Assembly: GCA_049999805.1 (NCBI GenBank)
Contig: JBNGIO010006236.1
Span: 264,558 to 328,100, forward strand
Reading direction: 5' to 3'
Length of the DNA stretch: 63,543 nucleotides
Source: Folioceros fuciformis
Lineage: Eukaryota
The position numbers and the translations under genes are program-made. Positions 1 to 63,543 of this stretch are shown here, piece after piece; within the stretch, counting starts at the first letter, position 1, and every line of letters starts with the position of its first letter. The notes beneath the pieces are model-generated. The model had not been told where the DNA came from and made no database searches. It worked only from the letters and a program-made list of their open reading frames with translations.

Positions 1-304
1 GAGGCTGCCCGTAAGAGTGGGCGAAGGAATGGTGCAACAGCAAGACCCGGCAAGGCTTCACTCCCGCTGGCACATCCACCGGCCTCGCCACCTCGAAGAA
101 GCGTTCCGCCTCCTTCGCATGGGACGCCAGTTCTCCATGTCTCCCCGTCAGCCGCGTGCCGGCCCGGACAGCGTTCCGCAGGTGGTGTGGCCAGGAATCC
201 GCACCCTTGCCCAGCGCCAAACTCTCGCTATTGCCACAGGCTACGAGAGCCAGAAGCAACAGCAGCGGCGACAGCAGACACATAGCATACCGGCCGCTTC
301 CCAT
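1..304 (-). CDS. Peptide-N4-(N-acetyl-beta-glucosaminyl)asparagine amidase A (acidic PNGase A), N-terminal part; runs off the window edge
   Basis: Manual translation from ATG at 304 gives MGSGRYAMCLLSPLLLLLALVACGNSES...ERFFEVARPVDVPAGVKPCRVLLLHHSFAHSYGQP: a signal peptide followed by the FEV..P...PC..LL.H.F..SYG.P motif of the plant PNGase A N-terminus. No stop in the window, so absent from the ORF track. Confidence 0.85.
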   Translation of the reverse strand, partial: MGSGRYAMCLLSPLLLLLALVACGNSESLALGKGADSWPHHLRNAVRAGTRLTGRHGELASHAKEAERFFEVARPVDVPAGVKPCRVLLLHHSFAHSYGQP

Positions 305-884
305 TTCAGGCTCCGGGAGCAACAAGACGACTCCTCGTCCGTGTCGCAACTGGCCTGCCTGACAGGAGCAGTGCCAGGCTTTAAAGCCGGTAGTTCCAAC
401 ACCGTCTGTGTGGCTGGCCAGAAGAGACAAATATGTACAGAGAGGCCAAAGCTCTCTCTCTACATCACCGATTATTTTCCCGTAAGGTATTTACTAGAAT
501 ATTCATTCACCATTCCCGGAAGAACCTCACAAACAAAGACAATGCAACAAAGCGGACACGCTAAGCCAAGCTAAGCGCACGGCAGCGGATACAACCTGAC
601 CCGACCCGAAAAGTACAGGCGCTTAGGCTTATGGTTTGATGAGTTGAGTGGAGGTACTGAAACCCTCCTCTTACATGCTAAAGCGTCCTTACCCCTCTCT
701 CTACCTTTGCAAAAAAAACACATGCCACCCAGACCTAAGGAAAGCCCTTTCCCTTACAAACTTTCAGGAAATATCCATTTTCTTATTTCCTACTTTCAGG
801 AAAGCCCTTGTTTCTTAACAACTTTGTCCCCAAACCTGGGAAGAAAAGCAGTTTTTTTCAAAAAAAAGAAACAAAAAAAAGGTC

Positions 885-1195
885 ATAGGAGTGGTGTTCT
901 CCCTCTTTCCTTCGTAGTGATCTTCTTTCCATAGCACATATCTATTGTATTGCTTTGCACAGATCAAGCAGCTTTTTCGGCACCAGTGGTAGGTAAGCCA
1001 TTTTTTTCGGCACCGGTGGTAGGTAGGCCATTTGTTATTCCACATTATAACATTTTCGGATAAGTAGATAGTTTTTAAGGATGATGTTTGAAGGCACTAG
1101 TACCCCTTTTAGCCTTTTCCCCTACTCAAGGTGTTCCTCCAATCTTTGGAGCACATGGGACTTTCCATCTCTTTTTTAATAATAGAAAATACTCG
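885..1195 (+). repeat. Dispersed AT-rich non-coding repeat, copy A (related copies ~15380-15612 and ~49140-49590)
   Basis: Shares ordered blocks (tggtgttctccct, attgctttgca, ggtaggcc.tt..tattc, tgttcctc..atct, ctttccatctc.tttttaat) with the other copies. Contains a 30 bp tandem duplication at ~973-1032. Confidence 0.7.
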
Positions 1196-1499
1196 TAGTA
1201 TGATTACAGGGAACAACTTTCAATGAGATTTAAACGAGAAGTAATGAGACATAAAGACTCTCCTATTCTACAAATGTAGGTTAAGGCTACAAGTTCAAAT
1301 ATGTGTTTCTACATGCTTTTTGCTTCCTATCTATGTTACATTTCATATTAGGTTGCTACATATGAGTTGCTACCAAATCCATTGATTGTATGGATGTCTA
1401 AGCAATCAAGTCTTTCCGAGTGGCTCTAAAAAAGACCTACATATGAAGCATCAAAGAATGTGGAGCACTCTGATAATGAGAAAGTTGCAATAGACACAA

Positions 1500-1830
1500 C
1501 CTAACCATCGAAGAAGTGGCATGAGTCATATCTAGAAAAGTATCCACGAATTCAGTACGTTGCTAAGACTAAGATAGTTTGGTGTAAATTTTGCAGACAA
1601 TATGGGATGAAAAGTTGCAACAAATGGTACAACAAACATCAAGTCCATTTCTATGGACAAACATGCTTTCCATGCAATCCATCGAAACTCAACTACAGTC
1701 GGAGATCATAATAGTCCAAGATTTACGAAACTGATGAATAATGCAATGGGGTGTAGTTTTGATGGTCTAATTTGTCTATTTTAAATGGCATATTACTATG
1801 GTATACCGTTCATGCAATTTCATCATACAA
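1500..1830 (+). pseudogene. Degenerate hAT transposase N-terminal (TTF-type zinc finger) remnant
   Basis: From 1511 the frame reads KKWHESYLEKYPRIQYVAKTKIVWCKFCRQYG, matching the W....YPW..Y......WC..C pattern. Downstream LF*MAYY..IPFMQF resembles ZNF862/ZMYM1-type hAT domains. Stops are present. Confidence 0.55.
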
Positions 1831-2829
1831 TTCATCTATAGGATTAGAAACTATCTCATCACAATACCATTAAGACAATGAAAAAAGATTAAAATGACTT
1901 TAATCCTCTAGAAAAAAATGATTTGCCAGGGTCTGCATGCCACACATGTATGCGGTGGGGCAAGGACAAATGAAACCCCCCTCGCCAAAGAGACATTGCC
2001 AAACCAACGGTTTCAGCTCTTAAGAATGACCAAGGCAAGCTCAAGCACTATGTAGATGAGCGTAGGTATCAGGATTCCTCTCGAAATAATCAAACAACAA
2101 GACTTAGTATTTATTTATTTATTTATTTTCTGTTTTGAAAGAAAGAGTAATTGAATACGGCCTGGGCGGTTCCTTTTATTCCCAAGAGTCTTCTTGGCTC
2201 ATAGCAGTTCACTCTCCGGCATGGTTTTGGGTTAACCAATAACAGGTCCTCGGGTCTTGACAATCGCGGGAGGCCGAGCTCGAAGTTCCTTAGACAATGG
2301 CGAAATTGTTTTGTTACAATAACTCGTCCTCGGCTCATGACCTACAAGGATGGACTGGGTAGGAAGCTCCTTTGCTCTTGGTGAGTTGGAATAACCCAAA
2401 GCCTATATAAAGGGGAGGGGAGTGTATTCCACCACGGTGGTGTGTTCAGGTGGGGTGGTGGTTTGCACCCCTACGATGGATAAAAAGTGTGCCAACTCGG
2501 CCAAAGCGAAGCCAACAACCCTAGTGGCGGATTCGACGTGGCCGAGAAGTGAAGGAACTACCAGTCGCGTAGCACAACTAGAAGAGAGCGTCAGCAGGAC
2601 ACCGAGGCCAGGAGCAACCTTCGCGTTGGTGGAGCAGCCAAAAGGAAGGAAGTGGAGCATGGGTTGGGCGGAGACAGTAAGCAGCGTGGCGTCAAAATCA
2701 GTGTGGAGCGCAGAGCAAAAGCCCCGAATGAAAGGAAGAGCAGGAGGCGCAGGGGACGACGTGGAGAGAAGGAGTGAGCAGCAAGGGAAGGAAGACAAGC
2801 AGCCAGGGGAAATTAGGTCCAGAGCAGGC

Positions 2830-5260
2830 GTGTGATGGCCATTCAATGGGCCAATGCCGCCACAAGGGATTGGCATCGAAGGCATTCAAGCCCCAGATGG
2901 ATCCCAACTTTGCATCTCTGCCTTTGCTGACGACACCATGTTATTTTTCTTTGCCTCAAAATCCTCCCTGGAAGCTATGTTGAAGCAGGTACAACTCTTT
3001 GGGCAACTTTCAGGATGCAAAGTGAATTGGGAGAAGACACACATAATGTGTCTAAATATGAGGAATGAAATACCTTAATGCATCAGCCATATCACGCAAG
3101 TGCATCAAGGATCTTCTCACAAATACTTGGGCCTATCTTTTCAGGAGACTGAGGAAAATGGGGAGATTGGTAAATTTGTGTTTCGGAGGTTTATCCATAA
3201 AGCGGTTGGTTTTCAAATTTTAGAGCTCAATCTAGCAGGTAGGCTAGTGGTGATCAACCACATATTGACTGTTTCCTTGTGGTATTATGTCTTCTTGTGG
3301 GCTCCCTCGAAGGAGGAGTATAAACGGTTGCAACATGTTTTGTCCAACTTCTTGTGGCATCACAAATGTGAGGGAGCAAGGACTATGCAGAAAGTTGCTT
3401 GGCATCACATGATCCAGCCTCTTCATAAAGAGGGTTTAGGGCTCGTAGATCCTAGGAGCAAGTCTAAGGCACTCCATGCACAGTGGGTCATCAGAGTTGT
3501 CGATCCATCTCCATATCCATGGAAGAGTTTCCTTACTCAACACTTGGAGCACACACAGGTAGCTCTACAAGGAACACGAAGTATGGACAACATTCTGGTG
3601 GACAAGACTTTATTGGACACGATCGCTTGCTCCCCACTGTTCAAGGCGATTTGGTCCAGTTATGTGGAGGTTAAGAAGCTCCTACGCCCTGCCTACCCCC
3701 TTGATAGGGACAACGTGCTAGGGCTTCCCCTCTAGGGCTTTCAAAGGTTGTGGTGCTAGGAGGACACCTCACGGACTTGTCGTTCCCAAATACTTAACAA
3801 GGCTGGCAGACAAGGCTTGTCGCGTGTGAGCCACTTGTGGAATATAGTAGAGAATTGTTGGAAGGAGATTGACATGCTAATGAAGGAGTTTGCTATTTCT
3901 GGCCCCCACCTTAGGACCATCTTCAGGTGGCTACAAAACTGCATGGCATATAGTAGTAGACTAGAACTGCTAGTACAATAAGAGATAGTGGTGGATTCAC
4001 GGGGAGCCTATGCGATGGATGGCGGGGAAGACGATGAGGACTTGGGGTGGGAGACGGTTCTTCTAGAGTTTGACCGGGCAGTCTACATCTCTCTGTTGGG
4101 CCAACAACCAGCAGCTTAGTCCTTTAGAGTTGCCTCCCCTAGCAAGCTACTCGAAGGACAGGGTAGAGAGGAAGGAGCGAATGGCTTTGGAGATTTACGA
4201 CCAATCACAGTGCTCTCCTGCTCGATTCGGGTGAGTAGGTGGCTCATAGCAGACGAGCTGCCAAGGGGGCTTCCATTGACAACGTCGGCTAGGAGGTTGT
4301 GGTGGCTTTGCCTAGCTGAGAATTGGCCTAACCTCTATCGGTGGCCCAATTGTCCGAGGGGGTGCACTGGGAATTTGCGTTCTTTCTTTAACGTGTGCAC
4401 CACATATGTTTATCATTGGCTCGTTAGAAAGCAAAGGGGTAGCGTGATCCGATGGCTCCAAGGTTCAGTTTGCCCATCTCCCATCAGCGCTACGTTGTCA
4501 AACTTCTCTGGACGGCAGCTAGCATCCTTCCTGAGGTCAGGTTGCTGATTTGGTGCTTTTTTTAAGCTTGCCTGCCTATGGCGGACCGGTGGTATGGCTT
4601 GCTTGTTGCAACAAGGAAGAGATGTTGCAGGATGTGCACCACTGGTGCTTCTAACAAAAGTTAGCATTTATTCTTCCATAGTGCTTACGCACAAGAAGTT
4701 TAGGGGGAGATCTACAAATGGTTGCAGCGTTTCTATCTAGTAGTGAACATTGGTGTTTCAGAACAAACCGCTCTTTTCGGCCTTAGGGCATCATCAGGCA
4801 AGCCACTACTCTAGTTTCAAAGGTGGGGTCTATTGTGGAGCTCTTGCCTCTGCGGTCTATGGCTAAACTAGATAGCTGTGGTCTATAGCAGGAAGGAACC
4901 AATGTTAATCAAGTCCTTGCTCTGGATGACATGGGGGCAGATATTAATTTCCACAAAAGGTTTAAAGGTTAGCATCCCCGAGGAAATTCAAGTGCAAGGA
5001 ATGGCGACAAGTGAGACAAGATGGAACGACGTGTGCCCTTGGAGGGGGTAAGGCCTGTTGGTGAATCCTAATTGAGGTGTTGGGCCTCTCGTTGAGGCAC
5101 CACTCTTCCATGGTTACTACTTCAGGTGCTCTTTTAAGCATTATCTATTTAGCGCTACATCTATAGAGGCCATCCGCCCCTAGTGTAGCACCTTGTACTC
5201 TTACTGAGAGCCCAAGCTGTCATAATGTGACCTCTTTCCCACGAATTTTTTTTCCAGGTG
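2830..5260 (+). mobile_element. 5'-truncated, degenerate L1/Tx1-type LINE (RT C-terminal part to zf-RVT)
   Basis: SAFADDTMLF (RT catalytic motif), KVNWEKT, KYLGL, LNLAGRLVVINHIL, KVAWHHMIQPLHKEGLGL, and CRMC......HLFFHSAYAQEV* (zf-RVT) at ~4623-4705. Multiple stops and frameshifts. Confidence 0.85.
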
Positions 5261-5312
5261 AGGCCAAACTCGTTAGGTAGTGAAAAGTCAGTTTTAAGAA
5301 AGGCTAACGAGC

Positions 5313-5320
5313 TATATAAA
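5313..5320 (+). promoter_or_regulatory. Candidate TATA box for the DEAD-box helicase gene
   Basis: TATATAAA about 150 bp upstream of the ATG at 5470. Confidence 0.45.
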
Positions 5321-5469
5321 CCACAAATAAGGGTAAGCCCTAAGACGAGCGGGGCTGGGGCTGGCTGTTTGGTGTCCCTGCCGGATGAACTTGCCCTTAG
5401 TCGTGTACGTGCCTAGGTACTCTAGGTTTAGACGGGAGTCGCGGCTGGCTCGATTCCAGCTCGGAGGTC

Positions 5470-7215
5470 ATGGTCTCCATCCGGGATCTGGAGCAGTCGA
5501 TGGGTACACGAAAGGAGGTGGAGGCGGAGGCTGGTGAGGAGGAAAGGGAGCAGAAGAGGAGGAAAAGGAAGAGCAAACGAAGCTCTAAGGAATCAGGGGG
5601 CGGTGAGCAACTGTCAGAGCAAGAGGTTGCCAATGGAGGGACCAAGAGTAAGAAGAGGAAGTTGGAGGCAGAGGGCTTGAACGCACAGACAGTGAGCGTG
5701 GAAGGGATCATGAGTAGCACAGCATTTGATACTCTCCCCCTTTCTGAGCCGACGAAGCGGGCAATTCGTGATACAGGGTTCTCTCACATGACTGAGATTC
5801 AGTCTAGGTCGATCCCAGAGTTGCTGAAAGGTCGGGATGTGCTAGGAGCAGCTAGGACGGGTTCGGGCAAAACCCTATCCTTTTTGATACCGGCAGCTGA
5901 GCTGCTATATCATGGCCAATTTATGCCTCGGAATGGGACTGGTGTGATCATCATTTCTCCAACACGGGAGCTGTCAATGCAGATTTACGGAGTAGCCACG
6001 GACTTGCTCAAGTACCACAGCCAAACACATGGAATTGTGATGGGAGGATCTAACCGTCGAACCGAAGCGGAGAAGCTCAACAAGGGTGTTAATCTACTTG
6101 TAGCCACCCCTGGGCGCCTGCTAGATCATCTGCAGAACACCAAGGGGTTTCTGTACAAGAATCTAAAGTGCCTCATCATTGACGAGGCTGACAGGATTCT
6201 GGAAATTGGATTTGAGGAGGATATGAAACAGATCATAAAACTTCTTCCGAAGGACAGACAAACTGTTCTTTTCTCTGCTACTCAGACACACAAGGTTGAG
6301 GATCTTGCTCGTGTTTCTTTCAAGAACAAGCCTATTTATATCGGAGTTGATGATGGACGGTCGAAGGCAACCGTTGAGGGATTGGAACAGGGCTACTGTG
6401 TGGTGCCAAGCTCCAAGCGCTTTCTTCTCCTCTTCACCTTTTTGAAGATGAATCTGAAGAAGAAAGTGATGGTCTTCTTTTCTTCTTGTAATTCTGTGAA
6501 GCATCACCACGATCTTCTGAATTACATCGATATTCCATGTCTCGACATTCATGGCAAGCAGAAACAGCAGAAGAGAACCAATACATATTTTGAGTTCTGC
6601 AATGCGGAGAAGGGAATTCTTCTTTGTACTGATGTTGCTGCCCGTGGCCTGGATATTCCGGCTGTTGACTGGATCATACAGTATGACCCACCGGACGATC
6701 CAAAGGAGTACATTCATAGAGTTGGCCGGACAGCCAGAGGCGAAGGTGCCCGGGGCAAAGCTCTGTTGTTTTTGATACCTGAGGAGCTGGGGTTTTTGAA
6801 GTATCTGAAGGGGGCGAAGGTTCCACTCAACGAGTATGACTTTCCAGCCAACAAACTGTGCAACGTGCAGTCAGAGCTGGAAAAGTTGGTGGGTAAAAAC
6901 TTTTACCTCCACCAGTCAGCTCGAGATGCGTACCGATCTTATCTGCTCGCCTACAACTCTCATGCCCTGAAGGATATATTCAACGTCCATAGACTGAATC
7001 TGCAGGATGTTGCTGCCTCCTTCGGTTTCAGTTGTCCGCCCAAGGTGAACCTGAATCTCGATAGCAATGCTGCTAAGTTCAGGAAGACCAGGCCAAATGG
7101 TGAGATCGGAAGGAAAAGCAAGCCTGGAGCTAGGGGTAGCGGTCACGGATTTAGTGCTAGCAATCCTTATGGGAAGCGTTCAGAAAATGACAAACGGCAG
7201 TTCTCTCGAATTTGA
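5470..7215 (+). CDS. HAS1: DEAD-box ATP-dependent RNA helicase, HAS1/DDX18 type (plant RH27/RH51-like), intronless
   Basis: 581 aa single ORF with Q motif, [45 protein letters not shown] and the Has1-type C-terminal [12 protein letters not shown]...[15 protein letters not shown]. Confidence 0.95.
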
Positions 7216-7574
7216 CATTCATGAGTTGCGTCAAAATTTTGTAGTTTTCTTTGTATCTTTTCATGGCGAGGTATTGAAGTGTAATCTGTGTACTGCAACA
7301 AGTATAAATGAGTCCCTGTCTGTCCGTGAGACGATGAGGGATCGGTATCCTAATTGATGTCTACTGATCCGGCCCCTGTGGTGCGTTGTGTGCAATCGTA
7401 ACTAGTATCGACTGCAGGAATGCCTCTCCCAGCCTCGAATTGAACAGCCGTCATCAAACACCACCAAGGCCGAAGGGCCCTATTAACAGGAAGACCAAAG
7501 TCCATCTTGGAGGACCGCAACACCTTTTGGAAATAGTGGCAGTAAACCGCAAAGATCTTAAAAATCTTGCTGAC

Positions 7575-10316
7575 CTACTTTAACAAGGACTCAATTGCTT
7601 CAAAGAACAACGGAGCCATCTCGGGGGATTGAGTCTTCACCGCACACTTCACAGATGGATGCCCCACAACCGCAGTCAATTCTACGAGGAAAGGAATGTT
7701 CGAAGGCACCTTCCCAGAGAGGTAAAGAACATCTTGACTAGTCTCTTTCAGCTGACGGCGAGCAATAAAGAATAGGTTGGAGCCTGCGAGCTTCTCCAGG
7801 GTAGCCTCCACATTTGTGATAATGGCATTTGGCAGCTCCTTAGAGACTTCATGGGAATCAGGAAGGGATTTCCATGTCTCCAAAAACACGCTCCTCTCCA
7901 TCCGACCCTCCTCAACAAAAAGTGCTTGCAAGGGAATCTTATCAGCGAAGTACCATACCGGTTGCTGATTGTTCTTAACCGCCACCTGTAGAACAGAGTT
8001 TGGTGAACCAGCAGCAACATTCTGAAACAGCAGCATTGGCAAAAGGACGCTTGATGAGCTGCCAGGCTGCAGCAAAGGCACTTGCAAAGGACCTCCTTCA
8101 GCAAGACCAAAAGTGTTCTTGTTAAATTTGATCATGAACCCATCTAGAGGAATTTGTGAGCTGTTCTCAAAATGTAGACTGTAGAAGATCTGTCCATCAC
8201 GACGAATAAGTTTCCCACTGATTTGCAAGCCCTGCCCTGCAACTGCTGTCAAGAGCACTGGCAGTTGTGGCGCTGGTGCAGCTTTGGTTGGCTGAGAAAC
8301 TGGCACCAGCGCACCATCCAAACCCATCAAATCACCCAGCAAATCTGCAACAGGAGGGGGTGGGACACTTGATCGTGGCTGCTGGGACGAACCCACGGAT
8401 GACGTGCTTAGCCTTGGTGGTTGCGGAGCATATGCTGAAGGCCCAGCTGCTGGCACAGGGGTAGGCGTATCTGGTATGGGTGCTGAAGACTCCGAGGGAC
8501 CTGCATCCTGGTTGTCAAGGTAGCCCTCCTCTTCATCTGAAGGCTGGATGGCTGGTCGAGTGCGACTGACAAAGGAATCTGGAGGCTTGTGATACACAGA
8601 GGCCAATGTTGCAATGTTTGCAAGTAGCTCATCAAGAAGCGAAGAATCCAAAGTATTCGAATCATCACTCAAGGTCGGCTTCTCAGCCAAGACAACATCC
8701 TTTGCAGCTTCAGGATCCGTGGACAACAAGCGCCAGTAGACATACGCACGATCCCGAAGATCTGGATTATCTGTTTCTTGAGTTGCGTTGTTGAGTACCA
8801 CCTGAATCATCTGTTGGGGACCTTCCGTGGGCTTCTTAAGGAACAGCTTCACAGCAGCAGTAAGTAGCTGCAGCTGCACCATGGCCGGCTCTTCTGGAAA
8901 GCTTTCTAGGAAGCTCTCTAGCAGCTCATCTGCATTGTCTATCCGCTCTGCATATTCCCCGATTATCCAGATCATTGATGCCTTCGCTTCCGGCTCGTCA
9001 AGAGTGTCCAAGCTCTCACAAAGGGTGGCAATAATCGACTCATACATGTTTGGGTATCGACGGAAAATATCTTTGATGACAATAATAGCCTCTTGCACCA
9101 CATAGTTGACCTTGATTTTGATGAGTTCAAGCAAAACATTGATGCAGCGCTCGGCAGCTCTCTCCAGCTTGATGGCACAGCGTCCGATGGCCCTGACAGC
9201 TTTGCGGACGAAGTCAACATCTACTTCTGTTGCATACTCCTTGAACTCCAACAAGACCTGGTCAATGTTCCTGTCAGAGGCCAGCTTGATCATGATCTCC
9301 AGCTTTTCCATCTTCACATAGATGGGGTCGTTATATTTGCAGAAAAAAACCTTTATCTCGTGCGCCAAAATGCTCGGTCTCCGCTGCACAATGAGATTGA
9401 TATTACGCAAAGCCACGTACTGTATCTCCGGCTCAGCGGAAATGAGCGTCACCAGAGGCGGAGCCATTTTCTTGCACAAATTCCTGGCCACATCTGGACT
9501 GGTAATGAGTTCCATCTGCTGCAATATAACCTTCACCGCAGACAGCACGACGGCACAATTAGCATGTTGCAGGCGGGGTGTCACCCGCTCTACGATGTTC
9601 TCGGCATCACGGGCATCATTCGCCTTGTACCTCGACAGGGCATCCAAAATGAACACCTGACCCCATTCCGTGCACTCGTTGAGCGCAGCCAAAAGCTTGA
9701 ACAGCGTGTTGTTGGTGATCTCAAAGATGACCTTACTGCTGCTCTCTTGTATCTCTGCCAACGCCGCTACCGCATTCGCCACAACCATAGGATTGCTGTC
9801 CGATATCATCTCCTTCAAGGCATCCAAGAATCCTCTATCCTCCACCAACTCCGCATTTATGTCATACAGTTTGGCCACGCACACAGCTGCCGTCTTCCGC
9901 ACGTAGGGATCGTCGTCTTTGATGCACCTCTGCAACGGATCGCACAGATACTCAGTGATCTTGTCCACCCTGATACAACCCATGGTTCTCACAGCCAGAG
10001 CCCGGATCAACGGGTTCGGATCTTGCGAGTCCTTCACAAAGGTGTTGACAGCCAGAATAGCCAGATCCGGCTGGCTCTTGGCGTAGTTGATCAAATACAA
10101 ATACACCAGCTTCTTCAACTCCAGATTATCCGTCTGCATGCAGTTCACCACATCCGTGAACAACATGGACACATCCTTGCCCACCGTCATTGCCGCAATC
10201 ACCTTCTTCACCGCATCCTTCTTCTTGTCCTTGTACTGCGAGTTGAGCTCCTCTTTCAGCTCGTGGATCTCACCCTTCTTGGTGGTGGTGAAATACTTGG
10301 AGTCATGGCCGCTCAT
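7575..10316 (-). CDS. Beta-adaptin (AP-1/AP-2 beta subunit), intronless
   Basis: Starts [27 protein letters not shown] (ATG at 10316). Adaptin N HEAT region, [16 protein letters not shown], hinge with DLLGDL motif and beta appendage, all in one uninterrupted ORF. Confidence 0.95.
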
Positions 10317-11071
10317 GCTGTGCCGACAGCCCGCAGGCGCAGATCCGACACAAGGCACGAAGGCGGCAACTGGAACACAATCAGCTCCTCGGGGCCCTAC
10401 TGTCTCCCTTGCCTCGCCCCTGGTCCCCTTGGGTTTTTGACTTGGCGCTGTCTTACCGGTGTTTCAATCCCCTCCCTCTTGTCAACGACCCGCTCGCCGT
10501 TCACAGACCTAAACTTTCTCGTTCCGGTACTACACCGGTTCAAAATTCCCTTTTTCTCGTCTTTCCAGTTTGTGGGCATGGATCGTGATCCACCATTCAC
10601 CATCCACCATCCACCTGGAGTGGGTCACTTTCTGCTAGATGCGCACAGACTTCTGGAATAAGGTGATGGAGCAAGTACCAAACTTGCGGAAGTCGGCCTT
10701 TCCATCAGTCAGTGCATCGGACCATCATTTTAATGAACAAGTGTGTGACATGACAACAAGGATGAAGCAGGTCTTCGGGGTCCCTTGGAAGCTGCAGGTG
10801 TGCAACGTGAATCTGACATGGAAGACGAGAACAATGACATCGTTGATGCATGTGTGCGTTGCTCCAGGATTGAATGAGGCGGCAACTCATGTTGCCACCA
10901 TATCCTGCAGTCAGGTGCCTCTGAGAGCATCAGTCCCTAGACCTATGCTGCTGCCCGGCATCTACCAAAGCTCCGGCCCTGGCGCAATCTTGAAGGGTGC
11001 ATGTGAGGGTTCAACTACGTAAGCTGGATATACTCCAGTGTGTGTGTCACCCGGAGATTTGATTTCCTGTC

Positions 11072-13144
11072 ATGACCGTCTTCTGCAGCGTTGGACATGG
11101 GTCTACCGTTAGATCTCCCACTGCCCTGACTCCAAGGGGCCGACAGTTGGTGCACAAGCAAGTCGGGAGGTGCAGTAGCAAGTGCGTCAGAACGAGCGTG
11201 GTGGAGCAGGGTTGCTGGGTGGATGGTTCTGATATTCACAGGTGCAGGCCTGGAAGCTGGCAAAATAGCGGGGTCTGCGTGACGGCTGAGACTGTGAGCA
11301 AGCTGTGCGAGCATGGCCATCTCGCCCAGGCGGTCGAGGCTTTGGAGATTCTGGTGGACACAAGCCGATGGGTTTCTAAGTCTCTGTTTTACACTCTTGT
11401 GAGGACATGTGTTGGCAAGAAGGATCTTGTGCTGGGTAGCCGCGTGCATGCTTTGGCTGTGAGGAAGGGGTATGAGTCGGACACGTTCTTGAGCAACCAT
11501 ATCATGCGGATGTATGCTTCTCATGGCAGGCTGCAGGATGCTATGCAGGTGCTCGAGGGTGTTGCCAGACCGGATGCCTTCACCTGGTCTGCCATCATTT
11601 CTGCGCATGTCAGGCATGGTCGAGACAGGCAGGCCATAGAACTGTATCAGCGGATGCGCAGGTCGGGTGTGAAGCCAGATGGGCATGTCTTTGCGGCAGC
11701 CCTTCAGGCTTGTGCAAGGGGAGAAGACTTGAAAGCCGGACAGCAGGTGCATTCTGATGTGCTGGCCAGCGGCATCGAGCCTGATGTGTTTGTTTGCAGT
11801 GGCTTGGTGGACATGTATGCGAAGTGTGGCAGCTTGGAAGATGCTCAGAGAGTGTTTGAAGGGCTGGCCGTGAAGAATGTGGTCACTTGGACGGCCATGA
11901 TAGCAGGATATGCCCAGAAAGGTATGGGGCGCCGAGCTCTGCGTCTGTACAATGCTATGAAAGCGGACGGCATGGCTGTGCCCGATTCTGTGACATTTGT
12001 GTGCCTCCTGCAGGCATGTGCTTGTGGGGGCACACCGGCGTTAAACGTGGGGAAGCAGCTTCACATTCAGATCAGAGAAGGGGGACTTGAAGGCGATGTG
12101 TTCGTGGTAAACAGTTTGGTGAGTATGTATGCAAGGTGTGGGAGGTTGGAAGACGCTCGGAGGCTGTTTGATGGAGCTAGGCAAAGAAATCTGGCGTCGT
12201 GGAATGCCATGATAGCTGCATACTCCCAGCAGGGTATGGGCCAGGAAGCCCTTCGTCTTTACAGTGTCATGGTAGAGGATGGCATGACTACACCCAATTC
12301 CATCACATTTGTGTGCCTCCTGCAGGCATGTGCAAATGTGGCAGCTCTGCATTTGGGAAGGCAGCTGCATGGACAAATTGTGCAACAGGGGCTTGAGGCA
12401 GAGGTGCTTGTAGCTGGCAGTTTAATCAACATGTATGGAAAGTGTGGGAGCATGGTGGAAGCACAACAGGTGTTTGATCAAATGCGCGAGAAGAATGTTG
12501 TCGCCTGGAGTGCTCTGATTGCAGGCTACACCTGCCAAGGAGAGAGTGAAGTGATTTTCGATTTGGTCCAGAGCATGAGGGAGGATGGCATAGACCCAGA
12601 CGGCGTCACATTCCTCAGCGTGTTGACAGTATGCAGCCATGTGGGTCAAGTGACAAAGGGATGGGAATACTTTGAGGCCATGCACAGTCAACATGGCATA
12701 ACTCCTACAGTCGACCATTACACTTGCATGGTGGATCTCCTGGGGCGTGCAGGGCAAGTGGGTGAGGCAATGGCTTTGGTAAGGTCCATGCCAGTTTCAC
12801 CTAATGCTGCAGTTTGGCACGCCCTGTTGGGCGCTTGTCGAATATGGGGCAATGTGGAGGTCGGACTCCATGCTTTTCATGCAGCAGTGAAGCTGGATGA
12901 GGAAGATGCCACAGCTTATGCCATGATGTGGAACATATACATCGGTGCCGAGATGTGGGAGCACGCACATGCGATGCAGGTAAGGAGAAAAGGACTCAGG
13001 TCAATGAAGCTGCCAGGGCAGAGTTGGTGGACAGACAAGGAGGGACTGGTGCATAGTTTTCTAGTTGGGGATGAAAAGCTGCCCGGAAGCTCACCAGCGG
13101 TGTATGCTCAGCTCGTGGCTCAACATATGGTGATTGGCCCGTGA
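11072..13144 (+). CDS. PLS-class PPR protein (about 14 P/L/S motifs + E1 + E2 + truncated WW-type DYW N-terminus); putative organellar RNA-editing factor
   Basis: Regular P-L-S triplets, P2-L2-S2 (VTFLSVLTVCSHVG, HYTCMVDLLGRAG), E1 (VWHALLGACRIWGN), E2 and PGQSWWTDKEGLVHSFLVGD, then a stop. The N-terminus resembles a targeting peptide. Confidence 0.93.
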   Translation: MTVFCSVGHGSTVRSPTALTPRGRQLVHKQVGRCSSKCVRTSVVEQGCWVDGSDIHRCRPGSWQNSGVCVTAETVSKLCEHGHLAQAVEALEILVDTSRWVSKSLFYTLVRTCVGKKDLVLGSRVHALAVRKGYESDTFLSNHIMRMYASHGRLQDAMQVLEGVARPDAFTWSAIISAHVRHGRDRQAIELYQRMRRSGVKPDGHVFAAALQACARGEDLKAGQQVHSDVLASGIEPDVFVCSGLVDMYAKCGSLEDAQRVFEGLAVKNVVTWTAMIAGYAQKGMGRRALRLYNAMKADGMAVPDSVTFVCLLQACACGGTPALNVGKQLHIQIREGGLEGDVFVVNSLVSMYARCGRLEDARRLFDGARQRNLASWNAMIAAYSQQGMGQEALRLYSVMVEDGMTTPNSITFVCLLQACANVAALHLGRQLHGQIVQQGLEAEVLVAGSLINMYGKCGSMVEAQQVFDQMREKNVVAWSALIAGYTCQGESEVIFDLVQSMREDGIDPDGVTFLSVLTVCSHVGQVTKGWEYFEAMHSQHGITPTVDHYTCMVDLLGRAGQVGEAMALVRSMPVSPNAAVWHALLGACRIWGNVEVGLHAFHAAVKLDEEDATAYAMMWNIYIGAEMWEHAHAMQVRRKGLRSMKLPGQSWWTDKEGLVHSFLVGDEKLPGSSPAVYAQLVAQHMVIGP

Positions 13145-13763
13145 TGCCTCTTGATATGCCGTATCGAATGAACATTGGCCACCAGGAATCCATGTAACAC
13201 GAACGTTACAAAATCTTATGTCTCAGGGTTCCGGTGCGGATTTTAATAAGCCTGTAATAATATATTCGATTTTCTCTTGAAAATGTACGGTTCTTGTTTC
13301 TTACTCGTGTTGCGGGGAGTTTCGTGCCTAATTTGAAAATGCTTGGAATTTTGCGGAATAGGGGTTGTGTACTCGTGAAATATTGACTACACATTTCTAG
13401 GTTGGTAGTCTCAATAGTTTTATACATAATAAATATTATTAAAAATTATTTATATTCTAATTAATATTATAAAATATATGAATATAAATATCAACAATTT
13501 TTATTATCTAAAAATATGAAAGAAATAGCTTTCTCCTTCACTTGGGATCAATATCTCCTCCTTATCCTTACAACTTCCAATTATGGCCTTTGGTAAGCCT
13601 CGGAGTTCCTACAAATTAGATCTTATAATCTAAAATAATCACTATAACCTCAAGTTGCAAAAGAAATAAAACTGAAAAACCTAGCCTTGAAATTCATTGT
13701 AGTTGATGTACGTCCTTAAAACTTGGTGAAAAACAAATATTGAACTATTTCATCTAAAGGAGC

Positions 13764-13925
13764 CATAGTAGTAGTAGTGCATATATATATATAGGTGCAT
13801 GTAGTAGTAGTAGTATATATATAGGTGCACATAGTAGTAGTGTATATATATATAGGCGTACATAGTAGTAGTGTATATATACAGGCACATGAAGTAGTAA
13901 TAGTGTATATATATATATATGTATG
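13764..13925. repeat. Degenerate ~30 bp tandem repeat built from (GTA)n and (TA)n tracts
   Basis: About five units of cat(a)gtagtagtagtg.atatatatataggtg/ca. Confidence 0.8.
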
Positions 13926-15246
13926 CGCGCCTCTGCCTAAGAGCAACTCAATGACAATGATCTTCAAGTGATTAATAGCAATTGCCAAATTACAATAATC
14001 ATGTAGTTTATTATTTATTTGTGATAAATCATATATATTTGTTCCCCTCAAAAGGACTTCAAGCCTTGGGTGTTCATGTGAGACCTCTTGATTTTTGTTC
14101 ATAGGCGTTCCTATGGGGCCTCCTAATTTTGTTCATAGGTTTGTGGATGTAGTGTTGGATGAAGATTTGGCTCATATCATGGACCTCTCACAAATCGGTG
14201 ACCCTTAATTTGCTATCCTTTCTTCCTAGTTTGTGCAGCATCCAAGTTATCTCACTAGAATTGTTGTGCTTTCTCGAGTTTCTTATCAAGTCTCATGAAG
14301 TTGAACAATCAAGTCATGTAGGTTCTTGGGGTCATCATAGGTCCCAACTCCTTCGAGTATGTCATCGGTGATTTGGGTCGAAAGCAAGCTTCCTTATTGG
14401 CACCCTTTGGAGGGAGGGGGTTGGCCTTCTGGCCATGGAGGCCTCTACCCCAACTTCCTTTCTCAGTAGTTGGGCTCTTTTGGCTCCAATTTTGGCCTCT
14501 CATTTTTTACTGCAAGATTCTCTTCTTCTTGAAGGTTTTATCTCTTGTATTGAGGAGGGAGTTCTCCCTTTGTAAGCATCTCTTAGGCAAGTGAGGGACT
14601 CTTTACCTTTGAAGGCTCGTGAGTCTCTACTTCCTTTCCCCTCTTCTTTTAAGGAAGAATGCAAGGGTCTTTAGGCCTCCCTATTCGAAAAGCAATATGG
14701 CCAAGCGCTAAAAGTACTTCTTTCAGATTCATCCATCCCTAGTGCTTCTCGGGTTCATATTCACTCTTGTTCAGGTAAATGGGCGGGTTTCTTGGCTTTT
14801 GGCTCGACCTTGCATCCAGGTGTTTCAAATCGCACTAGCAACTTTTGCCACTGCAATGAGATTTTCCTTAGGTTTGGTCCACCCCTTGGCTTTTTCTCTC
14901 TCTACGTGCAGTTGAGGGGTTGCCATTTTCGACACAGGGTCCCATCTGGCATGTTGTTCCATTACACATTGTCACTCATGATGCAGTTTAAGATATTACG
15001 TTCTCAATACTAGGGAGTGTGAGTTTCTTCTATAAAGGGAGCATTCATATACTTTGCGCAACAAGGTTTCACTTAGAGCAAACTTTTTTTTTTCATTAGG
15101 GGGGAATAAGTATGTGTCGATGATGTGGTTCATACTGATGCCACTAGGAATTCAATTTGTGAGCATGTCGTCATCAACTCGTTGGATGTGTAGCGGAGGG
15201 TTGTGCAAGCGCCAAAGTCCATAAGTATTTTCCCTCGCAAGCCAGA

Positions 15247-15330
15247 CATATTTTCATCCTCCTTCCTCTTGAGATTCATGGGGCCATGGGCAAGGACTTG
15301 TCAAGCTTCATCAAGGAGTGCAGAAAGGTA
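15247..15330 (+). repeat. Dispersed repeat with an inverted copy at ~36250-36335
   Basis: ttttcatcc....ggggccatgggcaaggactt.tcaag here matches the reverse complement of cttgaaaagtccttgcccatggcccc....ggatgaaaa at ~36277-36330. Confidence 0.7.
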
Positions 15331-15379
15331 TGTAAAAGTCGTTGGAATGGGTTCTTCCTCTTTCCTCTGTCCTCTATGT

Positions 15380-15612
15380 TAGCCTTTTTTCTGACAATAT
15401 TTGACAATGCATATCTATTGCTTTGCAAAGAGCATTGGCTAAAGCGGTTTTTAAAAATAACAATAAGTGCAAGTTAAGCAGCTTTTCAGCACTTGTGGTA
15501 AGTAAGTAGGCCTTTCCTTATTCTATGCGAAGATAGTGGGGTTGTTCCTCATCTATCTTTCGAGAAAATAAGTCTTTCCATCTCCTTTTTTTAATGATAA
15601 GAAATAACTTAT
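15380..15612 (+). repeat. Dispersed AT-rich repeat, copy B
   Basis: atatctattgctttgca, aagcagcttttc.gcac, gtaggcctt..ttattc, ttgttcctc and ctttccatctcctttttttaat occur in the same order as in copy A. Confidence 0.65.
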
Positions 15613-15939
15613 GTTTTTGCGCACCGTCGAAGGATTCTCTCTCGCCCTATGCGAAGGTTTTCCTAACTAAAGGAGGTTTCTCTCTCGCTCGATGCGAATG
15701 CCATACACGAGTTTGTGCATCAAAATAGTGGGTCAGTATTAAAATGAAAGTACGACTTTCACGTCTTGGAGTCACTCTGAAGGATGAAGCGGCTCCTAAA
15801 CTCCGTCGACTCAGTTTTCATCACGGTATCCTAGAATCGTGAGCCGAGCCCCGTGCAGAATTATACGCGGGCCTCCAGTCTGATCTCGCCCAAAGCGAAG
15901 GCTATTGGGCTTCGAAGCTACTCGGAAGCCCCCTAACGT

Positions 15940-18125
<2,186 letters not shown>

Positions 18126-18339
18126 GCAGAGCAATCAGCAATGTGGTTTGGTTGTTACGCAGTCAAGTGCATATGCTGCCGTGCAATGCGAGCCCCAACG
18201 TCCATGCATAGTACTCGTGCATTCAAGGGGAAGAAAGGGCCGGCCTATTGCCCTCCGCTCGATGGAGCAATTAGCTATACAGCTTAGTTAGAATGCAGTT
18301 GTCGAGTAGTGTTGTGCGCACACTTTGCACAGCGTCATT

Positions 18340-21300
18340 CTAATCAGCTAACTGGCAAAGTAACGCAACCCCTTGCAGTACCCAAAAATCAGGTGCAGTT
18401 TTGGGGTCAACTACAAAGCTGACTAAGAGAATAAAATTGGACGAAGCACCGGTTGTTGTCAGAACTCCAGCTCTCACATGTGTCTTGTAGAGTGGACACT
18501 GATATTCATCTTCAGGAGGCTTATAATTCACAATTGGAATGAAGTGAACAACTGGCAACCTTGAGTACATCTCACCTGACAAGCAAGCAGTGGTATTACG
18601 GTTTCCATACAGCTCACAGACTCCTTACCGCGGCCAAAGAATTAAATTGGCTGGCTTACCCGGATTGGCTTCAGCCAAGCACTTACGCCTCCGATCCCAT
18701 CTGGCTCCGTCAATGTAAAGCCCGCTGATAAACAGGCCATCGTCTGGAGCGAGGTCGACATCTTCGTCGTTTTCCATTGGCAGCACCTTGAAACCGAAAT
18801 TCAGTGTATCTATGGGTATCTTATATTTCCGCGCATGGTTTTGCAATGCACCTGTCATAAAACCCTGAAATCGCAGTGGGACCCCTGTTAGACGTAGCTT
18901 CTTGAGAATGGAGCCGCTGATTCTCGGAACTTGGCTAGCCTTCTCACCTGAGGAAAAAAGAAGCCCGGCAACCAAAAACTCTTAGGCTCTCCTTCTTTGA
19001 TCCATTTGGCGAAGAACGCCATCCGCCTATGGAAATCCTTCACCCACGACGAAAGGGGTTTCAACGATGGATACGCCACCGCCGTCCACAATGCAGGTAT
19101 TTGGTTGTTCAGGAAGTTGTGGAACATGCTCTCCAAATCCGCTGACATGACCACCAACCCCTTGATGGCTTTCTGGAGTTCAATTAGGGTGATGCGGATC
19201 CTATTGAGGAGCCGGTTAAACCTTTCAGATTCCTGCACTCCACAAACCAGTCATACATCTGTAAGTATGAGGACCCTCTTGTGTGCGTAAGTAAGGGAAC
19301 GTCTTCGGAGCTGTACCTGAAAGAGCACAGTTGTCAAAGAGCTCACTGCTCCACTTGGCCCTATCACGTTTGCCTGCTTCGACTCTTCGGGTCGCAAAGG
19401 GGCAGGAAGGTCTGCGAGGATCTTAGCTGCTAGTTCAGCTACAATCTCGTCTGAGCTCTTACCCCCCTTTGATGAGCTCATTCGAGGCTGCATACTCAGA
19501 ACTGTGTTGATGATTTTCTGAGTTTCTTGGAGCTGAAATGTGAGATTTGCATTTTCATGCATCCCAAAAACATCAGGAGCTTCTGACGTAGGGAGACTTC
19601 TGATATAGTCCACATACGATGAATAGGGGCCTTCTGGAGGGGAAACATATATACCGGAGGACGTGAAAGGATGCAGATCTTTCAGAACCTCGACGTCATA
19701 GAAATGGCGTAGGGTGCTCATGAGGCACCTCCGATCCAGATCGTCTGTCACTCTTCCACCATAATTAATTTCACCTGGATTTCCACTGCTGTGAGTACAA
19801 TCTGATGTGTTTCCGAGTGTTAATTGAAGTGGGATACTCTTCCGTGATAAACATGTTTGATCCGTTTTTTTGCTTACCTGTGACATACAGGAGAGCTGGC
19901 CAAGGGATTTCTGGCTGCTCCTCCAGAAACATGTGAAGAGTTTGAAGGGCACACTCGAGATCACTACTGTTGAAGTCATACTTCACATTCCATCCGAGAG
20001 GACCGTATTTTCGCCTTTCCTGGATGACTGAGATGACACAGGGTTTTGACATGAGGACAACAAGACGACCGTCAAAGAAGCACATGAGCGTGAAGACGGT
20101 GGGCAGAAAGCAGTCATCCAAAAATATACCTGCATGGAAAAAAGAAATGCTGAAGACCAGTTTCTTCCAAGTTGTCAGCTTGGTGCATTCCTCCAGAAAC
20201 GAGACAGAAATATTCGCATATGATTGCAACAGGTTAGCTCGCACCCCTTTTGGTGGCTCGTTAGTGATCTTAATGCCATTCTGTGAAAGGAAATCTTTCC
20301 AGGGTTAGGAAGATGTGTAGATAGACTGTCCAACCTACAATTTCAGCAAGGCATGCATGGTGCATGATGAGCGAAACGTATGAGGGTTAATAGCTCATAC
20401 CTGTAACACTGGGATCGGAAAGTCACTGGACGGGAACGACGTCAGCCAAAGACGAAATTCTGGATGGATTTCTGCTGCCTCAGGAATAAATTTCTCGATA
20501 ATCCTTTCCATGGTCGGCATCCATGATTTTGCTAGATGACAGTTCTGAAGACAGACCCAGTCCCCTGTCTTCCTTGATTTGGAGACCAGCGTCTCTGCTA
20601 TGGGCCCTTGACCCTGACCTAATGAGATCATATGCAGCTTTTCTCCGGGTTTCTTGTCTACTTTCTCCCCGAATCTTTGGAGCATTCCCGTTGGATCAGC
20701 TCCTGTTGTCAGAATGAATATTACGGGGGTAGTATTTGTTGTATCCTTGAAGACTTCTTCGAGCTGCAAAGGAGTGCTTCCAATGAAGTGGGGTCCTAGT
20801 TTGGCCTTAATGAACTCCTCACATCCAAAAATAAACTTCTCCTCTCTCATTATCCGAAGCATTATCAACCGCTGGAAAGGATCAACAGCATCCTGCCACT
20901 TAGAGGGGAGAGCCATAAGATGTGGCTCCGGACATCTAAAGAATTCCTTCCAAGCACTAGGATGTTGGGCAAAATCTGCAGCAAGTCCTGTAAAAGTTTC
21001 AGGTGTAAGCTCCTCGAGGGCACAAATATGATTCCAAACATGGGCGGTTATCCACTCTGGAGCTGGATTTGGGGGTCTGTCATCTGGTGCTGGCATGCCC
21101 GCTGTCCCCACGAGGAAGAAGCTCCATTCAGATTGCCGGATCTCACCAGCTGCCCTCAGTATAGCTGTGCACATTAGAAAAGCAAAGGTGATTTTATGTT
21201 GCTCGAAAAGGCCTCTGCTAACACTGGAGTACAGGAACTCAGTTATACACACGATCATGTTATTTAGCCTGGTTGCCAAATCATCTGACCGCTCACTTAT

Positions 21301-24300
21301 GTCAATGCAGTGATTGAAAAGTTGGCTGAAGAAAGTTAGGGAGTACTGATACATAGGATCCACGAGGGCCAGGTCTGAAATTACAAAATACAAAATCGAC
21401 CCACGATAGGCAACAATTCTGTACAGCTCTCGTGCGGATGTTATCTCTTTCTCAGTTATTTCTGCCTGCTTCACTCTTGCCGAGATGACAGTTGAGGTCG
21501 TTTTAGAGTTGTTCAGTGTGTTGATCAGCACTTCATCATCCAAAATGTTGCCTTCACTTTCTTTCAGAAGTTTCAAAATCTTGTCTTCCAGATCCTTAAG
21601 TTGCTTCTTGTCACTACTTATGCTCACCACAAGCCTATCATTTTGTTCTTCAAGATCAGCTCTTTCTTTCCTCACGACATCCCCCAAAAGCTGGTCCTCT
21701 AGGCCCTTGGCCGTTACAGTGAAGTTAACTAAAGTCACCTTGATGCAAACCTCTGGTAGGTAATGTGGATTCGACATCTTGCTTGTCATATATAATTTAA
21801 AGTTCATGTCATAGTCAACATCCGTGTCACCTAGACGTATCAGCCACCGGCCCTTCTTTTCAAATATCTGCAGAATTCACGCCGAAAAAGAGAAAAGAAT
21901 GCTGTGACAACAAAACTTCACGCGATATCGATAGACAGGTGCATGCATCGGTTGATTGATGTCCTAACCTGTTTCTGAAGAATAGGTTCCAAAGCTGGGT
22001 CCAGAACATCCCCAATCTCTTCCAAGAGAACTGGATTTCCAATTCGAATGCTGCTCTCCAGCGTCCTTAGAAGGTTACCATCTGTAAGTCTGACTACCCG
22101 TAGGCCATTTTTGGATTCCATAGCCTTGATCCAACTATTTGCCTGTCCTTGGGGGTCTATCATCAAGGGCCACCTCTTTCCACGGGTAACCAGGATGCCA
22201 TTGTCTACAGATACGTCATCAATTGGGAGACCCCATATGCTCCACTCACGGACCTCGACAGGTGATGCCAAAATTCCCCGTAAGCTACAATTATCTGAAA
22301 CAGGAATGGCCTGTGCCTAAAAGTTTGAAGTTTGACAAATGGGTCGTTAGAAATGACCCTCTAGTGTTTGGTGGCAGCAAATGTGGTACAGAAGTGATGG
22401 AATAGCAGAGGAGTTTCACGAAATCTGTACCTTACACTCCGCAATCCAACCATCTAAGAGGACTTTGCGATATGGTCCCGAGAAAGCACCGTAGTACGAT
22501 ATACAGGCAGCACACAAGAAAACATCTCCCACAAGTAACAATTTGCGTTCACCAATCTCCTTGGCCGTTGCTCTCCACCGTACCTGTTGCACAGCATGTG
22601 TGGCCCTTATTATTATGGCATTGTCTTGGAGTACTTCACTTGGAAAGTTGTGAGGCATTCAACGTTAGGCAAAAAATGGGACAAGACGCACAGCTTCATC
22701 TCCAAGAGCGGAGGTAAGTTTTCCGGCCCGAATAAGGCGATTTTCAGTGAGTTGAGCTTGCTGCTGAAGACTGCGTTGATCAGCTTCCACAATCTCCAGA
22801 TTCTTCTTCAATTTCTCCACCTTTTCCTCCACTGCCCGAAGTTGCTCCTGCTTCGCAGCAAGATTTTCTGATGCCTCTTTTAAGGCTGCTTCTGCCTTTC
22901 TCAACACCTGTTTCATACCCAAAATGTATGCCACCACTGCAGTCAAATAACAAACTGCAAGAAGGAGAGCATGAAGGACAAGTTGAAATGGTAGTCCTCC
23001 ACTAGTCATACTCATCACCTTCGTTCTAATGCTTATTTCATTAGAGGGCTTCACATGCATCAAACTTTAGTGAACAGCGAGCAGACAGGAACCTCTTTTT
23101 TAGGTGCAACAACTTTGTTGACATTTGCATAGACATCCATGGCTCGGACCCACATACAAAGACTGGTGGCAGCAGCACTCTGCTTCTGAACGATCTCTGG
23201 CGAAAAATTGGGATCCATAATATACTTTTGAAGCTTCTTCTGAATGAGTGGAGTAATCGAGTCTTTGTCATAGTCCACGAGACGCTTGATAAACGACACA
23301 TCTCCCATGATCTGCAAGCAAAGAGTGATTCTTTGAATCCAGGACTATTCCTTGTGGCACGACTCCAAACAAAGTACGAAGCCAGCAACCCAACCTTTTT
23401 TGCAGCATCCCATTCAGGTTTCTCTCCCAGGAGCACACAAACAGCCTCCATTGTCATGAGTACGAGTGCTGGTGGAGTCTTGAAAGACTTGACTTCTGTG
23501 ATATCACTCTTGCTCAATGCATTTAGAGCTTCCACAGCAGCATTCAAAGCAGGCATGGCTTGTTCAAGGTCTTTAAGTGCATCATCCTTAATAAGCTGTG
23601 TGTTGGCTGCCTGCACTTTAACCTGTGCCTCTTCTGTTTCTACAGTACTTTTCACCTGCACATGTGGAAACAAGTATGCTTAATCTCACAAGCCCCCGCT
23701 GTTGGCAGCATTATGGAATGGCAAAAGCCAGAAGTTGTTGGAGTATATGATCTACACCTTCTCAGCAGCTTCTTGGTCGCTTGCAACTTGGGCAACAAGT
23801 TTGTCAGTTATCTCTGCTTTCTCTTTCAGTATTGGCTGCAACTTGCCAAGTTCAATCTGTACACATGGTCAAACTGCGGTAGTCAGTGTTCTGTGCAAAA
23901 GATACTGCAGGGATTTGTACTAAAGATGGTAAACTGTTGGATCCTAAAATGGAGCGCTACCACTATGTTAACGAGTACCTTCATGCTATCAATCAAAATG
24001 TTGGTTTCCTTTAATTTCTGCAATCCATTCATGAAGCGATCTTGTGCCATGTCCATCTCCTTTCGCTTCTCTTCCAGCAATTGAATGTAAAGATTTACGC
24101 AATCAAGATAAGACTTAGGAGTGATGTAATACTTTCTGCGAAGTTCCATGTAGAACTTGTCAGCAGCCAGGCCAACAGATGTGTGAATTCCTACACACAT
24201 CTTTGCTATCTTCTTCTTCACCTGCGCAGCCCGTTAGTACAGTTTCAGTCAGAGAGAAAGCCAAGCTGCCGCCAGAAATGCTACACAAAGTGGTTAATGC

Positions 24301-27300
24301 AGAGAAGTGGAGGAACCTGATCGGAACCAAGATCTAGAGGAGCAAGGAAGTGGTTGCTGACAGAAAGCAAAGCCTCCTCTGGCCATTCATTGAACCAATC
24401 TATCGTGCAACATGATATCAAAGAGGGGAATTGGCGACACCGGGAACGGAATGCTTCTCCCACAGGACTCATACAAATAACAACATGCACATTTTCTCTG
24501 GCCCTGTTTATGAAGGTTGAGTATAAGACATCTTTAGTTTCTAAGTAACCAAGACTTCTTGCATACTCCCGCACTGCCTGCCCTATTCGCTCCTTTTCAT
24601 CCTGAGCAAACAGTCCTGGTATCTCCCCGGAATTCAACAGGTTATTGATGTCTTCCACGAAGCCCTCGTTCACTATTTGGGTATCCGTGAACAGGAATGT
24701 AATCGGCTTGCCATCCACTCCTACATGTATCCTCAAAGGTAAGATCGTAACAAAGTCCAAAAAAGTATGTGTTGTAGCCATCTAACAATATTTGAAGCCA
24801 TGATGTCTTAGGGTAATACGACAATGCCATGACAACCACAGGAAACGCCTCACCTGCAACTTGATATACTTTCTTCAAGTCCTCTCTGAATTCGTTGTTG
24901 CTATAACCTTTAGTAAGCTCAATTTGAAAGCATTTGTACTCCGATAGAGAGCACGCAAACCGGGTAAGACTTTGCTTGCCTGACCCACCGACTCCTACTA
25001 GCATTGCGTTGCCACGTGGTTGACGCAATATCCGTGTAATTCGTGATACATGATCTATGGCATCTTTAAAGAACACCAACCTCATTGCTTGTGTCGTGCT
25101 CATATTGTAGTCCTCCAAATAGTCTTTGAAAAGTAGAGGAAGTTTTGATGCATCTTGCACCTACAAAAATTTGACCAGACACCTGAGAAGTCCTAGCCTT
25201 ACAGCAGTTTATAAAGAGAATGCTCACACATGTCCAGATGGAAAAGCGAGTGCTTGAATCAAAAACCTGTTCGTAACGACGGTCTTCAGCAGCATACCCA
25301 GGTCGAAGGTAATCTGCAAACATTATCACAGAATCCTCAAACACCTCTTGGAATGAAGATATTTCCTCAAAACTCCTTTTCAACAGTTCGTGTAACATGC
25401 CCATAAAGTAACGCCTGTCTTCGTCATTCACCAGACGATCATGGAACACTCTCATACACTCGTGGATCCATAGTGTCCGAAGTACCTTCTTTGTATTGCA
25501 ATCCATTGGCTTCACCATAAGAATTCCCTGACAAACAATTTTTGGGATGAGGAGTCTAGCCTGGAACAATACATGTGATTGAGGCTTCTGAGGATAACCA
25601 ACCTGAAACACCTTTGAAACATCTCGAAGATTGAAAGTGTAATGTGACTTCGTGGGGGTGGGCAGAAGTTCTTGACTTATTCGCATATATATCTCAATGC
25701 TGCTGTCAACAATGGGCTTCAGAAACGATTTACATTCTTGGGCAAATAACTGGAGGAATCCCCCTAGAATACCCCCAAATATTGTGCGCAACGCAGTTTC
25801 AGACGGTGGTTGCACGCATATCATGCTAAAATGCCGGAAAAATCGGGCCGTCACCTGACATGAGAGGCACAAGCCATTTACGTCTGAAGGGCCTTCAACC
25901 TGGCCCAAGGTCCTCTACTATGTAGCAAGCAAACTTTTATTTACGTTCGCATGCACAAACCTCATTGCGGCCACCACCAGGGGGTGCACAAGCTGAAATA
26001 AGGGTCATGTCCTCAATGTCCTTCCATATAAGCAGCTGTCGATCATAGAAGCCCTTGAAATCTAGAAACTGACGTAGAAGTTCTATTGGGGGTTGTGCGA
26101 AGTATCGCTCCCGCTGTGGCATGTTCACATCATCAACAAAGCACGCAATCTTTTTACCAATGGGGGCTCCATACCGTGTTTTCCGCTTCTTCTCCAGTTT
26201 GCTTTCTATGGCTTCCTGCATGCCAGTTCCAAAGTTAGGAAAGATTCGACCAGAGAGCCAATGAGGTCAACATCAAATTTCTGGTCAAGGGCAACCTGTG
26301 TTGCAATACTGGTGGTCTGGGCACTAAAATTCAACACGATCGCCATGTACTTCTCTTTCAGCCGAGCTAAAGTGTCCATGACAATAGCACTTTTCCCAAC
26401 TCCAGAAACACCCTGATATAAAACTGGCCGGTCAACTTCCAGATTGATTTCCAACAGAAAACTCAATCTTGTTGTATCCAAGGTCGGAACAATGAGGGAA
26501 AAGAAGGGAACCCCCACTTTGTACGTGAAAGCTGGTATAACGTCTTCCCATGGTGATAGAAGCTGATCTTTGAAGTTAACATAGAACTCGAACACAGTGT
26601 CCCCTCCTGGAAAAGCTGCCACTGTTTCCAGCTCACCTCGAAAGAAAGAATCAAACTTGTCAATGCTGGGTTGGTCAATGTTGCCCCCAATCGACCATAT
26701 GTAGGCAAAGGCAAATACTCTGTTAACTACTGGGGCCATAACTTCAAGTTCAGTTTCTAGGCCTTTAGCCTGCCACACAAGACCCCTATGTGGCTGAAAG
26801 AGGGCTTCGATGTACTGGCAAAGTGACGTGACAACATTGATGTTCACCGATGGTATGTTTTCCTTGCAATGTACTCGTAGAAATTTTATACCCACATCAA
26901 CGTACGTGTCAAACAGAGTATATAAGTGAGACTCAACAACTGCCGTAAAGGACAACTCCACTTTCAGCCTTTGCAGCCAGGACTGAACATAGGGCCGCCA
27001 TCCTAGCTCTTCTGGTGGAACATATACCATTCCACACCGACTCACAGTGGCAGGAGATGCAACCGCTAAATCTGCCACCTCAAAGAGCATCCGCATGGTG
27101 ATAGGGTTGAGTTTAATACGTTCTCCATTAGGCAAACACAGAATACAGTTGTCATCAAGAACAGTATTTAAGTTTTCAATCCAAATTGCATCGACTGGAC
27201 CGTCAAAAACTACCCACTTTCTATCCATAGTAGCGTCAGCTACACATTGTCGAATTATTGTACTTCCAAGTCCATCGGTCCACTCGTTTGTAAGAAGGTT

Positions 27301-30300
27301 ATATTCACCATATAGCTCACCCATCTTGATCGACTTTGGATTCAACACATACGTATGAACTACTTGGAACTGTTGATTCCTATGGCTTGCCTGGCGGAGC
27401 TTTGTCATGGCTGCTCGAAGCATTTGATAGCAGGTTGTTTTCCCACCGCCTGTTGGCCCGACCAACATAACTCCAAACCTTACATTCATTGTTTCAAAGA
27501 GCTGAATGACCTTGATGACGTATGCCGGAACTGGCTGCAAGCCCACAGCCAAAAGGCACTCTTGTATAGCTACCATTAACTCTCCAAAATCTTGTGCTGG
27601 GATTTCAACACCTGGGAAAAGGTCTGCTATGATGGCAAGGAAAAGACTAACATCTTGCGCCAAAAACTTTGGCAGGTTGCTGTCTTTAAATGCACGAATC
27701 AACACAACGTCTTCATTGAGATCTGGATTAGCCCTTTTCAAGGCACCAGCCATCACAAGTACAGATTTCACGGCTCTCATGCCAAAATCATAGTGGTCCT
27801 GTTGACTTAGCTGCTCACTGGACAGTTTGTATAGTTTTACCATTTTCCTTGAAAGTATCTTGGCGTTTGCAAAACCCTCTGAAAAGAGCATCACCTCTGC
27901 TACCAAAGCGTAATCTGGGATCATCATAGATACAGACCTGAAGAGGACCTTAAGGTTATCTGGAAGTTCAGTTCGACCAGCATAGCCCGGATTCATGGTG
28001 ATAAACACCCCACACGTCGGAAGAAGCTTAATCTCCCTCCCTTCAAACATAAATTTGCTCACCCGACTTTTCAAAGCATTCTGTATCGTAAGCAGTTGTT
28101 GAGCAACCACAGAAAGGACTTCAATATCAATCCTATTGAATTCGTCAAAACAAGCCCATGCACCACATTGTGCCAGCCCAGCAAAAAATTTCCCCATAAA
28201 CTGGTCGCCAATTCACAAGCAGGGAATTAGAATATTTTAGTAGATCTGAAGTACATACAGCATATCGTCATCCATTCTGATCATACTAATGTCTTTCCAC
28301 TTTCAAAAACCGAATAACTTGCCCGTACATACCTTGTAGTCCAGATTATCACCACAGTTGAAGACCACACACTGAATGCCTAAAGCCTTCCCAAGGTCCT
28401 TCGTAGTTTCTGTCTTTCCTGTTCCAGCAGGACCGGCAGGAGCCCCTCCAAGCTTCATGTGTAGAGCTCCAGTCAAGGTCATGTAGCAACGGTCTGTCAA
28501 GGGTGTGATCACAAGGCGGGGCTGAGCTCCTAAGTATTCATATGCATAGGTGAAACGGGCATTGGTTTGGCGAACAACACAGTCGTCCAGCTCATCATCC
28601 CAGTAATACCTTAGCTGCATTTGCCAGCCAAACTCTGTGGACTTGAAAATTTTATCTCTGAGACCAGAGTAGACATCAGAAATGATTTATCAGAAAAAAG
28701 ACGGACTGTTTTATCACTAGTTCCACTCCATGGAGAAGTGCATGGTCCAGTAAAAGGCAATGTTGTGACACCTGACCTACCTCACCATGGTTTCAACAAT
28801 GTCTCTTGCATGGACATCAATGGTAATCAGGGCAGTCAAAATTTTCCGTTCTAATGCAAGAAGGTCCATTCGCACCAATACGGACAAGTCCGCGAGTTGA
28901 GTGATACAAAGATCCCTAAACTTCACAAGTCCTGCTTCAACATCAACACTCGCAAGCGCTGCCTCGACTGCTTCAGACCAGTACACCTGACTGATGAGCA
29001 CTACGATTTGAGCAGCGTGCTTAAGCACCCATTCTTTCCTTGCCCGTTTAGCATAATCAATGTGTGCCGCCTTTGACAACCTGCCGCAAAACTGCTGAGA
29101 GTTGTTAATGCTTGTCAAGTGGTGAAGTGTTGATACATGGACGGGAACAAAACTGGGCAAGCTCAGTGCCTAAGAGTCTACAATCACTGTCAAAAGTCAG
29201 AATACCTTCTCATGCTAGCCACCATGGCCTGTTCGACAGATGTCAGCCAGTTTTCTACATTGCCCCGAGCCTTGAGGTTCTTGCCCAAGGATATCCTCTC
29301 CCCTTCCCCAGAAATCATCCCATAAATATCTATACTTTTAGGGTCCTCTCCAAAGTCCAATCGTCTGATCCCGTCTGCAGTGCATCACAAAGCCTCACCA
29401 CTATACACAAATTATCGTATTCAAAACAATTGAGAATGCCTTCAGTGCTTCGTGGAAAGTATCGTAACGCAATTACCAAAGCATTTTGACATGTGAGGCT
29501 GAACTGCTTGGACATTTCTCGTTTGAGCCAAGATTTCCAATAGCTCATCATTTGATAGAAAGTAGAAGCGAGGAAAAGCCATGCGCTTTGTCTCCAAGTA
29601 GTCCTCCAAATTTTTCTGAATCTGCTCCAAAGTTTCATTACTTCGTTGAAAAGCTTCTAACCACCCAGGAGTTGTGCCAGCCTGCAACGCATTTGCCCTG
29701 AAAATGTGGCGAAAAGTAGTCACGAAATAGCACTTGGACAACACTTGCGGGCTTGCCGAGACAACACAACAACATCCCATCAAACTTACTAAACAGGATT
29801 GACAGTTGCAGTGACATGCCTATCATGTGTACGTTTCATTATGTCTTTGAACTGTTTGTCTACAGCATTAAACGCTTTGCTTTCATTGGGCAGTTGTCTC
29901 TGGATATCTGGGGCGCTGAAAATACTCTCCAAGTACATCCACTGCTTCTGGCATTCCAGCCACTGATCCAAAACTTTACCAAAATGTTTCAATTGATTTT
30001 CCATCTTTTCCACCTCGTTCCGGATTCCACCGACATATCTGCTTAAAGGAACGGTTCAGAATGTTCAGACGCACCATGAGTGTCACGGTGTCACGTGAGG
30101 ATATACCTTGATGAGGTAACTGTATTCATCGTCACCATAGAATCTTCCAGGGCAACTATGACATCATCAACACCTCCCAGCACATATGTGTCTTTGAAGT
30201 CCTTGTATTGCTTAACAACAAACTCAATGGTCTGCCACTGTTCTCAGGAAAGGAGACACAGACGTTTTTTATCGCCCACAATACCTTGGACATTAACACG

Positions 30301-33300
30301 CACAGCACATTTCCTTACTAACACCATTCCAGGACTAACGGTTGCACTCTCACCTTATCTTGAACTTTGTTAAGCAGCTCTTCGAGAGCTTCTTCTTGTG
30401 TTGCCTCATTTGATATAGTGCTGATGCCGCTTTGGAAATCCATCACTTTGTACTCTAGAAGCTTACCCAAAGTCAAAGGCTGGGTCTTGTCAAACTGCTC
30501 ATATCAACAACAAACAAATCAAACGACTGACTACTTCGGCGGCCAAAACCTACAACACCAGGGCAGTTCAGACAGATTGTGGCCGTGGTGAAACTGATGA
30601 GATGTTGCGGCCAACTCTCGGCATCTAACAAAAGAAGAGAAGGATTACCTTTCGACCAATTTCAGCTTCAATTTTCCTCCAGTGCCTTTCTTTCAAAGCT
30701 TTATTCCGAAGGCTTTGAATAGCAGGAAGGGTACGCCGAAAGTCATCCACCATCTTCCGCAAGCGCTGAACCACGGGGTTCGCAAGGATGCCTCTTTCTA
30801 GCTTCACAGCAAGCTTTGCATATCTGGAAAATGGCAGTGCCTAAATAATCAGTACTGTCACTCAGACTTACACCTGATATTCTGTTCAAAGGTAGGCGTA
30901 GAAGAAGAAGTACTTTGTGATGGTCGCTTCGACTTCTTCAATTTCTAGTTTCTCAAATAGCATATTTGACCAGTTGGCCGACTTTTCTATCAGATCTTCT
31001 AAACCGAACCATAGGGAATATCTCATGTCGACCTCATCTGCAGCTTGGGCTAAGTCGTCCAATCTTGACTCCTCCACCTACATCAGGATGCAGTCCAAGA
31101 TAGTTGAGCACCTGCAGCAGCAGCACTTGATATAGACCCCACAAAATGTAGGCAAGGTCACCTGAAATAGTAACTGATACTGATGAATGCGGTTGGCTGC
31201 TGCTTTCTGAACCGCAATGTCCTGAGACAGTTTCTTGACGTACGCCAACACAGTTTCCTTGTCAGCAATTGCTGCAGAAGTACAAAACTAAAATCAGACC
31301 CTGCGCTAGATGTCTTGTGCGGAACACAAACAGCTGTTTAAAGACAGTGGAACTGAATGTGTACTGTCATCAAGAATCATTTTGTGCTGAGCTGCCTGCC
31401 GAATATCTGCAACCTGGTTCCGTAACGAGACCACCTCCTTTGCAAGATCAGCACTGAAGTTTTTTATATGATCAGCTTTTCCCAGCTCTGCAGCCTCCAT
31501 TGCTGCCTTCATTGAGTTGAAGTCAGCGTTCATCATCTGGTAGGACGCATACTGATAGTCCGGCACGGGGATTTTGAACTCATTCATAACCATGTATATT
31601 TCCACGATGTCATTGTACTTCTGTGTGTGGTCATCTTTCTTCTCATGCATTGTCTGTAATCCAGAACCCATGTTTAAGAAAACACAAATACCGAAATGGT
31701 CTAAACAGATGTTTAGAAAGGATTTAAAAAAACTTGGTTGTTGAAATGCATCAAACGACCTGAAGAAAATCAGCGATTGCTACAAATTCTTCCACTTTCG
31801 TCGGTTTGACCGTCAATCTTTTCTCAGCTTCGTGAACCTCATCTATAAACACCTGGTTCGAACGAATCCCTCAGCATCCAGCTCACTGACCATAAAATAG
31901 CTGACTCATTTGCACATCTAGAAGTTTTCTGCACTGACACTATCTGAGAAACAACACAACAGTTGAGTAAATCCACGAGACAGTCAACCTGATAACTCTG
32001 GGCACCCATTTGTGGAAGCAATGTATGAATCGCCTGAAGACACTTTTGAGGAAATGGAAGAAGCGTTGCCTTCAACTGTACACTACTTAGATGCAGGATG
32101 CCCTGGGCCAGTCACCTCATACTTCAGAGCCAGAACTAAACCTGTCTCTCTTGTATATCCGTAGCTGAGCAGGATGCATATTTGGTGCTTACCAAGTCAT
32201 TGCTGAAAGGCAAAGCATTGATATCCTCAATCTGCTTCAAGAGGCGATTCATATCTTCCCTAAAGTGGTCCAGTGTTCTTGTTCCAGCTTTGACCTGTTA
32301 AAGGGGGATTGCTGGTCTATAAGTACTCACGGAGCGGCAGGAACTCAGCAAGCCTGGGGAAAGAGTGACAAGGTAAGCAGCAGTTGCCTTTTTCCACAAA
32401 CGCACATCCGACATTTACTACTAACCTCTTGCTCCAAGGATTCAAATGTCATACTTCGGTTTGCAATACACAACTCTACATAGGGCATGAAAATGGCTTT
32501 CACCACTTCCGCATCCTAATTTGAGACAGCGGCAGGGCTCAGCATGCCATCAAACCGAAGAGGAACCAGCAGATTGCAGGATGTAGCATATAGCAAAGTA
32601 CGAAGCAGACTCTGTACAACATGTTCCGACAAAGCAAATACGGGGAAAAATCCAAGAATACCTTGAAGGCGAGTGCAAGAGATCCCTTAATCGAGGAGTT
32701 CAGTGCACCTAGCTGAGTTTCACCAATCAAATCTGTGTAAGGTGCTAGATTTTCTACATCTGCATCTCCCTTATCCACCACCCCATCCAGTTGAGGGTGA
32801 AAGAGAAGTCTTTGCAACGACCTTAACAGGTCAATCATTCCCTTCAAAAGCAACTCCAACTGCAAGAAGGCTCAACCGAATCAGTTGCCGTAGAATGCCA
32901 AGGAAGCTTGCAATGCTGAAATCGAGGTTATCAGCTGACCTTTTTCTCGATTTCCAAGTATGAAGGAGCAATCACCAACTGATCGTTTTCCAGGACAAGA
33001 GCCAACTCAAAAAACTGTTCGAGAACTGCTTCCTTGCTTTTGTCTGTCAGCTTAGGCAGTACACTTGGGCGGATTCTGCTTGAACTTCTCTTTGATGCAT
33101 CTTTCTTGGGTGCTTCTTTAATAGTGGACGCCTTCTTTTTCACTGAGTCCCTCTTCTTCGTGTCTTTAGGTGGAATGGATAGCCTGCCTGCCAAAGGCTT
33201 TTCAACGGCTGGAACAGACTTCCTCACAGAATGATGAGCCACTTTCCGAAGTAAGTCGGTCAAGGAGCTAGTGAGGATCTGGCGAAGAGTGTCAGCAATG

Positions 33301-35501
33301 AGGTAGTCTGCAACTCTGACGAAGTTGATTAGCCTGGTTTGTTCAGACCTCTTGGCAGCAGCAATCAAGTACGCAAATGTCTCCTGATTCTCTTTTGCCT
33401 CAAGTGCCCTTTCTTTATCCCTCTTCCATTTGGCAGCAACACTCGCCATTTTCATGCCATCATTGTCTTTGTGGATGGACTGAGCAATTAGCTCAACCTT
33501 GGGAGAACCACTGGACATGGCATCCTTTTGGTTCTGGCCCATAATCTCCTGTTCCAGCAAAGCAAGGTCTCTTATACAAGCTTCCCTCATTGCTGCAACA
33601 GATCCAGTCGTCAGCTGCAATGTAAACAAAAGGCCACCTTTTATCATCGAAGGTCAGCACAAGATTGCATGTACCAAACCAGTGTCGTAATGTGCAGTCT
33701 GATAAAAGGAGGAGAACAAGAACCTGAAGAAGCTGTGAGACGCACTCCTCCCTTTTGGCATCTTGCGCCTCAAGGAACTTTTCCAGCGTGTATATGACCC
33801 CCACTTCAAGCTTGAGAAATCGCAGCACTAACAAATTTTCACAAATCTGAACACAAATTAAGAGAGTCCTTCTGAACACTGAAGACCCGAAAGACGAAAT
33901 GCAAGCACAGCATATTTTGCATACTTCATCCTGATCTAACACATTCTGCTCTCCGTGGCTTCAGAGGAAAATGAGGGGAAGATGATGGAATACCCCTCGA
34001 ATCTGCAGAAGGACCTTCTGGAAGACGGGATTAAGGGTGAAAAGCAGCTTCTGCAGAGACTTGCTTGCTATTATCTTTTTCTTCCTTCTTACAAAATGCT
34101 TCCAAACGGCAAACGACTTCCATTTCTTGTACTGCAGGTACAAGCCGAGAGAGGTCAATAAGCTCTGGAATAAAGGAGGGTGGGCTGACAACCGTCAACC
34201 TCTAGCTTCCTAGAGCAGCCAACCGTGTGGGAGGGGGAAGACAGGGCGCAACGGTGGGCACCTGAAAGAAAACGTTGAGCTTGATTATGCACTTGTAGAA
34301 ATGATAATCACTCTCCCACTGATCTAAAGTCACGAACTCTGCATGCCGAAAATATTTCTTTCAACACCACTGCCGCTGCTGCTGCTTCTAGTGCTGCTGC
34401 CTGAGGTTTGAGTAAAAGACTTCTAACCTGCATCATTGTCGCGAAACAACGTGACACCTACAGCGCTCATGGTGTAGAAAAACGGACTGTCCAGCTCGCT
34501 ATGCAGCACAATATCAAGGTCGTAAGGGTCGAATTGCGGAGACTTGGTCTTTGCAGGTTGCAGGTATATGAAGTCCCTATTTTCAGGGTTTTGCCTCAGA
34601 TGGTCTGGTATCCCCAAGCGTTAACGCAACAAACCTGAATCCGTGGCAGGGCAAACCTTGCAAGCATCATACACATTCTGCAACAGCAAGCTACACTGCG
34701 TAACAATTCTCTTCCCCAGGATACACATAAACTCCATCCAGGTGTAACGCCTGTCCTTCTCCCCCAGCCCGGGCTTATCGAACTTGCTGGTCCTCCAGGC
34801 CATGAGCGGGTGACTCCCCTTGACCACGTGCTCCTTACTAGGCGAGCAGGTCCTGGCATGCGACACCCTCACCCGGAGCGGGGTACCAGCCCGCTTCTCC
34901 CCGACGCTGGGCCCAGCCTTGGCTGCATCCACAGCGGCAGCAGGAGGCGCCTCTGCCGCGGGTGCAACAGACGTGGACGCCCCGGCTGCGACAGGAGCCC
35001 GCCTGAGGGCCATCGGAGAGCTCCCGGGCGTGGCGGGCACGGTGACCCCGATCTCCGGCGGGACCGGTCTCGTCTGCCCCACCTTCTGGAAGATGGCATT
35101 GTTCTGCCGCGACACCCCGGGCGTGTCCAACACAAAGCTGTGGCTCCTCAGCCGCTCCCCCGTCGCCGACCTGGTGGGCAGGCCCCCGCCCGTCACACTC
35201 GCCTTGCGGAAGCTCAGTGACGTCTTCCGCACCACGCTGCAAAGAAGGCTCCCATCAGTGCCCTGGAAAAGCAACGGGCCCGTACATCGCGCACGCAATC
35301 CAGGGAGATGTAGTGCCTTGTGGAGCGCGAGGTGCGGCGGGAGGTCGCCTTGGGCGCCGCGTCCTCCTCCGCCGGCGCCCACAGTCGGATTCTCTTCCCT
35401 CCCCCGCCGTGCTGCTGCTGCGAGAGAAAGAGGCGGTTCTTGAAGCTGTGCGCCGGGGACGGTGAGGCGGGCAGGCTGATGTCCATGGCGCTGGGATCCA
35501 T
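18340..35501 (-). CDS. DNAH6: Axonemal inner-arm dynein heavy chain, DNAH6-like, with many short introns (roughly 40); 5' exon structure uncertain
   Basis: AAA1 GPAGTGKT and [12 protein letters not shown]2 [11 protein letters not shown]3 [11 protein letters not shown]4 GVGGSGKQ, stalk/[30 protein letters not shown], and C-terminus [18 protein letters not shown]...LLCQL. The N-terminal FVTLDQW..WK.F.VWK..VR segment is typical of this clade. Subfamily assignment is by recalled motifs, not phylogeny. Confidence 0.9.
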
Positions 35502-35961
35502 GCCGGCCGAAACCCAACCCAGAACCAGAAGCGATCACGCCACGGCCTGTGCGCCAGCTTCTGCGTCCTGGCAGTTGAATCCTCGTCCATGCATTCCTCG
35601 TCCCGCTTTCCCACACCCCGGACACATCATCTCCATAATATACCTGCCTCCATAACATTAGGTTCCTACTTAAATCCTTCATTAATTATCTATCTCTAGC
35701 CTTAGATCTGTATACCTCCGTTGATACGTGTATTGTAATATTTACATATTTTATTGGATAAAAGATGGAAGATTTATCTACCCTAGAAATGGGGGAGGAA
35801 CAACCAAAGCCCTCCATAGGCCAAAAGGGACTAGCCCCTCAAGATATCATTCCCATAGCTACCTATCCCTCCCATATTGGGGATGCTAAATTAAGAAGGG
35901 TTTGCCCACCTACTACTTATGTTGATGAAAGCACTAGACCCACCCTTGTTCTACAAAATTG

Positions 35962-36142
35962 CATTGGCCAACACCCTTTGTAGAAACCACTAGACCAATG
36001 CTTGTCCCCCATACGCACTCTTGTCCACTAGACACACATTGGCCAACACTCTTTGTAGAAACCACTAGGCCTACACTTGTCACTGATCTACAAAACTACA
36101 TTGGCCAACACCCTTTGTAGAAACCACTAGACCCACACTTGT
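35962..36142. repeat. Three copies of a ~44 bp unit with variable spacers
   Basis: cattggccaacacyctttgtagaaaccactagrcc....cttgt at ~35962, ~36037 and ~36099. Confidence 0.85.
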
Positions 36143-36459
36143 CCCTCCACATTAGCAGACAATGTTTGTAAAGCTTATAGAGTAATGTCTATGTGGAGCT
36201 ATCAAAAGAAGACTACCACCTAGGAAAGTGGGAGAACCTCATTCATTGATACACCTTCGCACACTACTTTGTAAGTCTTGAAAAGTCCTTGCCCATGGCC
36301 CCATAGGGCTTAAGGGTAGGGGGATGAAAACATATTTATTCTATAGGGAAGAGTTGTGCAAATTTATTAGGAGGAGGTACCTTTTATAATTGCTTTTAAG
36401 CTTAGTTAAAGGATCGTACAACACTCTTACTATAGCTCTAACCCTAGCAGCCCAGTAGT

Positions 36460-37110
36460 TTTGCGCTTATGAGCCTAGCTATTGTGAGCTTGTGAGCCTA
36501 CTAGCTGTGAACTTATGAGCCTACCAACTACAAGCTTGTGAGCCTACTNNNNNNNNNNTAGCTGTGAACTTATGAGCCTACCAACTACAAGCTTGTGAGC
36601 CTACTCGCAAGCAGCTTACAAACTCACAAGTAGCGCATAGACAACTCTCAACTCATACGCTCATAGGCTCGTAGCTGCTAGGCTCACAAATATGGTAAGC
36701 TCATAGGATCACAGCTGGTGGGTTCAAAGGCTCATAGCTGCTAGGTTCATAAGCTCACAGCCACTAGGCTCACAATTTCACTGCTGGTAGGCTCACAAGT
36801 TGAATTGCTTGTGAGCATATGGTGAGCTTGTGAGCTAAGAGTGAGCCTACATGCCTGGGAGCCTTTGTGTGTGCTTGCCAACCTGTGAGCATGCCAACTT
36901 GTGTGCTTGCCTACTTGCGAGAGAAGCATACGTGAAAGCACAACCTGTGAGCATGCCAACTTGTGTGCGTGCCTACTTGCGAGTGAAGCTTGTGTGTTAC
37001 CTGCCTGCGAGCAAGCTTGCTTATTGTATGCATGCAAGCCTATGAGTTGGCCTACTACAAGCTTGTTCTACTATGAGGTTGTTCATGAGCCTGTAAGCTC
37101 CTAGGAGCTT
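36460..37110. repeat. Degenerate short-period minisatellite (gcttgtgagcctac-like), with an inverted segment ~36610-36800
   Basis: Many gcttgtgagc/gagcctac motifs; reverse-complement forms (gctcacaag, taggctc) in the middle. Confidence 0.75.
36549..36558. other. Assembly gap (10 N)
   Basis: N run flanked by identical 47 bp sequences (36502-36548 and 36559-36605). Confidence 0.97.
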
Positions 37111-37159
37111 GCTTCTAAGCCTTTTAAGCAATAGTTGCAGCTTCACAGCTACTAAATCC

Positions 37160-38196
37160 TCAATGAGCAGAAACATGATAGTTTACAACGAACCCGTTGT
37201 AAAACACCTATTATAAATGTACCTCCATATTTATTTATATTTATATAATATAATATAATATATATAATTCATATATATATATATTTAAAAATATAATTTC
37301 CTTTACAATTGGGATGTTGTAAAAGGTTTTGTAAAATAGGTTGTTGTAAAGTGCATCATAATTATATTGAGACGTCTTAAACGAAGGGTTGTTGTAAATG
37401 GTATTGAGACGTCGTAAAACATCTGTTATAAATGTACATCCATATCTATTTAGACTTATATGAATTATATATAATTCATATATATCTATTTAAAACTATT
37501 ATTTCCTTTACATTGGGATGTTGTAAAAGGTTTTGTAAAATAGGATGTTGTAAAGTGCATCATAATTATATTGAGACATCTTAAACGAAGGGTTGTTGTA
37601 AATGGTGTTGAGACGTCTTAAACGAAGAGTTGTTGTAAATGGTTTTGTGAAATAGGTTGTTGTAAAGTGCGTCGTAAAATAGATTATTGTAAAGTGCATT
37701 GTAATTACATTGAGACGTCTCAAACTAAGGGCTATTGTAAATGGTTTTGTAAAATAGATTGTTGTAAAGTGCATAATAATTACATTGAGACATCTCAAAC
37801 TAAGGGTTGTTGAAAATAATTTTTCAAAATAGGTAACATGGCAAGAATTGCTGACTAGGTATGAGAGCCACATTGTTCATTTGTATGGGAGCCACATCAT
37901 CAAATGATCGATGTGAGACTTCTTAGGTATGGGAACCATATCATCAAATTATGCCATGGTATCATATGGTGATGTGGCAAGAAAATTCCTCGTGTTAACA
38001 ACATGTTGCATTATAGTTTGCTGATATGACGATGATGTAGTGCCTCGTCACCACTTTGTTGATGTGGTGCCACATCAGCAATTTTACAGTGCTATGAAGC
38101 TCTCGATTTACAATAGTGCAATTTGAAAAATTTAAAACGAGCTATTATAGAATACGTTGTAAAAACCATTGTAAAAAGGCTAATTTTCTTGTAGTG
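37160..38196. mobile_element. Non-autonomous CACTA (En/Spm) remnant
   Basis: Right end TTTTCTTGTAGTG (38184-38196) is the reverse complement of the CACTACAAGAAAA TIR. Interior is full of gttgtaaa/tttacaac subterminal-type repeats and a ~205 bp duplication. Left TIR degraded; no TSD seen. Confidence 0.65.
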
Positions 38197-38199
38197 AAA

Positions 38200-39300
38200 C
38201 TTTGGTTATTGCATAATCCTCTATTGGTCAACGTTCAAGGTTTACAATGACATGCTCATAGATGAAATTCCCATTTGGATCCGCAAGGATCACATTAGTG
38301 ATATAAGTTTGTTTCCCTTTAGAGAAAAATAGATCCACTCCAAGGAACGCCCCATATGCAGTGACCTCTACGAACACTGCATAGTGCATATAGGCACTCT
38401 TTATTTGGAAGAAACCCACACTTCCTTTCCATTAAGAACATGATCTCGTGAACAATATAATGTGTCACAATGCATTTCCTCCCTTGATGGGATAACATGC
38501 CAAATGCAACCCCGAGTCATTAATAGCAACCCCATAACTACATGTAAAGACAAATGAAGTTAAAAGATAGATCAAGCGTAGGTGGAATCTCATCACGGTC
38601 ATGAAAGTTGCTTTTGTGATTCGAAACATCTAAATGCATGATTGAGCCAAGAGCCAACTTTCTTTCCTGAACAAAAGTGAATATAAGCCTAAGAAGACCC
38701 ATGGATGGATGTTTCCAAGATATACACTCTAAGGGCTTGCGCATGCTACATAACTGAAGCTACCAAGATCTATGATGTTCTAAGGGTCTATATAATTAGA
38801 CTATCAAAATTCCTAAGATTTGCTAGGAAAGTTGGAGAAGGAATAATAGTCTCGACAAAGCAACCTAATTGCCACACAAAGTAAGAAGAGAAAGTATCAA
38901 ATGCAATATTTATCTTTAGTTTAAGAGAAGCCCTAAATATAGGCCAATTCTCCTTCAAAGGCTGCATTCTAAACCCTTTTGACAAAATTAGGAGGTCTAA
39001 CGAGAACGCCCAAGACCCATAATCTATATGAGAAAGCAATACCCCTTTCCCCTACATGCCTCTCTCATGTCTTTCCGCTTTTCCCCGACTCCCTCCAAAT
39101 ATTGAAGCGAGTGGAAGATGCTTAAGGAGGATCAAACTCTATAGTTAGCCAACTTGACCCTTAGTCCTACACAAGCAAGCTCGAAGGAGAAGAGATTGAA
39201 GGATGCCTTCACCATATCCCTCGGTTCGAGAATATGAGTGTCATTGGCCATGGATGGGAACAAAACATTTGTGTCGTGGTGTGCCGCTAAACATTGCACT
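38200..39300 (-). mobile_element. 3' part of a degenerate RLE-type (CRE/NeSL-like) non-LTR retrotransposon
   Basis: Minus-strand peptides in order: VLFPSMANDTHILEP (decayed xADD RT motif, ~39225-39270), TIIPSPTFLANLRNFD, CSYGVAINDSGLHLAC...VTHYIVHE (decayed zinc knuckle) and VDLFFSKGKQTYITNVILADP (restriction-like endonuclease motif). Confidence 0.7.
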
Positions 39301-39630
39301 CATGTATGATTCATTAGTTAAAAATACTCACACCACACCACATTACACACACATTAATTACTGCATGATGGTGTTGTAGCTTTATAAGAGTGAAGCGTTT
39401 GCTTCCTTCAGTCACCACAAAATCTCCTCCACCTGCATCCACACTTTTCAGAGTTGTAACTTGGCTTCTCAAATCCTTGATCGGGTCACATGATCTTGCA
39501 CGCTGCGCACACGCACACCTTAACCGAATTTCCAACAAAAGAATGCTCCCTCAAGAGAAAGCTTATTCCCATAAAGCAAGAGAATATAAGCTTACAACTG
39601 CAGTGAACACCACTGAGCTAGGCTTTTTTA

Positions 39631-39815
39631 TGTTATTTTATGCATTTGTTCAAGGATAATTTAGACAAAGAATACTTAAGACAATGCAGCAAAAGAACTT
39701 AATTCAATTAATACAAAATTGTAGCTTTTATAGTGTCAAGTTTGTTAAACCCAAAAGTCACGTGTTTAATCGAGTTAGGTTAATCTAACCCATGGTTACC
39801 TAAATAACCTTAATA
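39631..39815 (-). repeat. 3' LTR of copia element 1
   Basis: Differs from 46163-46346 by about 5 transitions and 1 indel; one terminus is mutated (TA instead of CA on +). Confidence 0.95.
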
Positions 39816-39886
39816 CCCCCTTTTAACCTTACGAGGTTAAAGTAAGTGCTTAAACCCTAACGGGCCATGGCCCTCGTCACTCCCTC

Positions 39887-40472
39887 ATGATGAAGCAGTC
39901 ATGCGAAGTTGTTGTGTGGCACAAGCGGGAAAATCATGCAGGGAGCATGACGGACGATCCAACTTCAGACAGGGAGAGACGTGAAGGCTCAGGGCAAGCT
40001 GAAGATTGGTCGTGGCGCCTTGCTCTCGCGGTACCAGGGATAAGAACAACCATTGCAGAGGGAATTCTCAGTCTTCTGTGTTCTGGTGCAGGAAGAAATG
40101 GCACGCAAGAGGGGTGGCGGCTTGAGTTGTCAGAAGCATCCAAGGGAAGAGTCCTCACAGCAGCATAGTTACTCTGTTGAGCCTGGCGAGACTCACACAT
40201 CGAAGGAGCCTGCGGAGTGGCCTACACAGTCAGACAGAAACTTGGTGTGCCATCTGCTTCAAACTTCTCAGAAGTGCGAGGAGATTGAAGAAGCAATCAA
40301 GGCCGCGAAGTGTAGGGTCTTGAAGCTTCGAGACTTGGTCGCCAAGTTCCCACAACGGGATTCGACCATGTTTCCACTGTTAGAGTGTGAAATACAACAC
40401 CTTGTGAAGGAATTGAACACGCTGGGATATACTGGAGCAGTGGGCGGTGTGCGTGAACCTGATGATACCTAA
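39887..40472 (+). CDS. Hypothetical antisense ORF inside copia element 1 (possibly spliced 39887-40030 + 40092-40472, 174 aa); coiled-coil-like C-terminal half
   Basis: In-frame GT..AG intron at 40031-40091 with a pyrimidine-rich acceptor (tcttctgtgttctggtgcag). Helical segment LLQTSQKCEEIEEAIKAAKCRVLKLRDL...LECEIQHLVKELNTL. Telo-box-like AAACCCTAA and GGGCC at 39852-39866. Confidence 0.45.
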
Positions 40473-40668
40473 GTCCCTTGTTTGCCTGAGAGAGGTAAAT
40501 CACTGCTGTGAAGTTTTTCTTTGCTTTTCGTTGATGTAGAAAATAGTTCACGACTGAATATGCAGGTTGCTTCATCCATTGAGCTGTCCTCATGGCTTGT
40601 GTGCTGGACAGGAAGGTCAGGCCTATAGTAAATTGCTTAATTCACTTCGTGTCAATAGAACACACACA

Positions 40669-43600
40669 CTATTCTGTACTCTCTCGTACCGGCATAGCAA
40701 ACACCCTTAAGCCCATAGAGGCTAGATGTTTATAGTGCTTGACCTTAGAAAGTCCTTTTGTCAGTAGGTCTGCTGTATTTTCATATGTGCTTACATATTC
40801 CACCTTAGCCACACCTCTCTCCACCACGTCCCTAATGTAGTGGTGATAGAGCTCTATGTGCTTTATCCTCACATGGAACCGTGGATTAGCCACGAGGGCT
40901 ATAGCAGACATATTATCACATAGTAGTTGAGTTGTAGAGGTTTGTGTCATAAAGATGGATTCTAAAAACTGTCTTTTCCCATTCAAGTTCCTTGCAGGCA
41001 TTTGTTAGGGCCTTGTATTCAGCCTCAGTAGACGACAGGGCTAATGAAGACTGCTTTTTACATGACCAATTGACAGCACCAGAAGCTAGCAAACATACAT
41101 AGGCAGACAGACTCTTACGAGTGTTTGAATCTGATGCCCAGTCAGCATCAACTAGGGTAGTCAGCATAAAGCTCTTCTTGCCACTGGCAGTATAATGTAG
41201 GCCTAAATTGACTTTTCCCTTTAGGTAACGATAGATACGTTTGACTGCAGCCCAATGGACTCGACCTAGAGTCTTGAAAAACTGAGCTACCATACTAATA
41301 GAGAAGCTTATATCTGGTCTAGTCCAGTTTGCCAGGAAAATGAGACAACCAACTGCCTCAGCATAAGGAATGCCAGCCATATCCTTTTCTTCATCGGGAG
41401 AATGAGGGGACACGTCGACTGATAGCTTCTCACCCACAACAGAAGGGGTAGTTACAGGACGTGCTTCATCTAGGTGAAATCTTTTAAGTATTTCCTTAAG
41501 GTACTTTGATTGATGAAGGACAATTGTCTCGTCTTGCCTGTTTCTAAGTATCTGGATACCCAAGCAAAACTAAAGAGCACCATCGTCTGTCATCTCAAAT
41601 TTGCTCCTCAGAAGATCCTTAACCTTGTTCATGTGTGACATGCTGTTGCTCAATAGAGTCGCATCGTCAACATACAAAGCCAGGATGACAAAAAGCTTAG
41701 ACTCAGATAAGTAAAACACATTTGAGTCTGCTGATGATTGTGAGAAGCCTGCCTTACACAGGGACTTCATAATTCGTTTGTACCAGGCTCTGGGGCTTTG
41801 TTTCAAACCATAGATAGTCTTCAAAAGTTTACAGACTTTACCGGGCCATTTCTTACTAACAAATCCTTCTGGTTGGTTCATGTAGAGAACCTCTTCCAGT
41901 TCTCCATGTAGGAAGGCCGTGAGGACATCCATCTGATGGAGTTCAAGATCAAACTCAGCGGCAAGTGCAAGTAGGATCCTAACAGATGGAGGCTTCACTA
42001 CAGGGGAGAAGGTATCTCCGTAATCTATCCCAGAAATCTGTGAGAACCCTCTTGCCGCCAGTTTGCTCTTATATCTTGCTATAGTTCCATCTGACTTTAG
42101 TTTAGTTTTAAAAAACCCATTTACAGGTAATAGGTTTTCTGCCTGGTGGTAGATCAGCTAGCTCCCACGTCTGGTTTTTGAGGAGACTATTGTACTCATC
42201 ATTCATAGACACTTGCCAATGGGCCCCATCAGGACCATTCAGTGCTTCATCAAGTGTTCGAGGATCAGGTCTGACATCAGGTACATACAAGTCTGTTACA
42301 TTGGCTGCAGTATGTCTCATGAAATCTTCAGACTGATAAGGTGGCTCATCCCATAACTCTCGTGGTCTTCTCATCCTTACAGGAAAGTGAGAAGAAGGAT
42401 CAACATCAGCAGTCTCATCAGGATCTGACAATACACCATCACTATGAGCTTCACTGATATCCAAGTCTTCAAAAACCACCTGGCTGCTCATCATTATATT
42501 GGTGATCCCCCTCATAATCCTCAGCATCTATAGGATCTGGATATACAGGAGGTGTACCAACAGTAGGTACCAAAGGCGGGTCAGGCTAATCATTTTGTGG
42601 TTGTAAGAAAGCATCAACTGCTACATGGTCTAATAGAGTAGGAACATCTCCATCTGACTGTGGGTATTCTTTGTGTGGACTCTGTATCAGCAAGTCTACT
42701 CTCAAGAGTGGTAGACAAGGAATCTGTTTGAGGAATTAAAAATTCCTTGAAGGTAACACTACGTGCTAGTGTAATCTTGAAAGTCTTAGGGTCATACAGC
42801 TTATAGGCTTTGGATTCCAACAAAGATGGAGGGTCGAGACCTATCATCTAACTTCCCCCTCTTGGCTTCAGGGACGAAAGCAAAGGCGGGTGACCTAAAG
42901 ACTCTCAAGTGCAGCAGGCTAGGCTTGCGACCCCAGAAAGCTTCATAAGGGGTGCGACTAGGCAGAGCTGAAGTAACAAGTCGATTCAGAATGTAAGTGG
43001 CTGTCACCACAGCTTCTGCCCAGAATGATTTGGGTAAGTAAGCCCATGAGATCATGCTGCGAGTCATGCCCATCAAAGTTTGATTTTTGCGCTCAACAAC
43101 ACCGTTATGTTGTTGTATATAGGGCACTAACAACTGGCGAAGAATACCATATGCTTGAAAAAGATCATGAAATCGATGGCCAATGAACTGCCCTCCATTA
43201 TCAGTTCGGAAGCATCTGACAAGACGTCCAGTCTGTCTCTGGACCATGAGGATCCAGGAGGAGATGTGTTCGAACACATTACTCTTCAACTTGATAGGGA
43301 AGGTCCAAGTATAACGAGAAAAATTGTCAGTCAGTGATAGATAGTACTCTGCTCCACCAAGAGACTTCACAGGCAGCTTTCCAGCAATATCAGCGTGCAC
43401 AAGTTCAAGGACAACAGTTGCCCTGGTAGGTTGTTTATTCTTGAAAGGCAATTCTTTTTGTTTAGACAGTATGCAGGAGGTGCAGGCCAATAGATGCTTG
43501 AAACAGCTGGGGAGCTTCTCTCTGTAGACGGTGGAGTCGACATAAAATCCAACTTCGACTTGTTCACATGGCCCAACCTCTCATGCCACAGGTTAGCCTT

Positions 43601-45008
43601 GTCATTGGACGAAGCAAGAAGGACTCTGGTGCGTGACTTAGACACCTGGACCAGTTGATAAAGATCGTGTACTAAGACAGCCTTAGTTAGAATCTTCTTT
43701 GGACAGGTAAGGGGATACATGTAGCACGTACTACTTTCAAAACGAAAACCATATAGGTTCATTCTAGAAATGGCTCTAACAGACAATAAGTTTCTACTCA
43801 TTACTGGTACAAACAGGACTTCCTGAAGGGTTGAGCCATCAAGAAGTGGTATGTCTACTATACCTGTCCCTTTTACCTCAATGCCCCGTGCATCACCCAC
43901 AAAGAATGACTAAGGGGTTTGTAGGTTGTGAAAGGAAGAAAACATCTATTGATTGTTGCAGACGTGAGCAGTTGCTCCCGAATCAACGAACCAATGCTGA
44001 GTGTTCTCTGTAGTCAAAATCAAACAAACTGTAAGTACAGGGCTGCTGTTTTGAGGTTGTTGTTGGCCATTCTGAGATTTTGCTTCCTTAGATGAAACAT
44101 GAGCCTGTGATCTAACAATCTTTTTGGGCTCTCCAGCTTTCTTCTTTCTACAGTCACGTTCCCAAGTATCTGGCACCAGTTGCAACTGCCTGTGCGCTTA
44201 GTGGTGGAGGAGGAGGTACTAGAAGTGTTTGAAGAATTCTTCTTACTTTTGTCCTTTCCCTTCCATTGATTCTTGCCTTTTTCAGCAAGAAGGACTTTTT
44301 CACAATGCAGCCTTGAACCAGAGTGAGAACGTTGGCGGCTCTGCTCCTCTTGCAGGAGGGCCCCAACTATCTCATTCAGATTGAGTGTAGAAGGTTGGCC
44401 ACTTGCTGCTGCTGAGTAGGAATCACGCAAAGTGGCATTTTGGCTGGAAATAAAAGATTAATAGGATGAGGGCAGGCTGGTCAGCAGTTGTGCTGTCATC
44501 ACCACTTCAATAATCTTGGTACCTAGCGCAGCAAGCTATGCTCGCAGTGCCTCAACTTGGTGACATGAGCACCAACTGGTTCCCCCTCCCTCAACCTCAA
44601 ACTGTGAAAGTCGTTTCTTGCGTTGATCATGGTACATATGTTTCTGACCTAATAAGTGTCATGAAGTTGTTTCCACACAGCTTCTGCTGACTCAAGTGAA
44701 TCAACCTCAGTAACTGTAGTCTCATCAAAGCCTGACAGAAGAATGGCAAATGCAACCTTGTTACACTTCTTCCACTTTGCCTTATCATCAGATGTGGGCT
44801 GAACTACAGCTGTAGCTGGTACAAGGAAAGGGTTCGGTATAGTGCCATCAACATACTCCAGAACGTCGCGAGCATCAAGGTTAGCTTTTATTTGTGTTTT
44901 CCAGCTTTCAAAACGTAGTGCCTTTCCATCGAACCTATCTTTTTCCTTAAACTCACTGTAGTATGACAATCCTACAGATATAGACATGGGTCCTTGACCT
45001 GTAGTCAT
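40669..45008 (-). pseudogene. Copia gag-pol of element 1, disrupted by frameshifts and stops
   Basis: gag FKEKDRFDG..FESWK, zinc knuckle CNWC..(GH)WERDC, protease WFVDSGATAH, LWHERLGH, integrase LVHADIAG/RTDNGG/NGVVERKN, RT QMDVLTAFLHG/YGLKQSPRAW/LYVDD, RNase H DADWA/SSTEAEY/KHIELYHH/ADLLTK. Confidence 0.95.
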
Positions 45009-45442
45009 GGTGACACCAGCAGAGAGTGGAGGAGTTGAAGGATTTGAGAAAAGCTAGGAGAGTTGATCAGTATCACTATCAGAGTCAGTATCTGCAACAA
45101 ACAGGGACATGCTCTACTGAATGTTGAGAAAACATGTAGACGACATAAGAGAATTGAAACGGTAAGTCCTAAAACTTAAATGTCCCTTCAAGTTTTTTTT
45201 TTTTTTTAAAGATAATAACATTTCAACAAACCCTAAGCATGTCACACGACTTCTAACTGATAACCGTTTGTGCCTGCAGACATTCTCAGAATGCAAGGGA
45301 CGTGACCCAAGCATAAATCAGGAAGACAACAAGGACATCTACAACACCTGGACACTCCAACCAACAGGAGCAATCATAGTAGTGCCTACTGAGAGCTCCA
45401 GGGCAACGAATTGTAAATTCGCAAGCTGTCTCTCACACCCCT

Positions 45443-46012
45443 TCAGATCTGAGGGGTCTTGTCTGTCTGATCCTCAGCGCATGCTCCATCTCTCATGGGA
45501 ACAAGAGATTCCAGGTACATCGCTGCAACTGGTTGCACTGCAGAGGTAGAAACATGTGTTTGTTGAACTCTGAATTGAGTAAGTTGAGAAACAAGTTCCG
45601 CAACTTCGGATTGCAGGGACTCCAGACTTCTGATCACTTCACCGAGTCTTGGAATTGTGAAGGCAAAAGTATGGTCAGCAAGCAATTCGATACTGTTCAA
45701 CTTGAGGATGAGACGGTCAGTTGAATAAGGACTTGCTGTAGAATCCAGTTGCTCAAGTAGTACTCCATCTTCAAGAACTTCTCCTAACCAATTTTCTTGT
45801 TCAATCCTTGATTTCAGAAGCTCAATCCGCCTGGAAACTACTCGACTGGAGTAGCTGTGGGGAGAGACAGAAAATTCTCTCACCCTGTCCTTCTTCCTGG
45901 CATCTGCGAGCAGATCATTGAGTAGTCTACTAATGTAATCTGCCCTAGCAGCCCAAGGAGATGAAGAGATAGGCTGTATACGCCTACCACTCCTTCTAGG
46001 CATTTTAAGCAT
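45443..46012 (-). CDS. Extra ORF (ORF0, 189 aa) between PBS and gag of copia element 1; basic N-terminus and coiled-coil
   Basis: Open frame starting ~140 bp downstream of the PBS: MLKMPRRSGRR...RLGEVIRSLESLQSEVAELVSQLTQFRVQQ. No gag/pol motif. Confidence 0.5.
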   Translation of the reverse strand: MLKMPRRSGRRIQPISSSPWAARADYISRLLNDLLADARKKDRVREFSVSPHSYSSRVVSRRIELLKSRIEQENWLGEVLEDGVLLEQLDSTASPYSTDRLILKLNSIELLADHTFAFTIPRLGEVIRSLESLQSEVAELVSQLTQFRVQQTHVSTSAVQPVAAMYLESLVPMRDGACAEDQTDKTPQI

Positions 46013-46150
46013 AGGAATAAGAGTCTAATGTGCCTAGCATTTAAGATTGCTAGGACACCAGAGTAGACACACTAGACTCGACATATTTGACAATCACATT
46101 GCAAAAAGCATATGTAGAAGTAGTATAGCGGAAGACTCAGAGCATCGAGA

Positions 46151-46162
46151 GCTCTGATACCA
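46151..46162 (-). promoter_or_regulatory. Primer-binding site (tRNA-iMet) of copia element 1
   Basis: TGGTATCAGAGC on the - strand, immediately after the 5' LTR. Confidence 0.95.
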
Positions 46163-46346
46163 TGTTATTTTATGCATTTGTTCAAGGATAATTTAGACAA
46201 AGAATACTTGAGACAATGCAGCAAAAGAACTTAATTCAATTAATACAAAATTATAGCTTTTATAGTGTCAAGTTTGTTAAACCCAAAGTCACGTGTTTAA
46301 CCAAGTTAGGTTAATCTAACCCATGGTTACCTAAATAACCTTAACA
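46163..46346 (-). repeat. 5' LTR of copia element 1
   Basis: TG...CA termini; internal CTATAAAAG on the - strand. Confidence 0.95.
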
Positions 46347-46559
46347 TTATGCCTACTACTTGAGACTTGTTGCACCCACATCCACACATCTAGTTGCATT
46401 TAGATTAGATTAGATTATATTATATGTTCTAATAATCTTCATTAAATAGTTGTTAATTATTACTAATGTCATTCATTAGCATCAATTATTGACTAATTAC
46501 TATTTGCATGTATCTAAGAGTGACAGTACACAATTATGCTTGACATTTCTGAAACACTC

Positions 46560-47080
46560 AGGCAATTGAAGACAACACTAAAAAAGGTAAAGAGGGCAAC
46601 ACTAAAAAAGGCAAAGAGGGCACCCTCTTCTTGCCTCATATTCATCATTGAATAAAAAACTAAGACCCCCTTCTTAGAAGGACCATGTTGGTTGTAAAGC
46701 TTGGAGTACAAGCCATAGAAGAGGCCTCCTATACTCATAAGCGCCGAGAAGATAGCAACCCTAAAGATAATGTTGGAGCAAAACTCAATATCAACTTGCA
46801 AATCTACCCAATGTGAGTGTGACTCGAGGATGACCAAAATGCCAAAGGCAATAGACTTACACTTACTCGAAGTTGTAATCTTAATTTGGTGAAGCAAAAG
46901 ATCCACCTACCAGTGCTTCCAAAGTTGAATTGTAATACTATGGTTGATAAAGCCCAAAAACACCTCCACAACAATAATAGGGCACGCCTACGAAGTAGGC
47001 TTCTCTAATGTCAGAGGTGGTCGTAGGAGATCCATTGGAAGAGGATTGACAATCCGCTTAAAAGAAAAAGTGAGTTGCAC
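46560..47080 (-). mobile_element. 5'-ward RT part of the same RLE-type non-LTR element as 38200-39300
   Basis: AFGILVILESHSHWVDLQVDIEFCSNIIFRVAIF...SMMNMRQEEGALFAF is a decayed form of W..LQVDI.NAFN.I.R.AIF ... S..G.RQGDPLGGALFAL. Confidence 0.65.
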
Positions 47081-47599
47081 TTGTGCCTATCCACGAAAAG
47101 AGGAGTGATAGTTAGTTTAAAGAAGAAGTGATTTGCCCTTGTGCCTTTAGGTAGGCGAATTAAAGTCCTTCAGCTTAGATACATGTGTTAGAGCTATACA
47201 TACCTTTCGTTTGGGCTAAGATAACAATTTTGGGAGTTTTGGGAGGGAAGTATCTTATTCTCTTACTTGCAACCTTGAGTAGGAAGTATCTTACTATCCC
47301 ACTAGTTGTTGATAGGTTCAGCAAGCAAGCACACTTTATGTAGGGTTATTTAAGCCCAATGTGCTTAGACTAATGTGTTTAGTCTAAGATTTGTGTCTAG
47401 TTAAGTATCATTTGTTTAGATTAGCTTAAGCTAATATGTAGGAAGCTTCTTGCACAGATTCCTTTGCGCTTCTTGTGAAGCTTCCTTGGGAGCTCTTCTA
47501 GAGGGTATAAATAACCCTTTGAGCTCCCTTGCAGTTGAGACATTGTGTGAGAGTGTGACCTCTCTTTCTCCTCTCCTCCTTGCTTCCTCCTCTCCTCCT

Positions 47600-48630
47600 T
47601 CACCATGTGGCTCATCTAACGATCCTTCACTTTATCCCCATGAAGAAGCAAGTGAAGGCTTCAGAAGTTGCTCAATTGTTTAAGAAGCATATCTATGTGT
47701 TACATGGATTGCCTATGCAAATCGTGAGTGATAGAGATCCCAGATTTACAGCGGAATTTTGGCAATAGCTTATGAAGAGCTTGGGAGTGCAACTATGTTT
47801 AAGCACAACACATCACCCTAATACAAATGGATCTACAAAAAGGGTAGACAGAATCCAAGAGGAATACTTACGACACTATGTACAGATGGACCCGAGAAAT
47901 TGGAGTAATCATCTTGAGGATGCAGAGTTTTGTTATAGCAATAATGTACATAACTCCACAGGCTATACACCTTTTCAGATGACAGGTAACGAAGCAATGG
48001 ACGTAGTTTCCATGTTGAATGCTGGCGTGTTTGAGACAGCAGCAAGAGAACCACGTGAATTTATTGAGCAGTTGAGGGCTAGGCATGAAATTGCTAAGAG
48101 GATTTTTGCCAAAGCTCAAGACAGGCAAAAATAGTTTGCTGATAGGCATAGGAAAGAGGTAGAATTTCAAGTGGGTGACAAGGTTTGGGTAAAGTTGAAG
48201 CACTTCCCAGTACCCCTAGGACTTTCCCCAAAGTTAAGGCCTAAGTATGGAGGTCCTTTGTAGTTCTGAAGCGCATTGAGAATGTGGCTTATAAACTACA
48301 ACTACCTAATTGGATCTTCTCTCATGATGTGTTTCACGTCTCTTTACTAAAACCGTTTGTGATTTCGAAAGAGAATGAAGACATGAATATGAAAGACTAT
48401 GTTATCTTGGTTCAATATAACCATAGTTTGCAAGAGATTGTTGAATTTCTAGCAGAAAGAGAAGTGCCTTCTATAAGTGGTAATGTTATAGAGTATCTAA
48501 TAAAGCTTCGTAATTTTGCACATCCTGTGTGGGTTTCACTTCAAGATGTGCAACAAGGATCATGGATGATCTCACGTTATACTGCAAGTCATTGAGGACA
48601 ATGACATCTTCCTAGTGGGGAGAGAGTAAT
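47600..48630 (+). mobile_element. Ty3/gypsy chromovirus remnant: integrase core, GPY/F region, chromodomain and PPT
   Basis: LHGLPMQIVSDRDPRFTAEFW, STTHHPNTNG, HNSTGYTPF, FQVGDKVWV, KLRPKYGGP, AYKLQLP..HDVFHVSLLKP, EFLAER...EYLIKL....VWV; PPT agtggggagagag at 48614-48626. Confidence 0.88.
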
Positions 48631-49139
48631 GGCACAAGTGAAACAAAGTAAAAATAAAAAGTAGAAAGGTGAAAGCTAAATCTAGAGTTGTCTTGATGAA
48701 GAAGCAAGTATACTTCTTGTTGCCTTTGGAAACAAAATTCGTGTTCTAGGCAAAACCTCCTAAAAAGGATGGAGTTGTAATGACCACTTGTATTATGAGA
48801 TGAGTGGTGTGTATTATTCCCATGATTGGGCCCTTGTGTAAGAGGAAGGTGGTCCTTCTTCAACTTTCTCTCTCATTTTCTAATTTTTAAAGTTCTTGTT
48901 TATAATGCTTTAGGTACTGTGGATAATGCTCTTTTTTAAGGGAATAGCTCATCTAAACAGCAAAAACCTTGAAGAACCTAAGGCTCAAAACGAAAACGAA
49001 GAAGGAAAAAGAGAGAATACATAAAAGAGCAAAAAATAGGTGTAATTATCATATATATATATATATATATAAGTATCTTATAAGTATATATAAAAGTATC
49101 TTATAAGTATATATAAGTACTTATAAGTATGCAATACAA

Positions 49140-49590
49140 ATGGTGTTCTCCCTTTTTTCTTTGTGGTGCCTTTTTTTTCGACAACGTGCATCTTTTCTTT
49201 GTGGTGATTTTTTTTCGATAACGTGAATCCATTGCTTTGCAACGAGCATTTTCTTTGGCACTGATGGTAGGCCTTTTATTATTCTACATCATGACATTTT
49301 GAGAGCAGTAAGTAGTTTTTGAAAATGATCATGACATTTTGAGAGCAATAAGTAGTTTTTGAAAATGATATTGGCAAGTGAGAGTACCTTTTTTTTTTTT
49401 TTTGCCTTTGGCCTTAATGTGGTTGTTCCTCCAATCTTCTTAGCAGTAGATGAGACTTTTTGGCGGGGAGAGTACCTCTTTTTTTTTGCCTTTGGCCTTT
49501 ATGGGGTTATTCCTCCAATCTTCTTAAGAATAGATGAGACTTTCTGGCTCTTTTTCAATCATATAAAATACCTTATAAATATTACTTAAT
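49140..49590 (+). repeat. Dispersed AT-rich repeat, copy C, with internal tandem duplications
   Basis: tggtgttctccct, attgctttgca, ggtaggcc.ttt.ttattc, acatttt..gtagttttt..aaatgat and gttcctccaatctt in the same order as copy A. Confidence 0.7.
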
Positions 49591-49925
49591 AAGTGTATAT
49601 ATATCTATATATATAATATCCTTAGGATATACATATTTCCTTAGGATATACATATTCAATCCGTGCAAGTCCGCTAAGTGACCCGCTCCCAACCCGAGGA
49701 GCGGGTAAGATGAAGGGGAAGGTTGAACCAGGGTCCGGGCCAGGCTGCCTTTTACACTGTTACTTGAATCGAGGAACGTGTGTTTCGTTGTTCTCCGGTG
49801 TTAGTGTATTCTGCATTGCCTACGCAGGGAGGCGTGCTGAAAGGAAACGGGAGGGAGCGGGGGTAAAAAGGGCAAACATGCGCTCACGCCCTCGGCATTG
49901 CGATTGCCATTGCCTCGCTCGCGGG

Positions 49926-49960
49926 AGCAGCAGTAGCAGCAGTAGCAGCAGCAGCAGCAG
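49926..49960 (+). repeat. (CAG/TAG)n microsatellite in the presumed 5' UTR of coatomer alpha
   Basis: agcagcagtagcagcagtagcagcagcagcagcag; a second CAG run at ~50051-50066. Confidence 0.8.
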
Positions 49961-50130
49961 AGATGTCGGGCGTGAAGGCGATCTGATGTGAGCAGAGGCG
50001 GCGAGAGGTCGAGCTAGCGCGTAAGGAAGGCAGCTGGCCGCCGGCGGCTGGCAGCAGCAGCAGCAGGAGCGGGAGGGAGAAGAGGAAGGAGAGACGAGTC
50101 GGCCAGATCTCCGGGCCTTGGGGAGCAACC

Positions 50131-53100
50131 ATGTTGACCAAATTCGAGACCAAGAGCAACCGAGTGAAGGGGCTGAGCTTCCACCCCCGGCGGCCCTGGA
50201 TCTTGGCCAGCTTGCATAGCGGGGTCATCCAGCTATGGGACTATCGGATGGGCACGCTCATCGATCGCTTCGACGAGCATGACGGCCCTGTGCGTGGCGT
50301 GCACTTCCACAAGTCGCAGCCGCTTTTCGTCTCTGGAGGTACTGGCTTCTGCGCAGCTGCATTATGGTGTGCCGGATCTGGTTGGATCTGGGGCTTGTGG
50401 TTGTGGTGCGGGTGCAGAGGAGCCTGGGTCTTGAGTAGTTGCTTTTGGTGAGCAGGGGAGTGGATCTCTTGCAGCTCGTGCTGCTGGGCTTGATGTCATG
50501 TTTGTGGCTTGGGATGGGCTTGTTGTCACCGGGTCTTACACCGTGGGCTTTGGAACAGGGGATGACTACAAGATCAAGGTGTGGAACTACAAGATGCGCC
50601 GCTGCCTCTTCACGCTGCTGGGCCACCTGGATTACATCCGAACTGTGCAGTTTCACCAGGAGTACCCTTGGATTGTGAGCGCTAGTGATGACCAGACTAT
50701 CCGAATATGGAATTGGCAGTCTCGGACATGCATATCTGTGCTCACGGGGCACAATCATTACGTCATGTGTGCTTCCTTTCACATCAAGGAGGATTTGGTG
50801 GTGTCTGCATCCTTGGACCAGACTGTGCGAGTGTGGGATATCGGTGCTCTCCGCAAGAAGACCGTGGCTCCTGCGGAGGACATTTTGAGGCTGAGTCAGA
50901 TGAATACGGATCTCTTCGGTGGGGGAGATGCCGTGGTGAAGTATGTTCTGGAGGGGCATGATCGAGGTGTCAACTGGGCTGCGTTTCATCCCACCTTGCC
51001 TTTGATTGTGTCGGGAGCTGATGATCGACAGGTGAAGTTGTGGCGGATGAATGGTACGTGTCCTAATGGTACTCTTTGCGTGACGGGTTTTTCGTTTCTT
51101 GTGTCCTACTCTAACAAACAAACTGCCCCACACCTTACTTGTGATCTGCAGATAAAACGGCTTGGGAGGTGGACACACTTCGTGGCCATGTCAACAATGT
51201 CTCTTCCGTGATTTTCCATGCTCGTCAGGATATCATCGTTTCCAATTCAGAAGACAAGTCGATCAGAGTGTGGGACATGAGTAAGCGCATCGGGGTGCAG
51301 ACTTTCAGGCGGGAACATGACAGATTCTGGATACTTGCAGCGCATCCAGATATGAATCTGCTTGCGGCAGGGCATGATAGTGGCATGATAGTGTTTAAAC
51401 TGGAAAGGGAGCGGCCATCGTATGCGGTCCATGGAGGCATTCTCTATTATGTTAAGGAGCGCTATCTGAGGACCTATGAATTTGCAACCGGAAAGGATAA
51501 CCCGCTCATTTCCATCCGGAGAGCTGGTTCAGCCGGGATGAATCAGGGCCCTAGATCTCTCTCCTACAATCCAGCAGAGAATGCAGTTCTAATATGTTCT
51601 GATGTGGAAGGTGGCTCATATGAGCTTTACATTATTCCTAAAGAAGCCTCTGGAAAGAGCGAGTCAGTAGAGCCGAAGCGAGGTGCCGGAGCATCTGCGG
51701 TGTTTGTCGCTCGCAACCGCTTTGCAGTCTTAGATAAGAACCAGAACCAGGTGTCTATCAAAAACTTGAGAAACGAGGTGACAAAGAGGGTGGCTCTGCC
51801 TTTTGCAACAACAGATGCTGTTTTCTATGCGGGCACAGGGAATCTGCTCTGCAGATCTGAGGACAAGGTGTTCTTGTTTGATGTTCAGCAGAGAAACACC
51901 TTGGGAGAGCTGAGCACCCCCTTCGTGAAGTATGTTGTCTGGTCCTCTGACATGGAGTTTGTTGCTTTGATCAGCAAGCATGCAATTATTATTGCAACCA
52001 AGAAGCTAGTCAATCAGTGCACTGTGCACGAGACCATCCGCATTAAGAGTGGTGCTTGGGATGAAAATGGTGTGTTCATGTACACAACTCTCAATCATAT
52101 CAAGTACTGCCTGCCGAATGGTGATAGTGGTATAATCAGGACATTGGATGTTCCTGTCTACATCACCAAAGTTTCTGGAAGCGCTGTTCACTGTTTGGAC
52201 CGTGATGGGAAGAGCCGGACCATACAGATTGATCCCACGGAGTACATGTTCAAACTCTCTCTCATTCAAAGGAAGTATGATCAGGTTCTGTCCATGATTA
52301 GAAACTCGCAGCTGTGTGGGCAATCCATCATTGCATACCTCCAGCAGAAGGGATTTCCTGAGGTAGCCTTGCACTTTGTCAAGGATGAGAGGACTCGGTT
52401 CAATCTCGCAGTGGAGTGTGGGAACATAGAGGTGGCAGTTGCATCTGCCAAAGAGATAGATGAGAAAGACTACTGGTCGAGGCTGGGGGCAGAGGCGCTG
52501 CGTCAAGGAAATCACGAAATTGTTGAGTACTCCTTGCAGAAGACGAAGAACTTTGAACGCCTGTCGTTCTTGTATCTCATAACTGGAAACTTAGAGAAGC
52601 TTTCAAAGATGCTCAAGATCGCAGAGATGCGCAATGATGTGATGGGCGCTTTTCACAATGCACTGTATCTGGGTGACGTCAAAGAAAGAATCAAAATATT
52701 GGAGGAGTCTGGGCATATACCTCTTGCATATGCAACTGCTACTGTCCACGGGCTGACTGACATAGCTGAGCGGCTGGCTGCTGATCTTGGTGACAATGTA
52801 CCAACTCTTCCCCCGAAAGAGAAGGCGGCCTTGCTCTTGCCACCAATTCCAATTTTGCGAGAGGACAACTGGCCATTATTATCAGTTAGCAAAGGCTTCT
52901 TTGAAGGTGCTTTTGGAGATGCGGCTGCGGGAGCGGAACTGGAGGACGAAGTTGCTGCAGCAGGGGCTTGGGGTGAGGAGCTGGATATTCCTGACGTGGT
53001 TGACGTCAGAGCAAATGGTGAGATTTTCGCAACTGAAGACGAAGAGAAGGGTGGAGAGGATGAGGAGGCAGGTTGGGAGATGGAAGACTTGGAACTTCCT

Positions 53101-54102
53101 GCAGATGTGAGCACAAACGATGTTGTTGGAGGAGGTGCTGAAGCAGCTTACTTTGTTGTGCCTACGCCTGGTGTGCCAGTCAGCCAGATCTGGATCCAAA
53201 GGTCTTCACTTGCTGGTGAACATGTGGCAGCGGGTGCCTTTGACACGGCCATGCGCTTGCTCAATAGGCAGCTTGGGATCCGTAATTTCGCTCCCCTCAA
53301 GGCAGCTTTTTTGGATCTGCATCTTGCATCCCACACATCTCTACCAGGCCTTGTTTCGTTGCCAGTATTGCCGCTGGCCCTTGAGAAGGGATGGACTGAA
53401 AATGCAAGTCCAAATGTCAGGAGTGCACCAGCCCTCATCTGGAAGCTCTCCACGTTGGAAGAGAAGTTGAAAGCAGGTTACAAGGTGGTCACAGAGGGCA
53501 AGTTCACGGAGGCCTTGAGATTGTTCCTCACCATTTTGCACACTATTCCCCTGCTGGTTGTGGACAGCAGGAAGGAAGTGGATGAGGTAAAAGAACTGGT
53601 GTCATTAGCGAAGGACTATGTCCTTGCCATGAGGATTGAGCTGAGGCGGAAGGAACTGAAAGATGACATGGTCCGACAGTCAGAGCTTGCCGCATACTTC
53701 ACTCACTGCAACCTCCAGCCAACGCATCTGAGACTGAGCTTGCAGTCTGCCATGAACACCAACTTCAAGGCCAAGAACTTCAATGCAACGGCTTCCTTCT
53801 GCCAGCGGTTATTGCAATTGAATATTCCTCCAGCAACAGCGACCAAGGTACGGCAAGCATTACAGGCTTGTGAGAGGTCTCCCAGAGACGAGCTTCCCAT
53901 CAACTATGATCCCCGAAATCCATTTGTGGTCTGCGGTGCCACTTTGACGCCTATATACCGTGGAAGCAGAGATGTGTCTTGCCCGTACTGCACAGCTAAA
54001 TTTGTGCCAGAAACAAGTGGGCAGATCTGTCCTATTTGTGAGCTTGCTACTGTTGGAGCAGATGCATCAGGACTATATTGCTCTAGCACTCAATCCCGGT
54101 AG
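50131..54102 (+). CDS. COPA: Coatomer subunit alpha (alpha-COP); exons 50131-50338, 50559-51053, 51152-54102
   Basis: [21 protein letters not shown]40 repeats, [11 protein letters not shown] and [12 protein letters not shown] restored across GT-AG introns, C-terminal NPFVVCGAT...CPYC...CPIC. Confidence 0.96.
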
Positions 54103-55124
54103 CGTCACTGCCTTAGCGTCTCTTTGACCTGGCTGGATTGTCACACTTCGTGTTGGCAGATTGCGGCATCAGTTCACCTTGTGAGGGTTGGCCAGAGTGT
54201 AGAGAACATTTTAGGAGTCAAGAGACAAGCAGGAGAGGGATCTTCAGCAGGCTTATGGGGATGTTCGCATGCTGTTGAGTTTTTCCGGTTTTGCTCGTGT
54301 TGCAGCTCGTGTTTTTTCCGCTTTCATGCAGGTTATTGATTCATATCTATGGGGGACACGTAGTTCAGAGGCATGGTCGTAGTCAACGCAGCACAACTGT
54401 TGTAGGTATAGGCCAACAATGTAGTTTTGCACATGACTTATGAATGTGCAAGTATACTCCAAACATTGTTGGAGTTGAGTAAACTCAGATAAAGCAAATT
54501 TGACTTCTAACGTGCCTCTCGCAATCGGTTAAACCCTCTCAACATCAAATGCGGGCTCTCTCCCTTTCGCCCCTCAATTCAGTTTTCCTCTTCCCTCTCA
54601 CGTGGAATCAGATACAGGCAATGCATCCGTATGGCAGGAAACCCGTCCATTAATCAACAAACAGTTTACAGAGTGGGATCTATTGTGTTCGTCCTTTCAG
54701 TGTCGGGATAAGGGCGTCTTCATCTCGTTCAAAAACATGTCAATCATAGTTTCTTCTCCTACACCTGTGACAAGACACATTTACCCCTAAACATTCCCAA
54801 CAGATGTTTAGGGCTGAACTGTTGAAGTTGACTATGCTTCTATTAAAACTAAAAATGAAAAGTGAAAAGAATAGCCTGCGTATAGGAGGATTGTCTGAAT
54901 CCGACGTCCTTAGAGTTCCATGGTGCCTCTCTTTCCAAACCGTATCCGTCACAACCAAAATGTGCCTCGCTCTCCTCCCTTTCGCAGCTCCAACGAGTGC
55001 CTTTCTCCCGTCTCCTCGGACGATAAAAAGTGGGCTAGATACAGACACTGGTGCTGCTCGAAGCCGATTGATCTGTTAAGAACCAAATGGCAGGAAGATC
55101 GTGTTCGTACTTTCAGTGTCATCA

Positions 55125-55634
55125 TCAGGGCTTCTTCAGCTCACGCAGAATCATACTAGTCAGAGTCTCCACTTCGATACCCGTGACATACCACATCTCA
55201 GTAAACATTCCCAACAAATTCTCTGTGAGATCATGCAGGCCTTCGGGAGTAAGGCCCGTTGGTGGACTAAACTGTTGAAGCTGCTTTCGCTTCCATGTAG
55301 ATATCACCTCTGGAAAACAATAGCCTGCTCCTGAGGCAGCAGGAGGAAGCAGCAGGTTGTCAGAGAACACCCCCGTGTGATGCACCCTGCGTGGAGGGAG
55401 ATGGTTGGAAGACCTAACGTCGTTGTCAGCTCCTGACGCTGCTGCTGCTGGTTGGTCCGGATCCCCTGCGGAAGAACGTGCTTTTTCCAAAGCCGCTCGG
55501 CGCTGCAATGCAATAACTCGCTGATGCTCCATTCGGGCGATTTGGTCCGGACTGATGGACACAGAAATCCGTTGGGATCGGGGTGGGGAGAAGTTGGGAG
55601 GATTAGACATTGAAGAGGCTCGTGAAGTAGACAA
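55125..55634 (-). pseudogene. Unknown ORF with an RPA32-binding-like helix and an internally duplicated domain; probably decayed
   Basis: SPDQIARMEHQRVIALQRRAALEK motif. The LLGMF..VTG..ET...M.L.E.K.P segment recurs in decayed form ~410 bp downstream (54685-54830). Confidence 0.35.
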
Positions 55635-56003
55635 AAATTGAAGGAAATTGCGTAGCGCCCCTGCTAATTACCTCTCGAACTTTAATACCGCACTTGCTGC
55701 CTAGTTCTGGAGCGTGCATGCCGTATGTACATAATGTAATTGAAACAGTCACCACAACGTTACAAATTCCTTCCTTGTCTTAAAGTTGCTACTAGTAGTG
55801 TACAAGTTTCGTGAGCAACATGAACTTCCTACTGATTTGCCGCCCTGGCCCTGATGTTGCACGAAGAGCAAACTTCGCCTAGGCCGCCTCCTCCCATAAA
55901 GTTTCGCAGTTTCAACTAAACCTGGGAAATTTCGTCAAGGGCACGGAGCGAAGCTGGTTCGGCAACATCAGGAATAGGCCGACACTGGAGCACCTGCATC
56001 TAG

Positions 56004-56071
56004 GACGACCTAGGACGACAGTGTGAGAGTCCGGGGAGACGACCTAGGACGACAGTGTGAGAGTCCGGGGA
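56004..56071. repeat. Perfect 34 bp tandem duplication
   Basis: gacgacctaggacgacagtgtgagagtccgggga x2. Confidence 0.9.
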
Positions 56072-56397
56072 CAGGAGAGCATTGGAGCAAAGAGCAGGCT
56101 GAGAGAGGTCTCTCAGCCTTCTCAGTCTACCAAATGCCATGCCCCATCCTGTAATGGGTGGAAAAACCTTTCTGGCTTCTTTGTATGTACGTACTTTGCT
56201 AGTTCCGTGCTTTTTGGTTCATCTGCCAACTCCTATAGGTAGCCGGCGACCATCCCATCTCGAGGCAGGGACAACCCCACAAGAGAGGAAGCACTCACAC
56301 CGGACTTAGGTGAGACCTTGCAGTACTAGGTGGCAGTCCTACAGCGGCATCGGTGGCCTTGCGATGCGAAACGCAGGCGAGGTGACAGGTTAGCTAT

Positions 56398-59300
56398 TGT
56401 GAACTTTCCTAAAGTGTAGAGAAGGGCGGAAGTGTAAATTAGAAAAGATTGAGAGAGTACATAAGTAGGGGCCCTTTTATAGGGCCCAGGGCACCCCTAC
56501 CTCGGCCCCCTTCGTAGGGGTGCGACTGTTCACTTGACGAGTTAGGTTAGCCTGACTCACGTGACTGGTAGCTAGGGTTATGTAAACCTTACTAAACTTA
56601 ACACTCCCTCTTAAGGGGGACATGACCTAGGCTAAGGGCTCCCTCGATCGAGCGAACATCTTCTGGTCTTCAGGTCTTGGAGAGGTACGGGGTGAAGTCA
56701 ATCAGGCCCATGCTCTCCAATGTGCTGGTAGTGCCGGGTCTTGGGCAGGCCCTTCGTCAGGATGTCTGCCAAGTTGTCCTCTGTTGGTACATAGCTGGTA
56801 TCTACCACCTTGCGCTCGACTACATCCCGGATGTAGTGATGTTGGATCTCTATGTGTTTCGTCCTAGCGTGGAACTTGGGGTTGGAGATCAGGGCCAGAG
56901 CCGACGTGTTGTCGCAGTAGAGTGTCATCGGCTGGACCTGCTTCTGGCCAACGTCGGCTAAGAGGGCTCGCTCCCACTCAGCTTCCTTGGAGGCATCTGT
57001 GAGTGACTTGTACTCAGCCTCTGTAGAAGAGAGCGCTATGGAGGTCTACTTCGTGCAGCTCCAGTTCACCGCAGCAGAGGATAACAGGAAACAGTGGGCG
57101 CTCAAGCTCTTCCTTGAATCTGGGTTAGATGCCCAGTCTGCATCTGTATAGCCACTGAGGAGGAGCTTGCCGGTCCCTCCGTTCTGGTACATCAATCCAT
57201 AGGTCAAGGTGCCCTTTAGATAGCGAAATATTCTCTTGACCGCAGCCCAATGCGCCTTGCTAGGATTCTCAAGGAACTGAGACATTGTGGAGACGGAGTA
57301 GTGGATGTCGGGCCTCGTCCAGCCGCTGGCAAAGAGGAGACTCCCTACGGCATGGCGATAGGGGATCCCATGCATGTCCTTGGTCTCTTCTTCAGTCTGA
57401 GGACACTGCTTAGTAGCGAGTTTTGTGCCCACGGCATAGGGGGTGGTAACAGGCCTGGCTTGGTCCAGCTTGAATTTCCTCAGTATCTCATTGACATGCT
57501 TGTACTGATGGATGATCAGCTTTCTTTCAACTCTATTCCTCAAAATCTGAATTCCGAGGCAGAATTGGAGCTCGCCAACATCTTTCATCTCAAAATGGGA
57601 GCAAAATGCGGCCCTCGAGTCAGCATGTAGACGTTCTCGTCGGCTGCGCTCTGGATAAAGGAGATGCTGAGTAGGTAGGTGTGTATAGTAGTATACCACA
57701 CTCGCTCGCTTTGCTTGAGGCCATAGATGCATTTCCTTAGCCTGAGCACCTTGTTGGGGAACTCCTTGCTGACGTAGCCTTCTGGCTGGTCCCTGTAGAG
57801 CTCTTCGTCCAAGGTACCATAGAGGTAGGCAGTCTTGACGTCCATTTGGTGGAGCTCCAGGTCCAATTCAGCCGCAAGGGCAAGCAAGATCCGTATGGAT
57901 TGCGCACGTACCACCGGGGAGAAGGTCTCTTGATAGTCCAGGCCTTCGACTTGGGAGAATCCGCGGGCCACTAGCCGGGCCTTGAAGCGGTCCACCTGTC
58001 CTTGGGCGTTGAGCTTAAGCTTGAACGTCCACTTGCAGGAGATGGGCTTCCTTCCAGGGGGCAGGTCGACGAGTTCCCAGGTCTTGTTTTGAAGTAGACT
58101 CTGGTACTCATCATCCACTGCGATCCGCCACTGCGAGGACTCAGGTCCTACAAGGGCTTGGGAAAGAGTGGTCAGTTCTTCTGGAAGGGCCGCTGGAGAT
58201 AAAGCCGCCGACAGTGAGTTGAAGGCGGTCCTGAAGTCGGTGGATTGGTAAGGCGGCTTTGCCCACTGAGATGGTGGTGGTCGATGCCGAGTACTGCGAC
58301 GAGGCCAGGGTTGGGTGCCGGAGCAGCCGGCACAGGCTCGCCATGAGCCAACACGGGCTCCGTAGGAGGCAGCTCCTCTGGGGCAGCCGATGACAGGTCA
58401 TGGCCAAGGTCGTCAGCGGCATCGTTAGCAGGAGGTTGAACAGCGGGGGGAGTACCATTAGGGTCTTCAAGAGGCAAGCCGGGGTCAATATGCGCGTCGT
58501 CCCTAGGGACGGGGCCGTTGTCTGGAGTCTCCAAGTAGCTGGGGTCACCGTCTTCGACAGGGTAGTCGCAAGCGGTGTCGGTGTCGGCAGCCGCAAGGCT
58601 GCTGACCGGCACGTCTCCCTCTGAAGCTGGCTTGGCTGGCTCCAGAAAGGTGACAATGTGTGCCAGGATGATGTCGTGGGTCCCAGGGTCAAAAAGCTTG
58701 TAGGCCTGAGAGCTCTCGCTATAGCCCACAAAGATAAGCTTCTTTGCCCTGTCATCCAATTTGCGTCGCTTCTTGGCAGGGATGTGAGCAAAGGCTGGCA
58801 ATCCGAATACCCGTAGATGCTGAATGCTGGGCTTGCGCTGCCAATATACCTCGTAGGGGGTACAGCCAAGAACTGAGTTTGTGATCACTCGGTTTAAGAT
58901 GTAGGTGGCCGCCACAATTGTCTCTGCCCAGAAGCCTTGTGGAAGTCCGGACCATAGCAGCATGCTCCTGGTCATGGACAAGAGTGTCTGATTCTTGCGC
59001 TCCGCGACTCCATTCTGCTGTGGAGTGTAGGGTACCGTGAGTTGTCTTTGAATTCCTTGCTCCAGGAGGAAGGCATCAAACTCATGGTTGACAAACTCTG
59101 TGCCGTTGTCGCTCCGCAAGGTCTTCAACTGCTGACCAGTCTGCCGCTGTAGAGGGTCAGGACGTTGTTGACGTTGTAAGTGTTGGCCAGCTGGTCCCAG
59201 ATGGCAGCAACTGTCGTGAGGAACTCCACACTGGGCACCAGGCTGGAGGCGAGTCCGCCGATGAGAAGAGCGATGGCGATCCCGTTGAGATAATCCCAGC

Positions 59301-60561
59301 GCTCCACGTCAGCGATCGGCCCAGTGGCCGCAGGCTTGGGGAGGCTGCCGTCCACCACTTTCCAGACGCCTTTGCCAACCAAGAGGGACTTCATGCGGAC
59401 ACGCCAGACTGGGTAATGTAGTCCGTTGAAGCGGTCTTGCTCCTTTATCTGCTCAGTAAACATGGGAATGGTGGCGGGTACTGGGGCTGAAGAGCTACTG
59501 CTTGCCATTGCGAACGTTGTGTTCAAGGAGAGTGAATTCAGTTGCTGGATGATCTGGTCCAAAAAAGAGTTAGCGCTTGTGGTCATAAAAACCAAGCTTC
59601 GGAGTGAAGGGCTGGTCACTGTCTTAGGACACATATACAAAGGGGTAGCACGGTCCCGAGAGTTCAAGCAGACATTCTCAAGTTCGGTGCGCAAGCAGCT
59701 GGAGGAGTGCCGGAGTTTGGCTGCGTGAGCCGCCGAAGGCGAAAGATGAGGTCCACAAGCTGGTCGGTAGTCCGCTCCAGCTGACCCCACAGTTCCTGGG
59801 TCAGGTACACTGAATCTGTCGGTGATGGCGTTGCCGGAGGTTAGTCTTCATGTAGCACTCGGGGTTGGGCACTGGTTGTAAGTCCTCTATCGCTGTAGGC
59901 AGGTAATAAATGGGCTGTGGAGGGGAGAAGAAAACGGGAGGGGGGCATGGGCAATTATTAAGATAATGAAAATGAGGCCCAGGAGGAGGTTCAAATAAAC
60001 CCCCGAACAAGTGTGGGGGAGCAGAGACGAACGGGCGTGCCCGTCCGGGCACGGGTGCCCCCGGTTGCGGATCTGCGCGCCCGTTGAGTGCTCCGGGTCG
60101 TTATCCGCGCCTCCCGCGAGCCCAACTCGCACGCCTTCTGCAAGCCTAGCGCCTGCCCCCGCGGCGACATGTATCTCATCGATGCCCGCGTGAAGCCCGC
60201 ACGCGACCATGCTGAGCCCGCCCGTGCCCGGATACGGACTGCCTGCGTCCGCTGAGAGCACGCCTGACTGCGCGCCTCCAGCAGGTACGTTGCCTACGCT
60301 AACTGCCTAGCCTGCGCCTGCTGGGAGCCCACCTGTACACGCGCCTCCCGCGATCACCGATCCTGCAGGGGTGGGTGTATGCACGCCCAGCACGATTTGG
60401 GCGCCCGTGCCTGTTGATTTCTCCAGGCTTGCACCTGCTGGGTTCTCCGAGTCCGCAACTGAGCCTTCCACTAGCATGGAGCCAAATCTTGGTGTGGCGC
60501 CCATGGGAATCTGGGTGCCCGGTCCTGAGTAGTGGCCTGCACCCAAACCAAGTTATGATGG
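56398..60561 (-). mobile_element. Ty1/copia element 2: internally deleted; 3' LTR ~56398-56603; 5' LTR not in the window
   Basis: gag IKEQDRFNGLHYPVWRVRMKSLL, integrase KTLRSDNGTEF/YTPQQNGVAERKN, RT KARLVARGFSQ/QMDVKTAYL/YGLKQS, RNase H DADWA/KHIEIQHH/ADILTK. PPT aagagggag before tgttaag. The left LTR boundary is tentative. Confidence 0.88.
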
Positions 60562-61244
60562 TGTTCGCTTATCCCTTAAATAGGACATAAAATTAGGGTT
60601 AGACATATATTTATTTTAGGGCTCCGATGACGGTTAATTGTTAGTAACTGTCGTGTCATGTGAACTACATGTGAACGTGGTTTCACAACTTACTTCTTCA
60701 CTTTTGCTTTCTCGCTTGCATATGCTTCTAGTGCGCTTGTGCGCCTAATGCGATCTACTTGCTGTTCATAAACGACATGGTATCAGAGCCCGGCATTGGA
60801 GATATCCACAGAGCCATCTGCTTAGGAGCACCTTCTTTGTCCAGGCGACAGAGAGCACGTGGATATGTCCAATATCCTGGATAAACAGCCAATGTAAAAT
60901 GGACTCTCTAGCAGCCAAGTGTGGCTGGTTGCTGTACCTTTCAAAGTTTGTAGGACCGAAGCTCGAGCCGCTGATCTACAAGCTGGTCGATCAGACAGCC
61001 AGTCGTGCGGAGGCTCGGGAGAGGCGCAAAAGCCTGAAATTGCGCAAGAAGGTTGTTAAAATTCAGATGCGTCGATCTAGGAACAGCTAGAGAGGTCGGC
61101 TCTTGAGAATACCTTTCTAAGAGCTGCGGGTGCTGCCGGTAGAGCGGCGTGGAGGCGCACATTTTGCTTGCAAGTTGAGAAGCTGGTGGTGCGCAGCGAG
61201 AATGGTCCAAGATCTCACAAAGGGAAACCGGCCTGATCCTTTGG

Positions 61245-61778
61245 ATGGCGCACTGTCATCGCGGTCACAGAGGGAATCAGAGAAGAGTCATCCAGCCAGT
61301 ACCTCCCTACGAAATCACAAACCTGCCTATTGAGAGAGGCAAACAGCCAAATAGACGTGTCCATAGAGATAGGATCCCGAATCTAGCCACCGCGAATCCA
61401 AGCATCCATCAGTATCGAAGGTCTGTGCAGCGACGCCACCAAGACCCAGAATCCTTGCACCCTGAGTCAGCCACCAGAGATAGTGAGGAGTCTCTTGCCG
61501 TCGCTGTACAGCACCTAACACAAAGGCTTGACAATATCAACAGCACTGCACTTTGCCGTACCCAGCTCATCCTCACTACACTTGATAGCCTTACAGATCG
61601 GATAACTCGGTTTGAGGATCACCTGCAGCAAATAGACGTCAAGCTATTTGTTTTAATGAAACCACAGCTGCAGGAGAGGAATAGGCTTACCCGAACGATT
61701 CTCTCAAATTACAGACGAGCAAAGTTAGCTGTGTGCCAATCCAGGCCAGTGGAGTCTACCAATGCGGGTAGCTGTTGA
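61245..61778 (+). CDS. Extra coiled-coil ORF upstream of gag in copia element 3 (5' part probably broken; fragment at 60899-61090)
   Basis: SLAVAVQHLTQRLDNINS...LDSLTDRITRFEDHLQQIDVKL heptad pattern, located between PBS and gag. Confidence 0.45.
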   Translation: MAHCHRGHRGNQRRVIQPVPPYEITNLPIERGKQPNRRVHRDRIPNLATANPSIHQYRRSVQRRHQDPESLHPESATRDSEESLAVAVQHLTQRLDNINSTALCRTQLILTTLDSLTDRITRFEDHLQQIDVKLFVLMKPQLQERNRLTRTILSNYRRAKLAVCQSRPVESTNAGSC

Positions 61779-62853
61779 TTCATGAGTGGACAAGGGACAT
61801 ACTCCACTCCAGAGTGGCAGAGGAACTAAGCCCAAGAAGTCGGGCTTATCGATTTTGATGACTATGAGGAAGAAGTTGCAGATGGTGACTCTGGACGAGC
61901 ATCTGTAAACACAAATCTGGAACACGTAGATTATTCCTAGTTCTGGAAAGCCAACAAAATGGATGAGGATGATAAAGCACGAGATAACATGATTAATGCA
62001 CTACAGACATTGACCAGCGGTGGATTCAAGGAAAAGGACCGACTGGTCATAGGTGCTGAGTACGATATCTGGGTCATGAGGATGCAAGGCGCATTAGAGG
62101 AGAAAAATCTGTGGGATATCGTGACTGGTGATGTACCAAAACCTGCAGAGGGGTCAGCAAACTTACTTGTTTGGAAGCTGGCTGACATAAGAGCAAGGAA
62201 CCTGATCAAGTCAGGTCTTGCCCCAGAGATGATGCGTTCAGGCATCTGATGGACCAGGTGACTCAGCGTAGGACATGTGGAACCACCTTGCTATGATGTT
62301 TGCCTCCCATGACATGGCGGCGTCTATGTCTGCTTCTGTGAAATACCATAGCCTGCGAATGATAGAAGGGGAGACAGTTGAACATTACATTGCAAGATTT
62401 AGAATTGCCCGTGCAAGACTAAGCTCATCAGGAACGAAGATTACAAACTACGAAGCAGCCTGTAGACTGTTGAGTTCCTTACCACCAAGTTACGGCCCTT
62501 TCGTCACTGGTCAACAGGCCACGGCGAAAGTGGAGGCCAGAATTGCCAAGGTCTTGAAACTTGATGCAGAGCCGCTAACATTCAACGGAGTGGTTAGTGC
62601 GATGCTGCAGGAAGAAGCTACACGGCTGTCTTCACACTCTGCAAAACAGCAATCACAGGGTCAGCAAGCCCTTTTTGCAGGTAGGGGAAAAACATTCAAG
62701 AGAGGCCAAGGTGGCTGGAGTGCTAACCGTGGTGGTAGGACTGCTCCCAGTGGACCTGGTCAGAGTTCAGGCAGCCAGAAAAGGAGTGGCAACTGCAACT
62801 GGTGTGGTATACCAGGTCACTGGGCACGGGATTGTCGTAAAAGAAAGGCCGGC

Positions 62854-62953
62854 NNNNNNNNNNNNNNNNNNNNNNNNNNNNNNNNNNNNNNNNNNNNNNN
62901 NNNNNNNNNNNNNNNNNNNNNNNNNNNNNNNNNNNNNNNNNNNNNNNNNNNNN
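62854..62953. other. Assembly gap (100 N) within gag of element 3
   Basis: N run. Confidence 0.98.
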
Positions 62954-63543
62954 GTGCGGGCTCTCCCGAGGCACACAATGTACAGGCACTAAAGAAGAAG
63001 TAGGCACAAGTCATACTGACTGTGTGTCTTACCACCGCTGGTTCACACACACCAGCATGGTTTATTGATTCAGGTGCCTCCGCGCACCTCTGTCACAACA
63101 GAGCTTCCTTTAGTGAGTACAAGCCATATAGGGAAGCACAATTTGTGCTGTTAGGAGATGAACGCACGCTACCTATTGTTGGAGTAGGCAGGGTGATTTT
63201 ACCTCTACATCATGGAGGGAGCCTGGAATTAAATGAAGTTCTTCATGTACCTGCAATCACGTAGAACTTGCTGTCAGTTTGGCAGCTTACTGCAGATAGA
63301 GCACTGCAGGTCTCTTTTCGAGGGGACAAGTGCACAATAGTGAGAAGCATGGATCCAGGTCTTGCAATTGCTGAAGCTTTTCCAGTCAATGACATCTATC
63401 AATTGAGCATTCCCGGTAGCAAGCTACCTACCCTGAACCTTGCTGGACTCGGAGGCAGCCTTTCTTCTCAAGAGGTAGCCACTGTTTGGCACTTACGGTG
63501 TGGTCACCCCCATGGAAAGAAGCTACAGGCTATGGTCAGCAGC

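Follow-up and report, generated by a model that had tools for sequence, protein, structure and literature searches.

Between its pol gene and its polypurine tract (PPT), a copia-type LTR retrotransposon on the minus strand carries a segment that is open to translation in the opposite direction. The question raised by this locus is whether the segment holds a small gene that belongs to the element, a piece of host DNA that travels with it as cargo, or open frames that arose by chance in a non-coding region. An initial annotation had proposed an antisense, apparently spliced gene, cargo or accessory in nature, with promoter motifs beside the 3′ LTR and a protein product of 174 amino acids with a helical C terminus. 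Here, we analyze the segment within its window, by which we mean the whole stretch of 63,543 nucleotides under study and to which all positions refer.

The element that houses the segment is a Ty1/copia LTR retrotransposon with a length of 6.7 kb. Its two LTRs, identified by alignment and by reading their ends, stand in direct orientation with the internal region between them, the 3′ LTR at 39631–39815 and the 5′ LTR at 46163–46346 (both minus strand), and 182 nucleotides of the former are 97.25% identical to 46164–46344. The 3′ LTR is of the TG..CA type, the terminal CA reading TA in this copy. The PPT (AAAAGGGGG, 39817–39825, minus strand) directly abuts the 3′ LTR, and the primer binding site (PBS; TGGTATCAGAGC, 46151–46162, minus strand) adjoins the 5′ LTR and has a sequence that we take to match the 3′ end of the plant initiator tRNA-Met. 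According to the available text of PMC6317226, tRNA-Met primes most plant copia groups. The gag-pol region (40669–45008, minus strand) is a polyprotein broken into at least eight ORF pieces, with the pol stop at 40669. Pfam places Retrotran_gag_2 at 44649–45008, gag_pre-integrs/Pol_BBD at 43367–43900, rve with SH3_retrovirus at 42801–43490, and RVT_2 at 41570–41998 (E = 2e-38), all on the minus strand, and the order of domains reads gag, pre-integrase/beta-barrel, integrase, reverse transcriptase (RVT_2), and RNase H region. With the integrase upstream of the reverse transcriptase on this strand, the element has the copia order.

On the 5′ side, between the PBS and gag, lies a further ORF encoding 189 amino acids (“ORF0”, 45443–46012, minus strand), which is separated from the gag ORF by about 435 nt. 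ORF0 is weakly coding-like (0.05 on the codon score described below), and a Pfam scan assigned it to no family. Additional sequence is thus found on the 5′ side of the element too, amounting to ~1.1 kb.

Sister copies of the element and of its surroundings were observed as Logan contigs at 80% likeness, drawn from three DNA runs of one sample (X1, X2, and X3). The element sits inside another repeat (39300–39627 and from 46347 onward) that is far commoner in these runs, its summed depth being 400–1330 versus 60–400 over the copia. Sister copies of this flanking repeat cross the insertion point, their loose ends at 39627 continuing as ATGCCTGCTACT..., like window positions 46349–46360, which confirms the left boundary of the element; the empty insertion site is read through by 13–16 contigs. 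The flanks TTTTA and TTATG agree in three of five letters and form an imperfect candidate target site duplication.

Two further copia elements are present in the window. The second (~56665–59800, minus strand) has a pol that is 65–70% identical to that of the first, and neither detectable LTRs nor a similar spacer were found in it; the third (60778–63543, plus strand) shares the PBS word, found at 60778, and is truncated by the end of the window and a run of N. The genes around these elements mark the host as a spore-bearing land plant whose sperm are flagellate. Among them are a PLS-type PPR gene with an E motif and an axonemal dynein heavy chain gene whose best matches are to lycophyte (79%), fern (76%), and liverwort (74%) proteins. 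Three housekeeping genes, coding for a DEAD-box helicase (581 amino acids), a beta-adaptin (927 amino acids), and coatomer alpha (at least 977 amino acids), occur as single long exons at 5470–7215, 7575–10358, and 51169–54102, and beside them the dynein gene is divided by many short introns of 80–185 nt. A dispersed or tandem repeat family, with four copies of ~111 nt spaced 75–204 nt apart, occupies 37308–37836. At 34600–35700, a GC-rich region contains numerous overlapping open frames in the two orientations (ORFs of 119–353 amino acids), all with strongly negative codon scores; it therefore resembles non-coding DNA of high GC content more than it does a gene.

Coding signal of the antisense open frame

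The spacer from the pol stop to the PPT spans 39826–40668 and measures 843 nt, in agreement with the ~850 bp first given for it, and the location of the segment between pol and the PPT of a Ty1/copia element is confirmed, as is its antisense orientation. On the plus strand, positions 40092–40472 comprise 126 codons and a stop, within a stretch that is open from 40044. The best model of the antisense ORF runs from the ATG at 40098, in the context GAAATGG, to a TAA ending at 40472 and encodes 124 amino acids; with a purine at −3 and a G at +4, this start codon lies in a strong context. Six upstream ATGs between 39867 and 39947 precede it, which would hinder translation unless transcription started downstream of them or splicing removed them. 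An upstream extension of the ORF frame was rejected, given four stops between 39868 and 40043. A consensus-like donor, GAG/GTAAAT, is found at 40492–40501 (plus strand), 24 nt past the stop codon of the antisense ORF, and would be relevant only if an antisense transcript were spliced further into the sequence antisense to pol.

To score coding potential, we used a codon model trained on the six Pfam-confirmed host genes of the window, a training set of only ~4300 codons from this one window, and expressed the score as a log-likelihood ratio against each sequence’s own base composition, in bits per codon. The antisense ORF (40092–40469, plus strand) scores 0.109, and the full open stretch (40044–40469, plus strand) 0.13. 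For comparison, host windows of 126 codons score 0.092 ± 0.076 (n = 172), the element’s own pol pieces 0.015 ± 0.062 (n = 8), and wrong-frame or antisense open stretches inside host genes −0.094 ± 0.11 (n = 32). Two minus-strand (sense) ORFs of the spacer, at 40297–40593 and 39934–40200, were rejected as coding, with scores of −0.11 and −0.12. The synonymous-codon part of the antisense ORF score is 0.094, at the upper end of the values for host genes (−0.025 to 0.102) and higher than in any of the eight pol pieces (maximum 0.037), and GC by codon position is 0.58/0.41/0.54 versus 0.50–0.60/0.35–0.44/0.44–0.58 in host genes. By the standard of host codon usage, the second ORF (40044–40469) looks like real coding sequence.

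This signal has to be weighed against the possibility that the segment belongs to the element as non-coding DNA, such as a region beside the PPT with a regulatory or structural role, and that its plus-strand ORFs are chance open frames. Length alone is in keeping with that explanation, as the longest open stretch, of 142 codons, is matched by 5.2% of 2000 shuffles of the spacer and is hence not beyond chance. Long spurious ORFs do occur in the window, including one of 522 amino acids antisense to the adaptin gene. The codon score, however, places the ORF among true host exons, and it is reached by only one of the 32 spurious stretches inside host genes, by none of 1403 ORFs from 3000 spacer shuffles, and by none of 50 further real stretches open for 100 codons or more, among which a Pfam-confirmed dynein exon comes highest (0.106). 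The window has 200 stretches that stay open for 80 codons or more; ordered by codon score, the antisense ORF is seventh among them. Ahead of it are five pieces of host coding sequence and one false positive, a chance frame of 80 codons antisense to the adaptin gene. The signal is also specific to the frame, being positive in every 30-codon window along the ORF and in no minus-strand frame, and together with the strong start context this argues against chance. Taking these points with those from sister copies and homology searches given below, we regard a non-coding origin as possible, though less probable than a coding one. Host-like codon usage and the composition of the surrounding block, described in the next section, are the two features of the segment that exceed chance.

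Family copies, composition, and homologs

Across runs X1, X2, and X3, 715, 760, and 463 contigs align to 39300–42300. The spacer is covered throughout, with a summed depth in X1 of 58–170 versus 115–400 over pol. At position 40323, X1 contributes 11 distinct contigs and X2 contributes 9, all with G where the window has A; pol positions have 9–12. Among those listed, contigs that are 81–87% alike to the window span 39818–40126, 39910–40151, 40032–40270, and 40250–40561 without gaps, and two further contigs over 39839–40127 and 39930–40105 contain three to four gap letters. The segment is therefore present in sister copies, in about as many contig variants as pol and including variants that are 13–19% diverged. 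This shows that it dates far back in the family and is shared across it, unlike a capture confined to one copy. In at least one contig per run, a 1-nt deletion at 40111 falls inside the ORF (among the 12 of 23 indels and 40 of 929 differences listed), a frameshift that counts in favor of a chance ORF. A fourth run, X4, presumed to be RNA and comprising 49 million letters, matches the flanking repeat with a single contig and the element with none, and is uninformative on expression.

The segment is not uniform in composition. From 39826 to 40472, a block of ~650 bases has a GC content of 0.51–0.52, a CpG observed/expected ratio of 0.62–0.66, and a plus-strand purine fraction of 0.567, compared with 0.44, 0.34, and 0.498 for pol. 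The remainder of the spacer (40473–40668), in which sister contigs show a 5-nt insertion and a 2-nt deletion, is element-like, at 0.42, 0.34, and 0.474. Three host genes have a GC content of 0.49–0.50 and a CpG ratio of 0.51–0.62; in both measures, the block resembles host genes and departs from the remainder of the element. Its edges in composition are sharp, one at the PPT and the other near the stop of the antisense ORF, and since the block extends over this whole distance, the stretches initially annotated as exon 1 and intron belong to it as well. A search for tandem or inverted repeats that might explain the open frame or the block found none. Over 39300–42300, run X3 shows a large excess of C>T (171) and G>A (188) differences. 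This pattern suggests a library prepared by bisulfite or enzymatic conversion, from which the methylation of the block could be read.

This composition raises the alternative that the block is fossil host sequence of genic or cDNA origin, either a small gene or the end of one, that was taken up by an ancestor of the family and has been carried since as passive cargo with no role in the element. Its GC content, CpG ratio, GC by codon position, and synonymous codon usage all match host genes and differ from pol, and its edges are sharp; gene capture by LTR retrotransposons is, moreover, described in the available text of PMC7264820. However, the segment is about as widespread among diverged contig variants as pol itself, and the CpG content of the block has stayed high while that of pol decayed. 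No plant or other protein resembling it was found among 1.84 billion representatives, in collections that include lycophyte, fern, and liverwort proteomes, but a donor gene restricted to the host’s own lineage may still exist. We consider this origin unlikely. Were the block captured host DNA after all, it would represent long-term retention of cargo with gene-like CpG in a CpG-depleted element, which would point to locally different methylation.

The search for a captured host gene, proposed with the initial annotation, returned no similar protein from public collections. In the set of 1.84 billion representatives, HMMER gave a single match to the antisense ORF (E = 2e-4), to a translated tandem repeat, and no real homolog; a word-indexed search of 5.8 billion proteins at near lengths gave eight candidates, none of which scored, and no relative. 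A Pfam scan with E up to 0.1 produced only a chance match to PolC_DP2_cat (13 bits versus a cutoff of 24.3) and found no homology to Transposase_28 (PF04195) or SMC-like domains. In a metagenome scan, the antisense ORF had 236 pattern matches and no confirmed one, and a pol piece found four loci of at most 45% identity, too distant to use. Within the window itself, tblastn and blastn over the remaining sequence did not find a second copy of the ORF, and Rfam on 39400–46500 gave three sub-threshold matches, none of them within the spacer. ESM Atlas returned no feature match, and its recognition value for the ORF is low, at 1750, whereas 91 in 100 proteins of known families attain 2300.

In a single-sequence AlphaFold model of a 139-amino-acid version of the ORF, helices are placed at residues 59–98 and 107–123, with a pLDDT of ~58–75 there and 53.6 overall. 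The helical C terminus described initially thus reappears as two helices in the C-terminal half, but in a weak model. The lack of homologs and of a family, the low ESM recognition, and the weak fold are all in line with a chance ORF. These negative homology results are nevertheless weakened by the sampling of the databases, as the nearest relative of the element’s own pol in the protein collection, on a Logan contig of 2966 nt, is only 68% identical, which indicates that the family and its host are absent from them.

Splicing, promoter motifs, and gene model

Host introns against which splicing of the antisense segment can be judged were mapped in the dynein gene by aligning its closest protein relative to the window, which gave 12 introns of 80–185 nt, one of them verified by eye at a conserved junction of 10 residues. 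Donors of the AG/GT type occur in 9 of the 12; at the remaining three junctions the acceptors are poor too, and the mapping heuristic may have misplaced them. The initial two-exon model, in which 48 codons from an ATG (exon 1, 39887–40030, plus strand) join 40092–40472 in frame to encode 174 amino acids once a 61-nt GT..AG intron (40031–40091; GCG/GTACCA ... GGTGCAG/G) is removed, is sound in its arithmetic, has an acceptor (TTCTGTGTTCTGGTGCAG/G) that is host-like and an intron GC (0.48) and T content (0.26) within the host range, and would bring a long upstream ORF into frame instead of letting it block the main ATG, yet we hold it to be very improbable, as the join is one of 166 GT..AG pairs (40–400 nt) that leave the frame open from ATG 39887 to the same stop, exon 1 scores like non-coding DNA (−0.112 bits per codon, amino-acid part −0.125, with little power in 48 codons), the intron is shorter than all 12 host introns, and the donor lacks AG/GT. 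An alternative donor of the host’s commonest type, GAG/GTTAAA at 39835/39836, would together with the acceptor at 40091 remove all six upstream ATGs, so that ATG 40098 would become the first start codon, and splicing from this site appears at least as plausible as the 61-nt intron. As judged from the sequence, then, the splicing claim is unsupported, although an antisense transcript may still be spliced.

The promoter motifs reported beside the 3′ LTR are where they were said to be: the telo-box-like AAACCCTAA at 39852–39860 (plus strand) is followed by GGGCC at 39863–39867 and by its inverted copy GGCCC at 39871–39875. They do not, however, go beyond chance. The telo-box word AAACCCTA occurs three times in the window versus 1.71 expected, a count reached in 28 of 100 shuffles, and is hence not enriched, and the strict site-II motif TGGGCY is absent from 39816–40100. 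What stands of the initially proposed antisense coding gene is therefore its second ORF, with the codon usage of a host exon, and not its first exon, which resembles non-coding DNA, or its promoter motifs, which occur at chance level.

We favor, at a probability of about 0.4, the reading that the segment contains a small antisense ORF borne by the family, coding now or until recently and an analog of the extra antisense ORFs known from plant Ty3/gypsy elements. This reading starts from the position, orientation, family-wide presence, codon usage, and composition of the ORF as observed, and extends conditionally to its transcription, promoter, translation, and function. In the most economical gene model, the coding part would be unspliced, from ATG 40098 to TAA 40472, and the predicted product of 124 amino acids would be basic and probably disordered in its N-terminal half, with the C-terminal half forming a helical hairpin. 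Transcription would proceed toward pol from a putative antisense promoter at or near the edge of the PPT and the 3′ LTR. Because it is antisense to the genomic RNA, the gene would be copied with the element at each retrotransposition. Its product, or the antisense RNA itself, may modulate the element’s own expression, as we suggest by analogy with the Ty3/gypsy antisense extra ORFs and with the antisense genes of some retroviruses. A more specific version, in which the copia family of a non-seed land plant maintains an antisense gene for a small helical protein with host-like codons, a CpG-rich and probably unmethylated 5′ region, a promoter at the 3′ LTR edge, perhaps splicing from 39835 to 40091, and ATG 40098 as the first start, is doubtful as a whole.

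Comparison with known antisense and extra ORFs

In the splicing of the retroviral antisense gene HBZ, a short LTR-proximal first exon is joined to the coding exon. Retroviral antisense genes arise from the 3′ LTR, the available text of PMC7264820 giving HTLV-1 HBZ as an example. The copia ORF is likewise antisense and located beside the 3′ LTR, and the putative splice between 39835 and 40091 would mirror the LTR-proximal first exon. There is, however, no sequence relation between the two, the element is a plant retrotransposon and not a retrovirus, and promoter and splicing are putative here.

The transduction of gene fragments by LTR retrotransposons, as presented in the accessible part of PMC7264820, offers a second comparison, in that a host-gene-like composition is found inside an element. 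Captured fragments are described there as usually occurring in one or a few copies. The present segment differs in occurring in many diverged copies and in having no donor that could be found in public protein collections.

Among copia elements, the “env-like” ORFs of the SIRE lineage also represent an extra ORF between pol and the 3′ LTR (PMC6317226 and PMC4093653, in the text available). These are sense and longer, with 381–393 amino acids in bean families, whereas the ORF described here is antisense and has 124. The REXdb survey, by the account in the same portion of PMC6317226, took up only extra ORFs of at least 250 codons, a cutoff below which the antisense copia ORF falls. Full-text literature searches found no antisense extra ORF in a plant copia element, within the portions of the articles that were accessible, and the REXdb supplements (PMC6317226) may list reverse-oriented copia ORFs. 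The plant antisense ORFs behind pol that are documented in the available text of PMC7264820, PMC4093653, and PMC11963269 all belong to Ty3/gypsy.

It is these Ty3/gypsy ORFs, designated aORF-3R for their place between pol and the 3′ LTR, that come closest to the present case. They are known from maize Grande (gene23), rice RIRE2, Silene Retand, and Phaseolus pvRetro13, along with 14 further families (PMC7264820, PMC4093653, and PMC11963269, as far as their accessible text goes), and the part of PMC7264820 available to us characterizes Ty3/gypsy antisense ORFs as typically without database homologs. The copia ORF shares with them the same position, the antisense orientation, carriage by a family, and the lack of a database homolog. 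The two differ in their setting: the aORF-3R hosts, on the same partial sources, belong to the Tat/Retand group of Ty3/gypsy, with several kilobases between pol and the 3′ LTR and ORFs of 211–939 amino acids, whereas here a 6.7-kb Ty1/copia element has 843 nt and 124 amino acids. Many aORF-3R are described in those texts as encoding Transposase_28 (PF04195) or SMC-like domains, and the copia ORF is without such a domain. For Grande, the accessible text of PMC7264820 reports a promoter of its own upstream of the antisense ORF and a nuclear product; for the copia ORF, antisense transcription is putative.

Antisense extra ORFs behind pol are a recurring and functionally unexplained feature of plant Ty3/gypsy elements. 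The more specific version given above, if true, would be the first copia counterpart of these ORFs and a plant parallel to the retroviral antisense genes that act on their own element. A small, family-wide antisense ORF in a copia element of a lycophyte- or fern-grade plant would mean that both superfamilies give rise to genes of this kind and that some are so short that standard annotation misses them, and it would provide a compact case for testing whether the protein or the antisense RNA regulates retrotransposition.
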